The notes under the pieces: model-generated
Told to the model about the DNA's origin: nothing
The model's input: the letters and a program-made list of their open reading frames with translations, nothing else
The model's database searches: none
Part shown: positions 1 through 64,000 of the stretch, piece by piece
Numbering within the stretch: position 1 is the first letter of the stretch
Layout of the letters: each line of letters starts with the position of its first letter
Position numbers and translations under genes: made by a program
Source: Deltaproteobacteria bacterium
GTDB taxonomy: Bacteria > Desulfobacterota_D > UBA1144 > Nemesobacterales > UBA2774
Length of the DNA: 64,000 nt
Assembly (NCBI GenBank): GCA_040223695.1
Contig: JAVKFU010000015.1
Span: 106,534-170,533 of the forward strand
Direction: 5' to 3'

Positions 1-1267
1 GGGTATAGAGCTCGCGCGTGAGCATTTGCCGGACATAGCCATAATAGACCTAAAGCTGCCCGATCTCGACGGTCTCAACGTCTTGCAGCACCTCTCCAGG
101 ATTGACCCTCCTCCTATATCGATAATAGTCACGGCCCATGGTTACGTTGAAGCCGCCGTTTCCGCAATGAGGCTGGGCGCGTACGATTTCGTCGAAAAAC
201 CCTTTCCGGTAGATAAAATAAAAATCATTATTCAAAACGCGCTCAGCTCAGCCAATCTCAGGAAAACCGTGGACGTATCGACTAGAAGGGAGCAAAAAAA
301 ATACGGCTTCGATTCGCTTGTAGGCGAAAGCGAAGTTATACGCGATTTAACGGCGCTCATTAGAAAGATCGCCGCCGGGGAGCCCAAGATGGTGCTTATT
401 ACGGGGGAGACCGGTACCGGTAAGGGCCTCGCGGCAAAAATACTTCATTACAACAGCAAGAGAGCTGATAAGCCTTTTCTGGAAATGAATTGTGCGGCGA
501 TTCCGGAAAATCTGCTGGAGAGTGAGCTTTTCGGTTATGAGGCCGGGGCGTTTACGGATGCGAAAAAATCCAGGTCCGGGATTTTTGAGGACGCGGACGA
601 AGGGACAATTCTGCTCGATGAAATCGGTGATATGAGTCTTAACCTCCAGGCAAAGCTAATTAAAGTGGTGGAGGAGAGAAACTTCAGAAGGCTGGGGGGT
701 AAAAAGGATATAAAGGTGGATTTACAGATAATCGCCGCCACGAATAAAGACTTAAAAGAGCAGGTAAAAAATGACTTGTTCAGACAGGACCTGTATCACA
801 GATTGAATGTAATTAATTTAGAGATGCCCGGCGTAAGCGCACGGAAGGAAGATATTCCCATTCTGACGGATTACTTCGTCAAATATTTCAACGATGATCT
901 TAACAAAAATATAACAATCATCCCCGAAGAAGTTCGAAAATCATTCCAGCTGTATGACTGGCCCGGCAACGTCCGGGAGCTGAGAAGCACTATAGAGAGG
1001 GCGATGATACTGAGCGAAGGCGAGGAGTTGAATCCAAACTACATACAGCTTGAGATCGAGAATGAAGACATAGAAGTCAGGACGGAAGGAAATAAAATGA
1101 AGCTTGAAATTTCCCTCGACGACTCCTCCCTCGACGATATAGAACAGAAGATAATCAGGCAGACGCTCGAACAATACGACTGGAATCAAACCAGGACGGC
1201 GAAAGCTTTGAAGATAAACAGGCAAAACCTCAGATACCGAATGAAAAAGATGGGGCTTCTAAGCTAA
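1..1267 (+). CDS. sigma-54-dependent response regulator (NtrC/Fis family), 5'-partial. The receiver domain continues upstream of the window.
   Basis: The frame is open from nt 2. It has a receiver motif (IIDLKLPDLDG), an AAA+ sigma-54 activator core (LITGETGTGKGLAAK, ESELFGYE, GAFTDA) and a C-terminal Fis-type HTH (QTRTAKALKINRQNLRYRMKKMG). Confidence 0.85.
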   Translation, partial: GIELAREHLPDIAIIDLKLPDLDGLNVLQHLSRIDPPPISIIVTAHGYVEAAVSAMRLGAYDFVEKPFPVDKIKIIIQNALSSANLRKTVDVSTRREQKKYGFDSLVGESEVIRDLTALIRKIAAGEPKMVLITGETGTGKGLAAKILHYNSKRADKPFLEMNCAAIPENLLESELFGYEAGAFTDAKKSRSGIFEDADEGTILLDEIGDMSLNLQAKLIKVVEERNFRRLGGKKDIKVDLQIIAATNKDLKEQVKNDLFRQDLYHRLNVINLEMPGVSARKEDIPILTDYFVKYFNDDLNKNITIIPEEVRKSFQLYDWPGNVRELRSTIERAMILSEGEELNPNYIQLEIENEDIEVRTEGNKMKLEISLDDSSLDDIEQKIIRQTLEQYDWNQTRTAKALKINRQNLRYRMKKMGLLS

Positions 1268-1299
1268 TCATAGACTATGCGGCCTCTTACGAAATGCCT

Positions 1300-2104
1300 C
1301 TATTTTTTGTCCGAGATAATTACAGCGGCCTCAGGCACAAGCAGTCTGAACGCCAGACTTTCCTGAAGATAAAGCTCTACTTTCGTTTTGCCGTGATCCG
1401 TATATCCGATGGAAATATCCCTGCCTATTACCAGTTCAAAGTCTCCTCCCCTCATGCTTATTACAAGCGCGCCCTTGATCGCAGGCGCCCAGACTATGGG
1501 GCCGTCTATGAGTCTTCTGATATGGTTTATAATTGGGTATCCGCCCTCGACAGTGCTTGCCAGTCCTTTATAGTGTCTGGGACTGAGCGCTATCGCGTAA
1601 GGTCCGGTAACGCCTGTTTCGCGAAGTACCTCCACGGCTTCCGTTATTGCTACGGGGTAAGAGCCGTACCCTGCCTTATTTACCACAGGATCATGCACGC
1701 TGCCTGAGCAAATGCCCTCGAATCCCGCACCCGAGCTTCCGAAGAATACTATACTATCCTCCGCGACGGCAATTTTCTGCGCTGCTTTACGAACCGGGTC
1801 GATCGGGGTCCTCAAGACCCCTGTTCACCGAGTCAAGCTCATCGATTGACAGCTCAAACGGCACTTTAAGCTCTACCATAGGTCTCACTATTCTTGTGTG
1901 CGCCTCCACCCCTGCGACCGGTCCTTCTTTTTCTTTCCTGTACCTGCCCAGATTTACCGCGGAGTAATCCCATCCCTCGGGCCCCCTGAAATCCACCAAT
2001 TTACGGGCCGCGAGATAACTCCTCAAGGTGTGTTGTGCTTCTTCCTCTATTTCCGACCATGCTTCTTCGGTGATGGGTGCCAGTTCTCTTTTGAGGTCGT
2101 TCAT
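1300..2104 (-). CDS. Family-1 encapsulin shell protein (linocin M18-like), interrupted by a frameshift near 1800-1820.
   Basis: ORFs 1787..2104 (N-terminal half, MNDLKRELAPITEEAWSEIEE..GPEGWDY..) and 1300..1815 (C-terminal half, ..GYPIINHIRRL..RGGDFELVIGRDISIGYTDH) together align collinearly with the HK97-fold encapsulin sequence recalled from Thermotoga. The frame switches at a GGGG/CCCC run (1805-1821). Confidence 0.8.
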
Positions 2105-2476
2105 GGTTTTTCTTCTCCTTTAAGACTCCCGATATTGAGGGACTCTCCCAAGGCTTTATCCCTATCGTTTCCCTCCGATTCCTCCTTGTCCGCTATGGGT
2201 CCCTCGGTAAAAAGATAATCCCTAAGCTGCTTGTCGAAACCCGGGTCTTTCCTCCTTAACCACTCAAGGGACATGGCGGCATGCTCTTTTTTGCTCTTCA
2301 CGGTTATGTTCGAGAATCTTTCTGAGCTCCTCATCCCCGGTTGCGTCAATGCGCTGCTGATACCAGTCGATCGCCTCCAGTTCCTCTATTAAAGAAACAA
2401 TACCCCTATGCAGCTCCAGCGTACGTTCACTCAGTTTTTCCAGGGGTTCATGAAAATTTGCGCTAGCTTCAGCCAT
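2101..2476 (-). CDS. Encapsulated ferritin-like protein (EncFtn) cargo with a C-terminal targeting peptide. It is frameshifted in a T6/A6 run at 2287-2292.
   Basis: ORFs 2264..2476 (..EAIDWYQQRIDATGDEELRKILEHNREE) and 2101..2349 (KEHAAMSLEWLRR..FTEGPI..SLNIGSLKGEEKP) become one EncFtn-like protein if one A is removed. The C-terminal GSLKG-type motif is typical of encapsulin cargo-loading peptides. The gene lies immediately upstream of the encapsulin gene with a 4-nt overlap. Confidence 0.75.
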
Positions 2477-2542
2477 TTGTTTCCTCCTGTAAAATATGCT
2501 TTGGATAGACCTGTGCTCACCAACTGTAATAAAAAATTAACC

Positions 2543-3436
2543 TCACGATTCTTCCCGCTCCCCTCGTTTGCTTCTCATCAACTTTATCGGAATAGGAAGC
2601 TTTTCATTGTAGATTTTGAGCTCCAGAATGTCTGCCGGAAGGGTTATCTTGTTTTCTAAAAGAGCCTTCTTGGCCTCGTCCATAACGTCATTCTTAATCT
2701 CGAGATCATCCTTCCTGTAATCAAAAGTATCGACCCAAAAGAATACGCGCATATTGATCGTGCTCGTGGCTAGATCTTCAACGTAGACTACAGGCGCCCT
2801 TTCTTCTCCCAATACCCCGTCAACTTTACTGATAGCTTCTATTATTACCTTCCTCGCGTTATCAACATCGTCCTCATAATCAATGCCGATCAAAAATTCG
2901 TATCTTAAAAATCCGTCCCTTGTGTAATTGATAAGAGGTGTCTTAACTACCATGGCATTGGGCACATATACATCCTTTCCATCAAATGTCTTTATGCGGG
3001 TGTTTCTGAGGTCAAGCGCTTTTACTATTCCGAAGGTATCCCCCGTCTCTACCTTGTCACCGATATTATAGGGCCTCGCGAACGCAAGTATAATCCCCGC
3101 CAGAAAATTCTCGCCGATATCCTTGAAGGCAAAGCCTATGATTAAAGCAGACACGCCCGCTCCGGCTATGAGACCTCCGGCAATGCCCCCGAGACCGAGC
3201 ACGAACATACCCAGGATAATTCCCGCTACTATGAGCGACCACTTGGACAGCCTTCCGAGAAATCTTGCCAGCAAAGGATCGTCGATACGAGACGAAGCCC
3301 CTTTTGTAATTAAACGGCTGATTTTAGCGCCGATTAAAACCATAATGATGAGGATAATCAGCGCGATCGCAATCTTGGGAACCAATACGAGGAAAGTTTC
3401 CCAATAGCCCTCGAGTATCTGAGCCATCTCATTCAA
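2543..3436 (-). CDS. Mechanosensitive ion channel protein, MscS family.
   Basis: N-terminal TM helices followed by an MscS beta-domain signature (FAFKDIGENFLAGIIL...GDKVETGDTFGIVKALDLRNTRIKTFDGKDVYVPN). Confidence 0.8.
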   Translation of the reverse strand: MNEMAQILEGYWETFLVLVPKIAIALIILIIMVLIGAKISRLITKGASSRIDDPLLARFLGRLSKWSLIVAGIILGMFVLGLGGIAGGLIAGAGVSALIIGFAFKDIGENFLAGIILAFARPYNIGDKVETGDTFGIVKALDLRNTRIKTFDGKDVYVPNAMVVKTPLINYTRDGFLRYEFLIGIDYEDDVDNARKVIIEAISKVDGVLGEERAPVVYVEDLATSTINMRVFFWVDTFDYRKDDLEIKNDVMDEAKKALLENKITLPADILELKIYNEKLPIPIKLMRSKRGEREES

Positions 3437-3510
3437 TTTTCATTGTCTCCCGATCAGTTGAACTGCTTTATAGAGTTATAAAAAAATGTACGAGTTTAAG
3501 CCGGCTGATC

Positions 3511-4455
3511 TCAAGCCGGTCTCTTCTCTCCGCCGGATGCAAATTCGGTGGCTTTATCTTCTTTATCATTCTCAGTTTCTGTGTTCTTTTTGCTGAAAAC
3601 CGTCTCCAGAGGCTCCTTGAATGTGAGTGTGCGATAAGGAAACGGAATCTCGATTCCGGCTTCGTCGAGCGCCCCTTTGACCGCGGCCACCACTTCGTCA
3701 CGGGACTTTCTGATCTCGAGCGGACTCGAACCGGTCCACCATGTAACTTCAAAATCTATGCTGCTCGCGCCGAAGGCCTGTGCGAATATCTGGACTTCCC
3801 TGCTGTTATCGACACTATCGAGGCCCTCGACAGCCTCCTTTATTACCGCCCTCGACTCATCGACATCCTCCCCGTAGGCAACTCCGCACATTACCGTAAT
3901 ACGCCTCAGATCAAGGTCCGTTCTGACCTGCACCGGGTTTTTAAACAACATTGCGTTCGGTATTACGATACGCTGACCGTCGACCCTTCTTATGTAGGTG
4001 TCACGAATGTTGATGTCTTCCACAAACCCTTCCATGCCCTCGCATTCTATGAAATCCCTCAATTGAAAAGGCTCTCGGAGCAGTATCAGTATTCCGGCGA
4101 GAAAGTTCTCGAATATATCCTTGAAAGCAAAACCTATCGCGATCGAACTCAAACCTATGACAGTCAGCAACTTAGCCGGCGTGAAATCGGGGAAAATGAT
4201 CACCGCAGCAACCATGACGCCAATAAGCCATATAAATATGTAGCTAAGTTTCCTGAATAATTCGGATAGTGAGTCGCGGAGCCTAATACGCCTGAAAAAA
4301 GAGTTCAGAACCCGGTCGACCAGGCGGTATATCAACCAGGTTATAAAAAGCACGATTAGCGCTATGAGAATTTTTGGAAGGTGGGCGAGAAAGCTTTCAC
4401 CCATCTTGGTCGCGCTTTCCAGAATGATATTTACAGGTTCCATAATGTTCTCCAT
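3511..4455 (-). CDS. Mechanosensitive ion channel protein, MscS family (tandem paralog).
   Basis: Same architecture and motifs as the neighbouring gene (FAFKDIFENFLAGILIL...IPNAMLFKNP). Confidence 0.8.
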   Translation of the reverse strand: MENIMEPVNIILESATKMGESFLAHLPKILIALIVLFITWLIYRLVDRVLNSFFRRIRLRDSLSELFRKLSYIFIWLIGVMVAAVIIFPDFTPAKLLTVIGLSSIAIGFAFKDIFENFLAGILILLREPFQLRDFIECEGMEGFVEDINIRDTYIRRVDGQRIVIPNAMLFKNPVQVRTDLDLRRITVMCGVAYGEDVDESRAVIKEAVEGLDSVDNSREVQIFAQAFGASSIDFEVTWWTGSSPLEIRKSRDEVVAAVKGALDEAGIEIPFPYRTLTFKEPLETVFSKKNTETENDKEDKATEFASGGEKRPA

Positions 4456-4527
4456 AATCCGCTTTTCCCGTTAACGAGTTTTTATAAGGACTCGACGACC
4501 ATCTAATGCCGTACTTATTCTATAATT

Positions 4528-6129
4528 CTACTTATTTATCAATTTTAGTAAATTCAACGAAGTATTCTTGAGCTTATCGGGATTCGGCATTTTTCCCAGC
4601 CTCAGCAGTTCTTCAATCGCCGCCATTTCCCGGTCCCTCTTATTTCCGCCTGCGGCCAGGACCTTGCCTTCGCTGACGAAGAAGGTAATAAAATCCTTAT
4701 TGGAGACGTTTCCCCAGGTTATGAGATAATCCCAGGATTCCGCGTGTCCGACGTAGCGGAAATTAAGCCCTGCCTGCGCGGTCCAGAAAAAAGGAACCAA
4801 GATCGAGGGTATTCCGTTTTCAAGCATGTTAACCGCGGCGTGTATGCCTTCCTGCTCGGCTGTCCGCCAGTGTTCTATTCTGACATGTTTTCCGGTTTCC
4901 ATGTCGGGATAGGAAGCTATATCCCCCGCCGCATATATATTTTTCGCCGCGCGGTAGGCTTCGTCCACTTTTATACCTCCGTCCGGATCAAGTTCGAGGC
5001 CTTGTATGAAATCCGTTACGGGCTCGACGCCTATTCCGACTATTACTAGCTCGGCCTCTACCTCATCCCCGTTGTCCAGGATCACTCTCTCAACCTTGCC
5101 GTTCCCTTTGAATTCCGAAACTTTGCGCTCAAGCTTAAAAGTTACGCCGTTATTTTCATGCTCGGTTTTGAACATACCGCCTATCTCCGCTCCGAAAACT
5201 TTTTCAAAAGGCACCGATTCCCTTCCGATTACCGTCACGCTGATACCCCGCTCCGTTAGATTGTGCGCGGTTTCCATGCCTATGAAACTCGCCCCGATGA
5301 CAGCGGCTCTGGAGATTTTCTCGGCAGAGTCAATTATCCTGTCCGCATCGCTGAAACTCCTCAGTGTAAATATGTTTTCCAACCCCGAGCCGGGAGCGTC
5401 CAGCTTCCTTGCACTGCCCCCTGTCGCAACTAGGACCTTATCGTATTCAAGCTCCGTGCCGTCATCGAGCCTGACTGTATTTGTAGAGCCGTCAAGCCTC
5501 ACGACTTTGCGACCAAGCACCGTTTCTATTCCGTATTCATCGTAGAAGTCCTCGGACCTGAGCGGCATCCATTCCTCTTTCGCTTCGCCGCTCAGATACT
5601 CTTTGCTCAAATTGGGGCGATCATAGGGAAGCTTGTTCTCACGTGAAATCATGATTATGCGTCCCTTGTAACCGTTTTCACGGAGGGCCTGAGCCGCCGC
5701 GTAGCCCGCTGCACCGGCTCCGATTATAATAAAAGTCCTTTTATCAATCGAGGGCTCCGCCTTTGACATCTCGGGTTTACGCCTGCCCTTGAATTCCTCC
5801 GGGAGCATTAAAACGAGATTATCGCCTTGTGTTTTCAGTTCGTAAGAGACAAGCGCGTCCAGTGCGGGGGGCTCCATTAAATCCCCGGTCTTCGCATTGA
5901 AACAGGCATGGTGCCACGGACATACAATCCTGCCGTCGCTCAAAATACCCTTTTCGAGAGGAGCTCCGTAGTGTGTACAGAACGCGCTTACGGCAAAGAA
6001 TTCACCGTCGATTCGGCTTATCAGCACCTTGTCGTCGGAGTCATCCAGGGCAACTGTTTTCATTTCATTATCTTTAAAATCTTCCAGTTTTCCAACAATT
6101 ACTTCTTTCATTTTCACGAAACCTCCCAC
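4528..6129 (-). CDS. Rieske [2Fe-2S] domain fused to an FAD/NAD(P)-binding pyridine nucleotide-disulfide oxidoreductase (ferredoxin-reductase/AIF-like).
   Basis: Rieske ligands CTHYGAPL...CPWHHACF at the N-terminus. Rossmann motifs IIGAGAAGYAAA and VIGASFIGMETA. A C-terminal reductase dimerisation region. Confidence 0.8.
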   Translation of the reverse strand: MGGFVKMKEVIVGKLEDFKDNEMKTVALDDSDDKVLISRIDGEFFAVSAFCTHYGAPLEKGILSDGRIVCPWHHACFNAKTGDLMEPPALDALVSYELKTQGDNLVLMLPEEFKGRRKPEMSKAEPSIDKRTFIIIGAGAAGYAAAQALRENGYKGRIIMISRENKLPYDRPNLSKEYLSGEAKEEWMPLRSEDFYDEYGIETVLGRKVVRLDGSTNTVRLDDGTELEYDKVLVATGGSARKLDAPGSGLENIFTLRSFSDADRIIDSAEKISRAAVIGASFIGMETAHNLTERGISVTVIGRESVPFEKVFGAEIGGMFKTEHENNGVTFKLERKVSEFKGNGKVERVILDNGDEVEAELVIVGIGVEPVTDFIQGLELDPDGGIKVDEAYRAAKNIYAAGDIASYPDMETGKHVRIEHWRTAEQEGIHAAVNMLENGIPSILVPFFWTAQAGLNFRYVGHAESWDYLITWGNVSNKDFITFFVSEGKVLAAGGNKRDREMAAIEELLRLGKMPNPDKLKNTSLNLLKLINK

Positions 6130-6819
6130 ACTACCCAGTATAAAGATGCAACTTCTAGATTTCTATGGAAATTTTAAAGTGGGTGCAGGAACTGGGTGCA
6201 GGAACATTGTATACATAAAATAAGCAATATGAATACCAGATGGCCGGGTACTGATAAAATGTAGTGATTTGAGCTGCTTAGATTAAATGCTGATAATTGG
6301 GATGTGCGGATAGAATTAAGAACTGTTTAATATTCAACAGCAGTATGTGAATAATAATTATCAGTATTTTGACGAGAGCATGCTAATTTTTGTAATCACA
6401 CAATTATTCCCAATCACGCGATAGGCTACGGGACTTCCCGGTGGGATCGGGGGGAGGGGGTTCGGGCGGCGGTTCCGGCTCAGGGTCGGGAGGCGGGGGC
6501 TCGGGCGGATCTTCCGGATTCGGCCTTTCGTAGAATTCAAAGTTTCTTTTTTTGAAATTCAAATCCATTCTCGTCATGAATTTCTAAATAAACTGTTCTC
6601 CGGTTCTGTATCATTACAATAATAACATAGTTAAACTCCATGTGTTAAAAAATGTCTCCACAGAGTTCCGCTTGATTACTGCGGGCAGCTTGTGAATAAT
6701 TTGAGTCCCTTTGAAAGGAATTTAGTTCATTACTTAAGATGCCATGACGATTATACACTTTGTATGTATAATTCAGCCTGAAAGCTAAGTTAACTATCAC
6801 GTAAACAACAGGATGAGAT

Positions 6820-7935
6820 ATGAGCGACAACGAAGTCGAGAACAACCAAAAACCGGAGCCGGATATTGGCAAGCTGGGTAAATTATTCAACGGCACTTTA
6901 AGCGTTCGGTCCCTTTCTATTTCAGGACTCTTTATACTGGCCGTTCTATATACTTTATACGTAGCGCGCGCGATTTTTATACCTATCTCCTTCGCGATTC
7001 TTTTAAGTCTTCTTCTCGCTCCTGCTGTGAACGCACTGAAAAAAATAAGGATTCCTGAAGAGCTGGGAGCCGCGGTTGTGCTGATTTTGCTCCTGGGAAT
7101 CCTGTCAGCGAGTGTTTACGTTTTTTATCAACCGGCTACGGAATGGCTGCAAAAAGCACCTCAGAGCTTCACGAAGGTAGAACAGAAACTACGCGTTATT
7201 AAAGAACCGGTGGAGAAGGTTAGTGAGGCAACAAAGAGCGTTGAGAAAATTACGGAGGTTGAAGCCGAGCCCCTGGGTTCGACCGTGGAGGTAAAAAGGG
7301 AGAGCCTGATGGATGTCCTCATCTCTCAAACCTGGGAATTTGCGTTCGGTGTCGCGACAATGATAATACTTCTTTACTTCCTGCTCGCGTCCGGCGATCT
7401 CTTCCTCAGGAAGGTTATAAACATCCTTCCGAAATTGAATGATAAAAAACGCGCGGTCGAGATAGCGCGTCATATCGAAAGCCATATTTCCAACTACCTC
7501 TATACAATTGTGACTATAAATATATTCCTGGGGGCGGCGGTGGGCGGGGCGCTGTATCTCCTTAAAATGCCTAACCCGTTCCTATGGGGCATTATGGCCG
7601 GACTACTAAACTTCGTCCTCTACCTCGGACCGACTGTGGGCATAATAATAGTGGCTATCGTGGCCTCCGCAACCTTCGATAATTTTTATCAGGTCTTACT
7701 TCCTCCTCTGGCTTATTTCATAATTAACGGGCTGGAGGGAAACTTTATAACCCCCATGATACTGGGCAGACGTCTTCTGCTAAATCCTGTCGTCATATTT
7801 CTGGCTCTGCTGTTCTGGGGGTGGATATGGGGCATACCGGGGGCGCTTATAGCCGTGCCGATTGTGGTAATAATTAAAATAATCTGTGACAACGTCGAGT
7901 CGCTCGCGGCGATTGGAGAGTTTCTGGGGAAATAA
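6820..7935 (+). CDS. AI-2E family transporter (PerM/UPF0118 permease).
   Basis: Polytopic membrane protein with the typical AI-2E C-terminal region (GLLNFVLYLGPTVG...PGALIAVPIVVIIK). Confidence 0.75.
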   Translation: MSDNEVENNQKPEPDIGKLGKLFNGTLSVRSLSISGLFILAVLYTLYVARAIFIPISFAILLSLLLAPAVNALKKIRIPEELGAAVVLILLLGILSASVYVFYQPATEWLQKAPQSFTKVEQKLRVIKEPVEKVSEATKSVEKITEVEAEPLGSTVEVKRESLMDVLISQTWEFAFGVATMIILLYFLLASGDLFLRKVINILPKLNDKKRAVEIARHIESHISNYLYTIVTINIFLGAAVGGALYLLKMPNPFLWGIMAGLLNFVLYLGPTVGIIIVAIVASATFDNFYQVLLPPLAYFIINGLEGNFITPMILGRRLLLNPVVIFLALLFWGWIWGIPGALIAVPIVVIIKIICDNVESLAAIGEFLGK

Positions 7936-8295
7936 CACTGGCTTACATATGAACTGAGTTCCGATAAAAATATTAATGCCGCTGATATGATCTCCAATGT
8001 CTTTATTGGGAATACATCCATTGACATACCCGCTGCTTTCAAACTAGGATTGCAAAACAGCGGCACTTTCTTTAGCTGACATTGATGTTTTTAATTTAAC
8101 CGCTCTATCGGGGCTCTTCATTTACTTCACCAAATGGGAAACAGCTCCCGTATCGGTGTCGGCGCCAATACCGTCAAAAGCCGCGCGTGCGCGCTAGGGA
8201 CAGGTTAAACACCTGCTCACACTATATGTGCGGCACTGTCATTAGAGTGTATATTCTGCACCATTCGCCCTGGACTGCAAGGCTTTCTTGAGCCG

Positions 8296-11200
8296 TCAAT
8301 TCATAAAACCGGCACAGAAAATCTCATTCACCCGGACTTTAAACTTCTCCAGTTTAAAGGGTTTAATTATGTATGGATTTCCCGCCTCATGCAGGAAATC
8401 TATGGTTTCGTCGCTAGGGTCGCCCGTTATGAATATAAACCGGCTTGAAAGTTCCGGATTTGTTTTTTTAACTTCATAAAACAGGTTGACCCCGTTTATT
8501 TCAGGCATTTTTATATCACAGACAATCAAGTCATATTTGCTTGAATTTATTTTCTTGAGCGCCTCCCTGCCGTTTGAAGCCACGTCTACAATACTTTCTC
8601 CCTCTTCCAGAACAGCTTTCACAAGTTCTGTTACGATCGCCTCGTCCTCTACTATCAATACTCTTTTTTTCTTTAATTCTTTTGAGAAACCGTGTTCAAT
8701 TTCGTCTTTGCCGATTTGGGGCTTCGTATCCGGCTTTATTATTGGCAAGGTAATAATAAACCTTGTGCCCTCTTTACGTTTATTTTGTATCTGAATATCC
8801 CCGCCGTGTTCTTTGATAATTCCATAGGCGACGGAAAGACCGAGTCCGGTTCCTTTCCCGGGCTCCTTGGTTGTGAAAAACGGATCAAAGATTTTTCCTT
8901 TTATTTTTTCCGGAATGCCGGGCCCGTCGTCCGTAAAAGAAATTTCTATAATGCTATCTTTCTTGATTCCGGTGCTGACTTCCAAACTACCCCGGTTTTG
9001 AGATTCAACAACTGCCTGCTCTGCGTTTAATATTACGTTGGTAAAAACCTGTTGAATCTGATTCGGGTCTACCATTGTTCTCGGCAGTGCGGCGTCCAGT
9101 TTCTTTGCAATTTTTATGTTGTCCAGTTTTAGCTGGTATTCTCTGAACTCAATCGATTTTTCCAGCAGGTCATTAATGTCTTCGTAGCTTCTGACCGGAG
9201 AATATTTTCTGGAAAATGAAAGGAGTTTTTCTATAACTTTATGAACTCTCTGGGCGGAGCTATGAATGATTTCTATGGAGTCTTTATTCTGCCGGTCAAT
9301 ATCGGGCTTCGTTAACAGCCTCTGCGAATAACCTATAATCGGGGTAAGCGGATTGTTAATTTCGTGAGCTATGCTTGAAATAAGCTGACCTAAGGACGCC
9401 AGCTTCTCTGACTGAATCAACTGCTCCTGTGTTTTTTTTATCTCATCAATCATCTTCGCTTTCGCGATTGCGATTGCAATCTGGTCTCCGAGTGCGGAAA
9501 GAAAAAGTACTTCTTTTTCGCTGAATTTTCGCTCCTTATAGCTGAGAAACCATATAACGCCTATTACATTATGTTTCAGGTATATGGGCATGCCCAGAAG
9601 ACTGTGATGCCCGAGTTTTTTTCCGCTGGGTCCAATGTCGGGATCTTTCTGGGCGTCTTCGATATTTATTATTTTCCCGCTGTTTATCACTTTCCATGTT
9701 ATTCCGACAGGGCAGGGTATTTTTGCCGCTTTTTTTAAATAATAATCCGGTACATTCCTGTATGCCTCCAGTACGGCTTCTTTCCTCTCTTCATCGAGCA
9801 GGTAGATCATCGCTATGTCAACGTTTTGCATTGAGATAATTGTATCAAGCGCGACTTTGTAGACTTCTTCCAGGTCCAGAAACCTGTGAACGGCTTCCAT
9901 CAGTTTATTGAGAAGAGTTAATTCTTCCTCTGCTTTCTTTCGCATTTTATAGGCTGAAAGAATTTCCCCCGCTATGCGTAATAGTCTGATTTCTTCTTCA
10001 AGCCAGACGCGGGACCTCTGTGCGTCGTTTAAGCTCATGTATCCCCAGAGCTCACCCTTGGCTGAAATTATTGGAACAGCTATAAGGGAGCGTATATTAT
10101 TGGATTTAAAAAGTTTTTTTTCTGCATCGGCTTCAATCGGAAGGGAGTCCGTATCTTCTATCGCTATATTCTCACCGGCTGTCAGTTTCTTCATCCACCA
10201 CGGGTAAAGCGCGCAATCGATATTTTGATTAATATGCTCCTCGGAATCCGTTCCGGAATCAGACCAGGAAAACGTTTTACCTGAGGAGATGCCGGATTCA
10301 GGAAATTGATAAACGTATCCGCTGTTGACAGCGAGCGTAGTACACAGAATGTTAAGAACCCTGTTTAATCCCACATCATCGGAGCTGACAAATATTTTTG
10401 AAATTTCGGCCAGCGCGTTTTCTATCGAGAGCTGGTACCTTATCTTCTTTTCTGATTCGACGCGCTCCGTGATGTCCCTTGTAATTATTACCCCCCGAAT
10501 CTCGCCGTTACCCGTGATGAACGGATTTCCCGTGCATTCAAGCCAGTTATATTGACCGTTTTTATCCCTGGCTCTGAAAGTAGCAGTTTCGGTTGTCATA
10601 TTTAAAACAGCCCTTCTGAAAGTCTCCAGAGCGTTGGGGAGGTCGTCGGGGTGGATAAACTCAAATGCGTTTTTGCCTGTAAGCTCTGACTGCTCGTATC
10701 CCGTGAGTTCCGTGCAAGGGGGATTGACGTACAGAATGTTTCCCAGAGAATCGACCTCGTATATGAGTTCATAGCTGTTCTCCACGATGGTTCTATACCT
10801 TTTCTCGCTTTCGATTACTGCGTTTTCCGCCTCTTTAATTCGTGTAATGTCCCTGAATACGAATACTGCGCCTTTAACTTTCTTACGTCCATCCATTATA
10901 GGCGCGCAGCTTGCCGACAGGAAAAGACGCGAACCGTCACGAGATATCAGAACCGTGTCATTCGGAAGTCCGACTTTCTTCCCCATATTCATCGCTTTGG
11001 TTGCCGGATTTTTGCACGGCTTATCGTTTCGTTTATTTACAAGGCAAAAGACTTCGCTGAGAGATTTTCCCGTGGCTTCATCACAGCTCCATCCTGTAAG
11101 CTGTCCGGCCCTGTTATTGAATAGAATTATTTTCTCCCGCTTGTCAACGATAATGACTCCGTCACCGATGCTCTGAAAGGTAACGGATTGCTCGTTTATC

Positions 11201-11304
11201 CGCCTTTCGAGCTCTTTATTATTTTTCTTCAAACGGGAAACCTGGCGGCGTAGGTCCCCGGTCTCGCTGATCAGCTGTGCTTTGGATATATCTTCATATG
11301 CCAT
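8296..11304 (-). CDS. Hybrid sensor histidine kinase with multiple PAS and GAF domains and a C-terminal receiver domain.
   Basis: PAS S-boxes, GAF regions, HisKA ([18 protein letters not shown]), HATPase_c (DDGPGIP...[18 protein letters not shown]) and a receiver domain ([10 protein letters not shown]...[15 protein letters not shown]). Confidence 0.85.
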
Positions 11305-11653
11305 TAATCTCGCTCCATTTCCAGGGCCGGGGGGGCAAATTTATTGTTTACTGTATTCCAATCTTGCCGGCAAGTTCCGAAATTATTGCTGAGGGCGTAT
11401 TTTTAATTGAATTTTAAAATGCAGCGTTAATTGTCTATTTACAATAATTAAGGCTACTTTCGGCGATTGTCAACAGATTTAAAACTGTGGAAGCAGTGAT
11501 ATAGTGATGAAAAAGAAGGCGCTTTATCGGGTTTTCTGCCCGATACTTCTGGCGCTATTTCTGAAACAGCTGCGAATTTATTAACGGCCTGTATTTATTA
11601 TGCTTTAACTACCGCTGTAAAATCCGATGTATAATTGATTTTAGAGATGCTTT

Positions 11654-12568
11654 ATGCGAGTGTGGCTCCGTATGCCCGACGAATCGATAAATAGATTGTT
11701 ACAAACTCTTAGAGAGAATACCCCTGCCGCAGGTAAGCCTATAGAGCAGCTGCGTGCGGATTTCGAAAGATTCTATTTGGGGTTTCAAACCGGGCAAAAT
11801 CCGCGAATAAAGGAATTCACGATAAACGATATACCTTCATTCTGGATCGAAGCCCCCGGTGCGGATGAAAAGCGGGTCATCCTCTTCTTTCACGGCGGCG
11901 GGTTTACAATCGGCTCCACCAGGGATCACGCTGACCTTTGCAGGCGATTGTCGGCTGCCTCCGAGGCCAGGGTGCTGAGTATAGACTATCGGCTGGCCCC
12001 TGAACATATTTTTCCCGCTGCTCTCGAAGACTGCGTTGCCTCTTACAACTGGCTCTTGAACGAAGGGTTCGAAGGATCACGGATTATACCGGTCGGTATT
12101 TCCGCCGGAGGGACACTCGTTCTATCCACCCTTCTTTCTCTCAGGGACGGCGGGATGGATTTACCCGCTGCCGCCTGCTGTATGTCTCCCGCGGTCGACA
12201 TGTTGTTTCAGGGCGATTCCGTAACCGGCAATATGGGAAAAGACTGGATCACCGCTGACAGACTGAATTCGGTAAGGAATGCCTATCTTGGCGGGCGGGA
12301 CCCGAAAGAGCCGCTCGTTTCCCCGCTTTACGCTGACCTGAGAGGGTTGCCGCCAATATTGATTCAGATCGGAAACCATGAGCTGCTCCTCGATGATAAC
12401 CTTAAATTCGCGCTGCAGGCGAGGAGACAGGGAGTCGATCTTACTTTTGAAATATGGAGCGGTATGATCCATTGCTGGCAGATTTTCGCGAGCGAGTTAA
12501 AAGACGGGCGTGATGCGATTGACAGCATTGGCAAATACATAAAGAGAAAATTCAGCAATCTGTCGTGA
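11654..12568 (+). CDS. Alpha/beta-hydrolase fold-3 esterase/lipase (HSL family).
   Basis: Oxyanion motif HGGGF, nucleophile elbow GISAGG and a C-terminal His region. Confidence 0.8.
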   Translation: MRVWLRMPDESINRLLQTLRENTPAAGKPIEQLRADFERFYLGFQTGQNPRIKEFTINDIPSFWIEAPGADEKRVILFFHGGGFTIGSTRDHADLCRRLSAASEARVLSIDYRLAPEHIFPAALEDCVASYNWLLNEGFEGSRIIPVGISAGGTLVLSTLLSLRDGGMDLPAAACCMSPAVDMLFQGDSVTGNMGKDWITADRLNSVRNAYLGGRDPKEPLVSPLYADLRGLPPILIQIGNHELLLDDNLKFALQARRQGVDLTFEIWSGMIHCWQIFASELKDGRDAIDSIGKYIKRKFSNLS

Positions 12569-12985
12569 AGCATAATTAATGAAGATGCCGAGTTCTATTT
12601 AATTCACTTGGTCATTAAAAAAGAATCCCTCCCGGCGAGGCTTTCCGTCAATCAGGGAATAGTAAGCACCGGCATGTGTTTTATCGTGAGGCGGATTATT
12701 CAGGCGTGTCGGCGAAAGCAAAGGGAGTTGTGAACTCGCGCTCTAGGGGTCCCGGGTTATATTCGTCAGTGAAACTTATACGGGCAATGCAGTTTCATTG
12801 AAAGCCGCGGTCTGGTTTTGGCGGGAAACCGGGATACAGAACAAAGGGATCCGGCCACGCACATAAGACCGGATTTCAGGCTTGATTTCTCCAGCAAATC
12901 TTTCTTTGGTCCGTTGATTAAATTATAATTAAGCGCTGTATTATTATGTTCGGACGATATAATTCCGGATTATAAATTACGTACA

Positions 12986-14308
12986 ATGTGCAAATTTCTA
13001 TCCGTCTTTCTTATACTTGCCCTATTCTCATGCGGGGCGAATTATACTCCCCGCGCGCCTGAAGAAGTTCCTTTCCTCAAAAGGGCGCAGACCCAAAGCA
13101 GGGGAGGGCTCACTGTAACCGCCGCCGTTTTGAGTCGGGAGGAGAGTGAGGAGGTCTTCGGTGTCGACCTTGCGGCCAAAGGTATACAGCCCGTGTGGCT
13201 TGAAATAGAGAACAACACTGATGCGCCGTTCGCGTTTATGCCCATCGCGCTCGACCTGGATTATTTCTCCCCGAACGAGGTTTCCTGGCTTAACCATTTC
13301 AAATTCAACCGGTCGTTAAATAGAAAAATGGACGAGCATTTCTCTGAACACAGCATAGAGGTCGAGTACATAATCCCGGGCGAAAAAGATAAGGGTTTTG
13401 TATATTCAAACCTGGATCCGGGCATAAAATACGTAAACGTAACACTGTATCAGCTTGACCGCATAGAGAGGTTCGTGTTCTTATTCGAAGTCCCGGGCAT
13501 ACAGCCCGACTATCAAAACGTCGATTTTGAAGAGCTTTACTCAAACGATGAGATAGTAAATATTGAAAACGAAAACGACCTCAGGGCGGTATTGGAGAAT
13601 ATTCCCTGCTGTACTGTAGATAAGAAGGGGGAGGGTGAAGGGCACCCGGTTAACATCATTCTTATCGGTGATCCCGATGATACGTTCTCTGGAATAATAC
13701 GCCGCGGGTGGGACGTTACCGAGGCCGATACCGATTCATTCGATATAGATCTCAGGAAAATGTTCTCGACCGCGCGTTACAGGACATTCCCTATGACTAG
13801 CCTCCATATGTACGGGCGAAGACAGGACATTAGCCTTCAGAAATCACGACACGCGGGACATACGCCCTACCGCCAGCGGAACCAGATGCGCCTCTGGCTG
13901 ACCCCGTTCAGGTACAGGGGAGATAGTGTCTGGATCGGTTCTGTGAGCAGGGACATAGGCTCCGATTTAAGGGTGAGGAAGTACTGGTTCGCGGCGCAGG
14001 AGATAGACCCCGATATCGACGAAACTAGGGATTATGTAGTAGAGGACCTCGTACTGTCTCAGCAAGTACACAAGCTTGGTTATGTGAAAGGCACAGGAGC
14101 TGCAAACTCCGAGAATCCCCGTACAGACCTTTTCGGCCACCCCTGGTGGTCAGACGGATACCGGGCCGTATTTCTATTCGGTAAGGATTCTATCACCCTG
14201 GGCGACATGGAATTTTTTCCCTGGGAAGATATTCATTCAGTTCCTTCCCTGGAGCTTGAATTCGGCAATCGGAATGAAAGAAATGACGACAGGGGGTTAG
14301 GGAATTAA
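12986..14308 (+). CDS. Lipoprotein of unknown function (paralog A of a tandem pair).
   Basis: Signal peptide with lipobox (LALFSCG). Shares blocks with the next gene: EVPFL.R..TQ..GxTVTAAVLS..ES.EVFGV.LA.KGIQPVW, PCC, IRRGWDVTE and R.RN..RLWL.P.RY.G..VWIGSVSRDIGS. Confidence 0.6.
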   Translation: MCKFLSVFLILALFSCGANYTPRAPEEVPFLKRAQTQSRGGLTVTAAVLSREESEEVFGVDLAAKGIQPVWLEIENNTDAPFAFMPIALDLDYFSPNEVSWLNHFKFNRSLNRKMDEHFSEHSIEVEYIIPGEKDKGFVYSNLDPGIKYVNVTLYQLDRIERFVFLFEVPGIQPDYQNVDFEELYSNDEIVNIENENDLRAVLENIPCCTVDKKGEGEGHPVNIILIGDPDDTFSGIIRRGWDVTEADTDSFDIDLRKMFSTARYRTFPMTSLHMYGRRQDISLQKSRHAGHTPYRQRNQMRLWLTPFRYRGDSVWIGSVSRDIGSDLRVRKYWFAAQEIDPDIDETRDYVVEDLVLSQQVHKLGYVKGTGAANSENPRTDLFGHPWWSDGYRAVFLFGKDSITLGDMEFFPWEDIHSVPSLELEFGNRNERNDDRGLGN

Positions 14309-14309
14309 G

Positions 14310-15719
14310 ATGACCGCTGTTCGCGGAGACACTCAGGTATTGAGGCTGTTCTTTATATTCTTGATCGGCTGTCTGCCTTTAATGAAAGTCGGTTGCGCCT
14401 CCTATTGCGCCACACAGAGCGAGGTGGAGAACGCTATGTTCAGCACGCCTCCGGCAAAGGGGTGTCGGGTCTATTCTCCCTCTCCCGACCCGTTGAGGGA
14501 AGTCCCTTTTCTCATGCGCAGCGAGACCCAGACCGAGGACGGCATAACCGTGACGGCGGCAGTGCTTAGTGACCCGGAGAGTCGGGAGGTTTTCGGCGTC
14601 AACCTTGCAAAGAAAGGAATCCAGCCGGTATGGATCAGAATCGAAAACGATACCGGGGCTCCCGTCACTCTTGTACATGTGGGAATAGACCCCGCTTATT
14701 TCTCCCCGAACGAAGCTGCTAACAGGAACTATATTTTTGCGAGTCCCGTTAACGATGAAATCAACGAATACTTCAACGAGCACGGAATCGGAAGAATGAT
14801 CCCGGCTGGCGGGGAATTATCGGGTTTCTTTTACACAAACTGGGACCCGGGCGTGAAATACCTGAACGTTAGCGTGTTCGGAGAGGACAGGGAGGAAAAC
14901 TTCCTCTTCTATTTAGAGATACCCGGGATAACGATAGACTTTCAGCGGGTGGATTGGGATTCCATTTACGGAGAGGAGGAGTTCGTGGACTACCAGAACG
15001 AAGACGACCTCCGCCGCGCGCTTGAGAGCGTGCCCTGCTGTTCGACGAGAAAAGACGGCACGGGAAAGAACGATCCGCTAAACTTTTTCGTCATTGGGGA
15101 GAGCGATCAAATATTGTCCGCTTTCATCCGGCGCGGATGGGATGTGACTGAGCCCATTACAGCGGGATCCGGGTGGAGGGCGTTCAAAGCCTTTTTCTCC
15201 GGGGCGAGATACCGTACTTCTCCAATGAGTAGCATATATGTATACAAAAGAGCTCAGGACGTAGGCTTTCAGAAAGCAAGATCCACAATACATGAGAGGA
15301 ATCATCTCCGGCTATGGCTTATGCCCGTAAGATACAAGGGCATGGATGTCTGGATCGGGTCTGTGAGCCGTGACATCGGCTCATACCTGACTATCAGGAC
15401 CCCATGGTTAACTGCGCACGCAATCGATCCGGATATTGATGAGGCAAGGGTGTACGTCGAGCAGGATCTTCTCTTCTCGGGGGCGGTCAGAAAATTCGGG
15501 TATGTTAAAGGGATAAAGCCCGCCACCCCGGAAAACCCCCACCGGAATTTTATGAAGCAGCCCTACTGGACCGACGGGTACAGGGCTGTGTTTATTATCC
15601 AGGAGGATCCCACGCACCTGAGTGAGCTCGAATTCTTCGACTGGGAATGGGCGGGTGAGAATTCTCGGGAAATGATCGAATACATTAAAAACCGAAACAA
15701 TAAAAAGACAGAAAACTGA
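14310..15719 (+). CDS. Lipoprotein of unknown function (paralog B of the tandem pair).
   Basis: Collinear similarity to 12986..14308, with hydrophobic N-terminus (LRLFFIFLIGC) that may be a signal peptide/lipobox. It starts 2 nt after the stop of paralog A. Confidence 0.6.
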   Translation: MTAVRGDTQVLRLFFIFLIGCLPLMKVGCASYCATQSEVENAMFSTPPAKGCRVYSPSPDPLREVPFLMRSETQTEDGITVTAAVLSDPESREVFGVNLAKKGIQPVWIRIENDTGAPVTLVHVGIDPAYFSPNEAANRNYIFASPVNDEINEYFNEHGIGRMIPAGGELSGFFYTNWDPGVKYLNVSVFGEDREENFLFYLEIPGITIDFQRVDWDSIYGEEEFVDYQNEDDLRRALESVPCCSTRKDGTGKNDPLNFFVIGESDQILSAFIRRGWDVTEPITAGSGWRAFKAFFSGARYRTSPMSSIYVYKRAQDVGFQKARSTIHERNHLRLWLMPVRYKGMDVWIGSVSRDIGSYLTIRTPWLTAHAIDPDIDEARVYVEQDLLFSGAVRKFGYVKGIKPATPENPHRNFMKQPYWTDGYRAVFIIQEDPTHLSELEFFDWEWAGENSREMIEYIKNRNNKKTEN

Positions 15720-16089
15720 ACATCTGGTTGAATCTCTTTCCCGGAAAAATGATACAGACCGCAAACTGAAGTTACACGGGAGGATGAATAAGCCGTGACA
15801 TTGCAACAAAAAATCTTTACCGTTCGCCTGCTTCTGCCCGCAGGGCTTATGTCTGATGTCCGAATTTAAGACAATTGTCGTCGAGAGCTGCGCGACCGGT
15901 GCGGGCTGATTACCGGCGCAAGCTGAATTTTTGAAATACGGTGAATGCATGAACCTGCTGCTCTAATGGCTGTATGATTTCACTGCATATTGTTTTACAC
16001 GCGTGGCGGTATTGAATTTCCTCTTACGGGGTAAAGAACTCGCCCTCCTGACTCAGTTGGTATGCTGCTTGCAAGTTATTTCATGATAA

Positions 16090-16671
16090 ATGACCGGATA
16101 CCCAAAAGAGCTTGTCCTGAAGGATAAAACCAGGGTTATCACCAGACCTGTAAGTAAGAATGATCTGGAGTTTCTGGTGAAATTTTTCTCGACGATTCCG
16201 AAGACGGACCTCCTCATATACAAGGACGATGTAACTAAATGGGAGGGCCTTCAGGATTGGTTTATCAGCTCGAACTACAAAAAGGTGCTGGAACTCGTAT
16301 GTACAAATAACGAGGATATTATCGCGAAAGGTACATTGCATACCGAGGGGATTTACTGGCCTCACGCCGCTGAGGTAAAGTTAATGGTTCATCCGAGTTA
16401 CAGGGGAAAGGGATTGGGCTCACAATTATTCAATTTGCTTCTCTACGAGGGTTTGAAGCACCGTTTCCAAAAAATTATAGTCAGATATGTTCCCGACAAC
16501 CTTAGTTTTACCCGTATTCTGGATCATTACGGGTTTAATCCTGAAACCGTGCTCAACTGTTATGTTGTAGATGAGATTACAAAGGAGAAGAAAGATCTTG
16601 TAATTGCGTCCTATGACCTTCAGAACTGGGAGAGGAGATTCGAGTTCTATACTTTCATCTACACGAAGTAA
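16090..16671 (+). CDS. GNAT family N-acetyltransferase.
   Basis: Acetyl-CoA binding motif (HPSYRGKGLGSQLF). Confidence 0.65.
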   Translation: MTGYPKELVLKDKTRVITRPVSKNDLEFLVKFFSTIPKTDLLIYKDDVTKWEGLQDWFISSNYKKVLELVCTNNEDIIAKGTLHTEGIYWPHAAEVKLMVHPSYRGKGLGSQLFNLLLYEGLKHRFQKIIVRYVPDNLSFTRILDHYGFNPETVLNCYVVDEITKEKKDLVIASYDLQNWERRFEFYTFIYTK

Positions 16672-16772
16672 AAGATATGCGATTCAACTAAATTGTAAGC
16701 AAAGTTATAAAGTGATATTCTGATAATTAATCTGAAAGAATTCAGGACGGTTACACTCGCCAAGGACTTGTT

Positions 16773-18689
16773 ATGAAGAAAAGAATTACCAAAAAAGATG
16801 AGCCTCCGGGCGCGATTGAGTCCCACCGGACGGCTGGGGACCCCGAAACAGAATTCCTTGAGAATCAATACAGCTTTATTGTTGAGTCCGTTCCGAGCGG
16901 CATAGTAATGACCGATAATAAGGGGAAGATTATTTTCGTTAATTCACTCGTAAACAGGATGTTCGGATATGAGGAAAGCGAGCTGGTCGGCAGAAACATT
17001 GATGAGCTCGTACCGGACAGATATAAGAAGGGGCATGCCGCGCATAGGAAATCGTTCTTGTCGGCGCCCGAGACAAGACCTATGGGCAAAGGGAGGGATC
17101 TTTTCGCCAGAAGAAAGAACGGAAGCGAATTTCCTGTGGAGATAGGCCTTAATCCTGTGAAAACCGAGAGAGGATTGGTGGTCGTGAGCACAATAGTGGA
17201 TATCACTGACCGAAGAGCCGCTGAAATAAAATTGAAGGAGGAGCAGGACAGGACGCAAAGGTACCTTGACGTGGCGGAGGTTATTTTTCTGGGGCTTGAC
17301 GGCAAGGGTATTGTAACGCTCATAAACAGGAAGGGCGCAGAGATTCTCGAGTGCTCCGAGGAAAAAATATTAGGAAAGAGCTGGTTTGATAAATTCATCC
17401 CTCGCGAGGAACGTAACGAAGTATTAGAGGTTCATAGGAGAGTGATGAGGGGAGAATCCATAAACATTGCGTTTCATGAAAACAAGATAATCTCCGAATC
17501 GGGGAAGAAAATCGACGTGCTGTGGCACAACACCGCAATAGAGGGTGAAAATGGCAGAGTTATCGGTACTTTGAGCTCCGGGGTCGATATTACGGACCGG
17601 AAATATACCGAAAGGCGGCTTCAGGAAAGGGAAGAGAGATTGCGCAGTATCATGGATAATACTACCGACGCGATTCTGGTATTTGACAACGACGGCCTTA
17701 TTGAAACGATAAACAAAGCGGCTCTGAAGCTATTTGCCATTAATGACGAAGATGAAATCAAAAATATCCATGAGATAATTACACCCGAGCACAGGGACAG
17801 CTTTGCAGAGAGGCTTGAGAGGTCCAGAAACGGGGCCGCGATTTCGGACTATGAAACGGAGATGATCAAGAAAGACGGCTCCAGGATTCCCGTGAGTATC
17901 AGTCTTGTTTACATGGATCTGGATCGAGGCAAGTATATCGAGACAATAAGAGATATTTCTGCCAGGATTTCTATGCGCAAAAAGATCATAGAGCTCGAGA
18001 AATCTCAAATAATCGGGAAGATGGCGGAAGGTTTCGCTCACCATATGGGTACTCCTCTCGCTTCGATGCTTCTCAGGGTTCAGATGCTGAAAGAAGACAT
18101 ACCGTCTCTCCCGGAATGTGAGAGTGTCGGGGAAAAACTGGACTCTATAGAGAGGCAGATTTTGTATGGTCAGAAGGTGATTCAAAGGCTTTTGAGGTTT
18201 GTCAGCCAGCCGGGCAGTGAGAAAAGCTCGGAAAAAGTCTCTTCGTTGCTCGGTGAGTCGATCGATATGGTGAGACCCCTTCTCAAAAAAAAGATGATAG
18301 AGGTCGAGCTTGATGTTGAAGAGGGCTTGAGCATTTATGTGGACTCAAATCTGATAAATCTTGTCTTTACCGATATTATCATAAACGCTGTGGACGCTAT
18401 GCCTGACGGGGGAGTCCTTACGGTTGCAGCAGCGAACGATTATGATAACGGGTTAGCGAATATCAGAATCAATGATACGGGTAAAGGTATTTCGAAAGAG
18501 ACGATTTCCTTTGTTTTCGAGCCTTTTTTTACAACCAAGCCTGCGGGAAAGGGGACAGGGCTCGGACTTACAGTTGCCAAAAGGATTGTAAATGATCACG
18601 GAGGGGAAGTGAGTATAAGAAGCATGGAGGGGAAGGGTACGACGGTTATAATAAAACTTCCTTTATCCGCGGAGGGATATTCGTCTTGA
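16773..18689 (+). CDS. PAS-domain sensor histidine kinase.
   Basis: Several PAS repeats, HisKA (EGFAHHMGTPLASM) and HATPase_c (NDTGKGIS...GTGLGLTVAKRIVNDHGG). Confidence 0.85.
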   Translation: MKKRITKKDEPPGAIESHRTAGDPETEFLENQYSFIVESVPSGIVMTDNKGKIIFVNSLVNRMFGYEESELVGRNIDELVPDRYKKGHAAHRKSFLSAPETRPMGKGRDLFARRKNGSEFPVEIGLNPVKTERGLVVVSTIVDITDRRAAEIKLKEEQDRTQRYLDVAEVIFLGLDGKGIVTLINRKGAEILECSEEKILGKSWFDKFIPREERNEVLEVHRRVMRGESINIAFHENKIISESGKKIDVLWHNTAIEGENGRVIGTLSSGVDITDRKYTERRLQEREERLRSIMDNTTDAILVFDNDGLIETINKAALKLFAINDEDEIKNIHEIITPEHRDSFAERLERSRNGAAISDYETEMIKKDGSRIPVSISLVYMDLDRGKYIETIRDISARISMRKKIIELEKSQIIGKMAEGFAHHMGTPLASMLLRVQMLKEDIPSLPECESVGEKLDSIERQILYGQKVIQRLLRFVSQPGSEKSSEKVSSLLGESIDMVRPLLKKKMIEVELDVEEGLSIYVDSNLINLVFTDIIINAVDAMPDGGVLTVAAANDYDNGLANIRINDTGKGISKETISFVFEPFFTTKPAGKGTGLGLTVAKRIVNDHGGEVSIRSMEGKGTTVIIKLPLSAEGYSS

Positions 18690-20041
18690 GCACTGAAAAA
18701 TTCAGGGTACTTGTAGTAGACGATGACAAGGAATTTGTCGAAGCGGTCAAGGAGCTTCTCAATCGTAATAATTACGATGTAATTACCGCCTATTCCGGGG
18801 CGGACGCGCTTGAAAAAGCCCGGGAAGTACCGGATATAAAGCTGGCGCTTCTCGATCTGGTAATGCCTCTTATGGACGGCTTTGCACTGCTTGAAAAGCT
18901 CAGAGACTTGATCCCGGAGTTAACCGTTATAATCGTTACGGGTCAGGGTACGGTTCAGGCGGCTGTCGATGCGATAAAACGCGGCGCTGCGGATTTCATT
19001 ACCAAGCCTTTTGATAAAGATGTACTTTTGAAAAAACTGGATGTTGTCAGAAAGGCTCAGGAGCTTGAGAGCAGAGTGGGGACATTGAAGGAGCTCCTAT
19101 CGGAAAAGTACGGATTCGATAACATCATAAGCAGCTCGAAGGTGATGAAAACCGTTTTTGAAAAGGCCTCGGCCGCAGCCCATAGCAACGCGCCTGTATT
19201 TATTGTGGGGGAGACGGGAACGGGGAAAGAATTATTAGCCAAGGCCATACATCTAAGAGGCGGGAGAGCCGCACATCCTTTTGTGGGGGTGAATTGCGGT
19301 GCTATACCGAAAGAGCTCCTTGAGTCGGAACTTTTCGGTTACCGGAAAGGGGCTTTTACCGGAGCGGTAAGGGATCACGAAGGGCTTTTCATTGCCGCCG
19401 ATAAAGGAACGATATTTCTCGATGAGATAGGTGAAATGCCCAAAGACCTTCAGGTGAGGATGTTGAGGGTGCTTGAAGAATACAAAGTCAGGCCCATAGG
19501 ACATACGAAGGAGATAGCGCTTGATGTGAGGGTTGTAGCGGCGAGCAATCATACAATAGATGAGCTGAAGAATAAATATTTGAGGGAGGATCTTTTTTTC
19601 AGGCTTGCCGTAATAGTCATCGAGCTGCCGCCGCTCCGGGAAAGGAAAGGTGATATACCCTTGTTAATCGATCACTTTATCGGAAGGTTTAATAACAAGT
19701 ATTCAAAGAGAATAAGGGGGCTCTCGGAGGGAGCTTTCAGTTCACTCTATAATTATCATTTCCCGGGGAACATAAGGGAGCTCGAGAATTTGATTGAAGG
19801 CATAATAGCTGTCACGTCCCTGAGCAAGAACACTATTACCGAAAAGGACCTGAAGGCGCATCTCCTCTGGCAGCAGTCCAAAACCCCGGAGCACCAGCTC
19901 CTCTCACTGGATAGGCTCGAAAAATTCGCGCTTGAGCAGGCCCTTCGGGAATCCAGGGGGAACAAGTCAAAGGCTGCGGAGCTCCTGGGCATATCAAGAG
20001 ATACTCTTTACAGAAAACTAAAGCTCTATAAAGTCGATTGA
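18686..20041 (+). CDS. sigma-54-dependent two-component response regulator (NtrC family).
   Basis: REC domain (VLVVDDD...DLVMPLMDG), AAA+ sigma-54 activator (GETGTGKELLAKAIH, ESELFGY, GAFTGA) and Fis HTH. The TTG start overlaps the upstream kinase stop (TTGA). Confidence 0.85.
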   Translation: MSTEKFRVLVVDDDKEFVEAVKELLNRNNYDVITAYSGADALEKAREVPDIKLALLDLVMPLMDGFALLEKLRDLIPELTVIIVTGQGTVQAAVDAIKRGAADFITKPFDKDVLLKKLDVVRKAQELESRVGTLKELLSEKYGFDNIISSSKVMKTVFEKASAAAHSNAPVFIVGETGTGKELLAKAIHLRGGRAAHPFVGVNCGAIPKELLESELFGYRKGAFTGAVRDHEGLFIAADKGTIFLDEIGEMPKDLQVRMLRVLEEYKVRPIGHTKEIALDVRVVAASNHTIDELKNKYLREDLFFRLAVIVIELPPLRERKGDIPLLIDHFIGRFNNKYSKRIRGLSEGAFSSLYNYHFPGNIRELENLIEGIIAVTSLSKNTITEKDLKAHLLWQQSKTPEHQLLSLDRLEKFALEQALRESRGNKSKAAELLGISRDTLYRKLKLYKVD

Positions 20042-20217
20042 TTTCAATGAAATACTTTTTCTGATTTTAAATCTTTCTCTTCTTTCCAAACCCCATAATG
20101 AATCCGATGTTAGAATTAGGCACTCTTTTGCCGGGCGTTCCCCCTTTTAAATTCTTCCTTTGCTAATTCTTAATTTACTCATTGCTGGCATAAGCAACTA
20201 TTTATTCAATTAGATTG

Positions 20218-20234
20218 TTAGCATTTGCATGCTA
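20218..20234 (+). promoter_or_regulatory. Palindrome TTAGCATTTGCATGCTA, a candidate enhancer (UAS) site for the adjacent sigma-54 activator.
   Basis: Inverted repeat AGCAT-N4-ATGCT about 80 bp upstream of the -24/-12 element. A second inverted repeat GTTAT-TGC-ATAAC lies at 20284..20296. Confidence 0.3.
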
Positions 20235-20303
20235 TTTTGTATCATTAACGTGCATCTGACGATTTAAAATATTATAACCTTCTGTTATTGCATAACTTTC
20301 TGA

Positions 20304-20318
20304 TGGCACCCGCTTTGC
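20304..20318 (+). promoter_or_regulatory. sigma-54 (RpoN) -24/-12 promoter.
   Basis: TGGCAC-ccgct-TTGC matches the TGGCAC-N5-TTGC consensus with correct GG/GC spacing. It is 52 nt upstream of the ATG at 20370 and is followed by a GAGGAGG RBS. Confidence 0.7.
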
Positions 20319-20369
20319 CTTTACTCTTCGCAAGGTGTTAGAAAATACAAGCAGAGGAGGTATTGAGAG

Positions 20370-21230
20370 ATGGTTAAAAGGACTGTTTTATTTTCATTCT
20401 TGATTGCCGTGCTAGGTTTTTGTATTTGCGGTGTGTATGCATATGATGCATCCGCACAGGGGCAGGAAAACATGAAGGCGGAAATACAACAGCTCAAGCA
20501 GATGATGGGTCAGATGCAGGGCAGAATGGGGGAGATGCAGAGCAGAATAGATGAGCTTGAGCAAAAGAACATCATGCTCGAGCAGCAAGCTCAGGAGAGA
20601 GCAGAGGCAGCGGTTATAGTTGAAGAAACGTCCGTGACCGAAAAGACCGCAGATGAGCCTTTCGGTGGTGAGTTTGCCGTTACGATAGGCGCTCAGACAG
20701 GTCCTTTTAAGACAGGCACGGGTTTTTATTTGTCAGCCGAGCTTGGAGTTCCTTTATATAAAAACCTGGGGCCGGGAAAATTACTCGGTATTATGAGCTT
20801 CGGATGGGCAAGAACGGATGATGACATAACATTCGAGCCCACCGTCAACGCGATCGCGCCCGGCACACTTCCTACCCAGACAAGTGTAAATCTGGATACG
20901 GCAACAATTCTTCTGGGGCTAAAGTATAAACTTGAGGCTCACAGGATAGTTCAGCCTTTTGTTTTGGGAGGGCCGAGCATGAATCTGTTCTTCAATGAGA
21001 GCGACCCGGGAAGCCAAGTGGGAGGCATTGCTCCTCAGCCCAATATACTCCAGAAAAGAGGATTTCCGTCAGGTCAGGGAAATGCCGAGCTGGGAATTAC
21101 ACTTGGCGGAGGCGTTGATTTTAATGTCACACACAAGATATTTGTAGGGGCGCAGGGGTTATTTAACTGGGTCGACAGAGACAACGGTGCTTTCGGAACC
21201 TATGGCGGAAGGTTAGGATTCAGGTTTTAG
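20370..21230 (+). CDS. Outer-membrane beta-barrel protein with an N-terminal coiled-coil segment.
   Basis: Signal peptide, a Q/M-rich coiled coil and alternating amphipathic strands that end in the typical OMP C-terminus ..GGRLGFRF. Confidence 0.6.
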   Translation: MVKRTVLFSFLIAVLGFCICGVYAYDASAQGQENMKAEIQQLKQMMGQMQGRMGEMQSRIDELEQKNIMLEQQAQERAEAAVIVEETSVTEKTADEPFGGEFAVTIGAQTGPFKTGTGFYLSAELGVPLYKNLGPGKLLGIMSFGWARTDDDITFEPTVNAIAPGTLPTQTSVNLDTATILLGLKYKLEAHRIVQPFVLGGPSMNLFFNESDPGSQVGGIAPQPNILQKRGFPSGQGNAELGITLGGGVDFNVTHKIFVGAQGLFNWVDRDNGAFGTYGGRLGFRF

Positions 21231-21250
21231 TTGACGCTTTGGGATATAAA

Positions 21251-21280
21251 GAGAGGGGTTAGCTTCCGGCTATCCCCTCT
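21251..21280 (+). terminator. Possible intrinsic terminator in the convergent gap.
   Basis: GAGAGGGG ... CCCCTCT stem (15-nt loop) followed by a T-rich stretch. Confidence 0.3.
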
Positions 21281-21568
21281 ATCCTCGGAAACATTTTTAA
21301 AGGCTCGGAACTGAGTGTTTCATTGAAAAAATAAGACATTATATCTCGGTTTAGGACTCGGCTCTAATTACGTTCCTTTAAAAGATCAAACGCGTGAAGG
21401 AATAGCGGGGGACTGAGCAGCGGATTTCATTTAGCATTCCCATGAAAACTTCTTATGACCATACAGGTTATACCTGGAGGAAATGAGAAATCAGCAGCTA
21501 ACTGGTAAACAATATTCTTTGAGGCAGAAGAGCTCAGGATGAATCATTAAAACACACTATGTGTGTGC

Positions 21569-22285
21569 CTATCTGGTCTGATGTGTATGATGAGCGTGTT
21601 TATCGCTCGTTGAAGGGATGAAGTGAATGGAGAAATTAACCAGCCCCACAAGAATTAAGATTATCCCCGCTACAACTGTCAGTCTCCTCGGCGCTCTCCG
21701 CATGCCCTTCTTGTATATAAAAGGGAATGCGGATAAGGCGGGTACTGTTCCGAGCCAGAATATGAAGAGTACCGCCGCTCCGTAGAGCGGGCTTTTTGTC
21801 GCTACCGACCCTATTACGAATATGTAGACCCAGCCGCAGGGGATGAATCCGTTTACAATTCCGAGTGTAAGGGACGCCGTTGGCTTGCTCTGCGTTAAGG
21901 ACCATTTTGCCGGGAGCCGGAGGAGTGAAGAGATGAACTTCGCCGGTATCAACTCAAGCGGCTTTCCCGTAATAAGCTTATAGCCTGTATAGATAAGGAA
22001 TGCCGATATTATTATTGCAGAAAATGTAGCTACAACGGGGTAGTTATTTGAGAGAAAAGCTTCCCCCAGGAGTCCCGCAAGTGCGCCGAGCGCCAGGTAG
22101 CTAAACAGCCGCCCTAGGTGATAGAGGCTCAGGTAGCCGAAATTATTGTTCACCGTAACGGCTATGGGCCCGCACATCGTAACACAGTGCGAGCTCCCGA
22201 GCAGGCTCGCTATAAAAACACCCAGCGGCACCGATAAAAAGGACCACTGCGCTATTAAATCATTAAATAAACCTGGGTCCGACAA
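21569..22285 (-). CDS. DsbD_2/UreH-like polytopic membrane protein. It is the last gene of the cco operon.
   Basis: About 6 TM helices with a conserved SSHCVTMCGPI motif characteristic of the cytochrome-biogenesis-like DsbD_2 family. The family assignment is from memory. Confidence 0.5.
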   Translation of the reverse strand: MSDPGLFNDLIAQWSFLSVPLGVFIASLLGSSHCVTMCGPIAVTVNNNFGYLSLYHLGRLFSYLALGALAGLLGEAFLSNNYPVVATFSAIIISAFLIYTGYKLITGKPLELIPAKFISSLLRLPAKWSLTQSKPTASLTLGIVNGFIPCGWVYIFVIGSVATKSPLYGAAVLFIFWLGTVPALSAFPFIYKKGMRRAPRRLTVVAGIILILVGLVNFSIHFIPSTSDKHAHHTHQTR

Positions 22286-23687
22286 GTTTTACGTCCTCGC
22301 CCGTTTTAATTGTATTGTCCTTAGGGTCAATGAAATTGAGTCTTATTGACCGTGTCCCCTGACTGCCCGTAACATCTTGAGGAAACTTTACGAAAAAGTG
22401 GACAGTAGCGTCCTTTCCCGCCTCAAGATTAATTATCTCGTTCTGCGAAACGATCTCGACGTTTTTTTTCTTCCATTCCTGAGGCAGCGTCATCTTGAGG
22501 CTTACATTGTCAAAAGTCTGATTTTTCATGTGCATTTTAAAGTGGTTTATTATTTGCTCGCCCTGCTCGTTTTTAATCACCTGAAAGGGAGAATCCTTGC
22601 CTCTTAGAACGGTGATGATTATATCCTCACGCTTCGATACGGAAAAAACGAGAGCCGCCATTACGGCGGCGAGCAGCACGGTATATATCGCTACTCTCGG
22701 TCTGAACCATTTCGTGGTCAATCTCTCGAGGCTGTTTCCCGTTGCGTATCTGATCAACCCCTTCGGCTTGTCGATCTTTTCCATTACCTCATCACAGGCG
22801 TCTATACAGGCGGTGCAGCCTATGCACTCGAGCTGAAGGCCGTTTCTTATGTCAATCCCCGTGGGACATACCGACACGCACTTATAACAATTTATACAGT
22901 CGCCCTCGGCCTCACCGTGCCCGGTTTTCCCCCTCCGGGGCTCGCCCCTGACCGGGTCGTATGAAACCGTAAGCGAATCGTCGTCCATGAGCACCGACTG
23001 GAACCTGCCGTACGGGCACATTATGATGCAGAACTGCTCCCTGAACCAGCCGAAGTCGAACAGAAAAACCGCTGTCAGAAAGGCCATTATGACAAAGATG
23101 GTCCAGTTCTGCTGCGGGTTGTGCCGGGTCATTTCCACAAGCCTGTCGGCGCCTACAAAATAGGCGAGAAAGCTGTGAGCGATAATCAGGCTCACTATAA
23201 GAAAGAGGGACCAGAGCACAGAGAGTTTAAAGAATTTTTTTATTCCCCAGGGCGCCCTTGCGAGGTTACGCTGCTGGATGTGGCTCCCGATAATCCAGTA
23301 CTCAAGCCTTCTGAATATACCGTCTATAAAAACAGTCTGAGGGCACGCCCATCCGCACCATACCCTTCCCCACACGGCGGTTATGAACGCAAGCCCTATT
23401 GTCAGAAACGCCAGTATAAAAAATATGAGAGGGGCGTCATGCGCGAAAAAAGTGAGACCGAATATAGAAAATTTTCTTTCTCCGATATTGAGGAGCAGGG
23501 CTTGATGTCCCCCGATTTTGATCCACGGAAGAAGGAGGAAAAAGATAACCAGAAAAATCTCGGTTACCGTTCTTGCTTGTCTCCAGAAACCCTTTACCCG
23601 CTCAGGGAATATAAAAACACGCTTGCCGGTCTCGTCCATTGTAGCCGGGCGTTCATCAGGCAGTTGTCTCTGATCCAGTACTTTCAT
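22263..23687 (-). CDS. ccoG: cbb3 oxidase accessory protein CcoG/FixG (membrane-bound 4Fe-4S ferredoxin).
   Basis: Motifs GRVWCGWACPQ and two ferredoxin CxxCxxCxxxCP motifs (CINCYKCVSVCP, CIGCTACIDAC). The start is chosen at the ATG that overlaps the ccoP stop (ATGA). The 39-aa Arg-rich extension in the ORF track is probably spurious. Confidence 0.8.
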   Translation of the reverse strand: MKVLDQRQLPDERPATMDETGKRVFIFPERVKGFWRQARTVTEIFLVIFFLLLPWIKIGGHQALLLNIGERKFSIFGLTFFAHDAPLIFFILAFLTIGLAFITAVWGRVWCGWACPQTVFIDGIFRRLEYWIIGSHIQQRNLARAPWGIKKFFKLSVLWSLFLIVSLIIAHSFLAYFVGADRLVEMTRHNPQQNWTIFVIMAFLTAVFLFDFGWFREQFCIIMCPYGRFQSVLMDDDSLTVSYDPVRGEPRRGKTGHGEAEGDCINCYKCVSVCPTGIDIRNGLQLECIGCTACIDACDEVMEKIDKPKGLIRYATGNSLERLTTKWFRPRVAIYTVLLAAVMAALVFSVSKREDIIITVLRGKDSPFQVIKNEQGEQIINHFKMHMKNQTFDNVSLKMTLPQEWKKKNVEIVSQNEIINLEAGKDATVHFFVKFPQDVTGSQGTRSIRLNFIDPKDNTIKTGEDVKLVGPRFI

Positions 23688-24253
23688 TTGCGCTCTATCT
23701 TCTCTCCCTGAGGAGCTTTCGCCCCGGGGGGATCGGTCCCCTGCAAACCATGTACGTAAACCGCGGTGCTCTCTATTACGTCCGCGGGTATGACGCCTTT
23801 CCACGGAGGCATACCCTTGTCGGGCACACCCTCGTTCACGACGGTAAGTATGGACGATATAGATCCGTCTCCGTGTATCCAGTACTCATCCGTCAGGTTA
23901 GGCCCGATAAGTCCCTGCCCCTTATCCCCGTGGCAGGGCATGCATTTGGCCATGAATTCCGCCTTCCCCTGCTCGGTAACTTCCCGGTTTGTAACCAGAG
24001 CGACCAGGTCCTCTTCGGTTTTTTCCCGGGCGGACCCGAGGGCCTCCTGCTGCTCCTCCCTTATAACACTCATCTCGCTCGCCAGCTCCTCGTCCAGCGT
24101 CGGTCCCCCCATAAACTGATAATAGACGAAATAGATAACCGCGAAAATTATGGTTATATAAAAGGTCGCAAGCCACCAGCCGGGGAGGGGATTATTAAGC
24201 TCTCTTATCCCGTCGTACTCATGATCTTTAATTAATTCGTCTTTTTCGGTCAT
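23684..24253 (-). CDS. ccoP: cbb3-type cytochrome c oxidase subunit CcoP/FixP, apparently mono-haem.
   Basis: CcoP N-terminus (DHEYDGIRELNNPLPGWW), one CMPCHG haem motif and a GMPPW Met-ligand region. It is only 189 aa. Confidence 0.75.
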   Translation of the reverse strand: MTEKDELIKDHEYDGIRELNNPLPGWWLATFYITIIFAVIYFVYYQFMGGPTLDEELASEMSVIREEQQEALGSAREKTEEDLVALVTNREVTEQGKAEFMAKCMPCHGDKGQGLIGPNLTDEYWIHGDGSISSILTVVNEGVPDKGMPPWKGVIPADVIESTAVYVHGLQGTDPPGAKAPQGEKIERK

Positions 24254-24393
24254 TGATTTTCCTCCTTTTTTGGCTCACCCTCATCTTCGAGGGGTAGCAT
24301 CTCCATTTCATGAATCTCCTCTTTCGGTCTCTTGAGAGCCCATATCACAAGAACGACAAATGCCGTTAAAAAGATAATCAGGGCTATTATCAC
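24250..24393 (-). CDS. ccoQ: Small CcoQ-like single-TM subunit. It is below the ORF-track size cut-off.
   Basis: A GTG-initiated 47-codon ORF (IIALIIFLTAFVVLVIWALKRPKEE...) lies between ccoNO and ccoP. Its stop overlaps the ccoP ATG (ATGA). Confidence 0.5.
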   Translation of the reverse strand: MIIALIIFLTAFVVLVIWALKRPKEEIHEMEMLPLEDEGEPKKEENQ

Positions 24394-24422
24394 TATTTCC
24401 GCATTCTGAAAATACGATAGAG

Positions 24423-26585
24423 CTACCTGTTTGATGTCGTTACCTCCTCGGTAGCGGTCTTTTTGCCGAGGCTCTGCAAATAAGCGATAAGCGCGACGAC
24501 CTCGGTGTCCTTTATCAAAGTAAGTGAGGGGTCCTGGCTGAGCAGCTCCTCGTATATTCGGGCAGCCTCCTTTTCCGCGTTTATGTCGGCGTCTGAAACC
24601 TCCCGGTCGTCGTAAGGCACACCCAGCATTTTCATCACGCTGAATTTCTTTCTCAGTATGTGATAATCGATTTTATTTGCCGCGAGCCACGGGTAAGAGG
24701 GCATGATGGAATTGGGCGTAATTTCCCTTGGGTTTATCATATGGCGGAGATGCCACATATCCGGATATTTACCTCCGACCCTGGCAATGTCCGGCCCCGT
24801 TCTTTTTGAGCCCCATTGAAAGGGCCTGTCATACATCGATTCCGCTATAGTGGAGCTTGGACCGTACCTGAGCACATCGAACGGGAGCTTCCTTATCATC
24901 TGCGAGTGGCACACGTAGCACCCCTCCCTGATGTAAATATCCCTTCCCGCGAGCTCAAGCGGCGTGTACGGCTCCGTTTTTTCAGCCGACGGGAGATACT
25001 TGTAGATCGAGAGAGTGGGTATTATTTCGATTACGGAACCCACCGCGATTGATATGAAAAGAAGCACGGTGAAAACGAGGCTAAGCGCCTCAAGTTTTCT
25101 GTGGCCGCTACCGACCGCCGTCGGGTCGGCTGAAAGCGGGGCGGCTTCAACTACGGTGACTTTTTTCTCCCTGGGCGCGTGTTTAATGGTTACCCATACG
25201 TTGTATATGAGCATGAGGAAGCCCGTGAGGAAAAGCGCGCCGCCTGCGAACCTGACCCAGTAAAGAGGCACTATTCTCATCACCGTTTCAACAAAGTCGG
25301 GATATACGAGCTGTCCGTTCTCGCCTATTGCCTGCCACATGAGCCCCTGAGTAATGCCGCTTGCCCACATCGAGATGTAGTACAGAAGAATTCCGAGAAA
25401 TCCTATCCAGAAATGCCAGTTCATGAGTCTCTGGCTCCGCATCTTCGTATTCCAGAGCTTCGGCACCAGGTAGTAGATTATTCCGAAGGTAAGGAACCCG
25501 TTCCATCCGAGTGTGCCGCCGTGCACATGGCCGATTATCCAGTCGGTATAGTGGGCGAGGGAGCTGACCGATTTTATCGACAGTAAAGGGCCTTCGAAGG
25601 TGGACATACCGTAAAAAGTCACTGCCACGGCCAGGAATTTAATAATCGGGTCCGTGCGGAGCTTGTGCCATGCTCCCCTGAGCGTGAGAAGGCCGTTAAT
25701 CATGCCGCCCCAGCTCGGCGCCCAGAGCATTACGCTGAAAATCATGCCGAGGGTCTGCGCCCAGTCGGGAAGCGCGGTATTCAAAAGATGGTGAGGCCCC
25801 GCCCATATGTATATGAAAACGAGGGACCAGAAATGGATGATTGAGAGCTTATAGCTGTAAATAGGCCTGTTGGCTGCTTTGGGCACGTAGTAGTACATCA
25901 GTCCCAGAAACGGCGTCGTGAGGAAAAAAGCGACGGCGTTATGGCCGTACCACCACTGAACGAGAGCGTCCTGTACTCCGGCGTACACAGGATAGCTTTT
26001 AAGAAACGCGACCGGTATTTCGATCGAGTTCACTATATGGAGCAAGGCCACCGTAATAATCGTGGCTATGTAAAACCATATCGCTACGTACAGATGCTTT
26101 ACTCTTCGTATGGCGATTGTTCCGAAAAAATTAGCGGCGAAGACTACCCAGACGACCGCGATTGCCACATCGAGCGGCCACTCAAGCTCAGCGTATTCCT
26201 TACTCATGGTGTAGCCTAAGGGCAGTGTAATCAGCGCGCCTACGATAATAAGCTGCCAGCCCCAGAAATGGAACTTGCTCAGAAAATCGGAGTAGTTACG
26301 TGTTTTAAGGAGCCTCTGCGTAGAGTGATATATGCCCGCGAAGATTATATTTCCGGCAAACGCGAAAATTGCAGCGTTTGTGTGGAGAGGCCTTATCCTC
26401 CCGAACGTAAGCCACGGGATCTCCAGATTTGCCGGCCAGAATGCCAGCTGGAGCGCTGCAAGAAGCCCGACCATAAACGCCGCCGCTCCCCAGAAAATTG
26501 TTGCATAGAGAAACATCTTTACGATTTCATCGTCGTAAACAACCTTCTCCAGAACTGTGGATTTAGGTCCGTTGTCCTGACTCAT
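24423..26585 (-). CDS. ccoNO: cbb3-type cytochrome c oxidase fused subunit I/II (CcoN-CcoO fusion).
   Basis: A 12-TM haem-copper oxidase domain with His ligands, followed by a CcoO-like mono-haem domain (EGCYVCHSQMIRKL...YPDMWHLRHMINPREI). Confidence 0.85.
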   Translation of the reverse strand: MSQDNGPKSTVLEKVVYDDEIVKMFLYATIFWGAAAFMVGLLAALQLAFWPANLEIPWLTFGRIRPLHTNAAIFAFAGNIIFAGIYHSTQRLLKTRNYSDFLSKFHFWGWQLIIVGALITLPLGYTMSKEYAELEWPLDVAIAVVWVVFAANFFGTIAIRRVKHLYVAIWFYIATIITVALLHIVNSIEIPVAFLKSYPVYAGVQDALVQWWYGHNAVAFFLTTPFLGLMYYYVPKAANRPIYSYKLSIIHFWSLVFIYIWAGPHHLLNTALPDWAQTLGMIFSVMLWAPSWGGMINGLLTLRGAWHKLRTDPIIKFLAVAVTFYGMSTFEGPLLSIKSVSSLAHYTDWIIGHVHGGTLGWNGFLTFGIIYYLVPKLWNTKMRSQRLMNWHFWIGFLGILLYYISMWASGITQGLMWQAIGENGQLVYPDFVETVMRIVPLYWVRFAGGALFLTGFLMLIYNVWVTIKHAPREKKVTVVEAAPLSADPTAVGSGHRKLEALSLVFTVLLFISIAVGSVIEIIPTLSIYKYLPSAEKTEPYTPLELAGRDIYIREGCYVCHSQMIRKLPFDVLRYGPSSTIAESMYDRPFQWGSKRTGPDIARVGGKYPDMWHLRHMINPREITPNSIMPSYPWLAANKIDYHILRKKFSVMKMLGVPYDDREVSDADINAEKEAARIYEELLSQDPSLTLIKDTEVVALIAYLQSLGKKTATEEVTTSNR

Positions 26586-26767
26586 TTATCCTTTTCCTCC
26601 TTCGAATCTTGATTTCTTGGTTCGGTCTCGTAATCATCTATTAACATTCTGTGACCGGGGGTCTTGAGGTCGTCCCACTGCCCCTTTCGTGCGGCCCATA
26701 TGAAGGCAAGCAGGAAAATTAACGCCATGGCTATAGAAATTCCAAGCGTCAAGAAAATTATATTCAC
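26582..26767 (-). CDS. ccoS: cbb3 oxidase maturation protein CcoS/FixS.
   Basis: A 61-aa single-TM protein (FLTLGISIAMALIFLLAFIWAARKGQWDDLKTP). Overlaps both neighbours by 4 nt. Confidence 0.75.
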   Translation of the reverse strand: MNIIFLTLGISIAMALIFLLAFIWAARKGQWDDLKTPGHRMLIDDYETEPRNQDSKEEKDK

Positions 26768-29217
26768 GTCTTCGCCACCTTTCTCTTGGTATCGAGAATC
26801 GTCTGTCCGTATAATGTAGAGCCGATCAGAAGCAGCGAGCTTAGCGGCATAAGGACCGCCGCCGCGAGAGGCGTTATAAAGCCCGTCAGCGCGAATCCCC
26901 CCGCAGCTACGTTATAAATTATTGAAAAAACCGTGTTTCTTCTTATGGTTTCGCCAGTCGCATTGCCGTGATCGATAAGGTCCAGAATTGTGAAAAGGTC
27001 GTTGTTGAGTATGTACGCGTCGGATACTTTGAGACTTTCCTCGACGCTCCCCTGTATTGCTACGCTCACGTCGGATGAGGACAGCGCGCCTGCGTCATTC
27101 AGTCCGTCCCCTATCATAAGGGAGTTCCGGTTTTCACTGATTATTCTCGATTTGCCCTCGGGTATTTCCTCCCAGTACGCCTGTGAGTATGGGATTTGAA
27201 GCTTATCGGCCACATGCTTCACATTATTCTCCTTGTCGCCGGAAAGTATGAAAACTTTATACCCCCTCACCACAAGCTCGTTTATTACGAACTTGGCGTC
27301 TTCTTTCAGCGTATCCCCCAGAACTATTTCCGAGACCGGTTTTCCGTCTTTATGGACCACTATTTTAGTAGTGATAATTTCGTTCAGATCGTTTTGGCCG
27401 ATTACACTATTCTCGGACGTTAACCGGTAATGGTGCCCGTCTGCCACGGCTTCAATCCCTTCGGAGTATATGTGTCTGAAATCTCTGACTTCGGGCAGCG
27501 GGTAGTTGTTGTCCTTGAGATGAGCTGTGAGGGTGCGGGCTATCGGATGGTTCGATTTCTTCTCTATTGCGAGGATTGCGGCATAGTCTTTCTCCGAAAG
27601 CTCCCCGGAGTTCCACTTGAGGATTTTGAATACCCCGTTTGTAAGCGTGCCGGTCTTGTCGAAGAAGATTTTTTCGACAGACGGGAGCTTCTCGAAGTTC
27701 CCGGCGTCTTTAATCAGAAATCCCTTGGCCATCCCCGATTTCAGCGACAGTCCGTAGGAAAGCGGCAGTGCGAATACAAAGGCGCAGGGACAGGATATAA
27801 GCGTAAAGGCGATTACCCTTTCTAGCGCCTCGGAAGTATTGTAAAGATATGATATAGTGAAGAACGTAGCCACCGCGGCGATTCCCACTATCAGTGTGAA
27901 GACCGTGGAGTATTTGTCGCTGTATGTCGAGAGGCCGATTTTACCCCTGTAATTGCTTTCGACCTGATCCAGTATCTTCCCGATTCTGGTGGATTTCCCG
28001 GTTTTGGCTACTTTAAGAACCGCTTCGTCAGACTCGAGTATCGAGCCTGCGAATACGCTGTCTTTCCTCCTGACTGTCTCGGGAATGTTCTCGCCCGTAA
28101 GCACGGACAGGTTTAGATCGGCGTTTCGGGATAAAAGCTCGCCGTCAGCCGGAACGCGCTCCCCTTTGTGGAGCTTTATCCTCTGCCCCGGCCTGAGATT
28201 CTCGACGGGCTGATAAAAGAACTGCCGAGCCTTATCATCCCATATAAGAACCCGATTGGATGAAAACAGGCTCCGGCTCACCGGTTCTTTTCGCACTACC
28301 CTGTCCTGTACCGTTTTAAGAAGATATCTGCTTCCGAGAAGGAGAAGCACGAATGCGGTTATCGAGTCAAAATATATCTGGTCGCTTCCGTTAAAGTAGT
28401 TGTAAGCGCTCAGTACGAAACCGATCACGATGACGAACACGATCGGTATATCGACCGTAGCGCGTTTCATTCTGAGTGAGCTCAGTACGCTCTTGTAAAA
28501 GGGATAAGCGCAGTATGTGACCACGGGCAGAGACAGAAGAAGGTTGAGCAGCATAAAGTTCTCCGCAAACACTCCCCCCGCGCCGGAATAGACCGCCGCC
28601 GAAAGGAGCATTATATTTCCTGCGCAAACTGCCGCTACAGATAGTCTTATGAGCGATTTTCTGTTTTCCCGCCGTTTTAATTCCCGCGCCTCCTCATCGA
28701 TCCTTACGGGATGAGCCCTGTAACCGAATTTCTTCGCTATTACGGGGAAGGATGAGAAATTCCGTTCGGGGGTGAAATTAACTGTTGCGGTATTATCGGA
28801 CATGTCGAGCGAGACGGATTCGATTTCAGGGGTGTAATCGGGGATTTTCTCTATCAGCCACAAACATGCCGCACACTCGATTCCCTCCACGTAGAAATTC
28901 ATGGAGAGGGGGCTTTCTGCCGCCGTGTATAATTCGATAAAACTTTTCTGATTCAGGTATTCATAGTTCTCGGTTGATTCCGTATCTATTGGCGCGCCCG
29001 TTTTTCCGATATCCTGGGCGTCTTTGATTTTGTAGTAATTATCCAGGCCGAGAGTGTGCAGAAGCTCATAGACGGACATACATCCCCTGCAGCAGAAATT
29101 CCCGGATTCGGAAACTACCGTGTTCGAGGAATCAAGCTCCTCCCCGCAATGCAGGCAGCGGGCGGATTCCGGTTTGCTTTTGTGAGCGCTGTCTCTGGAA
29201 ACTGTAGTGATTGCCAT
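26764..29217 (-). CDS. ccoI: Copper-translocating P1B-type ATPase CcoI/FixI.
   Basis: N-terminal Cys-rich and HMA-like region (ECAACLW), TM CPC motif (ISCPCAFVFALP), DKTGTLT phosphorylation site and a GDGLNDAGAL hinge. Confidence 0.85.
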   Translation of the reverse strand: MAITTVSRDSAHKSKPESARCLHCGEELDSSNTVVSESGNFCCRGCMSVYELLHTLGLDNYYKIKDAQDIGKTGAPIDTESTENYEYLNQKSFIELYTAAESPLSMNFYVEGIECAACLWLIEKIPDYTPEIESVSLDMSDNTATVNFTPERNFSSFPVIAKKFGYRAHPVRIDEEARELKRRENRKSLIRLSVAAVCAGNIMLLSAAVYSGAGGVFAENFMLLNLLLSLPVVTYCAYPFYKSVLSSLRMKRATVDIPIVFVIVIGFVLSAYNYFNGSDQIYFDSITAFVLLLLGSRYLLKTVQDRVVRKEPVSRSLFSSNRVLIWDDKARQFFYQPVENLRPGQRIKLHKGERVPADGELLSRNADLNLSVLTGENIPETVRRKDSVFAGSILESDEAVLKVAKTGKSTRIGKILDQVESNYRGKIGLSTYSDKYSTVFTLIVGIAAVATFFTISYLYNTSEALERVIAFTLISCPCAFVFALPLSYGLSLKSGMAKGFLIKDAGNFEKLPSVEKIFFDKTGTLTNGVFKILKWNSGELSEKDYAAILAIEKKSNHPIARTLTAHLKDNNYPLPEVRDFRHIYSEGIEAVADGHHYRLTSENSVIGQNDLNEIITTKIVVHKDGKPVSEIVLGDTLKEDAKFVINELVVRGYKVFILSGDKENNVKHVADKLQIPYSQAYWEEIPEGKSRIISENRNSLMIGDGLNDAGALSSSDVSVAIQGSVEESLKVSDAYILNNDLFTILDLIDHGNATGETIRRNTVFSIIYNVAAGGFALTGFITPLAAAVLMPLSSLLLIGSTLYGQTILDTKRKVAKT

Positions 29218-29315
29218 TGTATTGGTATTCTGCTCTTATCGCGAAAATTAGAGCAATAACAATGCCAATTCATACACGAATGATATTGGGATTTAAGCTA
29301 TAGGGCAGATGTCCG

Positions 29316-29335
29316 GTGTCAGATTATAAGACAGT
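29316..29335 (-). promoter_or_regulatory. Candidate promoter/operator of the cco operon. A palindrome embeds a TATAAT -10 box (minus strand CTGTCTTATAATCTGACAC).
   Basis: TGTC-N9-GACA inverted repeat about 100 nt upstream of ccoI. It is 16 of 18 identical to a second copy at 32695..32713. Confidence 0.45.
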
Positions 29336-29631
29336 AAATTTCTTTTGTGATTAAAGATATGACGGGATTATAAATAAAGTTGGTGCAGCCAAATATGCTG
29401 CGGCAAATCGGTTTCGGATAAATAAAGCCCTGTCAGTCAAACTCACTACTCATTAACTAAAAATCAGATAAAGAAACATGATAAAGAATAAACCTATAGA
29501 AATCAGGAACAAAAAAGATGCGAAATTTTGATTTGTTGAATCTTTCATGATGATCTCCTCTTGCTATTCAAATTCCATTATAAAACGATTCCGTGGTCAT
29601 AATCAACACTATTATTAAAATTGCCGAGTTG

Positions 29632-30114
29632 TCAATCGCTTAGCATCTTTTTCATTTTAAACCGCTCGAACCGAAGGCCTTTTCTTAAAGCCGTTTCGGT
29701 TTCGACGATTTCAAAACCCATTTTGAGAAAAAAGGGCTTTGATACCCTGCTGGCCTCGGTGCGAAGTATTATTATACCCGCCGATAGCGAGTGCGCTTCG
29801 AGTTCCCTGTAAATCGCAGTCGCAACCCCGGTTCGTGAATGGCCTTTCATTGTATAGAGTAAGGATATGTGGTCAACGGGGTTAAGGGCGCCGAATGCGA
29901 ACGGGCCGTCGGTGGCCTCGGCGACAAGCGTATATCCCGACTCGAGCAAATTCCCGAACTCCCCGGTCTCATCGGAAAAAGACGCCCAGACCCGGAGCCG
30001 CTCCGGGTCATAGTGTCCTTTGCCGAGCTCTAATACCGAGTCCCTGTAAACTTTGGCCAGTTTATCTATATCGGAGCCGGTGTATTGTCTTATCTTGATT
30101 TCGGAATGAGTCAT
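29632..30114 (-). CDS. GNAT family N-acetyltransferase.
   Basis: GNAT fold motifs. The start is set at the ATG that overlaps the stop of the upstream methyltransferase (ATGA). The ORF track begins 9 codons earlier. Confidence 0.6.
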   Translation of the reverse strand: MTHSEIKIRQYTGSDIDKLAKVYRDSVLELGKGHYDPERLRVWASFSDETGEFGNLLESGYTLVAEATDGPFAFGALNPVDHISLLYTMKGHSRTGVATAIYRELEAHSLSAGIIILRTEASRVSKPFFLKMGFEIVETETALRKGLRFERFKMKKMLSD

Positions 30115-30833
30115 TTTATGCCCGCAAACGCGGCAAAGCATGAGTTTTTATGGAGGACATCCATGACGCGGAATCCGGCCTTCTTCATCAAGTCGAGCTG
30201 ATAGGTTAGGCTTCTCGGTGTGTCCTCTTTGTCTATATATTCGAAGACTTTCTTGCTGTATTCAGGTCCGCCGACCCGTTCGAGATGCCCGGCGTACCCC
30301 TCCAGCATCGCGCCCTGGATTGCATCGTGTTCATGATGTACCAGGTCGCTAACGAAAAATGCGCCCCCGGGCTTTAGAAGACCGTATATTTTCTTGAAGG
30401 AGTTCTCCCAGTCTGCATCGTCTCTCAAGTGGTGCAGCACGGCCGCGGCAATTATAAGGTCGTAATTAGATTGGGGAAGCGCGATTTTCCTGAAATCCCC
30501 CTGGAAAATCCGGACCCGTCCCGCGTTTTCTTTCCCCAGGCGCTCCTTTGCCCGCTCCAGCATCGGCAGGCTGAGGTCCACCAGGTCGCAGTTTATGCCT
30601 CCTTTCAGTCTCAGAATCGCGATAGCATTGTTTCCCGCGCCAGAGCCTATATCGAGAAGCTCCCGTGCGTCGGGTTTTATCCCGACTGCGAGAGTGGATA
30701 TAAGCTCCATCATGAGAGGGGCGTCGATTACCGCTTCCTGGCCCGTATCCAGATTGGAGAAACGCTCGACGTCTGCGTCGAAACGCTCTTTTATCTCATC
30801 GACAGTGGATTTTTTATGCGGAGGCGTTTTCAT
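30111..30833 (-). CDS. Class I SAM-dependent methyltransferase.
   Basis: Motif I LDIGSGAGNNAI, a post-I acidic residue (CDLVDLS) and motif II. Confidence 0.7.
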   Translation of the reverse strand: MKTPPHKKSTVDEIKERFDADVERFSNLDTGQEAVIDAPLMMELISTLAVGIKPDARELLDIGSGAGNNAIAILRLKGGINCDLVDLSLPMLERAKERLGKENAGRVRIFQGDFRKIALPQSNYDLIIAAAVLHHLRDDADWENSFKKIYGLLKPGGAFFVSDLVHHEHDAIQGAMLEGYAGHLERVGGPEYSKKVFEYIDKEDTPRSLTYQLDLMKKAGFRVMDVLHKNSCFAAFAGIK

Positions 30834-31323
30834 TTCCTATTATATTACCCCCGGACAGTTTTAGCGCCATCGGGATGTGCAATACCCCGTGAATCGTTTT
30901 CGGTCCGGACGTTTGAACGAACCCCAGGCTCTCATAAAACGGCACGGCGAATGTCGAGGAGTTTACGGTTATCTTTTCCGGGGTTCCGCTGCCTGATCCT
31001 ATCCTTTCAAGCGCGGTTCCGACAAGCTCCTTCGCTATTCCTCTACGGTGAAATTCCTTATCCACGAACAGCATGGATATATGTCTTCTTCCCCTAATCT
31101 CTATAATCCCGGCTATAGCGCCGTCAGTCTCTGCTACTATAGTAATATGATTGCCCAGGGAGCGTTTAGCGAGCTCGCGCGGATTTGCGTATCTGAAGAA
31201 CTCCTCTATTCCGTCTTCTGAAAATTCGGGCGCGATGAACTCGTTAAAGGAACGGGCCACGAGGTTGCAAACCTCCGCCTCCTCGCCCGGTCTCAAGGGT
31301 CTGTAAATTGTGGACTTTGCCAT
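30814..31323 (-). CDS. GNAT family N-acetyltransferase.
   Basis: GNAT motif A (HRRGIAKELVGTAL). Confidence 0.65.
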   Translation of the reverse strand: MAKSTIYRPLRPGEEAEVCNLVARSFNEFIAPEFSEDGIEEFFRYANPRELAKRSLGNHITIVAETDGAIAGIIEIRGRRHISMLFVDKEFHRRGIAKELVGTALERIGSGSGTPEKITVNSSTFAVPFYESLGFVQTSGPKTIHGVLHIPMALKLSGGNIIGNENASA

Positions 31324-31415
31324 TTGCTACCGGAATTACGCTTCAAAAATCTTTATATAAATTAATATTGCTAAACTTTCCTTGATATGCAAAGACCGAT
31401 TGACTGCCGAAAGAA

Positions 31416-31976
31416 TCAGCCGGAGCTTTTAGGCAGCATCCAGGCTATAAGCGTGAAGACTACTGCGATTACGAGAGCGGTTGCAACGCCCGGAATACTA
31501 TCAACTATTACGGGATAGTCAGGGTTGGGAGTGAAAGCGATAGTGGAATCACCGGCGAGTATCCATTTGAAAATCCCCGTGCTCGATACCCTCCCGTGAA
31601 CAAGTATGTACATAAATGCCCCGCCGAGTCCTCCAATCACAAAAAATCCGGCGTCTTTTCTCCCCTCCCCGAGGGCGGCTACACCGGTTCCCGGACAGTA
31701 GCCTCCTACCGCCCATCCGAGTCCCATTATAAGACCCCCCGCGACTACGCCCCAGTGGGTTATCTCGACGGACAGGTGCGAAGGGTCTATGATCCCGAGC
31801 GTCACGCCGAGGAAGAGAAGCACACTCGCTACGGCTATACCGAACAGGGTCGTCTTCATGAGGTGAAAGTCTGTCAGCCTGAGCATATCTATAATCCTCT
31901 GCGGATTCGATGCTCCGACTCTGTGAAGTACGAAGCCGAAGAGCGTGCCTAGTATTACCGCGTACAATAAGTTCAT
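31416..31976 (-). CDS. YeeE/YedE family sulfur-compound transporter half-protein.
   Basis: Polytopic protein with the signature GGYCPGTG loop (DUF395). Confidence 0.65.
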   Translation of the reverse strand: MNLLYAVILGTLFGFVLHRVGASNPQRIIDMLRLTDFHLMKTTLFGIAVASVLLFLGVTLGIIDPSHLSVEITHWGVVAGGLIMGLGWAVGGYCPGTGVAALGEGRKDAGFFVIGGLGGAFMYILVHGRVSSTGIFKWILAGDSTIAFTPNPDYPVIVDSIPGVATALVIAVVFTLIAWMLPKSSG

Positions 31977-31989
31977 CTTGTCCCCTCGG

Positions 31990-32556
31990 TTATTTTCTTC
32001 CGTAAATCAGAATTGCCGCGGGAATCGCGACGGCAAAAGCCGCCATAGCGAAAAGGTATCCGCTTACGGAGGTCTGCATAATGCCGCTCACCATATGCCC
32101 GCTCGTGCTACCCCCTGCGAGCCTTGCTCCGAACAGCACGAGGCCGCCGCCCGTGAGAGCCGCCAGGTACCTCACTGCGGGGGAGTCCCCGAATCTGTTC
32201 CGCCACACCTCGGGGGCTGTTTTATCGCTCCGGGTTGCTTTGGGGCCTTTCGTAATGGAGGAGAGAAAAGCGCCTACAATAATGAACACTACGAATACGA
32301 AGCTATAGTTGAAGGGTTTCGCTATACTCTTGGCGTATTTCCCCCCGCTCTTGTTCAGGTATGAAATGGTGCTCGAATAGCCGGATTCTCTTCCGGGGTC
32401 TTCTTTGATGAGTTGCGGCGTACGTTTGCTCCATATGATTCCGTCAAGTATCACGAACTGGGTAGATACTCCTATCGGCTCTACCGCCCACACCGCCAGC
32501 ACGAATACGATACCCAGCGCAAGCCCGCCCCAAAACCAGTTTAGCTGTCCCGTCAT
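31990..32556 (-). CDS. YeeE/YedE family sulfur-compound transporter half-protein (partner of the downstream gene).
   Basis: Polytopic protein. The signature loop is GGSTSGHMVSG, a Ser-for-Cys variant of GGCTSGHG. Confidence 0.6.
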   Translation of the reverse strand: MTGQLNWFWGGLALGIVFVLAVWAVEPIGVSTQFVILDGIIWSKRTPQLIKEDPGRESGYSSTISYLNKSGGKYAKSIAKPFNYSFVFVVFIIVGAFLSSITKGPKATRSDKTAPEVWRNRFGDSPAVRYLAALTGGGLVLFGARLAGGSTSGHMVSGIMQTSVSGYLFAMAAFAVAIPAAILIYGRK

Positions 32557-32694
32557 TTCTCCGACCTCCGGTGAAATAATACCTTAGTATGTAAGTAGGT
32601 ACTTACACATACTGCGCAGAAGTTAATTATACAGTAATTAGGTATAGCTAGGGTGATTAAATGTATTTAACGAAGCGTATACGTTTCTGCTGAC

Positions 32695-32713
32695 TGTCAG
32701 ATTATAGGACGGG
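32695..32713 (-). promoter_or_regulatory. Second copy of the TGTCAGATTATARGACNG promoter/operator palindrome, upstream of the YeeE/YedE operon.
   Basis: CTGTCAGATTATAGGACGG. The minus strand reads CCGTCCTATAATCTGACAG with a TATAAT -10 box, 137 nt upstream of the start at 32556. Confidence 0.45.
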
Positions 32714-32804
32714 AATAATTACCTGACTGGCCGTTCTTCCCGCCTCTATAGAATTTTTCGTTCTCATACTCGACGGACTTAAGCTTAGGTGTAATTTCTA
32801 CTCT

Positions 32805-33182
32805 TCACCCCCGTACCCACTCCATCGCCTCTTCCTTCTCCTCGAAAGAGAAGTGTCTGACCTCTATGTGGGGGAAGAGCCGGGAGGCGAATTTTACCCA
32901 GGTTTCTATCCAGCCCTTGTCGGAGACAACGGCCTCTTTCTCGAAGTCCCTCCAGTGCCTGAGATTAAAGTGTATGTCTTTCATGAGCGTGTTTACGGAC
33001 ATGCCGCCTACCTTTTCTACCTCCGCATATACGCGGAGCTTCTCGTGATTCTTCAGCTTTTCCTCGATCATGCCGAGAGCCTCGTCGAATTCCTCATCCT
33101 CGATACGGCCCTTCAGCCGGAACCCTATTATGTTCCCTTCCTCGAACGGAATAATTTCAAGCATGGTACCTCCCTGGTTCAC
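32805..33182 (-). CDS. SpoIIAA-like/STAS-fold protein (DUF3478-like).
   Basis: Small alpha/beta protein (EIIPFEEGNIIGFRLKGRIEDEEFDEA...). This is a fold-level call only. Confidence 0.4.
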   Translation of the reverse strand: MNQGGTMLEIIPFEEGNIIGFRLKGRIEDEEFDEALGMIEEKLKNHEKLRVYAEVEKVGGMSVNTLMKDIHFNLRHWRDFEKEAVVSDKGWIETWVKFASRLFPHIEVRHFSFEEKEEAMEWVRG

Positions 33183-33198
33183 ATAACCGCTTCAAGCT

Positions 33199-33999
33199 TT
33201 AAGGAGTCGCCGATTTGCCGAGCTGGTTTTCGATGCAGTAGAGTGTCATGCGGTAGTCGTATGTATTCCCCTTCTTCCATACATTGCTGCAGCCCTGCAT
33301 CACATTTCTCTCTTTAGTGCCCGGCGGGTACATCTCAACCATCCTGTTTAGCCTGCCCATGGCTTCAGTCTGGTTCTTTGTGCAGTAGTCCTGCATCCTC
33401 TGGTCCCCAGGCCAGCTGCTTGCGCACATCTGCTGAATTTTGTTGTTCACGGTGGCAGCAGTTTGCTTGGATGTCGGCGCGGCTGCGGGTGCGGACGCGG
33501 GCCGGGAAATTAATTCATTTACCTTGCGGATTTTAGCGTCCGCCGATACGAGTTTTAGCCGTGCATTTTCCGACGTCTCGGCTTTTGTCCTATTCTCGGT
33601 CGCGGTGCATGCCCCAGCGTAGAGCTTGAGCCCTGTGGAGTAGTCGCCTATCGCCTCAAGCGCGGTCGATTGAACGGGCATCATTCTCGGCGGGGGCGCT
33701 ATCGAGCTTAGGCGCAGTCTGAGGGATTCCACTATTCCCTGATAGTATCCGAACTCGTAGGAGCACTTGTCGGTAGCCTCGGACTGAAGACCCACAGCGG
33801 TATTGGTTACGGTCTTTCCTACCTCCGACAGTTCGTAGAGAATCGGCGTAATCCCTTTCAGATATATTTTCTCTTTGTTTGTATAAGTATCGGCGCTTGC
33901 TTCTTCGGCAGAGAGAGAGCAGAATACGGTCGCCGTTATTAAAAATACAGACAGTAAAGATACGAGTACCCTTTTGTTAACAACCGTTAAAATATTCAT
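33199..33999 (-). CDS. Secreted protein of unknown function, paralog of 43011..44468.
   Basis: Signal peptide. The N-terminal block (EKIYLKGITPILYE...APPPRM...GDYSTGLKLYAGAC) and the Cys-rich C-terminal block (CASSWPGD..C....GNTYDYRMTLYC) are both shared with the distant paralog. Confidence 0.6.
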   Translation of the reverse strand: MNILTVVNKRVLVSLLSVFLITATVFCSLSAEEASADTYTNKEKIYLKGITPILYELSEVGKTVTNTAVGLQSEATDKCSYEFGYYQGIVESLRLRLSSIAPPPRMMPVQSTALEAIGDYSTGLKLYAGACTATENRTKAETSENARLKLVSADAKIRKVNELISRPASAPAAAPTSKQTAATVNNKIQQMCASSWPGDQRMQDYCTKNQTEAMGRLNRMVEMYPPGTKERNVMQGCSNVWKKGNTYDYRMTLYCIENQLGKSATP

Positions 34000-34384
34000 G
34001 GTGTATCTATCCTCCTTGTGGTTTTACGACTGCTCGACCGGACACCGGTCTTGATACGAGTATAAAATAAATTACATGATAAAGGGATAAGTTTTAAATA
34101 AATATTTCCTTTAAGCTCTTTTGCTTGAGCACGTATTCTGTAATATATTCACAACCTGTATTGACTGAATTCCAAATCCGGACGCCGTGATTCGCCTAGC
34201 TGATCTGACCCGCAAATTCCGGTTCCAATGTGTTTATTGAGTGTTTTAGGGTTATTATTATAAATATAAGGTCTAAATCTGCTTATAAAAGAAAAAGCCC
34301 GATCCCCATGTAAGTAATAAACATATCCGCTTGGAATCACCTCACTGTTTCGGCATTATGGGTCGGGAAGGGAGGGATTAAGAG

Positions 34385-35671
34385 ATGATAGCCGAGATTG
34401 AAAATCCGTCGAGAATAACTTCAGCCGAAATAGTTGTGGGTATTCCTTCGTACAATGAAGCGGATTCCATATATTTTCCCGTTGAGCAGGCCAGCAAGGG
34501 GCTCATGATTCACTACCCTCACAAGTCGTCGGTCATCGTGAATGTGGACAACTGCTCTCCCGACGGAACCAAAGACGCGTTCTTCAGCACGCCGACAAAA
34601 GTACCGAAAATTTATGCCTCCACTAAGGAGGGAGAAAAAGGTAAAGGCAGGAACGTTCATAATCTTCTTGAGATTTCAGCGGGTCTTGGCGCAAAGGCGG
34701 TAATACTCCTGGATGCAGACCTCAGGAGCCTCACGCCGCGCTGGATCAGATATTTTCTCGAGCCTCTGGAGGACGGCTATGACTTCGTGGTGCCTATATA
34801 CATGAGGCATAAGTACGACGGAACCATTACGAATAACATAGCTTATCCGCTTTTACGCACACTCTTCGGTTTACGCATCAGACAGCCCATAGCGGGTGAT
34901 TTCGCTATTTCAGGCAGGCTTGCGAACGCGTTCATGCTTGAGCCTACCTGGGACGAGTACGTTTGTAATTTCGGAATAGACATATGGATGACCATTGTAG
35001 CCATCAGCCGTAATTTCAAGGTCTGCCAGGCCTTTCTCGGCTCTTCAAAGACTCACCGTCCCAAGGATCCTGCGAGCGACCTAGGTCCTATGTTCTCACA
35101 GGTTGTGGGTTCTATATTCAATACGATCAAGACATTCGAGTATGTGTGGAAGAATATCGAAGAATCCCGGCCCAGCGTTATATACGGATTCGGTCTGGGG
35201 CAGTCGGGCGTAAAAGAAGAGGTGAAGGTCAGCACCAATCTGCTGCATAAATCATTTATAAACGGATTTGAGGACTACGGCGATATATGGCAGCAAGTGC
35301 TCATGCCCTCCAATATTCAGGTGCTTGACAGGCTGAGCCATTCAAGCCCCGATCAGCTTCATTACGAGGCTGACGAATGGGTAAAGGTTTTGTTTGATTT
35401 TGCGCTCGCCTCGATTTTCAACAAGGATATTGACAAGAACAAGCTGTTAGAGGCGCTTATCCCTCTTTATTATTCCTGCACTCTTTCGTTCGTGAACAAG
35501 GTCTCCTCGATGGACGACGCCGAAACCGAATTATATCTTGAGGATAGAGCCCGCAGGTTCGAGGAATCCAAGTACTATCTGATTGAGAGATGGAACCAGC
35601 TCACCAGGCACAACGGCAACAGGAGGCTCTATCAGATGCTCACCGGGAACAGGAACATAGTCGATGAGTGA
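34385..35671 (+). CDS. GT-A fold glycosyltransferase (family 2/81-like, possibly glucosyl/mannosyl-glycerate type).
   Basis: VVGIPSYNEADSI nucleotide-binding start and a DxD-like motif (LLDADLRSL). Confidence 0.5.
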   Translation: MIAEIENPSRITSAEIVVGIPSYNEADSIYFPVEQASKGLMIHYPHKSSVIVNVDNCSPDGTKDAFFSTPTKVPKIYASTKEGEKGKGRNVHNLLEISAGLGAKAVILLDADLRSLTPRWIRYFLEPLEDGYDFVVPIYMRHKYDGTITNNIAYPLLRTLFGLRIRQPIAGDFAISGRLANAFMLEPTWDEYVCNFGIDIWMTIVAISRNFKVCQAFLGSSKTHRPKDPASDLGPMFSQVVGSIFNTIKTFEYVWKNIEESRPSVIYGFGLGQSGVKEEVKVSTNLLHKSFINGFEDYGDIWQQVLMPSNIQVLDRLSHSSPDQLHYEADEWVKVLFDFALASIFNKDIDKNKLLEALIPLYYSCTLSFVNKVSSMDDAETELYLEDRARRFEESKYYLIERWNQLTRHNGNRRLYQMLTGNRNIVDE

Positions 35672-35962
35672 GTCGTTTTAGTGTTCCGGTGCTATTGTTA
35701 GCGCGTATATGAAGCACATAGTACAAGCAGGTGCTTTTCTGATCAATATCCGGAAAAATTTCCCTGTTAAAAAACCCTGCATTGTTGATTTATTCACAGA
35801 TGCTGCTGTTCGATTTCTTACAATTACATATAGTCCGAACATCTGGCTTTTTGTCTAATCCGCTGTCAAAACTCGCTTTATCCTTCTTCAATAATATGGC
35901 ACGCCTATTGCACTAACAATATAATAAGGAGCTTTTAAATTTACACATAGGAGGTAGTAATT

Positions 35963-36610
35963 ATGAAGAAGTTCATGACTTTAGCTGCGGTCGTCGTGAC
36001 GGCAGGAGCTTTGGGGCTCGGTGTTACGGGTTACGCAGATGATAACAAAACACAGTACGAGCAGCAGGACCAGCCTTATCACGATACACACCCTCACAAG
36101 AGCGATCAGATAATACAGCAGAAGAATAGACCGCATAATAGTGGTGATTCTATGCTGGATCAGCGGAATGAATCCGGGACCGACAGGGGGAATTATCAGA
36201 GCCGCCAGATGAGCCCTGATAACCGGAACTCATCCGGCAACGTCCAGGGAACAGTGACTCTGGTAGGCAATCGAGTAATAAATATTAGCGAGCCTAACGG
36301 AATGAAGCATCAGGTCAGGGTAAGCGAATCCCAGGAGAAAGCCATAACGACCGGATACAATATCAGTGCGGATATCAGGAACGGCAAGCTCGTTTCCTTC
36401 CAGGAGATGGGTGTTGCGCCTGATGTTAAGAATGTAGTTTATCAGTCTGAAAACTTGCCGGATATAAATGTACTGGAAAACCGGGGTACCGCGATACCTG
36501 GAGATGAGCCAATGATGAACCGGCAGCAGCCCGGAATGAATCAGGGTCAGCAGCCTGGCCAGGATATGCCTCGGGATCAGCATCAGGACCATATGATGGA
36601 TCAATATTAG
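35963..36610 (+). CDS. Secreted Gln/Asn/His-rich low-complexity protein of unknown function.
   Basis: Strong RBS (AGGAGG) and a Sec signal peptide (MKKFMTLAAVVVTAGALGLGVTGYA). The C-terminal Q/H/M-rich tail suggests possible metal binding. Confidence 0.5.
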   Translation: MKKFMTLAAVVVTAGALGLGVTGYADDNKTQYEQQDQPYHDTHPHKSDQIIQQKNRPHNSGDSMLDQRNESGTDRGNYQSRQMSPDNRNSSGNVQGTVTLVGNRVINISEPNGMKHQVRVSESQEKAITTGYNISADIRNGKLVSFQEMGVAPDVKNVVYQSENLPDINVLENRGTAIPGDEPMMNRQQPGMNQGQQPGQDMPRDQHQDHMMDQY

Positions 36611-36943
36611 TTGAAAATAAGAGAAATGAAAGTCTATGGCCGCCGAGCTCTTATCAGCCTGACCTGCTTCGTTAATCTATTCACGAAGCGGGCCTTTTAT
36701 ATACCCGTATGTCCTCCACAGGCGTGCGGGTTTTTTATTTTAGTAAAGCCGCATAAGATGCAAAGAATCTAACTGAATGGCTCTCGGAGGTTAGAATAAA
36801 GCGGGATTTGAAATTGCTATCTTTTGGTATATATTGATCTTGCCCCGCGGAATAATGGTTTCCTTCATTTACTGTACTCAGGTCTAGTTGCTCTTATTCA
36901 TTTCCGGTTTTCCGTTCGGGGTTTCCGTACTTTAAGGTTAATT

Positions 36944-37408
36944 ATGAAATATCTCGTTATCGCGGGCTTATTCTTTACATTGCTGACATCGTGCGTTGAA
37001 GTGGGTGATTCGGGCTCAAACCCTATACAGGGCGAGGTCGTAGTGAGAAGGGGGCTTACCGACTCTGAAATTGAAGTCTGGATAGAGCAGGCCGAGTGTA
37101 TGGAGTCCGAGAGCAAATCGAGAGCCGATATTGAGGACCTCGACGCGATCGAAGTACCCTTTGTCGATGAAATTACCATAAGAAAGGAACTTTCCTGCGG
37201 CGGGATTCCACCCGATAACCTTGTGGCCTGTCAGACGCAGAAGGAGATAGCGTTTCTTAACGGTCTGGATCAGGATACATTCCTGAGAGCGCTCAGGCAT
37301 GAGGAAATACATTTCATACTGTTTTTTTTGACCGGAAATAACGACAGAAATCACCGGAGTATATGGTTCGATCTCGAAGAAAGCCCCTGTCCCGAAACCG
37401 GTCTCTGA
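36944..37408 (+). CDS. Small lipoprotein with an HExxH motif (putative zinc-peptidase-like).
   Basis: The internal start MKYLVIAGLFFTLLTSC gives a lipoprotein signal. It has HEEIH near the C-terminus. The upstream 40 codons in the ORF track are probably not translated. Confidence 0.4.
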   Translation: MKYLVIAGLFFTLLTSCVEVGDSGSNPIQGEVVVRRGLTDSEIEVWIEQAECMESESKSRADIEDLDAIEVPFVDEITIRKELSCGGIPPDNLVACQTQKEIAFLNGLDQDTFLRALRHEEIHFILFFLTGNNDRNHRSIWFDLEESPCPETGL

Positions 37409-37481
37409 GAAGTATAATTATCTTACTCCCCTTAGATTTTAATAGGATCCGTCATACAGGGCGTTCCTGAGAGCTTCAATA

Positions 37482-38435
37482 TCAATCGTCAAGTTTTACG
37501 GGAGAGACAAACCCCTCGGGTTTAACCGTCAATACCGAGCAGTTCACCTGGTTCAGAACCGATTCCGCCGTGTTTCCAATTATTATCCCTGGAAGCCCCG
37601 TGCGGCAGAGAGTGCCCATTACGATGAGATCAATTTTCTCTTTCTTTGCGACTTTAGGAATTAGTAGAGACGGGTCCCCTTTGAGCAGGTGCACCCTGTA
37701 TTGTGTTTTTCCCATCCTTTTCCTGCTGAGGAGTTTATCAAGAGATTCCTGATGAAAACCTTTTTCAACCTTTATCAGTCTTTTCATCTCCGCCTCTGTC
37801 TTTCTGAAGCGCGGTCCGCGCAGAATGTTTTCCCCGAAGACGCTCCAGGCGTGAACAATGTGGAGCTCGCTGTCGTCGAGTTTTGATAATGAAAGGGCCA
37901 AATCCATTATAAGATCATTCAATCTGTCGGTTTTTTCGTCAAAGGGGTCTGGGTCAACCGCCGCCAGAATACGCGAATACTTATCCGCTTTGGAAGGTTT
38001 GACAATCCAGACCGGGGATGGACACTTGCGCATCAGGCTGATGTCGATACCTCCGAAGAACATTTTCCTTGTTCCGTCTTTTCCTTCTGCGGTTTTCATA
38101 ACGAGGTCGTGTTTGTTTCTGAGCACTTCCTTAATTATCTCGATATGGGGCTTTCCCGTTAATATTTTTACTTCGGCTTTAACCCGTATTCTTTTTTCAG
38201 TGCTTTTAATCAGATCTCTGATCTCCGAGGCTTTCTCTTCACAGGCTATCTTCTCGAATTCCTTAATCGGAACCTTGTCGATGTAATCCTCTGTCTTGGA
38301 GGGAATTTCCTCGAGTACGTATACTACGGTTAATCCGGCCTTGTTCTGTTTAGCCAGGGTGAAAGCCCGCTCAAGCGCTTCGCCGGCGCTGTCCCTTCCG
38401 TCATACGCTAAAAGTATTTTCCTGAATCTTTTCAT
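37482..38435 (-). CDS. Universal stress protein, tandem UspA domains (UspE-like).
   Basis: Two Usp repeats (ILLAYDGRDSAGEAL..., ILAAVDPDPFDEKTD...) with the ATP-binding G-x2-G-x9-G(S/T) motif region. Confidence 0.75.
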   Translation of the reverse strand: MKRFRKILLAYDGRDSAGEALERAFTLAKQNKAGLTVVYVLEEIPSKTEDYIDKVPIKEFEKIACEEKASEIRDLIKSTEKRIRVKAEVKILTGKPHIEIIKEVLRNKHDLVMKTAEGKDGTRKMFFGGIDISLMRKCPSPVWIVKPSKADKYSRILAAVDPDPFDEKTDRLNDLIMDLALSLSKLDDSELHIVHAWSVFGENILRGPRFRKTEAEMKRLIKVEKGFHQESLDKLLSRKRMGKTQYRVHLLKGDPSLLIPKVAKKEKIDLIVMGTLCRTGLPGIIIGNTAESVLNQVNCSVLTVKPEGFVSPVKLDD

Positions 38436-38656
38436 TGACTCTTCCGCCGCTTGTCAGAATTTTCTGATTGAATTTACTTGTTTGTCCGATTTTATCAAAT
38501 CGCGTATATGGTAAAGAGTTTACCTTTTCCGCAATTGCCTGATTGTTCATTCGAGAATCCCGTGCATGTTTCTTGACTCGCACCGCTCTTAGTGTAGCTT
38601 ATCATGAGATTTTTCTTGCCGGTACAATATCTAAGCTAAATGTATATATTAAAACT

Positions 38657-39757
38657 ATGGGACTGAAATGCGGAATAATAGGGCTTCCCAATGTGGGAAA
38701 GTCAACCCTTTTTAACGCGCTAACCAACGCGGGAGCGGAAGTCGGTAATTTCCCCTTTTGCACGATTGAGGATAACGTCGGGATAATTCCGGTAGCCGAC
38801 GACAGGCTTCACAGGATAGCGGAGCTGGTAAAGCCTCAGAAAATCACGCCGACCTACCTCGAAGTCGTCGATATAGCGGGGCTTGTAAAGGGGGCGTCCG
38901 AGGGGAAGGGCAGGGGGAACGCCTTTCTCGCGAGCATAAGGGAAGTTGATCTGATCCTTCACACTGTGCGCTGCTTTGAGGACGATAACGTAATGCACGT
39001 TGAGGGCTCTACGGATGCTCTCCGCGACATCCATATAATAGAGGACGAGCTTCTGCTCAAGGATTTAGAGACCGTTGAGAGGCGCGAGGAAAGGCTTCAG
39101 TCCCAGGCTAAGAGCGGGGATGTAAAAACAAAGGAAACGCTTGAGGTGGTAAAACGCCTGAGGGAATTTGTGGAGGAGGGCAACAAGGTCAGGAACTTCC
39201 CTTCGGACGGAGAAACCGGAAGGATTATAAAAGAGATGTATCTTCTGACCGGAATTCCCGTTCTCTATGTTTGCAACGTAGGCGAGGACGATATCCCTGA
39301 CGCCGCGGGCAACGAGGAAGTACGGAAAGTAAGGGATTATGCAGAAAAGAACGAATCGGATGTAATCGTCCTATCCGCTAAAATAGAGTCTGAAATTGCC
39401 GAGCTCCCGTACGAAGAGAAAAAAATGTTTCTAAGCGAGCTCGGGCTCGAGACCTCGGGACTCGACAGGCTGATAAAGGTAGCTTATGATAAACTCGGAC
39501 TAATAACCTTTTTTACCCAGGGGTCAAAGGAAGTCAGGGCGTGGACGCTCAGAAAGAACGTCAAGGCTCCTCAGGCGGCGGGCGCTATCCACTCCGACTT
39601 CGAGAGGGGGTTTATAAGGGCCGAAACGGCGTCGTATGACGACTTCGTTTCAGCGGGCTCCGAAGCCGCCCTCAAGGAGGCGGGCAAAATGAGGTCCGAA
39701 GGAAAAGAATACGTTGTAAAAGACGGGGACATACTGCTTTTCAGATTCAATGTATAA
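38657..39757 (+). CDS. ychF: Ribosome-binding ATPase YchF (Obg-family GTPase).
   Basis: G1 motif GLKCGIIGLPNVGKSTLFNALT, G-domain motifs and a C-terminal TGS domain (DFERGFIRAE..VKDGDILLFRFNV). The start is taken at the internal ATG with MGLKCG. Confidence 0.85.
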   Translation: MGLKCGIIGLPNVGKSTLFNALTNAGAEVGNFPFCTIEDNVGIIPVADDRLHRIAELVKPQKITPTYLEVVDIAGLVKGASEGKGRGNAFLASIREVDLILHTVRCFEDDNVMHVEGSTDALRDIHIIEDELLLKDLETVERREERLQSQAKSGDVKTKETLEVVKRLREFVEEGNKVRNFPSDGETGRIIKEMYLLTGIPVLYVCNVGEDDIPDAAGNEEVRKVRDYAEKNESDVIVLSAKIESEIAELPYEEKKMFLSELGLETSGLDRLIKVAYDKLGLITFFTQGSKEVRAWTLRKNVKAPQAAGAIHSDFERGFIRAETASYDDFVSAGSEAALKEAGKMRSEGKEYVVKDGDILLFRFNV

Positions 39758-40853
39758 AGAGATTGTAAGGCCCATTCTGAATAAGCTCGATTCCGAGACT
39801 TTTCACGACCTGGCGCGTGAGTCTCTCCACTTTGCCGAAATCTCCCCGATAACCCTAAAACTGGTTGAATTTTTTGCGCACACGCACAAGAGGTTCGCCG
39901 ACCCCAGGCTCAATGTTAATTTGGGCGGCGTCAGGTTCGAGAATCCGCTCATCGTAGGTGCGGGGTGGGATAAGGCCGGACGCGCGGTGCTGGCGCTGTG
40001 GCGCCTCGGCTTTGCGAGCGTGGAGGTAGGCTCCGTTCTCGAGTACAGGCAGCCCGGAAACCCGAAGCCGCGTCTTTTTATGGTCTCTGACGGCGTGGCT
40101 ATCAACTGGCTTGCGTTCAACAGTCCCGGCATGGATCTGGTGGCGAAGAATCTCGACCGCTACAAGGGGTCAGGCGTCCCGATAGGGATAAGCATAGGGC
40201 TCAACAGGGACGCGGACCAGGAATACGCCCCCGAGGCTTACGCCGCTGTGGCGAAGAGAATGTACGAATACGCGGATTATTACGCTATTAATATTAGCTC
40301 GCCCAATACGCCCGGGCTCAGGAATCTCCAGGCCAGGGAGAGCGGAAACGATATAATTCAGGCTGTGAACGAGTCTATGGACGGGGAAGGGGGGAGAAAG
40401 CCATTGTTCGTTAAAATCGCCCCCGAGCTCTCGTTTAAGGAAATCGACGACATCATAGAGATTGCGCTCGACCATTCGATTACCGGCATTATCGCCTCCA
40501 ATACCGCCAATGTTCCCGAGCTTAAGGCTAGGTACGGCGAGAGATGGAGGAATCAGATAGGCGGACTCAGCGGAGACGACGAAGAGTACAGGAGGATGAC
40601 TACCCGGCAAGTTGCGCACATATACAGGCAGGCGGGGGATAAGCTCGATATTATAGGCGTGGGGGGGATAAAGGACGCCGGGACCGCGCTTGAGAAAATC
40701 AGGGCGGGCGCGAAGGCGCTTCAGCTTGTCACGGCTATTCGCGGGGAAGGGCCGGGTGTGGCAGGTAAGATAAACATGGGGATTGCGGACTATATGTCCC
40801 GGCACGGAATCAAGTCAATAGACGAGATCGTCGGCATTGACGCTGGTAAATAA
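39750..40853 (+). CDS. pyrD: Dihydroorotate dehydrogenase (quinone), class 2.
   Basis: N-terminal membrane-association helix, GVRFENPLIVGAGWDKAG, NPKPRLF and FMN/orotate binding blocks. Confidence 0.8.
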   Translation: MYKEIVRPILNKLDSETFHDLARESLHFAEISPITLKLVEFFAHTHKRFADPRLNVNLGGVRFENPLIVGAGWDKAGRAVLALWRLGFASVEVGSVLEYRQPGNPKPRLFMVSDGVAINWLAFNSPGMDLVAKNLDRYKGSGVPIGISIGLNRDADQEYAPEAYAAVAKRMYEYADYYAINISSPNTPGLRNLQARESGNDIIQAVNESMDGEGGRKPLFVKIAPELSFKEIDDIIEIALDHSITGIIASNTANVPELKARYGERWRNQIGGLSGDDEEYRRMTTRQVAHIYRQAGDKLDIIGVGGIKDAGTALEKIRAGAKALQLVTAIRGEGPGVAGKINMGIADYMSRHGIKSIDEIVGIDAGK

Positions 40854-40931
40854 ACTTCCCGAAGTTTTGTAGTACTACTCGCTCGGATAAAGTAGAGCTC
40901 GCTTTAGCTTATTTTACTTGCCGGTTAAAAG

Positions 40932-42110
40932 TTACGTTCTGTACTGAGCGTTTATTTTCAGATACTCAAACGTAATATCGCTCGTGATTACAAAGGAGCT
41001 TGCCCTGCCTGATTTGAGGTCGAGCGTAATCGTAAATTCTGGCTTCTTCATAACCCGCTCAGCCTTTTTCTCGTCCATCACATCCCTCGAGTTGCTGAGA
41101 ACCTTCAGGTCCCCGAAATATAGGTCGATTTTATCGGGATTGAAGCTAACCCCAGCTCTGCCCGCAGCGGCTACAATCCTCCCCCAGTTGGGGTCTTCGC
41201 CGTAAAAAGCGCTTTTCACGAGAAGTGAGGTTCCAAGAGTGCGCGCCATGCTCTCTGCGTCTTTTTCGTTATTTGCGCCTTTGACCACAATCTTAACCGT
41301 CTTCGTAGCCCCTTCTCCGTCTTTGACTATCATCCTCGCGACCTCGGTCGATGCTTCGGTGACGGCCTGCTCGAACTTCCTGTATTCCGCCCCGCTTTCA
41401 TTTACAGCCCGGTTTCCGAGCTTGCCGCTTGATAGCATCAGAACCGTGTCGTTAGTCGACGTGTCGCCGTCCACAATTATTTTATTGAAGGAGTTCCGGA
41501 CGGCATTCCTGAGAGCCTTTGACAATGCCCTCTTCCCGACATTTATATCCGTAAGCACATACGCCAGCATGGTCGCCATATTGGGCATAATCATCCCCGC
41601 GCCCTTGCCTATTACTGCGATAGTTCCGGTTTTGCCGCCGACTTTCAGCTTTATTGATGCGTATTTTGGAAACGCGTCTGTTGTCATTATCGCTTCTGCC
41701 GTATCCACGAATCCGTCTTCCCTGAGCTCGGAGACTAGCCCGGGCAGGGCCTTCTTTATCTTGTCTGTAGGGAGGGGGCCTCCTATAAGCCCTGTGGACG
41801 AGGGTATGACCAGGTTCTCGTCTATTCCCAGTTTTTCTGCTACGTAACGCGAGGTTGCAATCGCGTCCCTCATTCCCCTTTTTCCGGTAAACGCGTTTGC
41901 CACTCCGCTGTTTACGAGTACCGCCTGACAGTATCCGCTTTTGATGCGTTCCATTCCGAGGACCACAGGGGGCGCCTTGACTATGTTCAGAGTAAAGACT
42001 CCCGCCGCCTTCGCGGGGGTTTCCGAGAATATCAAAGCGAGGTCTTTCCTGCCGTTCTTTTTAATACCTGAAGAAACCCCGCTTCCCAGAAATCCGGGAA
42101 CTTTTGTCAT
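40932..42110 (-). CDS. argJ: Bifunctional glutamate N-acetyltransferase/amino-acid N-acetyltransferase ArgJ.
   Basis: ArgJ family blocks (FLGSGVSSGIKKNGRKDLALIFS and the ATMLAYVLTD autoprocessing site). The start is at the ATG overlapping the recO stop. The upstream 62 codons in the ORF track are spurious. Confidence 0.85.
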   Translation of the reverse strand: MTKVPGFLGSGVSSGIKKNGRKDLALIFSETPAKAAGVFTLNIVKAPPVVLGMERIKSGYCQAVLVNSGVANAFTGKRGMRDAIATSRYVAEKLGIDENLVIPSSTGLIGGPLPTDKIKKALPGLVSELREDGFVDTAEAIMTTDAFPKYASIKLKVGGKTGTIAVIGKGAGMIMPNMATMLAYVLTDINVGKRALSKALRNAVRNSFNKIIVDGDTSTNDTVLMLSSGKLGNRAVNESGAEYRKFEQAVTEASTEVARMIVKDGEGATKTVKIVVKGANNEKDAESMARTLGTSLLVKSAFYGEDPNWGRIVAAAGRAGVSFNPDKIDLYFGDLKVLSNSRDVMDEKKAERVMKKPEFTITLDLKSGRASSFVITSDITFEYLKINAQYRT

Positions 42111-42814
42111 ATTGTTAACTCCTCTATGAATTTTGATGATTTCAATTCCTTTTCCGTATGGAATTCTGTGAATTTTGTAAACAGCTTTATGTACTTTAGG
42201 ACTTTTGCGAGGTGTATTTCCATAGTCGCTCTGTCGCTCAGGAATTCCCTTGATACACGGAATCCGTTTTGCGCTCCGCCTGTGCAGTCCCCGCATATTA
42301 CGCCGCCCTTACTCAGGCTAAACAGGGCATCCCCCTCTATCTGTTTTCCGCATTCTGCGCATATTCCGAGGTTGGGTTCGTATCCCGATATTGTAAGCGC
42401 TTTCAGCTGGAATGAAAGAACGGCCGGGAGAATACTTTTTCCGGAGTCGAGTTCGCTCAGGGTTTCAACCAGAAGCTCGAACAGCTCTTCCGCGGGAGAC
42501 TCGTCGGGCAGCAGGCTGTCGACCGTCTCGAGTATAAAACTGCCCCAGAGAAAGAGTTCTATATTCTCCATGAGATGATGGAATACCCTTACTGTCTCTG
42601 CATCTTCTACGAATCGCATATCCCTCGATTTGTCCCTGAATCTGACCCGAAAGCACACGAAAGGTTCAAGCCTTCCGCCGAAGCGCTTTTTACTCCTTTT
42701 CGCGTTTTTTGCAAAACCCCTGATTTTCCCGAAATCCCGAGTGAAGAGGGTGATTATATAGTCTGCGTCACCGTGGAGGGTTTTACGGATCAAGAAAGCC
42801 TCTGTGCTGTTCAT
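42107..42814 (-). CDS. recO: DNA repair protein RecO.
   Basis: N-terminal OB-fold block (EAFLIRKTLHGDADYIITLFTRDFGKIRGFAKN) and a C4 zinc finger (CAECGKQ...CGDC). Confidence 0.8.
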   Translation of the reverse strand: MNSTEAFLIRKTLHGDADYIITLFTRDFGKIRGFAKNAKRSKKRFGGRLEPFVCFRVRFRDKSRDMRFVEDAETVRVFHHLMENIELFLWGSFILETVDSLLPDESPAEELFELLVETLSELDSGKSILPAVLSFQLKALTISGYEPNLGICAECGKQIEGDALFSLSKGGVICGDCTGGAQNGFRVSREFLSDRATMEIHLAKVLKYIKLFTKFTEFHTEKELKSSKFIEELTI

Positions 42815-43010
42815 GATGCGGATATTATTACTAAAAAAGCGGTCTTTAGCGAATTATTGGAACCGGGAATTCCATTGCTCTTTCATATATAAGGCTGTAT
42901 TTATCAGGACTCGACGGATATTTTTACTAGGGGAATGGAACTGCGTATTTTATAATACTATTTTATGATTTGAATTTCTCGCGGATTATGAGGGTGATGG
43001 AATCTGAATT

Positions 43011-44468
43011 ATGGGGGTGTTTTATATGTTGAAGCCAAGTTTTACTGCCTGCAAAAGGCTCGTTTTATTACTCGTATCCGCTGGTATCCTGACGTTTATT
43101 CCGTTCGGACCGGAGTTGATCCGGGAGTCGCGAGCCGCGGATAATTACAGCGCCGCCGAAAAGGTATATTTGAAAAACATTACGCCCGGCCTGTACGAGT
43201 TCTCACAAATAGCAGCCCTGGTGAGCGAATCGATTCTCACGCTTCAGTCGTCTCCCGCCGAAGAGTGCGAGGGGCAATTTGCGTATTACGGAGGATTGGT
43301 CAGTTCGCTCAAAAAACAGCTGGGCACTGTGAGCGCGCCGCCGAGAATGGAATCAGTACACCGGGACTCTCTACAATCCCTTGCCGATTACGAGACGGGG
43401 CTCATACTTTACGGGGAGGCCTGTGTCGAGGAAGATTACGGAATGAAAGAGGGCCTGGTGAGCCGCGGAGGGGATTATATAAACGATTCTGTGGGAAGAA
43501 TTGGCAGGGTCTATGCTGAAATCGACAATTTGAAAACCGCTCAAGTGCCACGAAGTCAGGATCAAGCTGTGGTGGAAGACGGGGCTGATTTTGAAGAGAC
43601 CCTAAGTGCCGGGACCGGGACCGGTGTTTCGGAGAAGGATGAGACAGCCGCTTATATAAAAACAAGGGAAGAGGTAATAGACGAGATTTCCCGGCGAGTG
43701 GAGACGGAAAAGGATACATCTACTGCCGCCGAACCGGTATCTTCTGGGCATGAACGTACTGTTCCTGAAACTACCGCGTCCGAGTACTCACGGTCGAAAA
43801 CTGCGACGCCTGAAGCTGCCGTTCCGCCTGTCAAGCCTCGGGAGACCGGTGCGCGGGAGGTAGCTCCGCCTGCCCCTGAGCCTGTTGTGGATGACGCGGA
43901 TGAAAAAACCGGAAGCAAGGTCGAGAGTGAGGACTTGGCACAGAAAGAGGACATGGAGTCCAATCGGAAAGAAAATATGGCCGGAGAGGAAAAGACGAAT
44001 GACGAAACGGAGAGAATAGAAAAGATTGAAAAGATGAATCAGGCAATAATGCAGAGGGGGACGGAAAGCCAGGAAATACCGGAAGGAAGAGTTAAGGAGC
44101 GCGAAGCTCCCGCTTCAGGCGTGAATAGATCTGCCGCCCCCGAGATTGCCGCCGCCGGGCCCGAGACTCTGGAGCGTGGACAATCCGGAACACCTGCTCC
44201 TCCCGATGAAATAAAATCGTGGTGCGCGTCGAAAGTGTATTCTGAGGAAGAAATGGCGAATTGTATCAGGCGCCGTACGGAGGCTAAGGAGAATGTCGAA
44301 CGTATGGTTAAAGCTTCCCCTGACGGAACCGAGAGAAGGAAAATCCTTGAAAAGTGTAAGTCCGACTGGAAGGAGGGGGATACTTACAACTATGATATGG
44401 TCCTGTCATGCGTGCAATTCTTCTGTGCCCGGAAGGGAATAGATAGTTGTGAGCAAATGGCGAGATAA
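43011..44468 (+). CDS. Secreted protein of unknown function, long paralog of 33199..33999 with an expanded E/K/A/P-rich linker.
   Basis: Shares the N-terminal block (EKVYLKNITPGLYE...APPRM...ADYETGLILYGEAC) and the C-terminal Cys block (WCASKVYSEEEMANC....GDTYNYDMVLSC) with 33199..33999. A Sec-type signal is present. Confidence 0.6.
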   Translation: MGVFYMLKPSFTACKRLVLLLVSAGILTFIPFGPELIRESRAADNYSAAEKVYLKNITPGLYEFSQIAALVSESILTLQSSPAEECEGQFAYYGGLVSSLKKQLGTVSAPPRMESVHRDSLQSLADYETGLILYGEACVEEDYGMKEGLVSRGGDYINDSVGRIGRVYAEIDNLKTAQVPRSQDQAVVEDGADFEETLSAGTGTGVSEKDETAAYIKTREEVIDEISRRVETEKDTSTAAEPVSSGHERTVPETTASEYSRSKTATPEAAVPPVKPRETGAREVAPPAPEPVVDDADEKTGSKVESEDLAQKEDMESNRKENMAGEEKTNDETERIEKIEKMNQAIMQRGTESQEIPEGRVKEREAPASGVNRSAAPEIAAAGPETLERGQSGTPAPPDEIKSWCASKVYSEEEMANCIRRRTEAKENVERMVKASPDGTERRKILEKCKSDWKEGDTYNYDMVLSCVQFFCARKGIDSCEQMAR

Positions 44469-44488
44469 GTTCTCCGTTTATAAGAGGG

Positions 44489-44974
44489 TCAATCGGTTCC
44501 GACGGCGTGCTCAAGACAGCTCCGCAGCATGACCATTTGATCGTACGCCAGTTTCTGACCGGCAAGAGCAAGACCGTAAGCCGCCGCTAACAAGACTACC
44601 GAAGCCGGAACGAGCCAGAATCCGTATGCGTTCATGCCTAGATACCACTGGCAGAGTCCGAGGATGAGGCCAGCTAATCCTAAAAGGACCGCGAGGCCGT
44701 AAAAAGCGGCGAACATCGTCCATACCACCGGGCGCGGCCCGAGCACGCATCTGATGACTGTATCACCGTCTTCCTCCTCAAATTCGAGACCCAGTTCAGG
44801 GGACCAGAAGTGCAGGTCCTCTTTCCTTACGCCGATAACAACAACGGGTTTGACGAACTTTCCCCTGCATTCGGAGTCCGGCTCTTGCAGTTCATTCTTT
44901 AGCCTTCTTATTGCCTCTTGTTTCCCGTACGGAACCGACAACGTAAATCTGGGACGGATTTCGACTTTATTCAT
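44489..44974 (-). CDS. Hypothetical membrane protein (soluble N-domain plus 2 TM helices).
   Basis: ORF with a hydrophobic C-terminal half. No recognisable family. Confidence 0.35.
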   Translation of the reverse strand: MNKVEIRPRFTLSVPYGKQEAIRRLKNELQEPDSECRGKFVKPVVVIGVRKEDLHFWSPELGLEFEEEDGDTVIRCVLGPRPVVWTMFAAFYGLAVLLGLAGLILGLCQWYLGMNAYGFWLVPASVVLLAAAYGLALAGQKLAYDQMVMLRSCLEHAVGTD

Positions 44975-45058
44975 TTATAAGGATGTAAAAATATGTAATG
45001 AAACTATATTAGTATAATAAGCTTAAGAGAGTCAACAGATTTACGGTCACAGGGAAAA

Positions 45059-46411
45059 TCAAAAAATCAGCATCGCGATAAAGAGGTAGAACACCGAGCC
45101 GAATATATCGTTGAACATCGTGAGGAACGGGCCTGACGCGGCCGCGGGATCGAATTTAAGTTTGTGCAGGGTTAAGGGCGCCGCGACTCCGATAAAAGAA
45201 GTCGCTATCGTGGCCGAGACCATAGCGATAAAAACGGCGCCGGCGATTTTTATAACCTCGGGCTGACCGTAACTGATGAGCGCTCCTATTATGGCCGCAA
45301 TTATCCCGCAGATTATTCCCAAAGCCAGTCCGACTTTAACCTCCGACAATACAATTTTGATTATCTGCTTGAAGTTTATGGTTCCCATCCCGAGGCTTCT
45401 TATGACTATAGTAGTTGTCTGAAGCCCCACGTTCCCGCCGGTAGCCATTATAGCGGGCATGAAAGCCGCCAGAATCGCCACTTTCTGGAGAGTCGGCTCG
45501 AATGCGTAGACGATGATGAAAGCTATGAATAGCTCTCCCACGAGTGTCAGCAGGAGCCATGGAGTTCTCAGTTTTATCCGGGTTCTCGTGGGTGTGTATA
45601 CGGGGTGGAGCGTTTCTCCTACCCCAGCCATCTGCAGCATATCCTCTGACGCCTCCTCGGTCAGCACGTCCAGAATGTCGTCGGCTGTAATCCTTCCCAG
45701 CAGTATTCCCTTGTTGTCGATAACAGGCACCGAGAGTATGTCGTATTTCTGGAATATATCCGCAACTTCCTCCTGGTCCATATAGGGCGGGACCGTAACT
45801 TCAACGGGTTCCATAATATTGATCACCCCGGAGTTCGGAGTAGCCAGTACCAGCTTGCTGAGGGATATCTGTCCGAGCAGCCTGTCGTTATCATCGGTAA
45901 CGAATATAAGATGGAAGTCCTCGACCTCATCCGCGATTAACCTTATCCAGTTGATTGTGTCTGTAACGGTGAATTTTTCATTGACCTTCACAAGCTCGGT
46001 CTGCATAATGCCGCCGGCCGAGTCGTCCGGGTACTTGAGCAGCGGCTCTACTTCCTTCAGCTCCTCGGGGTCCATTCTGGAAAGAACGCTGCTCGCTGTT
46101 TGTTCGGGGAGTTCTCCAAGCAGGTCCGCGGCGTCGTCGGAATCCATCTCCTCGACTATGTCGGCGATCTTGTCCGCGTCCAGTTCCCCCAGGATTTCCT
46201 CTCTTTGCTCGGGTTCCAGCTCGAGAATTACTTCCGAAGCCGTATCGTTATCAAGGGCCCCCAGTATTTTTTGATAATCTTCGGGCTCCAGTGACTGTAG
46301 GATTCCCGCTATTTCGGACGGATGAACGGTGGACAACGTGGCCCTTATATCCTCAAATCTGCCCTCGTTAAGGTCGTTAAAAATTCTTTCGGCAAGCTTG
46401 GGATCGGGCAT
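45059..46411 (-). CDS. mgtE: Magnesium transporter MgtE.
   Basis: MgtE_N acidic domain, tandem CBS domains and a C-terminal 5-TM MgtE channel domain. Confidence 0.85.
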   Translation of the reverse strand: MPDPKLAERIFNDLNEGRFEDIRATLSTVHPSEIAGILQSLEPEDYQKILGALDNDTASEVILELEPEQREEILGELDADKIADIVEEMDSDDAADLLGELPEQTASSVLSRMDPEELKEVEPLLKYPDDSAGGIMQTELVKVNEKFTVTDTINWIRLIADEVEDFHLIFVTDDNDRLLGQISLSKLVLATPNSGVINIMEPVEVTVPPYMDQEEVADIFQKYDILSVPVIDNKGILLGRITADDILDVLTEEASEDMLQMAGVGETLHPVYTPTRTRIKLRTPWLLLTLVGELFIAFIIVYAFEPTLQKVAILAAFMPAIMATGGNVGLQTTTIVIRSLGMGTINFKQIIKIVLSEVKVGLALGIICGIIAAIIGALISYGQPEVIKIAGAVFIAMVSATIATSFIGVAAPLTLHKLKFDPAAASGPFLTMFNDIFGSVFYLFIAMLIF

Positions 46412-46512
46412 AACCTTTTCACTCCGGGAGGATTATTCGGGTTATTGTATAGAAGAGGAATTAAAAGTAAAGTACACTGAAATCCCAGTTCTGAAAATTC
46501 GTAAGGCAACGA

Positions 46513-47355
46513 ATGGAAAAACTTAAAGACTTCGGAAATTTTATAAAATTCGAGCACACCCTTTTTTCTCTCCCCCTTATTTTTGCCGGAGCATTTCTGG
46601 CGTGGGGCGGGCTGCCCGGCGTGAGACTCCTCGTGTTAATTATATTCGCGGGAACGGGGGCGCGTACCGCGGCGCTTGCGGTAAACAGGATTATCGACAG
46701 AAAAATAGACGCCCTCAATCCCAGGACAAAGGACAGGGAATTGCCGGCTGGAAAGATAAGCCTGTTAAATGCCTACGCCATAACCCTGGCCGGTCTTATC
46801 GTTTATTTTCTCTCCGCCTATTTGATTTGCGACTTCGTTTTATTCCTTTCCCCCATTCCACTGCTCGTATTCATTCTTTACCCTCTGATGAAGCGCTTTA
46901 CGCCGCTCTGTCATTTCGGGGTGGGTCTCGGCCTTGCGCTCGCTCCCCTTGGTGGATGGGTAGCGGTAACATGCTCGTTTAAAAGCATATTTCCCGGTAT
47001 TGTGCTGTCGGTTTTCACATTCTTCTGGGTTTCGGGATTCGACATTATTTACGCGACACTCGATGAGGAGTTCGATAAAGGTAAGGGCATCAGCTCAATA
47101 GTTTCCGCGTACGGAAGGGACACGGGTCTCTTTATTTCGGGAATTCTCCATCAGGCCGCCTTCTTTTCGATCGCGTTTTTGTATTTCTACATGTTTAAAA
47201 CCATTTTCGCGGCGGTATTCCTTGCTCTGATAGGACTACTGCTCTTCCTGGAGCATAAAAAATCGGAGGATGTAGACCTGGCGTTTTTTAAAATCAACAT
47301 ACTGGTAGGGTTCGCCGTCTTCCTTTTTGTGCTCTCTGGGCTATACTTACCCTAG
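46513..47355 (+). CDS. UbiA-family aromatic prenyltransferase (MqnP-like, 1,4-dihydroxy-6-naphthoate polyprenyltransferase candidate).
   Basis: UbiA superfamily motifs (NRIIDRKIDALNPRTKDRELPAG, second Asp-rich motif YATLDEEFD). Clustered with ubiX/ubiD-like genes and a radical SAM gene. Confidence 0.7.
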   Translation: MEKLKDFGNFIKFEHTLFSLPLIFAGAFLAWGGLPGVRLLVLIIFAGTGARTAALAVNRIIDRKIDALNPRTKDRELPAGKISLLNAYAITLAGLIVYFLSAYLICDFVLFLSPIPLLVFILYPLMKRFTPLCHFGVGLGLALAPLGGWVAVTCSFKSIFPGIVLSVFTFFWVSGFDIIYATLDEEFDKGKGISSIVSAYGRDTGLFISGILHQAAFFSIAFLYFYMFKTIFAAVFLALIGLLLFLEHKKSEDVDLAFFKINILVGFAVFLFVLSGLYLP

Positions 47356-47357
47356 TA

Positions 47358-47909
47358 ATGCGCACTATAGTGGGATTTACCGGTGCTTCGGGCGTCGCTT
47401 ACGGTGTTGATTTCCTCAGAAGATGCCCTGAAGACAAATATCTGATAGCGAGCAAATGGGGAAAAAGGGTGCTCTACGAAGAACTCGGGCTCAAGACCGA
47501 GGAGCTCCGTCCCTGGGTGAACGATATATACAGCGATTCCGACCTGGGGGCGCCGTTTTCTTCGGGCAGCAATCATTTCGATTCCCTCGTGATTATACCG
47601 TGCTCCGTCTCCACGCTTGCCAAGATAGCAAACGGCATCGCAGATACCTTGATTACCAGGATAGCCCAGGTGGCTCTCAAAGAAAGGAGGAGGCTCGTGA
47701 TCGCCCTCAGGGAAACCCCTCTCAGCTCCATAGCGCTTGAGAACGCGCTCAAGCTTTCGAGGGAAGGGGCTGTGATTATGCCGATCAGTCCTCCCCATTA
47801 CATGAACGCCGAAAGCGTTGAGGGCCTGATAGAGGGCTATGTCGACAAGGTGCTTAATATTATCGGTGTCGAAACCGGAAACGGCTGGAAGCACGAGGAG
47901 CTTGAATAG
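47358..47909 (+). CDS. UbiX-family flavin prenyltransferase (MqnL-like).
   Basis: MRTIVGFTGASGVAYGVDFL flavoprotein start and conserved PCS.TLAKIANG block. Confidence 0.8.
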   Translation: MRTIVGFTGASGVAYGVDFLRRCPEDKYLIASKWGKRVLYEELGLKTEELRPWVNDIYSDSDLGAPFSSGSNHFDSLVIIPCSVSTLAKIANGIADTLITRIAQVALKERRRLVIALRETPLSSIALENALKLSREGAVIMPISPPHYMNAESVEGLIEGYVDKVLNIIGVETGNGWKHEELE

Positions 47910-47920
47910 CAAGAATTGAG

Positions 47921-48148
47921 GTGCTAAATATGAGAGAGCTACTTTCAGAAGCATTAAAGAAAATAGAAAAATTACCGCCTGACCTCCAGGATGAAATAGC
48001 AAAGCAGATAATGGATGACATCGAAAACGAGCGCAGGTGGAATGAAGCATTGGCCAGACCGCACCCGAAAATTGATAAGCCGGCGAAAAAGGCCTTGGAA
48101 GAATCTGAAGCCGGTAAAACCAAAAAATCGGGATTCGACGAATTGTGA
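47921..48148 (+). CDS. Putative type II antitoxin (addiction-module component).
   Basis: 75-aa acidic/helical protein (LSEALKKIEKLPPDLQDEIAKQIMDDIEN) with its own RBS. Immediately followed by a RelE/ParE-like toxin ORF. Confidence 0.5.
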   Translation: MLNMRELLSEALKKIEKLPPDLQDEIAKQIMDDIENERRWNEALARPHPKIDKPAKKALEESEAGKTKKSGFDEL

Positions 48149-48385
48149 AATCGGAGTTGACAGAAGATTTCATTAGATGTTTCAGGAATCTTCCCGAGAG
48201 AGTTAAACAGACAGCGCGAAAGAATTATAAGGTATGGAAAGATAATCCATACCATCCGGGTCTTGACAATCAGAGTAGGAATCGGATAGCGGGCTATGGG
48301 TGTTTTGAAGGTTGAAGAAAATACTGTGGTGTGGTTCTGGATAGGTTCTCACAGTCAATATGATAAGTTATTAAAGTCGCTGTAA
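48147..48385 (+). pseudogene. RelE/ParE-family toxin, frameshifted at a GGG run (48295-48297).
   Basis: GTG start overlapping the antitoxin stop. N-part ..RIAGYG then stop. Removing one G restores ..RIAGYGVLKVEENTVVWFWIGSHSQYDKLLKSL, the characteristic ParE/RelE-like C-terminus. Confidence 0.55.
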
Positions 48386-48443
48386 TTCTAAAACAACTGG
48401 ACCTTCGTCTTTATTTGAATCTCGAAAAGGTAAATGATTTAAT

Positions 48444-50219
48444 ATGTCCAAAAAGCAGTTCTACGATCTTCGGGAGTACATAAATTACCTTGAAGCCATA
48501 GGCGACCTCGTGCGCGTTAAGACCGAAGTGGACCCGATACTGGAGATAACCGAGATATCCTCGCGCGTCATTAAGGAGCGGGGCCCGGCCCTTATTTTCG
48601 AGAACGTTAAGGGCGCCGCGTATCCGCTTGCGATTAACCTCTTCGGCACTGAGGAGAGAGTCGAGCTCGCTCTCGGCAGAAAGCCGAGGGAAGTCGGCGA
48701 GGAGCTGGTCGAGCTCTTTCACAAGGTAAACCCGCCGTCCCTCAAATCATTTTTTTCTGTGCTTCCGAAGGCGTACGACCTTCTGTCCATGAGGACCAAA
48801 AAAGTAAAGCACGGAATCTCGCAGCAGATAGAGGAACGCCCGAATCTCGACAAGCTGCCAGTTATAAAATGCTGGCCGCTCGACGGCGGAAGATTTATCA
48901 CACTGGGGCTGGTTCTGACTCAGGATCCCGTGACGAACAGGAGAAACCTCGGGATTTACAGGCTTCAGATATACGATGAGAAAACCACCGGGATGCACTG
49001 GCATCCACACAAGGGCGGGGCCGCTCATTACCACGAAGCCGGAAAGACTGGCAAGGACCTCGAAGCCGCCGTTGTGCTGGGCGGCGACCCCAAGATGATA
49101 TTCACCGCAATTGCGCCCCTTCCCGAAGGCATGGACGAGCTCGCATTCGCGAGCTACCTGAGGGGTAAGCCGATACCTATGGTAAAGGCGAAGAGCCTAT
49201 CGCTTACGGTTCCGGCAAACGCCGAGTTCATTATCGAGGGCGTAGTGCCCCAGAACGAGCTCAGGGAGGAAGGCCCCTTCGGCGACCATTTCGGGCATTA
49301 TTCGATGGAGGCGGATTTCCCCGTATTTCACCTTAACGAAATAACACACAGGATTAATCCGATCTACCCCGCGACCGTAGTGGGCAAGCCGCCCAAGGAA
49401 GACGTCTTTTTGGGCATGGCTGCGGGGGATATGTTCTCTCCGCTCACAAGAATTATCCACCCGGAGGTCAGGGACATGTGGGCCTATCCGGAGGCGGGAT
49501 TTCACAACCTGCTCGTCGTTAGCGTGGACGAGCGTTACCCGAAGAACGGCATCAAGGCCATGCTTGCCCTGTGGGGCACGGGACAGCTCCTCCTGACCAA
49601 GGTAATGATTACGGTTTCAAGCGACGTCAACCCCAGGGACTGGGACGCCGTTCTTACCGAAATAGGAGAGAACTTCGACCCTGACGAGGATTTTCTGATG
49701 ATTCCCTGGGCCCCGCTCGATACGCTCGATTTTACGAGCGGCAAGCTCAATGTGGGAAGCAAGATGGGTATTAACGCTGTCAGAGAACAGGGCGCAGGAA
49801 GAAAGAAGAGGCAGGTTCCGGCGACGCTCCCCGATCCGAGGGAAAAGCATAAGGAGATTATCGACTGGAGGCTCCTTAAGGGCGGAATCCTCGCAATCAA
49901 GCTCGAGCAGGACCCCAAAGGTATGATAAACAAGATATTCAAAACCCCCGGGTATGAAGATGTCCGAATCATAGCAACCGTGAGCCCCGATATAGACATT
50001 CACGACAACACGGAGCTAATATGGGGTATATTTACCAGGTTCGACCCCTATCTGGACGTTATATTCGAGCGCACGGAGCTCAGAGGCTCCGCCGTCGTGT
50101 ACGGAGGCAGGATGGGGATAGATGCAACGATGAAAAACTGGTATCCTAAGGTAATTGAAATGTCTGAAGACGTAAAGGAGACGGTAACCGAAAGATGGAA
50201 CGAATACTGGAAGACGTAG
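48444..50219 (+). CDS. UbiD-family (prenylated-FMN-dependent) decarboxylase, MqnM-like.
   Basis: UbiD blocks (IFENVKGAAYPLAINLFGTEERV, CWPLDGGRFITLG, HKGGAAHYHE). Confidence 0.8.
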   Translation: MSKKQFYDLREYINYLEAIGDLVRVKTEVDPILEITEISSRVIKERGPALIFENVKGAAYPLAINLFGTEERVELALGRKPREVGEELVELFHKVNPPSLKSFFSVLPKAYDLLSMRTKKVKHGISQQIEERPNLDKLPVIKCWPLDGGRFITLGLVLTQDPVTNRRNLGIYRLQIYDEKTTGMHWHPHKGGAAHYHEAGKTGKDLEAAVVLGGDPKMIFTAIAPLPEGMDELAFASYLRGKPIPMVKAKSLSLTVPANAEFIIEGVVPQNELREEGPFGDHFGHYSMEADFPVFHLNEITHRINPIYPATVVGKPPKEDVFLGMAAGDMFSPLTRIIHPEVRDMWAYPEAGFHNLLVVSVDERYPKNGIKAMLALWGTGQLLLTKVMITVSSDVNPRDWDAVLTEIGENFDPDEDFLMIPWAPLDTLDFTSGKLNVGSKMGINAVREQGAGRKKRQVPATLPDPREKHKEIIDWRLLKGGILAIKLEQDPKGMINKIFKTPGYEDVRIIATVSPDIDIHDNTELIWGIFTRFDPYLDVIFERTELRGSAVVYGGRMGIDATMKNWYPKVIEMSEDVKETVTERWNEYWKT

Positions 50220-51304
50220 AAAGACTCTGTTTCGATAAAGAGCTCTTCCCGATAATAGACAAGGTGGAAAAAGGGCAGCGGCTCACGTTTGAGGACGGAA
50301 TGACCGTTATGAGTACGGCCGATATAAACGCGGTCGGCATGCTGGCCGATTACGTGAAGCGCAAGAAAGACGGGGACAGGGTCTATTTCGTCGTCAACAG
50401 GCACGTCAATCCTACGAATATTTGCGCCATATCGTGCAGGTTCTGCGCCTTCGGAACTACAAAAAAGTCCGCCAATGCCTACGAGCTCTCTCACGAGCAG
50501 ATATTGTCCGTCCTCAGCGATGAGATCAGGGAAGTCCATATAGTCGGGGGACTCCATCCCGATTGGAAGTTCGAGGATTATCTGGACATCATAAAGCTGG
50601 TCAAGGACAACTTTCCCCGGACCCACGTCAAGGCCTTTACCGCCGTTGAGATTGACTGGTTTACGGAGATAAGCGGCCAGAGCCTGGAAGGGGTGCTTGA
50701 GACGCTCAGGGATGCAGGCGTGGACGCGCTCACAGGGGGAGGGGCTGAGATTCTTCATCCGGATGTTAGGAAGAAGATATGCGCCCCCAAGACCGTAGCC
50801 ACGAGGTGGGAGGAGATTCACAGGCTCGCCCACAGCATGGGCATTCCCACAAACGCAACCATACTCTACGGACATATCGAAGAGCCTTTCCACGTTGTCG
50901 ATCATTTCGAGAGACTCAGGAACGTCGAGGACGAATCCCCGGGCTTCTTCGCCTTTATTCCTGTGCTGTTCCAGCCGGAAAATACCGGGCTCAAGAAGCA
51001 GGTGAAGTTCTTCCCCGCCTCCTATGACCTTAAGGTACACGCGCTGGCCAGGCTTTATCTCGACAACTTCCCTCATATCAAGTCCTACTGGATTACGCTC
51101 GGCGAGAAGATGGCCCAGGTTGCGCTCCACTACGGATGCAGCGACGCCGACGGCACTATAATGCGGGAGAAGATAATCCACGACGCGGGCGCTCCGTCAG
51201 AGCTAGGGCACACCCGCGATTTCATGGTCAACATGATAAAGAGCGCGGGCTTCATCCCTGTAGAGAGAGACGCCCTCTACAACGAAATCAGGGTTTATAA
51301 CTAG
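50195..51304 (+). CDS. Radical SAM enzyme of the MqnC/MqnE (futalosine pathway) family.
   Basis: CxxxCxxC cluster motif (CAISCRFC) and the CofH/MqnC-like fold. Gene context with mqnP/L/M-like genes. Confidence 0.65.
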   Translation: MERILEDVERLCFDKELFPIIDKVEKGQRLTFEDGMTVMSTADINAVGMLADYVKRKKDGDRVYFVVNRHVNPTNICAISCRFCAFGTTKKSANAYELSHEQILSVLSDEIREVHIVGGLHPDWKFEDYLDIIKLVKDNFPRTHVKAFTAVEIDWFTEISGQSLEGVLETLRDAGVDALTGGGAEILHPDVRKKICAPKTVATRWEEIHRLAHSMGIPTNATILYGHIEEPFHVVDHFERLRNVEDESPGFFAFIPVLFQPENTGLKKQVKFFPASYDLKVHALARLYLDNFPHIKSYWITLGEKMAQVALHYGCSDADGTIMREKIIHDAGAPSELGHTRDFMVNMIKSAGFIPVERDALYNEIRVYN

Positions 51305-51329
51305 AAATGTAGAACCACCTTTAATCCTT

Positions 51330-52380
51330 AACGTGGTTGGGGATTACCTCTTTTTCCATCGTTTCAGCCAGCGTTACTTTGTCATTACGAGCCGCAAAGC
51401 GGCTCTACAATCCATTTTAGCTAGTCGTCATCCTGAATACATTTCAGGATCTCATCCTTGCCTTTTCTTTATCATTCCTCAATGTTTTTTTATTTTTCGA
51501 CATCACAGAATTGGCGTTTAGAAAATGGTTTATTGAGACGTAAAAATCTTTTTGGGACGATTTAGAGCTAGCGAGGAATCGGACGCCCTTTCCTATTAAG
51601 CAACAATGTAATTAGTCTCGCTTCACTAAACTACAATTCTAATCGCGGTTGGATTAAAAGATTTTAGCCTTAATAAAGCATTTTTAGCCATATTCCGTGC
51701 AGTCGGTGATTTTTGTTTCTTTTCATCAAGGAAAAGAAAATTTAATGTTTTATCTTTTCCTTGTCATTCCCGAGCGCCTTTATCGGGAATCCACTTCTTT
51801 CATTTTCAGGGGGCGTCCTCATGCACGCTCACCCTGAGCCTGTCGAAGGGCGCAATCCGTTAATCCGTCATTGCGAGCCGCAAAGCGGCTCGGCAATCTC
51901 AATTGTGTCATTCTGAATTTATTTCAGAATCTCATCTTTTCAACCCCCTCATCCTGAGCGCACATGAAGTGTGCAGTCGAAAGATGCCATTTCGAGCCAT
52001 TCGATCTACTCAGCATAAACTCCGCGAAAAATCTTCCTTTGTTTTTTACTTCCTTCCCCATATAGAGGGGAACGATTTCGAGCGTGCAAGGAATCGGACG
52101 CCACTGCCTAATAGGCACTTATGCTCTTTAACTCCCGACTCAATGTTCCCTACCTCAAAGCGGGTCAGGATGGGGGTGATCATGCCTCATTCCTCCTGAG
52201 TCCAATCGAAGGGTGTCCCTTTTCCATACTCCTCAGTCAACCCTACATAGTCATTACGAACCGCAAAGCGGCGCAGCAATCTCATCTTTTTAATCCCTTC
52301 ATCCTGAGCCCGGTCGAATTCTGGTTTAAGAGCAAATCAGAAGCAAGGGATGAGGAAGTTTATACCTGTTAATTTATAGT
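51330..52380. repeat. Intergenic array of composite hairpin-repeat units (REP/MITE-like), about 1 kb.
   Basis: Repeated modules: A = GTCATT(A/G)CGAGCCGCAAAGCGGCTC..GCAATCTC (51381, 51867, 52250). B = GTCAT(C/T)CTGAA-loop-TTCAG(G/A)ATCTCATC (51426, 51904). C = CTCATCCTGAGC..GTCGAA (51822, 51946, 52170, 52300). D = AGGAATCGGACGCC..CCTAAT (51571, 52088). Stems carry compensatory substitutions. Confidence 0.8.
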
Positions 52381-52382
52381 TT

Positions 52383-53327
52383 TTATTCTAGCGGCGTGTC
52401 ATCCATGTTCGCCCATTCAGCCATCGAACCGTCGTAAACTCTTGCGGGCGTATAACCCATCAGCTCAAGGGCAAAGGCCACGAATGTAGCGCGCACGGCG
52501 GCCTGGCAGTGGGTTACAATGTTTCTATTTCCGTCTACATCCGCCTTGCTAAGTATGGATTTTATTTCGTCCGCTGACCTGAATTTTCTTACCCCTTCGC
52601 TGTCATTTGAGTTCTCAAGGAAAAGATTCCACTCTAAATGGCTGGCTCCGGGAATATGTCCCACCCTTTTATTGCCGTGAGCAGCGCGCCCGAAATATTC
52701 ATCCTCGGAACGAACATCCAGTATTTGAACTTCCTGGTCCTTGTATTGTTTTATCAATTGGTCCTGCGTGATCATCCTGTCAGGACGTGGTGTCAGACTA
52801 ACCGGGTCTTCCACTTCGCCGGGCTTGGAGTTAATGAAGCTGATCGGTAAACCGGATGATACCCAATTCTGCCACCCGCCGTCCAGAATTTTCGCGTTCT
52901 GAAATCCGTAGTATCTGAGGACCCACCATAGACGGGATGCAAAGATTGAACCCCATTCGTCGTAAAGAACTACGGTCGAATTCGCACCGATTCCAAGCTC
53001 GGCAAGCAGTTTCTCAAATTCGCTCTCATTCGCGACAAACAGGCTTTGATTCCCATCCTGATCTATGCTTTTGACATACGCGTGTCCGGGACGGCAAACC
53101 GCGCCGGGTATGTGTGCTCGTGTGTAAGAGTAATATTCCCACGGGCAGTCAACTATAACCACGTCGGGCTCATCCCCATGCTCCGCGAGCCATTGAGTGC
53201 TTACCAGTATTTCCGGATTCGGATAGTTCATTATCTTTTCTTCCAATGTTTCTCCCGGGACAAAGCTGCTGCCCGGCCTGGATACATTTCCAATTTTCAT
53301 TCTATCAATATTGCGGATCGAATGCAA
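52383..53327 (-). CDS. Two-domain rhodanese sulfurtransferase (thiosulfate/3-mercaptopyruvate sulfurtransferase).
   Basis: Tandem rhodanese domains and a catalytic Cys loop (HCQAAVRA). The true start is probably the internal MNYPNPEIL at about 53231. Confidence 0.75.
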   Translation of the reverse strand: MHSIRNIDRMKIGNVSRPGSSFVPGETLEEKIMNYPNPEILVSTQWLAEHGDEPDVVIVDCPWEYYSYTRAHIPGAVCRPGHAYVKSIDQDGNQSLFVANESEFEKLLAELGIGANSTVVLYDEWGSIFASRLWWVLRYYGFQNAKILDGGWQNWVSSGLPISFINSKPGEVEDPVSLTPRPDRMITQDQLIKQYKDQEVQILDVRSEDEYFGRAAHGNKRVGHIPGASHLEWNLFLENSNDSEGVRKFRSADEIKSILSKADVDGNRNIVTHCQAAVRATFVAFALELMGYTPARVYDGSMAEWANMDDTPLE

Positions 53328-53424
53328 TCTGGTAACTGTGCCGGGAGAAGCGGCACCTTTAAAACAAACAAAGCCCCTACGGCAATCCCATCTTTTTTTC
53401 TCCTACTCCGATATGCCCAACATT

Positions 53425-53510
53425 GTCATTGCGAGGTTGCGAAGCAACCGCGGCAATCTCATCCTTTCAACCCCCTCATCCTAGTAGTGAGCCTGTCGAA
53501 CTATCGATGG
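53425..53510. repeat. Solo copy of repeat modules A and C.
   Basis: GTCATTGCGAGGTTGCGAAGCAACCGCGGCAATCTCATCCTTTCAACCCCCTCATCCT..GCCTGTCGAAC. The A-hairpin stem is replaced by GGTTGC/GCAACC, so structure is conserved rather than sequence. Confidence 0.75.
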
Positions 53511-53604
53511 ATGTCATTCCCCTTCCTTCGTAAAAATAAAAATTCCACTTGCAAATACGAGTATTTTAATTAATCCTTTTGTCATAACAGGGGGACACTA
53601 AAAC

Positions 53605-53931
53605 ATGAAAAACAAGATCAGACTACTTTCTTTCCTTGCGGTATTCGTTCTGCTGGTTTCAGGCGGAATATTCTTTGCGACAAATCAACCGGCCGAGTCT
53701 CAGCAGCCCGAAGTGTTAAGTTTTACAGGCATGGACCTCGAGCAGGATATGAATTTCCTCACCGGATTCACATCCGGCCCTGATATTGTCGTAGCCAAGA
53801 AGAGTTGCGGCGACGAAACCTGCTCCGCCAATCAGTGCTGCTGCCTGAACATAGACACAGGGGCTCAGTGCTGCAGGCCGAAAGTCGAGGACAACTGCAT
53901 CGAGTCGTGTAAGAAAAGCGAGCCGTGTTAG
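53605..53931 (+). CDS. Secreted cysteine-rich mini-protein.
   Basis: Sec signal peptide, then a C-terminal 45-aa domain with 10 Cys (SCGDETCSANQCCCLNIDTGAQCCRPKVEDNCIESCKKSEPC). Confidence 0.5.
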   Translation: MKNKIRLLSFLAVFVLLVSGGIFFATNQPAESQQPEVLSFTGMDLEQDMNFLTGFTSGPDIVVAKKSCGDETCSANQCCCLNIDTGAQCCRPKVEDNCIESCKKSEPC

Positions 53932-54095
53932 AGCGTGTAAATTTGTAATCACTGTAATATTAATACTTTGACCAACTATTATTAATTTATCCTATCCACT
54001 ATAGTATTGACTATCTGATTGTAATTCATATACAATCGAAATAAGAATTACTATATTTTTATCTTATTGTTATATCATGTGAGTAAGAGTCACAG

Positions 54096-55763
54096 ATGAT
54101 TAAAAGTATTCGGCTAAAATTCGGTAGGGCTCTAGGTCTGCCAGCAGAAGTTATTAGTACGACACCGGTAACCGTGTTTGTAGGCCCTAATAATTCGGGG
54201 AAAAGTAAAGTCTTAGATGAGATAAATCAATTTTGTCGCAATGGGCAAAAAAATAATTTAAATTTGATACTTGACCAAATTGAATTTGAGTCTTTCTCCG
54301 AACAAGTTGCTGAAATTAAAATAAAAAATAATTTGCTCACACCTAAACTTGGTGAATCTGTTTATTCCGATCATATAATAATTGGAAAGAAAGGTGTACG
54401 AAATCAGGTAAACAAGAAACAATTACTTGAAGCGTTCGCAAACCCAAATGCTAGGTCCCAACAATTTTGTCCTTGGTATTTAGCTTTTAATACTCTTATT
54501 CTAGATGGGAAAAATAGAATTAATCTCATAAATGAACAAGAAGCTGGTGATTTACAACATCCCCAAACCAGTTTTCAGGTTTTATTTTCGGATGATTCAA
54601 AGAGACAAGAAGTCAGAAGGATTATATTCGATGCTTTTGGCTATTATTTTGTAATTGATCCTACAAAGTTAGGACGTTTTAGGCTGAGGCTGGCATACTA
54701 TTATCCACAAGACATAAGGCAAGAGCGAGGTATTGATGAAGAAGCTGTGTCCTACCATTCAAAGGCCATGCCTATAGACGCGACGAGTGATGGGGTCAAA
54801 GCATTTACTGGTATTATAACTGAGATAATTGCTGGTGATCCGGTTGTATTATTGATTGACGAGCCAGAAGCATTTTTACATCCTGCCCTATCTTTCAAAT
54901 TAGGAAAAGAAATCGCTCGAGCTAGTTCTAAGTCTGAAAAAAGACTTTTCATTTCAACACATAGTACTAATTTTGTCATGGGATGTATTCAATCAGGCGC
55001 ACCAGTGACTATTGTAAGATTAACTTACCGTAACAGTTCTGCTACTGCTAGAATACTGCCACAAGATGATATTTTGAGGTTGATGAGGAATCCATTGTTA
55101 AGATCAACAGGGGTTTTGGCAGGACTTTTTTATGAATTTATAGTTGTTACTGAGTCCGATTCAGACCGTGCCTTTTATCAAGAAATTAATGAACGTTTAA
55201 TTTTGAATGATCCTGATAGAGGGATACCAAATTGTTTATTTTTAAATGCACAGAATAAACAAACAATACACACAATTATACGCCCTTTGCGAGAGCTGGG
55301 TATACCTGCCGCCGGAATTATAGATATAGATATAATAAAAGATGGTGGATCTGTCTGGACGAATTTTCTAAAGTCCGGTTTTGCGCCAGAGCTTGAACAT
55401 GCTTCACTTGCCTCACTACGAAGTTCAGTAAAGAAAAAATTTGAAGAAACTGGAAAAGATATGAAACGTGATGGTGGAGTTTCTGTTCTAAGTCCAACTG
55501 ACAAGGAAGCAGCCAATAATCTGTTTGACAAATTAGCTGATTATGGTCTCTTTGTTGTACGCAAGGGGGAATTGGAATCATGGCTGCCTGGGCTCCAAGG
55601 TGTGGGCCATGGTTCTGACTGGCTTATAGATATATTTGAAAAAATGGGTGAAGATCCCAGCTTGCCTAATTATATGAAGCCCAGTACCAATGACGTATGG
55701 GAATTTGTTGGGCAAATTAAGCACTGGTTGACAAATGCAAATAGAAAAGGAATTCCGTCGTAG
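54096..55763 (+). CDS. OLD-family ATP-dependent nuclease (ABC-type ATPase plus Toprim), class 1-like stand-alone.
   Basis: Walker A GPNNSGKS. Walker B/H-loop LLIDEPEAFLHP. C-terminal Toprim-like acidic motifs (FIVVTESDSDRAF, GIIDIDII). The gene is about 36% GC, against about 50% in neighbours, with AT-rich flanks. Confidence 0.6.
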   Translation: MIKSIRLKFGRALGLPAEVISTTPVTVFVGPNNSGKSKVLDEINQFCRNGQKNNLNLILDQIEFESFSEQVAEIKIKNNLLTPKLGESVYSDHIIIGKKGVRNQVNKKQLLEAFANPNARSQQFCPWYLAFNTLILDGKNRINLINEQEAGDLQHPQTSFQVLFSDDSKRQEVRRIIFDAFGYYFVIDPTKLGRFRLRLAYYYPQDIRQERGIDEEAVSYHSKAMPIDATSDGVKAFTGIITEIIAGDPVVLLIDEPEAFLHPALSFKLGKEIARASSKSEKRLFISTHSTNFVMGCIQSGAPVTIVRLTYRNSSATARILPQDDILRLMRNPLLRSTGVLAGLFYEFIVVTESDSDRAFYQEINERLILNDPDRGIPNCLFLNAQNKQTIHTIIRPLRELGIPAAGIIDIDIIKDGGSVWTNFLKSGFAPELEHASLASLRSSVKKKFEETGKDMKRDGGVSVLSPTDKEAANNLFDKLADYGLFVVRKGELESWLPGLQGVGHGSDWLIDIFEKMGEDPSLPNYMKPSTNDVWEFVGQIKHWLTNANRKGIPS

Positions 55764-55870
55764 TATTATATTCTTTTATTAAGTGTGGGTTTCAAAATTC
55801 TCAAAATCTCCAATTACCCCTTGAAATCCGGCAATTAACCCTTATATTATCCCTGATTAACAATTAAGGC

Positions 55871-56167
55871 ATGGGGTGCAAAATGTTAAATACGGACAAT
55901 TTAGCCCATACGGGCACTAAGTTCTCACGCAGCATATATATCGGGAAGATCAAGAAAACAACCTTGAGCAAGCCCGTCGATGCCCTTAATGTCGGAGAGC
56001 AGGAGCAGTATTCATGCCTCTCCGAGCAGATGAAGTGGGGCAAGGAGCACGGATACAACCTGGTTCTTACCCGTGACAGTAGCGAGATAGACTGCTGGAT
56101 GATAAGAGATTCGTCAATGGACGATCTAAACCCGCTCTTCAAGAAAACGATACTCCAAGTTTTCTGA
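55871..56167 (+). CDS. Hypothetical 98-aa protein downstream of the OLD nuclease.
   Basis: ORF with no recognisable domain. Confidence 0.35.
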   Translation: MGCKMLNTDNLAHTGTKFSRSIYIGKIKKTTLSKPVDALNVGEQEQYSCLSEQMKWGKEHGYNLVLTRDSSEIDCWMIRDSSMDDLNPLFKKTILQVF

Positions 56168-56376
56168 CACTCTAAATAAGCACAGCTAAAAATCACGACA
56201 ACCCTAAAACATAAAAACCTGTAGGTATCCGGGCGGTATATTATTATTCGGAGGCCCTGTGCTGTTTAAACTGACCCAAACCCGATTTTACTTTATCCGG
56301 GCTTTTTGCTATTCTAAAATTGCGAATAAATGTTAATCTTTTTAATAAGTTGTTTTAATTATTCCCGGAGTAATGT

Positions 56377-56703
56377 ATGAAAGAGTATGAAGTGATAATA
56401 GAAAAGCTTAAATCTAGACAGGCGGAGCTCCAGGACAGACTGAATAAAGTCGCGGAGTCGCTCAGGAAAACCCACGCGAAGGATTGGGAAGAGCAGGCAA
56501 TCGAGCGTGAAAACGAGGAAGTGGTCGAAGCGCTCGATGAGAGCATCCGCACCGAATTAAGCCAGATAACAGTCGCACTCGACAGAGTGGAAAAGGACGA
56601 ATACGGCATATGTTCAATTTGTGACGATCCTATCCCCACGGGTCGCCTGGAGGCATTGCCTTACACGGACCGCTGCGTAAGCTGCGCAAGCGAAATGGAG
56701 TAA
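56377..56703 (+). CDS. DksA/TraR-family C4 zinc-finger protein.
   Basis: N-terminal coiled coil and a C-terminal CxxC-N17-CxxC (CSICDD...CVSCAS). RBS GGAG. Confidence 0.65.
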   Translation: MKEYEVIIEKLKSRQAELQDRLNKVAESLRKTHAKDWEEQAIERENEEVVEALDESIRTELSQITVALDRVEKDEYGICSICDDPIPTGRLEALPYTDRCVSCASEME

Positions 56704-57079
56704 TTATTCCACCCCCGCTTTACGGATTTCCCCGCAAACCTGTGTTAGATAATATGACGTTATAGAGGGAGCCTGTTACTCACCCGTCCGGATCTATTGC
56801 ATAAAAATATTCAGGCACCGCTGAATCAAAGACCCGTCCGGAGCTTGGGTTTCATATGGTTCGAACCTGTATCGACGGGCTCCGCTTAAGACTAACCATA
56901 TTAATGTTTCATCCCCATGGTTATTCAATGTGACGGGTACTAACATTTCTTCTTCATTTTATAGATTACTGGCACTATAATCACGGTAAATTTTATCGGC
57001 GACTAAGAGGTATCACTTAAAACCGGCCCTGATTGGAATTGCTGTGATTAATAGATTATATTAGGTTCGATAAAAACGA

Positions 57080-57126
57080 CCCGCTCATCCTGAGCGCACA
57101 CGGAGTGTGCAGTCGAAGGATGCCAC
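57080..57126. repeat. Solo copy of repeat module C, overlapping the 5' end of the transketolase ORF.
   Basis: CTCATCCTGAGCGCACACGGAGTGTGCAGTCGAAGGATGCC. The inner hairpin GCACAC-GGA-GTGTGC compares with GCACA-TGAAG-TGTGC at 51955. Confidence 0.7.
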
Positions 57127-57149
57127 TTATTTTAAGGAGCGAAAATTCC

Positions 57150-58016
57150 GTGGGAGTGACGGACGAACAGGTAGCCTATCTCGAAGATAAAGCGAATCTT
57201 ATAAGGGAAGATATTATTAAAATGCTTGAGGAAGCGGGCTCAGGGCATTCCGCCGGTTCTCTCGGCACCGCCGACATATTTGCCACGCTCTATTTTCATG
57301 TGATGAAGCATGACCCGAAAAATCCCGATTGGGAGGAGCGGGACAGGTTTGTTCTGAGTAACGCTCATATATGTCCCGTGCTCTACGCGACGCTGGCGGA
57401 ATCGGGCTACTTCCCTGTAGAGGAGCTGATGACTCTCAGAAAACTGGGATCGAGGCTCCAGGGCCATCCGCACCGCGGGACGGTTCCCGGACTCGAAGCT
57501 TCGGGCGGCCCGCTCGGACAGGGCATTTCCATCGCGGTAGGAATGGCGGTTGCCGGAAAAATGGACGGTAGCATGTCCGGGGTTTACTGCATGGTGGGGG
57601 ACGGGGAGATGGACGAAGGGCAGGTATGGGAAGCGATAATGTTTGCCGGGAAGAACAGGCTTCATAATTTCACTCTTATAATTGACAGGAACAACATTCA
57701 GATTGACGGCTTCACCGAGGACGTCATGCCGCTTGAGCCCTTAAAGGACAAGCTCGCGTCATTCGGATTTCACGTGATAGAGGTCGGGGGGCACGACATG
57801 AGAACGCTCATTGAGGCGTTTGAGGAGGCGCGGGCGGTATATGAGAAGCCCGTTGTCGTATTGGCGCACACCATACCGGGGAAGGGTGTCGATTTCATGG
57901 AGTTCAAGCCTGAGTGGCACGGTAAGCCGCCTAATAAAGAGGAGGCTGAAAAAGCGCTTGATGAGCTTGACGAGCTGAGATCTCTCGGCGGAAAGATAAC
58001 CTGCGAACATGAGTAA
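57150..58016 (+). CDS. Transketolase, N-terminal (thiamine-diphosphate-binding) subunit of a split enzyme.
   Basis: TPP-binding blocks (GSGHSAGSLGTADIFATLYF, GDGEMDEGQVWEA). GTG start after an AAGGAG RBS. The ATG at 57105 lies inside a repeat element. Confidence 0.75.
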   Translation: MGVTDEQVAYLEDKANLIREDIIKMLEEAGSGHSAGSLGTADIFATLYFHVMKHDPKNPDWEERDRFVLSNAHICPVLYATLAESGYFPVEELMTLRKLGSRLQGHPHRGTVPGLEASGGPLGQGISIAVGMAVAGKMDGSMSGVYCMVGDGEMDEGQVWEAIMFAGKNRLHNFTLIIDRNNIQIDGFTEDVMPLEPLKDKLASFGFHVIEVGGHDMRTLIEAFEEARAVYEKPVVVLAHTIPGKGVDFMEFKPEWHGKPPNKEEAEKALDELDELRSLGGKITCEHE

Positions 58017-59001
58017 TAAACTGAACGATAAAATGCATCTGGCGGCGAATATATTCAACGGACCCGATCAGGTTCCGCAGAGAAACGGCTACGGCGAGGG
58101 GGTCGTGGAAGCCGGCAGGGCGAATGAAAACGTGGTCGTTTTGTGCTGCGACCTTACGGAGTCCACGAGATCGGCCGAGTTCAGGGAAACATTTCCCGGC
58201 AGGTTCGTGGAGATAGGCATAGCCGAGCAGAATATGGCCGGTATAGCCGCCGGAATGGCCTTCTCGGGAAAGATACCGTATATATCATCCTACGCTACGT
58301 TCAGTCCCGGCAGAAACTGGGATCAGATACGTGTCAGCGTCTGCTACAGCATGGCCAACGTCAAGATTATGGGCGCTCACGCCGGTATATCCGTAGGTCC
58401 CGACGGGGCTACGCATCAGGCCATGGAAGACATCGCTATAACGAGATGCCTTCCGAATATGACTGTCATAGTTCCGTGCGATTACCCGGAGGCGAAGAAA
58501 GCAGCGGTATCGATTGCGGAAATGAACGGCCCCGTTTATATGCGTTTTGGAAGGGAAAAGGTTCCGGTTATCACCACCGAAAAAACGCCTTTTCAAATCG
58601 GGCGCGCTGAAACCTACAAGAGGGGAGGGGACGTTACTGTCGTCGCCTGCGGCTCACTCGTGTACGAGGCATTGCTCGCTTCGGATGAGCTTTCCGGGGA
58701 AGGAATAGACGTGAGAGTGATTAATTGCCACACGATTAAACCTATCGACAGTGATACGATTATAAAAGCCGCGGAGGAAACGGGCGCTTTGGTGACCGCC
58801 GAGGAGCATCAGGTTCACGGGGGGCTTGGAAGCGCCGTGGCCGAGGTGGTCTCTCAAAACTGCCCTGTGCCGATTGAATATGTGGCGATGATGGACAGGT
58901 TCGGGGAGTCGGGAGAGCCGGATGAGCTTATGAAGAAGTTCGGCCTTAGCGCGCCCGGCATCGTTTCCGCGGTTAAACGGATCCTCAAGCGGAAGGAATA
59001 A
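58009..59001 (+). CDS. Transketolase, C-terminal (pyrimidine-binding plus C-terminal domain) subunit.
   Basis: Blocks FVEIGIAEQNMAGIAAGMA and the C-terminal domain. Overlaps the N-subunit gene by 8 nt. Confidence 0.8.
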   Translation: MSNKLNDKMHLAANIFNGPDQVPQRNGYGEGVVEAGRANENVVVLCCDLTESTRSAEFRETFPGRFVEIGIAEQNMAGIAAGMAFSGKIPYISSYATFSPGRNWDQIRVSVCYSMANVKIMGAHAGISVGPDGATHQAMEDIAITRCLPNMTVIVPCDYPEAKKAAVSIAEMNGPVYMRFGREKVPVITTEKTPFQIGRAETYKRGGDVTVVACGSLVYEALLASDELSGEGIDVRVINCHTIKPIDSDTIIKAAEETGALVTAEEHQVHGGLGSAVAEVVSQNCPVPIEYVAMMDRFGESGEPDELMKKFGLSAPGIVSAVKRILKRKE

Positions 59002-59274
59002 CTATTTACATAAGTTTAATCCCGTTTCTGATTAAACATCCCGCCTCTAAAGCTTCCTTAATATATTACTTGCCTTAAATGAGTTCTTCACGACAACCGG
59101 AACGAACTTATTGAAATTTTAAACAGAGGTAATTTATTCTGGTGGATTTCCTTGCTGAATTCGACATTCTTCGGATGACGTTCGATTTCCTGGTCCGTCG
59201 AGCCGGTTATGCCGACGGGTTTCTTTCGTTTACGCATGTTCATAGGGGTTAAACTTACGGAGCCCGGCCGGAAT

Positions 59275-59829
59275 TTATTCAGGCGGGCTTATCTTATACC
59301 ATATGTTTTTCTGATACCCCACCGGGTCGGCATCGATAATCTTCTTGACGATTTCGGGCTTTGACCCTTTACATTTCCATTCATATACAGTTGAGCGGCC
59401 GGAGGCGTAAGCGGGGATGAATTCTGCGTTTGGATTGTCTTTACAGTAGTCGGTCATTCCCTTATTGGGGTTTTTGCTCGTGTCGGCCTTTTCTGTACAG
59501 GGCAGGTTTGCCCCCACGTTGCACGCGTAAACCCTGCCGTCCATGCAGCGCCAGTATGTGCCCCTCTTAAACACGTCCGTAGGGGCTGATTCCGGCGAGC
59601 CGAATTCTTTTTTCAACCCTTCCGCGATTGACTCAGGAACAGCGGGTCCCTTATATTCCGGGCCGGGTGAATCGACGGTTCCGGCAGCCTCGCAGTACGC
59701 AAAGGGGTCGTCGTATGTCTTCCCGCTCATGTCCGCTTTTTCCTCTGAGCTGCAGGATAAGATTGTTACAGCGATTAAAACCGGAAAGATAAGTATAAAT
59801 TGATTCAATCTGGATTTCATTTTTCTCAC
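59275..59829 (-). CDS. Lipoprotein of unknown function.
   Basis: Signal peptide with lipobox (ILSCS). Cys-containing soluble domain. No recognised family. Confidence 0.45.
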   Translation of the reverse strand: MRKMKSRLNQFILIFPVLIAVTILSCSSEEKADMSGKTYDDPFAYCEAAGTVDSPGPEYKGPAVPESIAEGLKKEFGSPESAPTDVFKRGTYWRCMDGRVYACNVGANLPCTEKADTSKNPNKGMTDYCKDNPNAEFIPAYASGRSTVYEWKCKGSKPEIVKKIIDADPVGYQKNIWYKISPPE

Positions 59830-60043
59830 CTTCTGGTTCAGTTTTAACGGATATTTTACCCTGCTTAAATCATCTCAATTCAATTATAAAGGATAAAGTA
59901 AATATTTCTAATCCCAATTTTTAAATATAGACCTCTCTATCTGATCGAATCATGGTCAGCATACCTCAATACAAAAAAGAAAGTTTGTCGCAGAAGATGC
60001 TTCAAGTATCATATTTTAATAAAATTATACTGATGGTACTACC

Positions 60044-60997
60044 GTGATACAATCATTACCGCTCAGCTGGTCACGAAACGATATTGATCGCCCCGGATTT
60101 GAGTCCGTCTATCTCCCACTGTCCGGGACAGTGTGGGCACACTCGGCGGAAATCCCTCTGGATTATAGTTTTGAACGGGTATTTACCGATTTATGCGCAG
60201 GCTTCGGGGGAAAAATATTAATCAGAGGGTGTAGCGGCGAAATTGCCGGGTTCCTTGCACGGAATGGGTTCGGGATCATAAGGACCGGAGCCGAGGCCGT
60301 AATAGATTTAAAGGACCTGGATAGAGAGCGGCCTTCTGTAAAAGAGCTGGCAAGAAGGGGGATCAGATGGGGAGAGGTGGAGGAAATTCCCTTTACGGGA
60401 TTAAACTCCGAAAGGGTATCCGGGTTTACCGCGCTCACTGCGCACGGCGGCAAGCCGAATTTGAAATATCTTTTCCGGGCAGGATTCGATCGCGCCACGA
60501 GGTGTTTTGTATTCAGGGCCGCCGATGAAGAATGGCTGGGTGTAGTTACCGTTTCAACCGTCGCGGAATCTTGTGCCCACACTGAGATGATTCTAAGGCA
60601 TAAAAAAGCCCCTGTGGGAGTTATGGAGGCCCTCTTCACCGGGGTAATGAATATTCTAAGAGAGGACGGCTACGAGGAGTTCAGCCTGGGCGAGGTGCCG
60701 TTTATAACCCCTCGAGCGCTCGGTTCTCATATTGGGTCTTCCAGCGATTCCCTTAAACAAAAAATGCTGTTTAGAGCGGGACGAGCTCTCAAATTCGCGT
60801 TTGATTACAAAGGTCTCTTTCGGTTCAAAAATAAATTTAATCCCGAATGGAGGCCCGTTTACGTCTGCGCGAACCCCGAGCTTTCCCTTTTAGCTCTGGC
60901 TGATCTGTTCATTGTAAGCCGCTACCTCGAGCTGTCACGCTCTGAATTGATATCTAACATCAAAGGCTATAACCCTTTATCCTCGACGTTTGGCTGA
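60044..60997 (+). CDS. Stand-alone DUF2156 protein (aminoacyl-phosphatidylglycerol synthase / MprF C-terminal catalytic-domain-like).
   Basis: C-terminal signature GLFRFKNKFNPEWRPVY typical of the lysyl-PG synthase catalytic domain. No flippase TM domain is present. Confidence 0.55.
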   Translation: MIQSLPLSWSRNDIDRPGFESVYLPLSGTVWAHSAEIPLDYSFERVFTDLCAGFGGKILIRGCSGEIAGFLARNGFGIIRTGAEAVIDLKDLDRERPSVKELARRGIRWGEVEEIPFTGLNSERVSGFTALTAHGGKPNLKYLFRAGFDRATRCFVFRAADEEWLGVVTVSTVAESCAHTEMILRHKKAPVGVMEALFTGVMNILREDGYEEFSLGEVPFITPRALGSHIGSSSDSLKQKMLFRAGRALKFAFDYKGLFRFKNKFNPEWRPVYVCANPELSLLALADLFIVSRYLELSRSELISNIKGYNPLSSTFG

Positions 60998-61162
60998 TCC
61001 GCATATATTTTGAATCACATAATTAAAACAGCTATATAATTAATATATTCTCGTAAAACATCTGTATTAATTATTCTAGCTTGACAGATTAATAGTTGAT
61101 ACATCTTTATGGTTTTCAGGGTGGCGGAAGTTATTTTTTATAACTGCATTATTGGAGGATGA

Positions 61163-64000
61163 ATGAGACTAACCGCTAAAGCTCTATTATCTCTATTGGT
61201 TTTTCTTGTTGCTTTTGGTTCTTGCGATACCGATAATAATAAAATTAATAACGGGCCTCTGCCTGCCGATCCGAACGAGTGGGTGTGTGTAGACTCGCTT
61301 GCGGGCGCGACCCTGGAGCAAATTGATCAGTTTTGCCAGAGCTTTTCTAATGCCGGAGACCCTGTCCCCGGATTTTTACAAAACCCTCCGCCCCTGTCTG
61401 AGCTGGATCTTAAGAATATATACGATGCCGAGCTTCAGGCCTTTGCCAGAGACAGGGTCTATGCAGCAGAGCTCGGTTGGGTAAGCGATATGAATTGGCG
61501 TATGACGGGCCCCTATGTCGGCGAAATAGGGAGCGGAGAGAGTTTCGGTGTACATCCCGCCGTAAGAATTTATTACTCTCCCGAGGTTATTGACTGGCTT
61601 TGTAATGACGGCGCGGGAGAGATTCCCGACGGCGCTATGATTGTAAAGGAGATGCATTCGATTAACGAGGAGCTCGATATAGCCCTCGATAGCGAGGGCT
61701 GTATGGTTATTAACGCCGATGTTGAGCCCGACTCATGGACGATAATGGTCAAGGAGAGCGGTGAGTCGCACGACGGATGGTACTGGGCCGGCTATTCGGT
61801 CGTCCAGGACCCTGTTACCTTCGCCTGGGAAATAGGGAACCCTCCAATTTTTGATGCGACTGCGGTAACGGGGGAGGAGTTTTTTGGCGGGGAAATAATA
61901 CCTTCTTCACCCAACCCCCTCTGGTATCCGACCGGTTATGTATTCTCCAGCACAAACAAGATTCCCGATGTCATATTCCCTTACAGTGAGTACGGAAACT
62001 ACTGCGTCAATTGTCATGCCTCCGCTGTAAGCGAGTTAACGTTTTCCTCTCTGGATAATGTTTTAACTCCGGGAATAGAGTACAAGCTCTTTACATCCGA
62101 TGAGCCCGGCAAAACATTTCCCGACGAATTGTTCGATGGGCTTGTTCACACTCCCGGTATCATAGCTCTGATTACTCAGGATTCGGCTTCGATAGCGGGC
62201 CTGACGGCAACTCGCGGGAACGGCGAAGTAGAAGGTTATGATTCTCCGTTTTCCGACCCTCTTCCGGAGCCTACGTCTCGGTTCTTGGAGTTTTATAATC
62301 AACTGGATGAAGTGAGTTTCCCAGAGGCCTGGATGCTCCGTCTGCCCGCTCAGACCTACGATCACGTAGTCTCGGCATCTACAGGTCCCGACCAGTTTAT
62401 TACGTCGGACCAGTGTATCGGTTGTCACGACGCTACTTACTCAAACGCGTCCTTTCCGAATATGATTCTGGAGAGAGACGTGAACGGCACGACTGAATTA
62501 ATCAATCTTTCTCCTTACGGAGAATGGAGCGCGTCGCCCATGGGCCTGGCCGGACGTGATCCCATCTTCTTTTCCCAGCTCCAGAGCGAGACAAACAACC
62601 TGCCTGAACTCACCACTTGCATCGAGAATACCTGCCTTCACTGTCACGGCGTGATGGGGCAGCGGCAGCTGGCTATAGATACTCCCGGTCAGGATACGGA
62701 GGGTTGCGAGGAATTATTCGCTATAGCCCCTCCTCCCGGAGTTCCGTTCGGGAAGCCCTTCAGCCTCGACATGGTGACCCAGTGGCCGGACTCTCCGAGC
62801 AATAAAGACCAGAAATACGGAGCGCTCGCCAGGGACGGAATTTCCTGCACCGTGTGTCACCATATTTCGGATGTCGATCTCGGACAGGAAGAGACTTTCA
62901 CCGGGAATTTTGTAACCGGGCCTCCTGATGAGATATACGGCCCTTATGAGGATTCGACCATAGTTCCCAAGCCGATGGAGAACGCTATCGGTATTACACC
63001 TAGGTTTGCCGATTACTTCGTAAGCGGGGACGCGTTCAGCTCCGATACCTGCGGGAGTTGTCATAACATCCTCCTTCCGATCATAACGAACGAGGGCGAG
63101 ATAATAGGCGCCAGCTACGAGCAGACGACACACCTTGAATGGGTTAACAGCGATTTTGCCCCGGGCGGCTCTGATTTCAAATCTTGCGCTGACTGCCATA
63201 TGCCGACGCATTACATGGGTGAAGACCTTTCATTTAAAATTGCTAATATAGAATCAAGCGATTTTGCTCCCACGACGAACCGTCTCCCCGATGCCGATAT
63301 TACTTTAACGGAGCGTGATACGTTCGCCCGCCACTCGCTACACGGTCTTAATATTTTCATCAATCAGATGTTTCAGCAGTTCCCCGTGATACTGGGCGCG
63401 CGGCAGATCGACTATATGACGGGAACCGCGACGGTCCCTTCACTGATTACCGGGCAAAAGTCCATGATAGAAATGGCTCAAAACGAGACAGCCGCCATAA
63501 AGGTACAGGAGCTGGAGATAACCCCGGAGGGTGAGTTGCGTGCCGTTGTTGAAGTCGTTAACCTCGTAGGACACTACCTTCCGTCCGGAGTAGGGTTCAG
63601 GCGGATATTCATTGAGTTCCTTGTCAGAGACATAGACGGCAATGTGCTATGGGCTTCCGGGCGTACGAATGAGCTGGGCGCAATTCTGGACGGCACCACC
63701 GACGAAGTTCTTCCCAGTGAGGAGCCGGTTAAATTCCCGGACGCGCCGTTTCAGCCCCATTACCAGGTCATAACGCAGCAGGACCAGGTCCAGATATATC
63801 AGGAGCTTATTAAAGATTCCGCCGGTAACCTGACTACAAGTTTTTTAAGGCGCGTCGAGGACGTAAAGGATAACCGCATTAGACCGAAAGGTTATAATCC
63901 CGAACTTTTCATAACCTTCTTTGACTCGCCGTTTATTAACGCGCTTGCCGAAACACACGGCCAGGCCGCGTCCGACCCCTATTACACCGACCCAGAGCTT
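61163..64000 (+). CDS. Large multihaem c-type cytochrome lipoprotein, 3'-partial (runs off the window). Absent from the supplied ORF track.
   Basis: GGAGG RBS, ATG at 61163 and a lipobox (VAFGSC). The frame is open for 946 codons to the window end. It has six CxxCH motifs (CVNCH, CIGCH, CLHCH, CTVCH, CGSCH, CADCH). Confidence 0.7.
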   Translation, partial: MRLTAKALLSLLVFLVAFGSCDTDNNKINNGPLPADPNEWVCVDSLAGATLEQIDQFCQSFSNAGDPVPGFLQNPPPLSELDLKNIYDAELQAFARDRVYAAELGWVSDMNWRMTGPYVGEIGSGESFGVHPAVRIYYSPEVIDWLCNDGAGEIPDGAMIVKEMHSINEELDIALDSEGCMVINADVEPDSWTIMVKESGESHDGWYWAGYSVVQDPVTFAWEIGNPPIFDATAVTGEEFFGGEIIPSSPNPLWYPTGYVFSSTNKIPDVIFPYSEYGNYCVNCHASAVSELTFSSLDNVLTPGIEYKLFTSDEPGKTFPDELFDGLVHTPGIIALITQDSASIAGLTATRGNGEVEGYDSPFSDPLPEPTSRFLEFYNQLDEVSFPEAWMLRLPAQTYDHVVSASTGPDQFITSDQCIGCHDATYSNASFPNMILERDVNGTTELINLSPYGEWSASPMGLAGRDPIFFSQLQSETNNLPELTTCIENTCLHCHGVMGQRQLAIDTPGQDTEGCEELFAIAPPPGVPFGKPFSLDMVTQWPDSPSNKDQKYGALARDGISCTVCHHISDVDLGQEETFTGNFVTGPPDEIYGPYEDSTIVPKPMENAIGITPRFADYFVSGDAFSSDTCGSCHNILLPIITNEGEIIGASYEQTTHLEWVNSDFAPGGSDFKSCADCHMPTHYMGEDLSFKIANIESSDFAPTTNRLPDADITLTERDTFARHSLHGLNIFINQMFQQFPVILGARQIDYMTGTATVPSLITGQKSMIEMAQNETAAIKVQELEITPEGELRAVVEVVNLVGHYLPSGVGFRRIFIEFLVRDIDGNVLWASGRTNELGAILDGTTDEVLPSEEPVKFPDAPFQPHYQVITQQDQVQIYQELIKDSAGNLTTSFLRRVEDVKDNRIRPKGYNPELFITFFDSPFINALAETHGQAASDPYYTDPEL

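Follow-up and report, generated by a model that had tools for sequence, protein, structure and literature searches.

Probable recent inactivation of an EncFtn/encapsulin operon in a Dadabacteria-like lineage

The closest described relatives of the locus reported here are the EncFtn cargo and encapsulin shell proteins of Rhodospirillum rubrum and Haliangium ochraceum. The ferroxidase centre of EncFtn comprises glutamate (Glu) 32, Glu62 and histidine (His) 65 in R. rubrum numbering, and Gly-Ser-Leu-Lys is the encapsulin localisation motif (PMC5012862). An intact EncFtn would be expected to oxidise Fe2+ at the di-iron centre formed by these three residues and to dock in the shell via its ...IGSLKG peptide, and an intact family-1 (HK97-type) shell protein would self-assemble and store the mineralised iron. 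Judged from family membership and from what is established for the system (PMC5012862), the ancestor of the operon described below probably encoded a standard two-gene EncFtn/encapsulin compartment for iron oxidation and storage.

The window (the whole stretch of 64,000 nucleotides analysed) carries an EncFtn and an encapsulin shell gene, each of which is interrupted and was compared with the described proteins after merging of its two ORFs. The window EncFtn aligned without gaps to residues 1-100 of R. rubrum EncFtn (Rru_A0973; PDB: 5da5) with E=3.7e-36. The two systems share the order of cargo and then shell, Glu32, His65 and the C-terminal IGSLKG peptide, and the R. rubrum tail SLGIGSLKGE aligns with the window tail ...SLNIGSLKGE. 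The window shell matches the R. rubrum type 1 shell (PDB: 9ry4, 9rzu) over residues 1-263 at 9e-81. Unlike the R. rubrum system, the window EncFtn has glutamine (Gln) at position 62 and a +1 frameshift, and the shell has a 2-bp deletion past codon 100; in contrast to the R. rubrum system, the window copy is therefore predicted to be non-functional. Comparison with the family-1 shell and EncFtn cargo of H. ochraceum (PDB: 7odw, 7oe2) gave E=1.9e-78 for the shell and 2.8e-33 for EncFtn, and again the window genes differ in being interrupted. The encapsulin of Thermotoga maritima (maritimacin; PDB: 3dkt) belongs to the same family-1 shell family (E=5e-46, residues 2-264); its sequence is more divergent, and truncation by a frameshift again sets the window gene apart. 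The phmmer matches to these solved HK97-fold encapsulin shells (9ry4, 7odw, 3dkt) are each nearly full length.

An earlier note on this DNA had described two ORFs per gene at 1300-2476, with EncFtn preceding the shell, and all four ORFs are present on the minus strand. The 5' ORF of EncFtn (2264..2476, minus strand) encodes 70 aa, of which residues 1-61 are authentic before the frame is lost past codon 62/63. The 3' ORF (2101..2349, minus strand; 82 aa as listed) is authentic from about position 2286 to 2101, reading KEHAAMSLEWLRR...SLNIGSLKGEEKP, and includes the targeting peptide. For the shell, the 5' ORF (1787..2104, minus strand; 105 aa) is authentic to position 1801 (...NRGLEDPD), and the 3' ORF (1300..1815, minus strand; 171 aa) from position 1800 (DPVRKAAQ...) to the stop at 1300. 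As read from the sequence, an AGGAGG ribosome-binding site (2483..2488, minus strand) lies 6 nt upstream of the EncFtn ATG (2476-2474), and the EncFtn stop and the shell start overlap in an ATGA (2101..2104, minus strand), a predicted case of translational coupling and operon architecture. EncFtn lies directly upstream of the shell gene and is co-oriented with it. The same arrangement was found in three syntenic loci of uncultured relatives, L008 (Logan: SRR17165184), L009 (JGI: 3300056877) and L012 (JGI: 3300031359); the two genes overlap by 4 nt in L008, as in the window, and by 8 nt in L009 and L012. A promoter and terminator scan around the operon revealed nothing exceeding shuffled expectation, and Rfam and tRNA scans of the whole window gave no matches. 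Three plus-strand ORFs (106-137 aa, 1294-2218), antisense to both genes, merely shadow the coding sequence on the minus strand and should be left out of any annotation.

Profile searches confirmed the family identity of both genes. The EncFtn 5' ORF matches Pfam PF22277 (EncFtn-like) at profile positions 2-57 (E=2.9e-23) and the 3' ORF at positions 55-85; the merged protein covers positions 2-85 of 85 (E=3.3e-40, 136.2 bits). It also matches NCBIfam TIGR04535 (encapsulin-associated ferritin-like protein) over positions 1-114 of 114 (2.7e-43), its 146.5 bits lying above the curated cut-off of 125 bits. Similarly, the shell 5' and 3' ORFs match PF04454 (Linocin_M18) at positions 1-100 (E=1.9e-32) and 101-253 (E=2.2e-49), respectively, and the merged shell at positions 1-253 of 253 (E=2.8e-85, 286 bits). 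Against NF041155 encap_f1, the equivalog profile for family 1 encapsulin shells, the merged shell scored 298.7 bits (3.3e-89, positions 1-260 of 261; curated cut-off 100 bits). The earlier note had named failure of the merged ORFs to align collinearly with the EncFtn and encapsulin families as a refutation of its reading; the alignment proved collinear and complete, and the full-length profile matches bear out its description of a classical operon of EncFtn and a family-1 shell in which each gene is frameshifted. Its observation of HNREE.KEHAAMSLEWLRR and of ...SLNIGSLKGEEKP at the C-terminus of EncFtn was likewise confirmed.

Neither gene is an uninterrupted ORF: EncFtn reaches a stop at 2264 after 70 codons, and the shell frame ends at 1787 after 105 codons, as against 268 aa in the orthologues. 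Of the EncFtn ferroxidase ligands, Glu32 and His65 are present and position 62 is Gln under any single-base repair. The C-terminal localisation peptide with its Gly-Ser-Leu-Lys core is present as ...ESLNIGSLKGEEKP (tail SLNIGSLKG), and in the unrepaired gene this peptide is found in the second, out-of-frame EncFtn ORF only. The operon is real and represents the known EncFtn/encapsulin system, in a new lineage and as a decayed copy. Its shell gene would be a family-1 member by descent, as a pseudogene, and not a functional member.

The shell gene is intact in all three syntenic loci, encoding 268 aa with ...DPDLDPV..., and EncFtn is intact (124 aa) in L009 and L012; the L008 contig ends within the 5' part of EncFtn, and the rest is in frame across the lesion site. 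The closest intact shells are 86%, 81% and ~81% identical to the window shell at the protein level, and operon DNA identity between the window and the three orthologues is 74-81%. A search of genome contigs with the merged shell protein detected only distant relatives (45-53% identity) and no close relative. Shared neighbours of the operon are one or two MscS channels, a convergent sigma-54 response regulator and histidine kinase, a cupredoxin and ChaB. A block common to four loci (window 1-6129, L001, L009 and L012) has the encapsulin operon and these neighbours inside, with the histidine kinase being of the HAMP type, and also holds a Rieske/FAD reductase, small ORFs and DUF892. The conserved block suggests a stress-response neighbourhood. 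Literature searches turned up neither encapsulins in Dadabacteria nor encapsulin pseudogenes, an absence that is not remarkable.

Other parts of the window were also inspected. A cbb3 oxidase cluster (21569-29217, minus strand) encodes a fused CcoN-CcoO protein of 720 aa with COX1 and FixO domains; flanking it are FixP, a FixG-like ferredoxin, DsbD_2 and a P-type ATPase. NCBI MEQ9618468.1 matches the fused protein at 100% identity, and one protein that clusters with it at 90% identity has been assigned to Candidatus Dadabacteria; CcoNO relatives carry the labels Candidatus Dadabacteria or Thermodesulfobacteriota. Two tandem paralogous genes (12986-15719, plus strand) encode proteins of 440 and 469 aa, each with a C-terminal LssY_C domain. 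An open frame of at least 945 aa (61163-64000, plus strand) continues beyond the window and gave no Pfam match at E<=1e-5.

Comparison with orthologous loci, proposed in the earlier note, revealed the nature of the interruptions: the three intact syntenic loci define both lesions. DNA alignment with L008, L009 and L012 placed the EncFtn lesion at 2287..2293 (minus strand), where the window has CAAAAAA and the orthologues GAAAAA or GAGAAA; in context, GAG-CAAAAAA-GAG is found in the window, compared with GAG-GAGAAA-GAG or GAG-GAAAAA-GAG in the orthologues. The lesion consists of one extra A in an A6 run (plus-strand T6, 2287-2292) and an adjacent G-to-C change (2293, G on the plus strand) that turns codon 62 from Glu into CAA (Gln). 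Codon 62 is never Glu whichever base is removed, and Gln results from the natural repair. All 120 of 120 EncFtn homologues have Glu at position 62, which corresponds, with identical numbering, to Glu62 of R. rubrum in the alignment to 5da5.

The shell gene has lost 2 bp from the leucine (Leu) codon of the conserved DPDLDPV segment (1800..1801, minus strand), outside a homopolymer: the window reads GATC--GAC, compared with GATCTTGAT in L008 and GACCTCGAT in L009 and L012. Glu62 and the shell Leu codon are kept in all three orthologues. The homopolymers listed in the earlier note (T6 at 2287-2292, G4 at 1805-1808, C4 at 1818-1821) are at the positions given there. Its claim that both genes are split at such runs is correct for the EncFtn insertion in the A6/T6 run, yet this is accompanied by the G-to-C change at 2293, and it does not apply to the shell, where 4 nt separate the 2-bp deletion from the G4 run and it falls outside the interval of 1805-1821 to which the break had been assigned. 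An alternative repair of the shell, in which the C4 run loses one C, yields a protein of 267 aa that reads ...DPIDPV... and needs extra events; it was rejected because undoing the single 2-bp deletion restores the ...DPDLDPV... of the orthologues exactly.

The +1 nt insertion in EncFtn, next to the Glu62-to-Gln change, would end translation after 70 codons, short of His65 and the targeting peptide, and the 2-bp deletion would truncate the shell past residue 100, with a stop after 105 codons. With neither product at full length, no functional compartment would be expected.

Outside the lesions, both genes appear to be under full constraint. At columns with a conservation of at least 95% across ~110 homologues, the shell of the window deviates twice, compared with 1-5 deviations in seven intact homologues, and EncFtn deviates by E62Q only. 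Relative to L008, dN/dS is 0.063 for the shell and 0.073 for EncFtn, with dS at ~1.2. Lineage-specific amino-acid changes (11 vs 15 for the shell, 5 vs 2 for EncFtn) are not elevated. Relaxed selection in the window lineage was thus looked for outside the lesions and not found, which fits a very recent inactivation. These substitution patterns indicate that the operon was under purifying selection for essentially its whole history since the split from L008.

A third gene that the earlier note had described as broken in the same way, at a homopolymer, turned out to be damaged differently. Three-frame translation and alignment to two Kovacikia plasmid homologues identified the toxin pseudogene of a toxin-antitoxin pair at 48145..48385 (plus strand), downstream of an intact putative antitoxin ORF of 75 aa (47921-48148, plus strand). 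Between HPGL and TIRVGIG, ~12 codons are missing from the toxin, out of frame, and at 48287-48289 it has a TAG stop in place of the tyrosine of a YRA motif that is invariant in the two Kovacikia homologues. Pfam gave weak HigB_toxin/ParE_like matches to the tail. This large deletion and nonsense codon, which are identical in the Logan contig described below, imply that genuine gene decay occurs in this genome. The toxin-antitoxin-like pair (47921-48385, plus strand) lies between ubiX (47358-47909) and ubiD (48444-50219), within a UbiA-UbiX-UbiD-radical SAM cluster.

We regard the operon as a pair of genuine, very young pseudogenes rather than as a sequencing error, with a probability of roughly 0.78. 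The reading that has to be weighed most carefully against this is that the organism has intact genes and the indels arose as consensus errors when a MAG was assembled from long reads or at low coverage. The source contig measures 769,923 bp, which suggests long reads, and the EncFtn lesion falls in the A6 run. The shell lesion has a GATC/CGATCG context, and methylation at motifs of this type can disturb some long-read basecallers. Furthermore, both genes are otherwise perfectly conserved, and two independent frame breaks ~490 bp apart in otherwise pristine genes are a striking coincidence under neutral decay. Since intact-looking constraint is also the pattern expected of an artefact, a modest share of the probability stays with this reading. 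However, 70 homopolymer runs of at least 6 nt (6-8 nt, 19 of them 7-8 nt) remain unbroken within 31 intact long ORFs totalling 43.9 kb, and no further split gene came to light. Of the three lesions, only that in EncFtn involves a homopolymer, and it also has a substitution: the shell has lost 2 bp outside a homopolymer, and the EncFtn lesion includes the replacement of an invariant catalytic residue.

A k-mer assembly, the 63,345-bp Logan contig SRR26209086_1147, provides a further argument against error. It equals the window without any difference over 12,104 bp spanning the operon, and in another 15,218 bp, which include the toxin, it differs by one substitution (51439, in a repeat) and no gaps. 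All three lesions, in EncFtn, shell and toxin, are reproduced, and the exact 105-aa shell product is also called on the Logan contig. It looks like a separately derived consensus that shares all lesions, but the Logan run and the MAG may go back to the same reads, and a systematic read-level error would then be shared. The sole mismatch and the end of the Logan contig (window 51730) fall within a non-coding region of ~1 kb (51364-52309) with three families of dispersed repeats, one of which (3 copies, 49 nt) contains the palindrome GAGCCGCAAAGCGGCTC. Protein records of the shell fragments exist from Logan only and not from NCBI, which holds proteins of neighbouring genes; MEQ9618453, MEQ9618468 and MEQ9618489 are NCBI proteins from the MAG of the window, which carries the label Deltaproteobacteria bacterium. 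The missing fragments fit with pseudogene flagging by NCBI. The species was seen in one sample only, and DNA-pattern scans of metagenome contigs across each lesion, with either allele allowed, gave no matches. On balance, we consider the artefact unlikely. Of the two options left by the earlier note, systematic homopolymer indels or decay, the evidence favours decay, with lesions that are real and, given the lack of relaxed constraint, very recent.

Some readings accept the lesions wholly or in part and differ in what they make of them. A real G-to-C change combined with an artefactual frameshift would give a natural Gln62 variant of the di-iron centre, or the double knock-out might reflect recent positive selection for loss of the compartment; we give such scenarios a slight chance. 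Slighter still is the chance that the lesions are real but polymorphic, with the MAG consensus having taken a loss-of-function allele that coexists with intact ones through strain heterogeneity or ongoing adaptive loss. The very young inactivation, the nature of MAGs as population consensuses and the one mismatch between the two assemblies, which indicates some ambiguity in the data, would agree with this, but no alternative allele was detected in any searched collection and the mismatch falls in a repeat, not in the operon. Polymorphism is a refinement of the pseudogene explanation and does not contradict it. Programmed recoding or phase variation, whether the ribosome shifts by +1 or transcription slips at CAA-AAA-A or the A-tract serves as an ON/OFF switch, appears almost negligible in probability. 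In the +1 frame, re-pairing of tRNA-Lys on AAA-A could restore ...QKEHAAM..., yet all three orthologues are in frame without an A6 tract (GAGAAA or GAAAAA) and any repair leaves Gln in place of the invariant Glu62. Slippage usually needs a longer tract than A6, which speaks against recoding as well, and the shell would need its own +1/-2 shift at GAT-CGA-CCC, a site that lacks a slippery sequence.

The analysis establishes the family membership and collinearity of the two genes, their exact lesions, the intact syntenic orthologues, the lack of further frameshifts and the match between the two assemblies. Beyond this, we infer that the lesions are present in the cells and not just in the reads, that the operon has no function and that the ancestral compartment stored iron or protected against oxidative stress. 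For the rest of the window, the locus provides no evidence of assembly-wide homopolymer errors. The earlier advice to treat other truncated starts with caution is not supported: the 70 homopolymer runs are unbroken and other ORF pairs are separate genes. Three further suspected split genes (21569-24253, 29632-31323 and 40932-42814) were dismissed after each of their ORFs gave a full-length match to a different family. As the assembly shows no systematic homopolymer error, the starts and lengths of genes in the rest of the window are reliable.

In annotation, both genes are best entered as pseudogenes of the well-known EncFtn/encapsulin system. Biologically this is a small data point that opens no major question. 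It concerns a Dadabacteria-like lineage with a conserved block of EncFtn, encapsulin, MscS and sigma-54 two-component genes, one member of which would have just lost its compartment.

Follow-up and report, generated by a model that had tools for sequence, protein, structure and literature searches.

The LssY_C domain (PF14067) owes its name to LssY of Legionella pneumophila, a member of the lssXYZABD locus, and it defines a very large family of bacterial envelope proteins for which we found no function, structure or literature; on the function of LssY itself we found nothing beyond listings of the locus. A short type of LssY_C protein (240-300 aa, with an N-terminal TM anchor), exemplified by Rhizobium WP_012763435, Nostoc WP_179070001 and Palleronia WP_317377258, accounts for at least 8000 database hits; these examples are not in tandem and have zwf, glucosidase and OmpA genes as neighbours. 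A fusion of PAP2 to LssY_C would be a link to lipid phosphates; no such fusion occurs among the best 120 of the at least 8000 short-type relatives, and this link carries no weight in what follows. A second, two-domain type of LssY_C gene is found in the operons of MGS0156-family esterases in Betaproteobacteria, Gammaproteobacteria and a part of the Desulfobacterales. MGS0156 has both lipase and polyesterase activity (PMC5341072).

The stretch of DNA analysed here (64,000 nt, hereafter the window) carries two adjacent genes of this two-domain type, P1 and P2 (Table 1). The initial annotation had placed them in an unrecognised family, perhaps distantly related to LssY_C. Both ORFs match PF14067, with scores (106.3 bits, E 1.9e-30 for P1; 143 bits, E 1.1e-41 for P2) that are 4-6 times the curated gathering threshold of 25 bits and with alignments that span nearly the whole model, and the NCBI names agree: P1 is identical to the NCBI/Logan protein P0097, named "LssY C-terminal domain-containing protein", and P2 is identical to P0001, from a 769,923-bp MAG contig. 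The LssY_C relationship thus stands, although it is not distant and the family is not a new one. The same profile is matched by all of the 81 aligned homologues. The pair clearly belongs to a catalogued and functionally unstudied domain family, so that the assignment is clear without being one to a well-characterised family. NCBIfam has no model for either protein, and a defence-system reading was discarded when neither P1 nor P2 nor the neighbouring GNAT protein matched any PADLOC family at E<=0.01.

Alignment with the Rhizobium, Nostoc and Palleronia proteins identifies the residues that are invariant between the two types of LssY_C domain: N258, W277, R314, Q316, D317, R330, R334, W336, W348, G350, D355, D375, D377, R380, D422 and G423 (P2 numbering). 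Proteins of both types hold this domain at a membrane and carry in it the motifs GDP.N, GW, GR.QD, R.H.R.W, W.GS..D, PD.D..R and TDG; the short type differs in lacking the β-sandwich N-domain and the CC pair and in having Phe in place of R354 and Glu in place of Q321. With respect to Legionella LssY, the C-terminal halves of P1 and P2 match the eponymous model end to end, but their order of lipobox, Ig-like domain, CC motif and LssY_C is a different architecture, and the pair has no type I secretion gene context. Membership in the LssY_C family conveys no mechanism for P1 and P2.

P1 and P2 are paralogues. The collinear blocks that the initial annotation had noticed in the two ORFs are part of a BLASTP alignment with 198/395 identities (50%), 66% positives and an E value of 1e-138, which runs through both halves of the proteins and is not confined to low-complexity segments. 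Among the motifs common to both are EVPFL, TVTAAVLS, PCC, IRRGWDVTE, [QE]RN..RLW and SVSRDIGS. The genes are even closer than the 2 nt originally proposed: the TAA stop codon of P1 (14306-14308) and the ATG of P2 (14310) are separated by a single nucleotide. This gap, along with a purine-rich Shine-Dalgarno-like stretch within the 3' end of P1 (Table 1), suggests that translation of the two genes is coupled.

Table 1. Features of the LssY_C gene pair and its surroundings (window coordinates).
Feature	Position	Strand	Basis or remark
Abhydrolase_3 esterase, upstream neighbour	11654-12568		Pfam; HSL-type, without signal peptide
Intergenic spacer 5' of P1	12569..12985	+	417 nt; presumed promoter and 5'UTR of the pair
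P1	12986..14308	+	ORF, 440 aa; LssY_C-domain lipoprotein, copy 1 of pair
P1 signal peptide, lipobox L-F-S-C16, MCKFLSVFLILALFSC	12986..13033	+	Cys column invariant, 81-sequence alignment
P1 N-terminal β-sandwich domain (~residues 20-175)	13043..13510	+	Modelled P2 domain, by homology
P1 vicinal Cys pair C208-C209 (PCC motif)	13607..13612	+	Sequence, alignment
P1 LssY_C domain (residues 213-383)	13622..14134	+	Pfam envelope, profile positions 10-182 of 188
Purine-rich Shine-Dalgarno-like stretch AGGGGGTTAGGG	14291..14302	+	In 3' end of P1, 7-18 nt 5' of P2 ATG
P2	14310..15719	+	ORF, 469 aa; LssY_C-domain lipoprotein, copy 2 of pair
P2 signal peptide and lipobox region (LIGC21 or KVGC29)	14310..14396	+	Sequence, model
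P2 N-terminal Ig-like β-sandwich domain (residues 55-205)	14472..14924	+	
P2 vicinal Cys pair C243-C244	15036..15041	+	Sequence, alignment
P2 LssY_C domain (residues 244-424)	15039..15581	+	Pfam envelope, profile positions 7-187 of 188
P2-specific C-terminal basic helix SREMIEYIKNRNNKKTEN	15663..15716	+	Helix 452-468 in model
Weak terminator-like hairpin	15827..15844	+	~108 nt past P2 stop; consensus scan only

By inspection of their sequences, both proteins have the hallmarks of signal peptidase II substrates, namely a basic n-region, a hydrophobic h-region and a lipobox of the form [LVI][ASTVI][GAS]-C, which strongly indicates that P1 and P2 are lipoproteins. The N-terminus of P1 reads MCKFLSVFLILALFS-C16, bearing out the lipoprotein signal proposed for the first gene, and P2 carries such a signal as well. 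In P2 the h-region precedes two candidate cysteines (...LRLFFIFLIG-C21, then KVG-C29), of which C29 is the one that falls in the same column as the lipobox Cys in P2 orthologues, and a tether of ~23 residues follows, ending at C52, a relic of the ancestral lipobox Cys. The AlphaFold2 model of P2 has a helix at residues 7-26 followed by a low-confidence linker.

The N-terminal β-sandwich domains of P1 and P2 are 51% identical to each other, have no Pfam match at E<=0.1 and belong to a type with more than 1100 cluster representatives in our database search; the invariant residues are Q105, W108, N113, D127, Y130, E135 and K183. The domain resembles the DUF4352 and YcdA-YjhA lipoproteins and the PCuAC β-sandwich domains at the level of the fold only, with just 9-14% identity and no membership at the level of sequence profiles. 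A copper-chaperone role of the PCuAC kind was rejected, since the domain has no conserved His, Met or Cys ligands and the Cu-binding His/Met of PCuAC are missing.

Between the two domains lies the vicinal cysteine pair, which is kept in 109/121 family members and which, apart from the lipidated Cys, provides the sole cysteines of mature P1. The PCC motif might be read as part of a Cys-His hydrolase, but this was ruled out: no His is invariant, and the CC pair is kept in degenerate copies and is missing from the short-type LssY_C proteins. The full-length AlphaFold2 model of P2 has a pLDDT of 88.4 and a pTM of 0.81, and the domain model of its alpha+beta LssY_C part a pLDDT of 87. No solved structural analogue of this domain was found, nor did single-sequence or profile searches find a sequence homologue with a solved structure.

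The pattern of residue loss in this domain points to a candidate site. Some paralogues, namely copy 1 of the Desulfobacterales type and the divergent copy 2 found in Beta- and Gammaproteobacteria, have lost a specific subset of residues (D278, E281, Q321, R330, R354, D355, G357 and D373 in P2) and have retained all other invariant positions together with the complete signature of the N-domain. The second half of a natural fusion of two copies, P0035, is degenerate at the same positions, and both window copies keep every residue of the set. From these residues we take D278, E281, Q321, R330, R354, D355 and D373 as the candidate functional residues; judging from strand register in the model, Q321, R330, R354, D355 and D373 would lie on one face of a β-sheet. 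The initial annotation had envisaged an enzymatic or ligand-binding core of invariant Arg, Asp and Ser. The Arg and Asp blocks hold up, but the Ser of SRDIG is S/T family-wide, and in the family alignment there is no invariant Ser, His, Cys or Lys that could act as a nucleophile. Nor does any relative in fold hint at a chemistry.

A tandem pair recurs in many phyla and is present in approximately half of the ~85 related loci compared, which come from Thermodesulfobacteriota, Desulfobacterales, Nitrospirota-associated bacteria, Alpha-, Beta- and Gammaproteobacteria and anammox bacteria. Pairing is not obligatory, because many lineages have a single copy. Within the Dadabacteria group, copy 1 and copy 2 form separate clades in neighbor-joining trees, with bootstrap values of 97% and 100%, and the copy-1 orthologues of this clade are 57-68% identical to P1. 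Copy 1 joins the copy 2 of its own lineage (74% and 69%) and never that of another (0%); the trees are rough and the bootstrap values for the lineage-wise grouping moderate. Such grouping of the copies by lineage implies repeated independent duplications, a pattern that gene conversion could mimic. The tandem pair seems to have had at least two independent origins. Natural two-copy fusions of 800-850 aa (P0035, P0121, P0122 and P0123) also exist. The recurrent duplication, the fusions and the degenerate partners lead us to lean, if only slightly, towards a two-subunit complex, a heterodimer of the two paralogues.

Heterodimers of an enzyme and a pseudoenzyme paralogue are a general principle, and the LssY_C pairs are like them in their recurrent duplication, the loss of a residue set in one copy and the occasional fusion. 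The pair in the window differs in that both copies keep the full residue set, which puts it at a symmetric stage. Our proposal is that the window, from a genome of Candidatus Dadabacteria / Thermodesulfobacteriota-like type, carries a two-gene operon, probably translationally coupled, encoding two paralogous envelope lipoproteins, each with an N-terminal lipid anchor, an Ig-like β-sandwich, a vicinal Cys-Cys linker and an alpha+beta LssY_C domain. P1 and P2 would pair 1:1 as a heterodimer whose ancestor was a homodimer. The binding or catalytic site of the LssY_C domain would be composed of D278 and E281, at a helix end, and the sheet residues. Its target would be an anionic moiety such as the phosphate or carboxylate in a lipid or ester substrate of the envelope, and a metal ion might assist. 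Both subunits in the window keep the full site and therefore both would be active. In function the pair would be connected with the lipolytic enzymes encoded beside LssY_C genes in other lineages. Taken as a whole, heterodimer and anionic lipid or ester site together, this explanation is tentative and we put its chances at somewhat under even; the lipid or ester nature of the substrate, considered separately, is doubtful. A bolder version is more speculative and in our view unlikely: the two-domain LssY_C lipoproteins would be envelope enzymes of a class so far overlooked, whose fold the PDB does not contain, forming paralogous heterodimers that are active/active here and active/pseudo-subunit elsewhere. 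Through an Asp/Glu/Arg site without a classical nucleophile they would, in concert with lipoprotein lipases, modify anionic membrane lipids or ester substrates or pass them on. This reading, if true, would give the very large LssY_C family its first function.

The link to lipolysis comes from the gene neighbourhoods. An MGS0156-type lipoprotein esterase, identified by its match to PDB 5d8m (E 1e-64), is present in 11/80 genome loci and in 3/3 betaproteobacterial plasmid loci, usually adjacent to and co-directional with the LssY_C genes and sometimes duplicated. Cultured carriers of an operon with two LssY_C genes and this esterase are Cupriavidus metallidurans CH34 (on the chromid, around 1.911-1.913 Mb), P. 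terrae (pPT365), Caballeronia zhejiangensis (p2) and Dechloromonas denitrificans ATCC BAA-841. These esterases are confined to clades other than Dadabacteria: tblastn with three of them found no such gene in the 64-kb window, and there is none in the whole Dadabacteria clade. The esterase next to the pair in the window is instead an unrelated enzyme of the HSL-type Abhydrolase_3 family. Although alpha/beta hydrolases also flank LssY_C genes in four other loci (L001, L047, L051 and L092), the adjacency in the window may be coincidental, as this esterase has no signal peptide and lies behind a non-conserved spacer. The pair's other neighbours in the window include genes for a GNAT protein, a PAS histidine kinase, a sigma-54 regulator, an OMP and a cbb3 oxidase; the GNAT, kinase and regulator genes have a promoter of their own and are conserved neighbours within the confines of the Dadabacteria clade, and across the ~85 related loci no neighbour outside the pair itself is conserved family-wide.

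The most serious alternative is that these proteins are non-catalytic accessories or scaffolds that bind, fold, inhibit or position a membrane partner, for example an adjacent lipase or an envelope polymer, with the Arg, Asp and Trp residues forming a binding surface. The candidate site could indeed be purely binding or even structural. However, when one paralogue loses a few charged residues in a coordinated way and keeps the others, this is the classic pattern of enzyme and pseudoenzyme, most of the loci, including that of the window, have no esterase partner, and the very large short-type family is found in unrelated contexts. We consider an accessory role rather unlikely.

A second possibility is that P1 and P2 are independent and partly redundant paralogues that act separately as monomers or homodimers, perhaps with slightly different substrates or at unequal distances from the membrane. 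In keeping with this, both window copies preserve every invariant residue, many genomes make do with one copy, and P2 differs from P1 in having the extra tether of ~23 residues and the basic C-terminal helix, so that the two may be placed differently; a Lys-rich tail resembling the P2 C-terminus is also found in the orthologue P0016. Against separate action stand a duplication that recurs independently and retains both order and adjacency, the repeated gene fusions, the retention under conservation of a degenerate copy in other lineages, and the 1-nt gap, features that one expects more of obligate partners. We regard independent action as unlikely.

The long spacer upstream of P1 had been proposed to hold regulatory RNA or sites. 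The length of this non-coding stretch is essentially as described (417 nt from 12569 to 12985, not 416 bp from 12570), but the idea of a regulatory RNA in it found no support. Control of the pair from within the leader, be it by a cis-regulatory RNA, by a small RNA or through sites that bind a regulator, is suggested by its unusual length, by a G+C content (~0.44) lower than that of the flanking genes, and by AT-rich palindromes near 12919-12985. Against this, the leader has no Rfam match at E<=1, an RNA folding z-score of +0.24 relative to shuffles and neither a sigma-70-like nor a sigma-54-like consensus site. A plasmid blastn found no match. The leader does not align to those of its relatives, which are 32 to 307 nt long and precede proteins at most ~74% identical, and it lacks the sigma-70-like block TTGAAT-N17-TA[AG]AAT of those relatives. 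We consider such control very unlikely. Sigma-54 control of the pair was likewise excluded: no TGG-N9-TGC site is present in the window leader or in those of 10 relatives, and the conserved sigma-54 promoter of this region belongs to the GNAT operon 3' of the pair. Nor is the leader a decayed gene, since tblastn with the proteins encoded upstream in the relatives gave nothing significant; the longest ORF in it is at most 43 aa. The gene upstream differs from that of all the relatives, which places the leader at a synteny breakpoint; the spacer is presumably ordinary promoter/UTR DNA, with no sign of a structured regulatory RNA.

Finally, an accessory role in type I secretion, with the pair standing in for LssY at a locus for RtxA secretion of the lssXYZABD kind, has the shared Pfam domain and a JGI label on one homologue ("LssY-like putative type I secretion system component") in its favour, and it is nevertheless scarcely credible, as genes for an ABC transporter, a membrane-fusion protein or a TolC-like protein are absent from the surroundings of the pair in the window, so that the pair has no linkage to LssB, LssD or an RtxA-like substrate, none recur in the ~85 related loci, whose 250 neighbour proteins contain no type I secretion families, and LssY in Legionella is, in the literature found, merely a listed member of its locus.

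The window locus is thus an ordinary member of the family. What is new is the lipobox/Ig-like/CC/LssY_C architecture, the recurring tandem pairs, the pattern of residue loss and the adjacency to esterases elsewhere; for the window, the analysis corrects the annotation and removes the suggestion of a regulatory RNA. The proposed explanation would, if confirmed, give an annotation to thousands of "LssY C-terminal domain-containing" proteins. The candidate site, the likely obligate partnership of the pair and a recurring esterase operon partner of known lipase activity are handles by which it can be tested, and Cupriavidus metallidurans CH34, Paraburkholderia, Caballeronia and Dechloromonas denitrificans are cultured hosts for the purpose. 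At the other end of the pair, a consensus scan of the region, in which terminator-like sites are no more numerous than expected from shuffled sequence, places a weak hairpin (Table 1) at which the two-gene unit may end.

The adjacent genes P1 and P2 encode paralogous lipoproteins whose charged core is conserved, and both belong to a family that is known but uncharacterised, a functional blank. Their products match collinearly from just past the signal peptides to close to the C-termini (198/395 identities, 50%; 66% positives; BLASTP E 1e-138), which bears out the paralogy proposed in the initial annotation. The blocks quoted there (EVPFL, TVTAAVLS, PCC, IRRGWDVTE and RN..RLW...VWIGSVSRDIGS) occur in both proteins, and none is of low complexity. 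The family itself, however, is not an unrecognised one. Against the Pfam model PF14067 (LssY_C; gathering threshold 25 bits), P1 scores 106 bits (E 1.9e-30; residues 213-383, profile 10-182 of 188) and P2 143 bits (E 1.1e-41; residues 244-424, profile 7-187 of 188). All 81 members of the homologue alignment match PF14067 and no other family, and the identical public entries (P0001 for P2 and P0097 for P1, both on one 769,923-bp contig) are already named 'MAG: LssY C-terminal domain-containing protein [Deltaproteobacteria bacterium]'. The LssY_C relationship, first offered as possible and distant, is therefore correct but anything except distant. Neither NCBIfam nor PADLOC has a model for P1 or P2, and there is no solved structure among their sequence relatives. 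Full-text searches turned up no function for LssY; it is listed among the genes of the Legionella lssXYZABD locus, its function not given. What the present analysis adds is an architecture, a domain without a solved analogue, a pattern of pairs, fusions and degenerate partners, and an association with lipases, which combine into a concrete hypothesis open to test. The analysis settles no long-standing question, yet the LssY_C family is large enough for a first function to be useful.

Coordinates of the gene pair, its surroundings and the GYSKG esterase genes of relatives
Feature	Sequence or locus	Position	Strand	Remark
HSL-type Abhydrolase_3 esterase	window	11654-12568		immediately upstream of the pair's leader
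Spacer (leader)	window	12569-12985		417 nt before P1
P1 ORF (copy 1)	window	12986..14308	+	440 aa
P2 ORF (copy 2)	window	14310..15719	+	469 aa
Sigma-54-type promoter TGGTATGCTGCTTGC	window	16058-16072	+	~31 nt before GNAT ATG
GNAT acetyltransferase	window	16090-16671		downstream of pair, Dadabacteria clade including window
Triple-PAS histidine kinase	window	16773-18689		downstream of pair, Dadabacteria clade including window
Sigma-54-dependent response regulator	window	18686-20041		downstream of pair, Dadabacteria clade including window
GYSKG esterase gene	L088	9470-10621
GYSKG esterase gene	L080	9479-10648
GYSKG esterase gene	L087	9380-10639
GYSKG esterase gene	L092	~8350-9579
GYSKG esterase copies, other loci	L033, L040, L050, L067, L069, L070, L074, L075, L079, L082

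P1 begins with a canonical lipobox (MCKFLSVFLILALFS-C16), but to credit only the first gene with a lipoprotein signal is incomplete. The N-terminus of P2 is also of lipoprotein type: a basic n-region precedes a hydrophobic helix, modelled at residues 7-26, and LIG-C21 and KVG-C29 are both candidate lipoboxes, C29 being the position aligned with the lipobox of P2 orthologues (VTGC-GTYC, FWGC-ASYC, IAGC-SPYC). Across the 81 aligned sequences, P1-type proteins place their lipidated Cys in an invariant column, which P2 fills with the internal C52 (within AKGC-RVYSP); P2-type proteins have thus gained a new signal, lipobox and ~23-residue tether ahead of the ancestral lipobox. A few lineages (Myxococcaceae) have a TM anchor in place of the lipobox. 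The vicinal Cys pair of the linker (C208-C209 in P1, C243-C244 in P2) is kept in 109 of 121 family members and, with the lipidated Cys, makes up the full cysteine complement of mature P1. P2 alone has a basic C-terminal helix (residues 452-468), without counterpart in P1.

With one genome scanned per species, at least 519 relatives were found. Among the matches listed, the closest (67-74% identity) are from Candidatus Dadabacteria / Thermodesulfobacteriota MAGs, and others from Desulfobacterales, Nitrospirota, Myxococcota, anammox Planctomycetota and Alpha-, Beta- and Gammaproteobacteria, including the cultured Dechloromonas denitrificans ATCC BAA-841. Plasmids and chromids bring in Paraburkholderia terrae, P. 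caribensis, Cupriavidus metallidurans CH34 and Caballeronia as further hosts. When every ORF of the relatives' loci was searched with a profile, about half of the loci showed two adjacent same-strand copies and the others just one gene. The first copies of the Dadabacteria clade form one group (97% bootstrap) and the second copies another (100%); the tandem pair thus predates this clade. Between lineages the copies cluster by lineage (both Dadabacteria copies together at 74%, both Desulfobacterales-type copies at 69%), and cross-lineage grouping of either copy with its namesake has 0% bootstrap, which points to duplication, or homogenisation, on more than one occasion. Several clusters also contain natural two-copy fusions, single proteins of 800-850 aa (P0035, P0121-P0123). 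Such repeated duplication, kept adjacency and fusion are the pattern expected of a homo-oligomer repeatedly turned hetero-oligomer, and on these grounds we lean towards a P1-P2 complex. In one Dadabacteria MAG (L018, 5656-6946) copy 1 is split into two ORFs of 146 and 305 aa, either a frameshift/pseudogene or an assembly error.

The window and its clade retain all invariant residues in both copies (per-group residue counts; P2 numbering). By the same counts, the Desulfobacterales-type copy 1 has a variable D278, replacements at E281 (Ala), Q321 (Arg), D355 (Ile/Glu) and D373 (Glu), and a deleted G357, and the divergent copy 2 of Beta- and Gammaproteobacteria has lost W277, E281, R330, R354 and D355. 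Kept meanwhile in these degenerate copies are R314, D317, R334, W336, D377, E378, R380, D422 and G423, along with the whole N-domain signature. The same positions have degenerated in the second half of the fusion P0035 (IRRNFRFTP versus IRRGWDVTE; QVSSPLG versus ISRDIG). This pattern of loss looks like the active-subunit/pseudo-subunit type, and it marks D278, E281, Q321, R330, R354, D355 and D373 as the likely site. Going by strand register alone (hairpin 330-342/345-360 and neighbouring strands), its sheet residues plausibly lie on one face of the sheet, with the helix end carrying D278/E281 nearby. The candidate site contains several Arg, several acids, a Gln and a Trp, and no invariant Ser, His, Cys or Lys by family residue conservation; with such a composition, a classical nucleophilic hydrolase is a poorer fit than a site that recognises an anionic group, whether or not a metal takes part.

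P1 and P2 share N258, W277, R314, Q316, D317, R330, R334, W336, D355, D375, D377, R380, D422 and G423 with the short TM-anchored LssY_C proteins of Rhizobium, Nostoc and Palleronia, a very large group (at least 8000 matches) that, unlike P1 and P2, has neither the N-domain nor the CC pair. On two unrelated plasmids, from Nostoc (L090) and Palleronia (L093), the short-type gene closely follows zwf (glucose-6-phosphate dehydrogenase); a glucosidase gene intervenes in Palleronia, and a PLD-type phospholipid synthase and phosphatases are nearby in Nostoc. This linkage may mean that the short subfamily works in another functional setting.

The genes of the pair are separated by 1 nt (P1 stop TAA 14306-14308, P2 ATG 14310) rather than by 2 nt, and a purine-rich AGGGGGTTAGGG lies 7-18 nt upstream of the P2 ATG; from this arrangement translational coupling is likely. 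The long non-coding leader before P1 is real, if slightly longer than the 416 bp (12570-12985) of the initial annotation. The regulatory RNA envisaged for it is unsupported: Rfam gives nothing at E<=1 across 11000-17000, and the leader's folding energy of -111.6 kcal/mol is that of shuffled sequences (-113.2 +/- 6.6; z +0.24). As to regulatory sites, the leader has no consensus sigma-70 or sigma-54 site; nor does it contain an ORF >43 aa, a remnant of the genes found ahead of the pair in relatives, or a match among plasmids. The equivalent spacer in relatives spans 32 to 307 nt. In six of them (L002, L004, L006, L008, L010, L012) a sigma-70-like block, TTGAAT-N17-TA[AG]AAT, absent from the window's leader, stands 117-152 nt before the first LssY_C start codon and implies a predicted 5'UTR of ~100-140 nt. 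The gene upstream of the spacer in the window differs from that in all relatives, and the likeliest reading of the spacer is that of promoter and UTR DNA at a break in synteny.

No neighbour conserved family-wide was found in the loci of relatives. In the Dadabacteria clade the pair is followed by the GNAT, PAS-kinase and response-regulator genes, and TGGTA[TC]-N5-TTGC at -31/-32 from the GNAT ATG in 11/11 loci suggests that this operon is sigma-54 dependent and possibly autoregulated. With no such promoter in the pair's own leader, co-regulation of the pair with the trio is not implied. Directly after the regulator, a perfect sigma-54 consensus (TGGCACCCGCTTTGC, 20304-20318, +) lies 52 nt before ORF 20370-21230 (+), a likely target of the regulator. 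This ORF encodes a 286-aa secreted protein with a coiled-coil N-terminal part, a C-terminus in ...LGFRF and a weak, sub-threshold OMP beta-barrel match (PF13505). It is not homologous to the 306-330 aa protein without Pfam match that precedes the pair in some Dadabacteria (L004 6510-7430, L006 6436-7428) and whose C-terminus, ...GVAFQF, is typical of outer-membrane beta-barrels. A second perfect consensus (TGGCACGCCTATTGC, 35897-35911, +) is upstream of ORF 35963-36610 (215 aa, no Pfam match). The window also carries a cbb3-type oxidase cluster (21569-29217, -) in which a single 720-aa ORF (24423-26585, -) has both COX1 (CcoN) and FixO (CcoO) domains and adjoins FixG-like, DsbD_2 and P-type ATPase (FixI-like) genes; L004 has the same fused gene in the same synteny. 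The window (6820-7935, +) and the P. terrae plasmid (L088, 1595-2677, -) each have an AI-2E family transporter gene no more than ~5 kb upstream of their LssY_C pair, probably by coincidence.

In Beta- and Gammaproteobacteria and several Desulfobacterales, a ~350-420 aa lipoprotein with a GYSKG motif flanks the LssY_C gene(s), usually co-directional and overlapping or tens of nt away, and sometimes itself tandem-duplicated. It is found in 11 of 80 genome loci, as well as in P. terrae, C. metallidurans CH34 and Caballeronia. Neither Pfam nor NCBIfam has a model for it. It is clearly homologous to the metagenomic carboxylesterase MGS0156 (PDB 5d8m; E 1e-64), which was described as an alpha/beta hydrolase outside known families and shown to hydrolyse tributyrin, olive oil, PLA and PCL (PMC5341072). 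Other alpha/beta hydrolases nearby are Lipase_3 (L001), Abhydrolase_3 (L047, L051) and an 'alpha/beta family hydrolase' (Caballeronia). We take these neighbours as a moderate hint that the LssY_C lipoproteins might act on, or alongside, lipid/ester substrates at the envelope, a role that we still consider doubtful. The window has no MGS0156-type gene; its own HSL-type esterase lacks a signal peptide, and synteny with relatives does not extend to it.

Follow-up and report, generated by a model that had tools for sequence, protein, structure and literature searches.

A cbb3-type oxidase operon with fused ccoNO, one-haem CcoP and a trailing DsbD_2-family gene in an uncultured Thermodesulfobacteriota bacterium

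Organisation of the cbb3 oxidase locus

The textbook layout of the genes for cbb3-type oxidases, that of the Proteobacteria, is ccoNOQP followed by ccoGHIS (PMC8632094, PMC8267372). A locus of an uncultured Thermodesulfobacteriota bacterium departs from this layout, which raises the question of whether it is a newly rearranged operon or a member of a known cluster type. Family models showed that the stretch of DNA analysed (64 kb, hereafter the window) carries a complete and intact cluster for a cbb3-type (high-oxygen-affinity) oxidase together with copper-delivery helper genes. With a probability of roughly 85%, this region of ~7.7 kb is one operon that encodes a haem-copper oxygen reductase of the C family (cbb3 type) along with the machinery for copper insertion, in a layout typical of the fused-ccoNO clade.

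Seven ORFs were located on the minus strand: ccoI, ccoS, fused ccoNO, a ccoQ-like gene, a one-haem ccoP, ccoG and a DsbD_2-family gene (here dsbD2). Their coordinates agree with the order proposed in a first-pass annotation of this DNA, and the gene identities given there were all upheld, by Pfam and NCBIfam models, for CcoN, CcoO and CcoP also by alignments to PDB structures, and for the ccoQ-like gene by its position and homologues. The four overlapping junctions that it described are also present, one being GTGA (ccoI stop and ccoS start, 26764-26767) and three ATGA (ccoS/ccoNO, 26582-26585; ccoQ/ccoP, 24250-24253; ccoP/ccoG, 23684-23687), all read from the sequence; the TTGA that it listed with them occurs at no junction. 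The ccoP/ccoG overlap applies provided that ccoG starts at ATG 23687. The longest ORF for this gene starts at GTG 23804, a later ATG was chosen by the gene caller of the source contig, and the 4-nt overlap is kept in relatives L001 and L083-L085. The overlap between ccoG and dsbD2 is longer, at 23 nt.

Comparisons were made with 80 related loci fetched by a CcoNO scan, which belong to Thermodesulfobacteriota, Bdellovibrionota, Bacteroidota, Verrucomicrobiota, Ignavibacteriota, Calditrichota and Myxococcota; the closest CcoNO (88% identity) is that of a Thermodesulfobacteriota MAG. The commonest order among these loci, found in several phyla, is ccoI-ccoS-ccoNO-ccoQ-ccoP-ccoG-(fixH)-dsbD2, with ccoS immediately 5′ of ccoNO in 53 of 74 loci and dsbD2 no more than 1.1 kb 3′ of ccoG in 63 of 69. 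The description of the order as unusual therefore did not hold: the same order and peculiarities are the majority state, the upstream position of ccoI-ccoS, the fusion, the one-haem CcoP and the trailing DsbD_2 gene all being common. As order and features are lineage norms in related loci, the cluster is not a new architecture; it adds a new member to a cluster type already known, and its layout is the norm in a large group of bacteria outside the Proteobacteria. The opposite reading, of an organism-specific, newly rearranged and compacted operon whose order, fusion and one-haem CcoP are unusual innovations, can draw on the departure from the proteobacterial arrangement. It is nevertheless highly improbable and was rejected on the comparative data, given that the order and features recur across at least seven phyla, that a curated NCBIfam model covers the fusion and that the features are already in print (PMC5492636, PMC10158934).

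Fused CcoNO and one-haem CcoP

The ccoNO gene (24423..26585) encodes a 720-aa protein in which catalytic subunit I and mono-haem subunit II are fused. Of its residues, 9-473 correspond to the whole of CcoN and 493-708 to the whole of CcoO in alignments with solved structures, as expected from the earlier claim that both are contained in one protein, and these alignments place a linker of ~20 residues between the two parts. NF011053, the NCBIfam model for the CcoNO fusion, is matched end to end (residues 11-716; 1164.4 bits, cut-off 1080), and the cut-offs of TIGR00780 (661.6 vs 583.15) and TIGR00781 (236.4 vs 200.65) are both passed. The motifs RPLH68, WWYGH215, IY259IWAGPH264H265, GH353VH355 and C556YVCH560 are present, of which C556YVCH is the haem site of the CcoO part; the metal ligands are presumed from the correspondence of these motifs with those of P. 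stutzeri CcoN. CcoNO is thus predicted to carry haem b, the haem b3-CuB centre and the c-haem of CcoO on one polypeptide. The chance that an assembly or sequencing artefact masks two genes is negligible: a single ORF was found in all 80 loci (54-88% identity), which come from independent assemblies with isolate genomes included, gene calling on the source contig gave the identical 720-aa gene, and the fusion model matches along its length. The artefact explanation, and with it a frameshift that would separate CcoN from CcoO, was rejected. The fused CcoNO of Melioribacter has been treated as a typical cbb3 enzyme (PMC5492636).

CcoP (23684..24253; 189 aa) is predicted to be a membrane-anchored one-haem cytochrome c subunit. 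It possesses a FixP_N anchor (PF14715, 7.7e-21, residues 9-49) and one Cytochrome_CBB3 domain (PF13442, 1.6e-10), and aligns to CcoP of solved cbb3 structures. The protein contains only two cysteines, both within C104-M-P-C-H108, and a second c-haem site is therefore impossible; the description of a short CcoP with a single CMPCH site is accurate. The axial methionine is likely that of M148PPW. As expected for a one-domain CcoP, the protein falls below the cut-off of TIGR00782, the NCBIfam equivalog for di-haem CcoP (102.9 bits vs 179.95). A single CxxCH was found in CcoP of 77 of 78 related loci, and the cbb3 clusters of Prosthecochloris have a single-domain CcoP along with a conserved 'tauE' gene (PMC10158934).

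Assembly proteins and the absence of CcoH

The roles of CcoG, CcoI, CcoS, CcoH and CcoQ in cbb3 biogenesis have been described (PMC8475189, PMC8267372). CcoI (26764..29217; 817 aa, ATG start) is predicted to be a copper-exporting CopA2-type P1B ATPase (CcoI/FixI), with an N-terminal Cys-rich ATPase-cat_bd domain (PF12156, 1.4e-12), matches to PF00403, PF00122 and PF00702, a TIGR01525 score of 350.5 bits (cut-off 346.25), and an HMA CxxC (C115), CPC at 476 and DKTGT at 520. CcoS (26582..26767; 61 aa, GTG start) is a cbb3 maturation protein by Pfam FixS (PF03597, 2e-19) and TIGR00847 (52.1 bits, cut-off 28.35). CcoG (22263..23687; 474 aa), a membrane ferredoxin-like protein, is a predicted cupric reductase by its equivalog score (TIGR02745, 465.7 bits, cut-off 316.7) and Cys motifs (C264xxC267xxC270xxxC274 and C288xxC291xxC294xxxC298, plus CGWAC and CIIMC); it also matches Pfam Fer4_18, Fer4_5 and FixG_C.

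A ccoH gene had been reported as absent, and this was substantiated for the 64-kb window by a profile (HMM) of 38 cluster-linked FixH ORFs, two of which were checked against Pfam FixH (PF05751; 6e-30 and 3e-19). No FixH-like ORF was detected in any frame of the window (best E 2.3), and a six-frame search that covered the window and 12 related loci was likewise negative (best E 1.6). As ccoG and dsbD2 overlap, there is no room for a FixH gene between them. A ccoH gene could be located elsewhere in the genome. Proteobacterial cbb3 oxidases require CcoH, which remains attached to the enzyme (PMC8267372), and the locus raises the question of how the enzyme is assembled where this otherwise essential protein is missing from the cluster.

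The CcoQ-like gene and its start codon

A ccoQ-like ORF of 47 codons, starting at GTG 24393, had been recognised between ccoNO and ccoP. The gene is real, but its start was probably placed too far downstream. Positional homologues occur between the genes for subunits II and III in at least 70 of 78 loci, and 23 of 36 that were aligned match Pfam FixQ (PF05545; best 4.5e-11). The peptide of the window scores below threshold against FixQ (E 0.065 for 47 aa, 0.13 for 61 aa), and its orthologues in L001 and L083 give 2.6e-6 and 6.6e-6 (27.7 and 26.4 bits; cut-off 29). Conserved residues are F8, F12 and P34, the last within an LPL[DE] motif. The conserved frame extends 14 codons 5′ of the GTG and reaches an invariant ATC (24435-24433), with GGAGG upstream of it at 24447-24443. 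The gene most likely starts at this ATC (24250..24435), encoding a single-TM, CcoQ-like peptide of 61 rather than 47 aa and overlapping the 3′ end of ccoNO by 13 nt. An AUC-initiated product would contain the peptide MKQVALSYFQNAE...

It is somewhat unlikely that CcoQ is not made from AUC, and that there is instead only the 47-aa product from GTG, or a -1 frameshift that yields a CcoN-O-Q triple fusion. GTG 24393 is a canonical start and is the one used by the gene caller of the source contig. The fusion is favoured by the overlap of the ccoQ frame with the final codons of ccoNO, and the predicted topology would allow it, with CcoQ N-out (positive-inside rule, KRPK after the helix) and the C-terminus of CcoO periplasmic. 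Against this reading stand the 14 codons 5′ of the GTG, which in six loci show conservation at the protein level (IKQxALSYFxNxE), with 54, 18 and 98 differences at codon positions 1, 2 and 3, that is, mostly at third positions. In L083 and L084 canonical starts are lacking upstream of codon 29 or 33, and none precedes the end of the helix; other phyla have ATG exactly at the site of the ATC. The frameshift is further disfavoured by an in-frame TGA five codons upstream of the ATC in four loci, and no X-XXY-YYZ slippery site was found near the end of ccoNO. With the ATC as the preferred start, ccoQ would be translated at a low level, coupled to termination of ccoNO; AUC initiation in E. coli is inefficient (1-2% of AUG). 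A shorter GTG-initiated product may also be made in the window. The conserved ATC would show why gene callers miss or shorten ccoQ in this lineage.

The trailing DsbD_2 protein

The last gene, dsbD2 (21569..22285; TTG start at 22285), encodes a six-TM protein of 238 aa. Pfam DsbD_2 (PF13386) was matched at 1.5e-40 (139.7 bits, cut-off 24.9) over profile positions 2-198 of 199, in line with the DsbD_2-like family suggested for it from an SSHCxxMCGP motif, which here reads S31-S-H-C-V-T-M-C-G-P40. This was the sole Pfam match, with no TauE match even at E up to 10, which speaks against membership of an unrelated transporter family. The name given to the protein by NCBI and JGI is 'TauE/SafE'. 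Among cluster-linked DsbD_2 proteins H33-C34-x-x-M37-C38-G-P and P149-C150-G (window numbering) are invariant, and the C-terminal tail ends in Cys-His or is His-rich, as is that of the window. AlphaFold2 gave a model of moderate confidence (pLDDT 64) with two K/R-rich loops (5 and 6 positive charges) that are predicted to face the cytoplasm, placing both termini outside and the tail in the periplasm. The best structural neighbours of this model are RnfA, CcdA and NqrE, which are electron or reductant carriers, not metal transporters; no sequence-level match to any solved structure was found. The function of the cbb3-linked DsbD_2 protein is not addressed in the literature searched. The Cys-His/His-rich periplasmic tail looks like a metal-handling feature, and a putative part in handling copper or thiols for oxidase assembly, as proposed earlier, is compatible with these findings. 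DsbD_2 would be a conserved accessory factor of cbb3 clusters, of the eighth-gene type, most likely acting as a membrane copper conduit with the tail serving as a metal-binding arm; transport of reducing equivalents would be less likely.

Such transport would make the protein a CcdA-like thiol-disulfide conduit that passes reducing equivalents from cytoplasm to periplasm and keeps in the reduced state either the CxxCH of the CcoO and CcoP apoproteins or the cysteines of a copper chaperone in the periplasm. This is unlikely, as the invariant His33 and Met37 beside the cysteines and the Cys-His/His-rich tail offer soft-metal ligands, for which CcdA has no need, dsbD2 is here translationally coupled to the cupric reductase gene ccoG, and no thioredoxin-like partner is encoded beside dsbD2 in the loci examined. 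Very unlikely is an unrelated passenger gene for a sulfite/anion exporter with no role in oxidase assembly: YeeE/YedE-type sulphur-transport genes do lie ~9 kb away in the window, but the family match, the overlap with ccoG and a linkage to ccoG or fixH that spans phyla (63 of 69 loci) all oppose it. The linkage is also seen in a gammaproteobacterium with another gene order, Kangiella (ccoNOQP-ccoG-fixH-ccoI-ccoS-TauE; PMC6000758).

Predicted regulation

A sigma-54-type promoter (-24/-12; TGGCATtgttaTTGC, minus strand, 29253..29267) was identified 36 nt upstream of the ccoI ATG. The pattern is matched three times in the window, where 0.18 matches would be expected, and TGGCAT-N5-TTGC is found unchanged at an identical position in six loci (the window, L001 and L082-L085). 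A conserved palindrome lies ~45 nt further upstream; this candidate enhancer (UAS; TGTCTTATAATCTGACACCGGACA, minus strand, 29310..29333) forms a block conserved across six aligned loci amid an otherwise diverged intergenic region, with the consensus TGTCAGAnnnTCTGACA and a third CTGACA half-site in relatives. Its pattern occurs twice in the 64-kb window (0.00 expected).

Convergent with the operon, on the plus strand, are genes for a PAS histidine kinase (16773-18689, from the gene table of the source contig) and an NtrC-type sigma-54 response regulator (18686-20041; Pfam Response_reg, Sigma54_activat and HTH_8). The pair is also found beside dsbD2 in L001 and L082-L085, though the other flanks differ, and is a candidate dedicated activator of the operon. 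The sole other UAS-like match in the window (15850..15873, minus strand) is upstream of the GNAT-kinase-regulator genes, and a GG-N10-GC element (TGGTATGCTGCTTGCA, 16058-16073, plus strand) separates it from the GNAT start at 16090; autoregulation of the kinase-regulator genes is possible. Control of the proteobacterial ccoNOQP/ccoGHIS genes is usually by FNR/FixK-type regulators, and no FNR box is present here. Because of the conserved sigma-54 promoter, the palindrome and the adjoining kinase-regulator pair, the six related loci suggest enhancer-dependent rather than FNR/FixK control, in which the operon would be transcribed from the putative sigma-54 promoter upon activation by the neighbouring pair.

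Proposed working of the oxidase

By analogy with Rhodobacter and Campylobacter, electrons would pass from the CcoP haem to the CcoO haem and on to haem b, with reduction of O2 at haem b3-CuB. CcoG would act on the cytoplasmic side as the reductase of Cu(II) to Cu(I), CcoI would export Cu(I) for insertion into CcoN, and CcoS would be needed in cofactor insertion, while this lineage, like Bdellovibrionota, would do without a cluster-encoded CcoH. A wider proposal is offered tentatively, at somewhat under even odds: that the DsbD_2 protein at the end of cbb3 clusters, from Proteobacteria to Bacteroidota, is a near-universal assembly factor so far unrecognised, working with CcoG as a copper (or metal-linked redox) conduit through its HCxxMCGP and PCG site and Cys-His/His-rich arm, and that the lineage has been rewired besides (no CcoH, an AUC-started CcoQ, and a PAS kinase and sigma-54 activator in place of FNR/FixK).

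The operon itself is ordinary but useful, as it gives a clean view of a non-proteobacterial cbb3 cluster within a phylum known more for its anaerobes. It also points to testable gaps in cbb3 biogenesis, namely the role of a DsbD_2 protein that is almost always co-located with cbb3 clusters, assembly without CcoH, and sigma-54 enhancer-binding control of oxygen respiration in these bacteria.

Comparison with known systems

The proteobacterial ccoNOQP and ccoGHIS systems (Rhodobacter capsulatus, Pseudomonas stutzeri; PDB 3MK7, 6XKW) share the enzyme family and assembly proteins with the window, and the CcoN part aligns over its full length to proteobacterial CcoN (E 1e-182) with all ligand motifs kept. 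They differ in having separate CcoN and CcoO, a di-haem CcoP and assembly genes after the structural ones. Compared with CcdA/DsbD carriers, RnfA/E and NqrD/E, the DsbD_2 protein of the window has HCxxMCGP in place of the CcdA motif, a tail of the Cys-His/His-rich type and no thioredoxin-like gene nearby.

The fused-ccoNO clusters of Bacteroidota, Chlorobiota and Ignavibacteriota (Prosthecochloris, PMC10158934; Melioribacter roseus, PMC5492636; NF011053) keep structural and assembly genes together, as here, and likewise have a fused CcoNO, a small CcoQ, a CcoP with a single Cytochrome_CBB3 domain and a trailing DsbD_2 gene (annotated 'TauE'). CcoNO is 56-60% identical to its Bacteroidota homologues. 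Bacteroidota, however, encode a FixH of ~148 aa between ccoG and dsbD2, which the window lacks, and their CcoP (~300 aa) has a ~100-residue linker that is missing from the 189-aa protein. The ATC start of ccoQ, the sigma-54 promoter and the two-component system alongside also set the window apart from these clusters. Bdellovibrionota (L002-L010, L013) have a canonical ATG (MKQ...) for ccoQ where the window has ATC, and, unlike the window, no sigma-54 consensus was found upstream of their ccoI. Their gene order is identical to that of the window, with ccoG abutting dsbD2 and no FixH, their CcoP is mono-haem and of 185-214 aa, as in the window, and their CcoNO is 60-68% identical.

Gene content and layout of the cbb3 oxidase cluster

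Seven head-to-tail ORFs occupy the minus strand between positions 21569 and 29217 of the window, and the identities proposed for them in the first-pass annotation were confirmed using curated family models (Pfam, NCBIfam). The product of ccoI is a P1B ATPase with a FixI-type N-terminal Cys-rich domain and CPC and DKTGT motifs, and that of ccoS is FixS (TIGR00847). CcoNO matches NF011053 ('bifunctional cbb3 subunit I/II'; 1164 bits against a cut-off of 1080), CcoP consists of a FixP_N anchor and one Cytochrome_CBB3 domain, and CcoG matches TIGR02745 (466 bits). The seventh gene, dsbD2, encodes a member of the Pfam family DsbD_2 (1.5e-40), the family to which it had been assigned (PF13386). No NCBIfam family was found for the DsbD_2 protein or for the small ccoQ-like ORF between ccoNO and ccoP.

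The proposed fusion of CcoN and CcoO was also borne out by alignment with solved cbb3 oxidases: residues 9-473 of CcoNO align with the complete CcoN and residues 493-708 with the complete CcoO, the two parts being separated by a linker of approximately 20 residues. CcoP had been described as a mono-haem protein and was examined for a degenerate second haem site; this is excluded, as its only two cysteines both lie inside CMPCH. The single haem domain can be aligned to the first and second domains of di-haem CcoP alike.

The four-nucleotide overlaps claimed for the gene junctions can be read directly from the sequence, as GTGA at ccoI/ccoS and as ATGA at ccoS/ccoNO, ccoQ/ccoP and ccoP/ccoG; ccoG and dsbD2 overlap by 23 nt. 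The start codons of these last two genes are ambiguous. For ccoG, a start at the ATG at 23687 produces the 4-nt overlap, an overlap also kept in four relatives (L001 and L083-L085); the gene caller picked a later ATG on the source contig. For dsbD2, translation from the TTG at 22285 yields a protein of 238 aa, a length common to most close homologues, which also share the N-terminal residues, among them an almost invariant W14; here the gene caller's later start gives a 220-aa form. A short ACACAC-ATA-GTGTGT hairpin with TTTT (21535-21570, minus strand) is located just past the dsbD2 stop codon, a weak terminator-like structure absent from the consensus-scan list. Scans for terminators and sigma-70 promoters performed no better than on shuffled sequence, and no Rfam RNA family was found in 15000-31000.

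A scan with CcoNO, using one genome per species, gave more than 600 fused homologues, and 80 loci were kept. The closest is that of a Thermodesulfobacteriota MAG (88% identity), with others from Bdellovibrionota, Bacteroidota, Verrucomicrobiota, Ignavibacteriota, Calditrichota, Myxococcota and SAR324.

A putative AUC start codon for ccoQ

At least 70 of 78 loci carry, between ccoNO and ccoP, an ORF encoding a single helix. Phe residues and an LPL(D/E) motif are conserved among its homologues (alignment A1), and 23 of the 36 aligned match Pfam FixQ; the peptide of the window alone gives a marginal, sub-threshold FixQ match (E 0.065). This small gene had been annotated as 47 codons beginning at a GTG at 24393. 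The ORF itself exists, but the GTG is probably not its start: the conserved frame reaches 14 codons upstream. Over this stretch the frame is kept as protein in the window and in its five close relatives (L001 and L082-L085), with the conserved residues I-K-Q-(V/I/L)-A-L-(S/A)-Y-F-(Q/E)-N-x-E, and differences fall mostly at the third codon position (54, 18 and 98 at positions 1, 2 and 3, respectively).

The first conserved upstream codon is an ATC, invariant across the six loci, with GGAGG or GGGGG seven or eight nucleotides 5' of it and, in four loci, an in-frame TGA five codons 5' of it. In L083 and L084 the first ATG, GTG or TTG comes no earlier than codon 29 or 33, beyond most of the helix, and in other phyla an ATG (MKQ...) is found at exactly the ATC position. 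The best reading of the sequence is that CcoQ is a 61-aa protein (24250-24435) with a putative AUC start, overlapping the ccoNO stop by 13 nt. A -1 frameshift fusing ccoNO with ccoQ is less likely, as no slippery site is present. AUC initiation in E. coli occurs at 1-2% of the level of AUG, with Met being inserted (bioRxiv 10.1101/063800). For a ccoQ starting at AUC, this efficiency suggests expression that may be low or termination-coupled.

The DsbD_2 protein

Among 67 cluster-linked DsbD_2 homologues, H33, C34, M37 and C38 (HCxxMCGP), R59, Y63, G142 and P149-C150 (PCG) are invariant. In approximately 85% of homologues the C-terminal tail contains a Cys, usually within a final ...CH or ...CCH; in the window and its relatives the tail is His-rich instead (DKHAHHTHQTR, HNHHVHNTEH, HSHSHSH). 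An AF2 model (pLDDT 64) shows six transmembrane helices, the fourth of which (TM4) is interrupted at P149-C150. Five Lys/Arg are counted in the loop after TM3 and six in that after TM5, and from these charges both termini, hence the tail, are predicted to be periplasmic. A PDB sequence search with this protein gave no match even at E 10, and a literature search on DsbD_2/PF13386 with cbb3 gave nothing relevant.

The protein may act either as a copper-handling conduit or, as the main rival, as a CcdA-like reductant carrier, both roles being putative. The copper conduit is favoured by the set of His, Met and Cys ligands, by the metal-type tail, by coupling with the gene of the cupric reductase and by the conservation of the linkage.

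Promoter and putative regulators

A consensus sigma-54 -24/-12 element, TGGCATtgttaTTGC (29253-29267, minus strand), is located 36 nt upstream of ccoI; the window holds three consensus matches against 0.18 expected. All six loci (the window and its five close relatives) keep this element unchanged amid diverged intergenic DNA. Approximately 45 nt upstream of it the palindrome TGTCAGAnnnTCTGACA is conserved, accompanied by a third half-site. The pattern derived from this palindrome has just two matches in the window (0.00 expected), the second copy being upstream of a GNAT/PAS histidine kinase/NtrC-type regulator gene set (16090-20041) that adjoins the cbb3 operon. The kinase-regulator pair is the convergent neighbour of dsbD2 in five of five relatives, also where the other flanks differ. 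From footprinting and synteny only, we infer that the PAS kinase and NtrC-type regulator would activate the cbb3 operon. FNR/FixK boxes gave fewer matches than chance, none plausibly placed upstream of ccoI, and nothing relevant was found in the literature on sigma-54 with cbb3.

A GG-N10-GC element, TGGTATGCTGCTTGCA (16058-16073, plus strand), lies only approximately 17 nt upstream of the GNAT start at 16090. A genuine promoter at this site would leave the mRNA with almost no leader, and the promoter call or the GNAT start codon may therefore be in error. The window has a single further full match to the sigma-54 consensus TGGCAY-N5-TTGCW, TGGCACGCCTATTGCA (35897-35912, plus strand).

An outer-membrane beta-barrel gene (20370-21230, plus strand) is situated between the regulator and dsbD2, preceded by the third sigma-54-type match (20304-20318, plus strand). 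Its product has a Met/Gln-rich N-terminal coiled region, MMGQMQGRMGEMQ. L082 and L084 also have this gene, L083 and L085 do not; it may be part of the same regulon, with metal uptake as a conceivable role. Near the cbb3 cluster, L083 encodes a multicopper oxidase (16569-17942), and a RoxA-like di-haem cytochrome c is encoded in L083 (1-108) and L084 (15766-17442); neither type is among the window genes examined (roughly 11.6-32.2 kb). A 31-aa hydrophobic ORF, MKDSTNQNFASFLFLISIGLFFIMFLYLIFS (29453-29548, minus strand), intergenic and upstream of the ccoI promoter, has a strong ribosome-binding site, AAGAGGAGA; it was rejected as part of the system, being not conserved in L001 and without a Pfam match.

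Comparison with known cbb3 clusters

Gene orders were compared by mapping the seven window proteins onto the 80 loci. The common order is ccoI-ccoS-ccoNO-ccoQ-ccoP-ccoG-(fixH)-dsbD2, the same as that of the window, which the first-pass annotation had regarded as unusual. In 53 of the 74 loci with enough flank ccoS is directly 5' of ccoNO. Of 69 loci, 63 have dsbD2 no more than 1.1 kb 3' of ccoG, and another three have it at a different place in the cluster. In 77 of 78 loci only one CxxCH is present in CcoP, the extra length of the longer Bacteroidota proteins being linker only.

In Bacteroidota-type loci an ORF of approximately 148 aa between ccoG and dsbD2 encodes FixH (Pfam 6e-30). In the window, L001, the Bdellovibrionota loci and L017 (12 loci) ccoG abuts dsbD2, and an HMM built from 38 FixH proteins found no FixH in the window or in these loci, in agreement with the earlier report of a missing ccoH. 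Rhodobacter and Campylobacter both require CcoH (PMC8267372); the gene missing from the cluster of the window may be located elsewhere in the genome. Two verrucomicrobial loci (L063, 12617-12778; L076, 9700-9825) possess a single-helix ORF of 41-53 aa in the FixH position, with a C-terminal 'EVPL' motif, which may encode a minimal CcoH-like or a second CcoQ-like peptide.

In the literature, a gammaproteobacterial cluster has the order ccoNOQP-ccoG-fixH-ccoI-ccoS-TauE (PMC6000758), and the CcoNO of Melioribacter is regarded as a typical cbb3 enzyme (PMC5492636). Some details of the window cluster are lineage-specific and worth noting; judged from the comparative loci and from features already in the literature, its layout is not unusual and it belongs to an already known type of cbb3 cluster.

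Follow-up and report, generated by a model that had tools for sequence, protein, structure and literature searches.

The repeated motif upstream of the cbb3 oxidase gene ccoI and of the first yeeE gene is, on the evidence of sequence comparison, real and conserved. It is probably the upstream activating sequence (UAS) of an NtrC-family bacterial enhancer-binding protein. The best candidate for this protein is the response regulator encoded beyond the oxidase cluster with its kinase partner (Table 1). This assignment builds on what comparison establishes: the motif is conserved, it keeps a fixed spacing to sigma-54 promoters, synteny is retained, and the regulator has the domains of such an activator. 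The phosphorylated regulator would bind a 17-bp dyad, TGTCWNA-N3-TCTGACA, and an extra GACA 3 nt further on, in a site whose centre is approximately 83 nt before the transcription start. The regulator would then loop the DNA and hydrolyse ATP to open the sigma-54 RNA polymerase at TGGCAY-N5-TTGC. In the window (the whole 64-kb stretch of DNA analysed) the predicted targets are the cbb3 operon ccoI-ccoS-ccoNO-ccoP-ccoG, the outer-membrane protein gene beside the regulator and the regulator's own GNAT-kinase-regulator operon. The yeeE transporter is perhaps a further target.

Exactly two copies of the 12-mer TGTCAGATTATA occur in the window, at 29317-29328 upstream of ccoI and at 32695-32706 upstream of the first yeeE. 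The 16-mer TGTCAGATTATARGAC matches only these two sites with 0 mismatches. The longer sequence GTGTCAGATTATAAGACAGT is found at 29316-29335, where the initial annotation had placed it. The 19-mer CTGTCAGATTATAGGACGG is also present as described, but at 32694-32712, one base below the 32695-32713 given for it. On the minus strand both copies read GTC-Y-TATAAT-CTGACA, which bears out the earlier description of TATAAT followed by CTGACA inside both palindromes. Their placement upstream of the two genes also holds, with 99 nt from the motif to the ATG of ccoI (29217), 139 nt to that of the first yeeE (32556) and gene identities assigned by Pfam.

The repeat alone is not significant, because the window contains 163 maximal exact direct 12-mer repeats versus 94 +/- 11 in shuffled sequences and the pair is identical at only 16 of 19 positions in the 19-mer frame. 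The earlier figure of about 0.01 chance recurrences is valid for a pre-specified word only. The significance of the motif comes from its conservation and not from repetition within the window. The frequency of exact 12-mers would favour the view that two A/T-rich promoter regions look alike by accident and have no common function, but this is contradicted by the retention of both copies in orthologous loci with diverged flanks. In addition, a position-weight-matrix scan scores the two sites at 36-37 and the rest of the window at about 16 or less. We therefore consider chance extremely improbable, and the two sites appear to be copies of one conserved cis-element, as originally proposed. The GCTATAGGG-like sequences said to be shared further upstream are actually on the gene side of the motif, which is downstream in the minus-strand reading, and show no conservation at orthologous loci (alignment A2).

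Table 1. Proposed regulatory elements and associated genes in the window
Feature	Position	Strand	Remarks
ccoI upstream site CTGTCTTATAATCTGACACCGGACATC	29308..29334	-	Proposed UAS; kept in eight genomes
Sigma-54 promoter TGGCATTGTTATTGC of ccoI-ccoS-ccoNO-ccoP-ccoG-dsbD operon	29253..29267	-	-24 GG, -12 GC; kept in every ccoI locus
yeeE upstream site CCGTCCTATAATCTGACAGTCAGCAGA	32686..32712	-	Core as at ccoI; third half-site AGCA, not GACA
Degenerate sigma-54-like element TGCGCAGTATGTGTA	32604..32618	-	92 nt downstream of yeeE site; -24 GG lost in window
Palindrome TGTAAGT-N4-ACTTACA by yeeE ribosome-binding site	32590..32607	.	Arms invariant, spacer variable in window, L001, L017
Weaker motif copy TGTATCATTAACGTGCATCTGACG	20238..20261	+	Upstream of outer-membrane beta-barrel protein gene 20370-21230
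Sigma-54 promoter TGGCACCCGCTTTGC of outer-membrane protein gene	20304..20318	+	
Inverted motif copy TTGTCTTAAATTCGGACATCAGACATA	15848..15874	-	Exact TGTC-N9-GACA-N3-GACA; upstream of GNAT-kinase-regulator operon; proposed autoregulatory site
Sigma-54 promoter TGGTATGCTGCTTGC of GNAT/PAS kinase/regulator operon	16058..16072	+	Kept in L019, L020/L021, L022, L023, L024
GNAT gene, start of kinase/regulator operon	16090-16671	+	
PAS histidine kinase	16773..18689	+	First PAS domain resembles FixL/DosP haem-PAS, proximal His aligned
NtrC-family response regulator and sigma-54 activator	18686..20041	+	Receiver, AAA+ with GAFTGA, Fis-type HTH; candidate motif binder
cbb3 oxidase cluster: ccoI, ccoS, fused ccoNO, ccoP, ccoG, DsbD_2	21569..29217	-	Pfam
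Operon: split YeeE/YedE (two genes), GNAT, methyltransferase, GNAT	29632..32556	-	Pfam

The ccoI site has the form TGTC-N9-GACA-N3-GACA and can also be written as a 17-bp dyad, TGTCTTA-N3-TCTGACA, with one extra GACA. Eight related genomes retain YGTC-N5-ATCTGACA-N3-GACA at this position. The flanking GTC, ATCTGACA and GACA are fixed in the orthologues while the hexamer degenerates, reading TATAAT, AATTAT, AAAAAT, TATTAT, GAATAT or GAGTTT. A match to the sigma-54 consensus, TGGCAY-N5-TTGC, is always located downstream of the motif. The distance from the GTC to TGGCA (the -24 element) is 65-67 nt in every ccoI locus, including L022 with the hexamer GAGTTT. The motif and this promoter are the only two conserved islands in the ccoI upstream regions from eight genomes (alignment A2). 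The six ccoI sequences of that alignment all have A, A and T at hexamer positions 2, 5 and 6, and a weak -10 function at ccoI would be compatible with this.

The NtrC consensus, TGCACCA-N3-TGGTGCA, is a 17-bp dyad, and the geometry of the motif fits an NtrC-type site for that reason. The same dyad pattern of NtrC-type sites is stated in PMC11841059. Each promoter here has one composite site versus the usual two or more dyads for NtrC-type activators, which counts against an enhancer, and the extra direct GACA half-site has no explanation under such a role.

The motif is not restricted to these two genes. The exact pattern TGTC-N9-GACA-N3-GACA has two matches in the window versus about 0.008 expected, and the second precedes the sigma-54 promoter that serves the kinase/regulator operon. 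The inverted site before the regulator operon is also present in L019, L020/L021 and L022, and its distance to the sigma-54 promoter is 80-220 nt across genomes. At the outer-membrane protein gene the motif precedes the sigma-54 promoter by 65 nt in the window and by 66 nt at the orthologous L019 site. It is found 65-66 nt before the sigma-54 promoters of a CBS-domain gene in L022, where the first half-site is degenerate (TGAA for TGTC), and of the nos N2O-reductase cluster in L023. For the PEP-synthase/PPDK-type and HSP20 genes (L002, L024) this distance is 86-87 nt. The outer-membrane protein, CBS-domain and nos promoters are non-orthologous. The -24 GG and -12 GC in the TGGCAY-N5-TTGC spacing are present at ccoI, the outer-membrane protein gene and the regulator operon and are conserved in all orthologous loci. 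The conserved dyad occurs upstream of the sigma-54 promoter in either orientation: direct at cco, outer-membrane protein, nos and CBS, and inverted at the regulator operon.

Immediately beyond the distal end of the cco cluster are genes for a PAS kinase and an NtrC-type activator, contrary to the initial annotation, which saw no adjacent regulator gene. The operon that contains them has an exact copy of the motif core. The two genes neighbour the cco cluster in each of the six genomes that show enough context (window, L019, L012, L013, L020/L021, L022). The idea that one regulator controls both oxidase and importer survives, since the cco and yeeE operons plausibly share one, but that regulator now has an NtrC-type candidate. 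It contains the Pfam domains Sigma54_activat, Response_reg and HTH_8, with GAFTGA at residue 222, and its recognition helix is invariant among 118 homologues. The motif tracks the kinase/regulator pair in all genomes examined, down to 72% regulator identity, and flanks the operon on both sides. We infer that this regulator binds the motif. A point against this is that the genome has other sigma-54 activators, with one partial gene at the start of the window (2-1267).

The only sensor encoded next to the regulator is a multi-PAS HisKA/HATPase kinase. FixL and DosP haem-PAS domains are among the best PDB matches of its first PAS domain (E 6e-14 to 4e-9), and the single best match, 10jx, is an uncharacterised multi-sensor kinase. 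In the alignment the KKGH His of the kinase matches the proximal His of FixL, and the arginine of the downstream GxGR is retained. The FixL/DosP-like domain suggests oxygen control. From this domain and the nature of the target genes, we infer that the signal is oxygen or redox.

An enhancer role of the yeeE site, a fourth, conserved copy in the window, is tentative because the sigma-54-like element after it departs from the consensus in relatives and no longer has the -24 GG in the window. The window, L001 and L017 share an identical block CCGTCCTATAATCTGACA despite diverged flanks, and L004 has a degenerate version of the site. The relatives have TGGCAC/T-N5-TTGT, with a non-consensus -12 TTGT, 91 nt after the motif. 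In the window the element reads TGCGCA-N5-TGTA, with TGCGCA where relatives have TGGCAC. The spacing of 91-92 nt is approximately 2.5 helical turns away from that at ccoI. Both the departures from the sigma-54 consensus and this other spacing count against an enhancer role at yeeE. The palindrome by the ribosome-binding site is possibly the operator of a second regulator.

The motif was originally interpreted as a sigma-70 promoter for each operon, with a -10 box (TATAAT) inside the palindrome that is occluded by a dimeric repressor on TGTC-N9-GAC. Both window copies do contain a perfect TATAAT, a promoter scan lists ATCACA-17-TATAAT at 29351-29323, the hexamer is kept in three of three yeeE orthologues (close relatives) and its A2, A5 and T6 do not vary in the ccoI alignment. 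However, the ccoI orthologues include AAAAAT, GAATAT and GAGTTT between constant flanks, and an invariant sigma-54 promoter is located downstream at fixed spacing. A conserved -35 at 16-18 bp or a TG extension was found at neither ccoI nor yeeE, with no conserved block upstream of the motif in alignments A2 and A3. In contrast, the same intergenic region contains a genuine sigma-70 promoter, TTGAYT-N17-TATAAT, ahead of a 31-aa membrane ORF, and both of its hexamers are retained in every genome. The motif also precedes other sigma-54 promoters and is inverted at the regulator operon, where the hexamer would face the wrong direction. A perfect TATAAT in an A/T-rich dyad spacer can pass for a promoter. 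The interpretation as a -10 box under a repressor is not supported on these grounds and is very improbable, while a secondary repressor-like role is conceivable at the yeeE site alone.

Perhaps the site has two functions, mainly at yeeE, such that an activator on the motif turns on a sigma-54 promoter and shuts a weak sigma-70 promoter with its -10 inside. Such an arrangement has a precedent in enteric glnA, where NtrC sites overlap glnAp1. The strict retention of TATAAT at yeeE in three genomes is consistent with it, as is the perfect conservation of the site in a window region that has no canonical sigma-54 promoter. It is nevertheless unlikely, given that a conserved -35 is absent, the yeeE sequences are three and closely related, and the window has a separate extended -10 candidate, TGTATAAT, at 32626-32633. 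Alternatively, the motif may be bound by a protein other than the neighbouring regulator, such as another sigma-54 activator or a LysR-type or architectural protein that modulates the promoters. The second activator gene fragment is one candidate, and the dyad GTC-N9-GAC fits the generic T-N11-A pattern. We consider this improbable because a sigma-54 promoter depends on an activator, no block other than the motif is conserved upstream of the ccoI promoter, and the motif follows the kinase/regulator pair from genome to genome.

Among known systems, the NmpR regulon of Myxococcus xanthus is the closest. There the NtrC-like response regulator of NmpRSTU acts on dyad enhancers upstream of sigma-54 promoters (PMC11841059). 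Its targets include its own operon, genes for a CBS-domain protein and a universal stress protein, and an operon that opens with a P-type ATPase gene ahead of cbb3 oxidase genes; the proposed signal is low oxygen (PMC11841059). Similarly, here an NtrC-like regulator is associated with a ccoI (P-type ATPase)-cbb3 operon and its own operon, both of which have the motif at sigma-54 promoters, as does the CBS-domain gene in L022; activation would follow from this architecture. The DNA sites differ, with a single TGTC-N9-GACA-N3-GACA here and two copies of GCGCA-N5-TGCGC 14-15 bp apart for NmpR (PMC11841059). So do the sensors, as a single multi-PAS kinase is encoded here, whereas NmpR is served by a phosphorelay of the protoglobin kinase NmpU and the hybrid kinase NmpS (PMC11841059). 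The CorSR system of M. xanthus is similar in that a sigma-54-dependent response regulator controls a cluster that encodes a CcoP-like cytochrome and a copper P-type ATPase, but CorS is a periplasmic sensor that responds to copper and has a HAMP domain, and the cluster lacks a complete cbb3 operon (PMC3707914). In the window the NmpR consensus occurs about as often as expected (24 loose matches versus 23), with none at the relevant promoters.

In rhizobia the haem-PAS kinase system FixL-FixJ-FixK controls fixNOQP and fixGHIS, the cbb3 oxidase and its assembly genes. The kinase described here has a FixL/DosP-like first PAS domain with an aligned proximal His and may bind haem. In contrast to that system, the partner is an NtrC-type sigma-54 activator and not FixJ (LuxR-type), and the promoters are of the sigma-54 type, without a FixK/FNR box (TTGAT-N4-ATCAA). 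The 17-bp dyads upstream of a -24/-12 promoter resemble those of NtrC at glnAp2 and of NtrC/ZraR-type enhancers, as do the apparent independence of orientation, with an inverted site at the regulator operon, and the proposed control of the regulator's own operon. The half-site sequence is different, the single composite site has a third, direct half-site and is located very near the promoter at a fixed position (centre near -83), and the targets are respiratory and not nitrogen or metal genes.

The proposed circuit is of a rather ordinary bacterial type and belongs to an uncultured lineage. For cbb3 oxidase expression in this mostly anaerobic lineage, both a regulator and a mechanism can now be proposed. 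The predicted regulon is small and comprises the cbb3 oxidase, an outer-membrane protein and the regulator's own operon, with N2O reductase, HSP20 and CBS genes in relatives. After Myxococcus NmpR it would be a second case of a ccoI-cbb3 operon under sigma-54/NtrC-type control, with a different sensor and DNA site. A fuller scenario, which we regard as doubtful, is a low-oxygen regulon of an uncultured Thermodesulfobacteriota / 'Dadabacteria'-like lineage in which a FixL-like haem-PAS kinase signals to an NtrC-type sigma-54 activator rather than to FixJ/FixK. This would act through an undescribed three-half-site enhancer at a fixed 65-67 nt on cbb3, N2O reductase, HSP20, PEP-synthase/PPDK-type and CBS-domain genes and, here, on the YeeE/YedE importer, with the activator site doubling as an operator over a sigma-70 -10. 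If real, the connection with the YeeE/YedE transporter, so far tentative, would be the less expected part. If the site does work as a glnAp1/p2-like switch, sulfur-compound uptake would be coupled to oxygen supply.

The copies upstream of ccoI and the first yeeE gene are real, and both sequences singled out in the initial annotation are found in the window, the first at the position assigned to it and the second beginning one base lower (32694-32712). They share the exact 12-mer TGTCAGATTATA (29317-29328 and 32695-32706), and the 16-mer TGTCAGATTATARGAC at 0 mismatches has no window match besides these two places. A chance estimate had made such a repeat appear rare. It fails, as the window contains 163 maximal exact 12-mer repeats versus 94 +/- 11 in shuffles. 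Because 12-mer repeats are common here and the pair is only 16/19 identical in its frame, the repeat by itself proves nothing. The GCTATAGGG-like bits described as lying further upstream are actually between motif and genes and lack conservation; they and the shared TCCCGTC were dropped because neither is conserved across genomes.

The window's YeeE and regulator proteins each match, at 100% identity, proteins from a MAG labelled Deltaproteobacteria, and homologues of both occur in MAGs of Thermodesulfobacteriota and 'Candidatus Dadabacteria'. Related loci were gathered via YeeE homologues (L001, L017, L004 and others), from metagenomes via the CcoI N-terminus (L011-L016), and via homologues of the regulator next to the cco cluster (L019-L024). 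Both L001 and L019 come from one contig of a fully syntenic relative. The YeeE scan of the genome collection returned seven loci only, none of the seven syntenic across both intergenic regions, and YeeE homologues at 64-75% identity are mostly in different gene contexts and lack the motif. In the metagenomic relative L012 (5846-5936) the two yeeE genes are missing and a SpoIIAA-like gene stands right before the GNAT and methyltransferase genes, which makes the transporter pair a variable insert at this locus.

The ccoI site was compared in eight genomes. Its invariant parts are GTC, ATCTGACA (TACA in the most distant locus) and an additional GACA, which together form TGTC-N9-GACA-N3-GACA. The six-sequence alignment of ccoI upstream regions has two conserved islands only, the motif and TTGGCATAGTTATTGCTC, and the latter fits the -24/-12 sigma-54 promoter consensus. 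At every ccoI locus GTC precedes TGGCA by 65-67 nt, which places the motif centre near -83. Between the putative enhancer and the promoter, near -45, is a block of moderate conservation, GTATTCAT / ATTCGTG (about 29270-29290 (-) in the window, with orthologous positions elsewhere); it might be a bending-protein site, with a poor fit to the IHF consensus. The ccoI upstream region of L022 (about 20900-20960 (-)) carries a tRNA-like 3' fragment, GGTTCGAATCC..., possibly an integration-site remnant.

The motif had been interpreted as a repressor operator covering a sigma-70 -10 box. This mechanism is unsupported given the fixed spacing to a sigma-54 promoter, the variation of TATAAT across ccoI loci and the lack of any conserved -35 at the ccoI site in the eight genomes. 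Judged by this comparison, the window's TATAAT is merely the A/T-rich spacer of the dyad. The same intergenic region shows how a conserved sigma-70 promoter looks in this lineage: before a small membrane ORF, TTGAYT-N17-TATAAT keeps both hexamers in all genomes. The ORF, MKDSTNQNFASFLFLISIGLFFIMFLYLIFS, encodes 31 hydrophobic residues at 29453-29548 (-), between a GNAT gene and the ccoI enhancer, and its window promoter is TTGATT-N17-TATAAT (29577-29606 (-)). All ccoI loci conserve both the ORF and the promoter. The product has no Pfam match and could be a small membrane peptide associated with the oxidase.

Other explanations of the motif were also rejected. An IHF site was rejected on comparison by eye with WATCAA-N4-TTR, and a CRP/FNR-type site has the wrong spacing (5-N4/N6-5 versus 4-N9-4 in the motif). 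A known RNA element is not the explanation because Rfam at gathering thresholds gave no matches in the window. As a side observation on the window, short repeated elements with hairpin potential, such as GTCATTACGAGCCGCAAAGCGGCTC..AATC and CTCATCCTGAGCGCACATGAAGTGTGCAGTCGAAAGATG, occur in a region of roughly 1 kb that has no long ORFs (51364-52309) and in two other places (53455-53486 and 57064-57128); they look like a REP/MITE-type family.

The best reading of these comparisons is that the motif is a predicted upstream activating sequence (UAS), at which an NtrC-family activator would act on sigma-54 promoters, including that of its own operon, which would be autoregulated. The initial annotation had placed no regulator nearby, yet an NtrC-type regulator gene (18686-20041) and a PAS kinase gene flank the cco cluster in 6/6 genomes with visible context. 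The regulator has a receiver domain, a sigma-54 AAA+ domain with GAFTGA and a Fis-type HTH, and scores under all cut-offs of the NCBIfam equivalogs. Its recognition helix is invariant among 118 homologues (69-100% identity), which fits a conserved DNA target. The first PAS domain of the kinase, at about residues 25-160, is closest among solved structures to the haem-PAS domains of FixL and DosP, bar one slightly higher-scoring uncharacterised multi-sensor kinase (10jx), and the proximal histidine is aligned. Oxygen is a plausible signal. The window start cuts a gene for another sigma-54 activator (2-1267 (+)), which shares 39% identity with the one at 18686-20041.

Motif copies and gene clusters in the window and in related loci (distances run from motif to sigma-54 promoter)
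Feature	Position	Strand	Details
ccoI site, window			CTGTCTTATAATCTGACACCGGACATC; matched by relaxed pattern
ccoI sites, seven other genomes			CCGTCCAATTATCTGACACACGACATC, ATGTCAAAAAATCTGACACACGACATA, CTGTCTTATTATCTGACAACCGACACC, CTGTCTTATTATCTGACAATCGACACC, CTGTCCAAAAATCTGACAATCGACATA, CTGTCTGAATATCTGACATTCGACACC, TTGTCAGAGTTTCGTACATCTGACATT
Weaker copy, window	20238-20261		65 nt; promoter 20304-20318, outer-membrane protein gene
Inverted copy, window	15848-15874		Upstream of promoter 16058-16072, GNAT/PAS-kinase/regulator operon
cco cluster (Pfam)	ccoI 26764-29217	-	ccoI, ccoS, fused ccoNO, ccoP, ccoG, DsbD_2 gene
Transporter operon (Pfam)	32556-31990, 31976-31416	-	Two half-size YeeE/YedE genes, then GNAT, methyltransferase, GNAT
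L019			66 nt; outer-membrane protein gene
L019, L020/L021, L022			Inverted motif; regulator operon
L022	12543-12625		66 nt; CBS-domain gene; first half-site degenerate (TGAA for TGTC)
L023	12679-12760		66 nt; nos N2O-reductase cluster
L024	5753-5840		86-87 nt; HSP20 genes
L002	2680-2775		86-87 nt; PEP-synthase/PPDK-type gene

The idea of co-regulation is supported and extends to four window sites: ccoI, yeeE, the outer-membrane protein gene and the regulator operon. A relaxed motif pattern has four window matches versus 0.5 expected, namely the ccoI site, the weaker copy, the inverted copy and an intragenic match, and the exact form is present only at the ccoI and regulator-operon sites (expectation about 0.008). 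One pattern match, at 30036 (-), is intragenic and was taken as chance. The CBS-gene site of L022 fails the relaxed pattern because of its first half-site. The nos, HSP20, PEP-synthase/PPDK-type and CBS-domain sites in relatives point to a wider putative low-oxygen or stress regulon. The spacings, 65-67, 86-87 and 91-92 nt, do not fit a single helical phasing for all sites. In the GNAT-kinase-regulator operon only about 18 nt separate the end of the sigma-54 promoter from the annotated ATG (16058-16092), an arrangement kept in relatives; the leader would be about 6-7 nt, or the real start codon further downstream. Sigma-54-like promoters without the motif upstream are found in intergenic regions before a hypothetical gene at 35963 (TGGCACGCCTATTGCAC, 35897-35913 (+)) and a Rieske/FAD oxidoreductase gene at 4528-6129 (TGGTATTCATATTGCTT, 6222-6238 (-)), and are therefore probably served by other activators.

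By its conservation the yeeE site is a genuine copy of the ccoI element: the window, L001 and L017 share CCGTCCTATAATCTGACA letter for letter between differing flanks, and L004 has a degenerate form, TGTC-N9-TACA-N3-TACA. In L001 and L017 a sigma-54-like TGGCAT/C-N5-TTGT with a non-consensus -12 is located 91 nt downstream of the site. The window lacks the -24 GG, having TGCGCA at the corresponding position. It also contains an extended -10 candidate, TGTATAAT, at 32626-32633. The palindrome TGTAAGT-N4-ACTTACA (32590-32607), immediately before the yeeE ribosome-binding site, has invariant arms and a variable spacer in three genomes; without covariation it looks like an operator rather than an RNA hairpin, and may be that of a second regulator. 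NtrC represses at glnAp1. The yeeE site might likewise repress a sigma-70 start within it; alternatively, it might give weak activation of a poor sigma-54 promoter.

Among described systems the nearest is NmpRSTU of Myxococcus xanthus, in which an NtrC-like regulator activates sigma-54 promoters under low oxygen; its targets are a P-type ATPase-cbb3 operon, a CBS-domain gene, a universal stress protein gene, hemN and its own operon (PMC11841059). The DNA sites differ, and GCGCA-N5-TGCGC, the NmpRSTU site, is not enriched in the window. The sensor is a protoglobin phosphorelay in NmpRSTU and one multi-PAS kinase in the window's system. Rhizobial FixLJ-FixK differs in both regulator and promoter type. 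The literature searched contains no report of the motif, and none in which cbb3 of this lineage is under sigma-54 control; nothing relevant came up for such control in Desulfovibrio-type organisms or in a 2025 sigma-54 regulon survey. The predicted circuit belongs to a well-known kind of system, and its relevance is chiefly to the physiology of an uncultured group and to the putative yeeE link.
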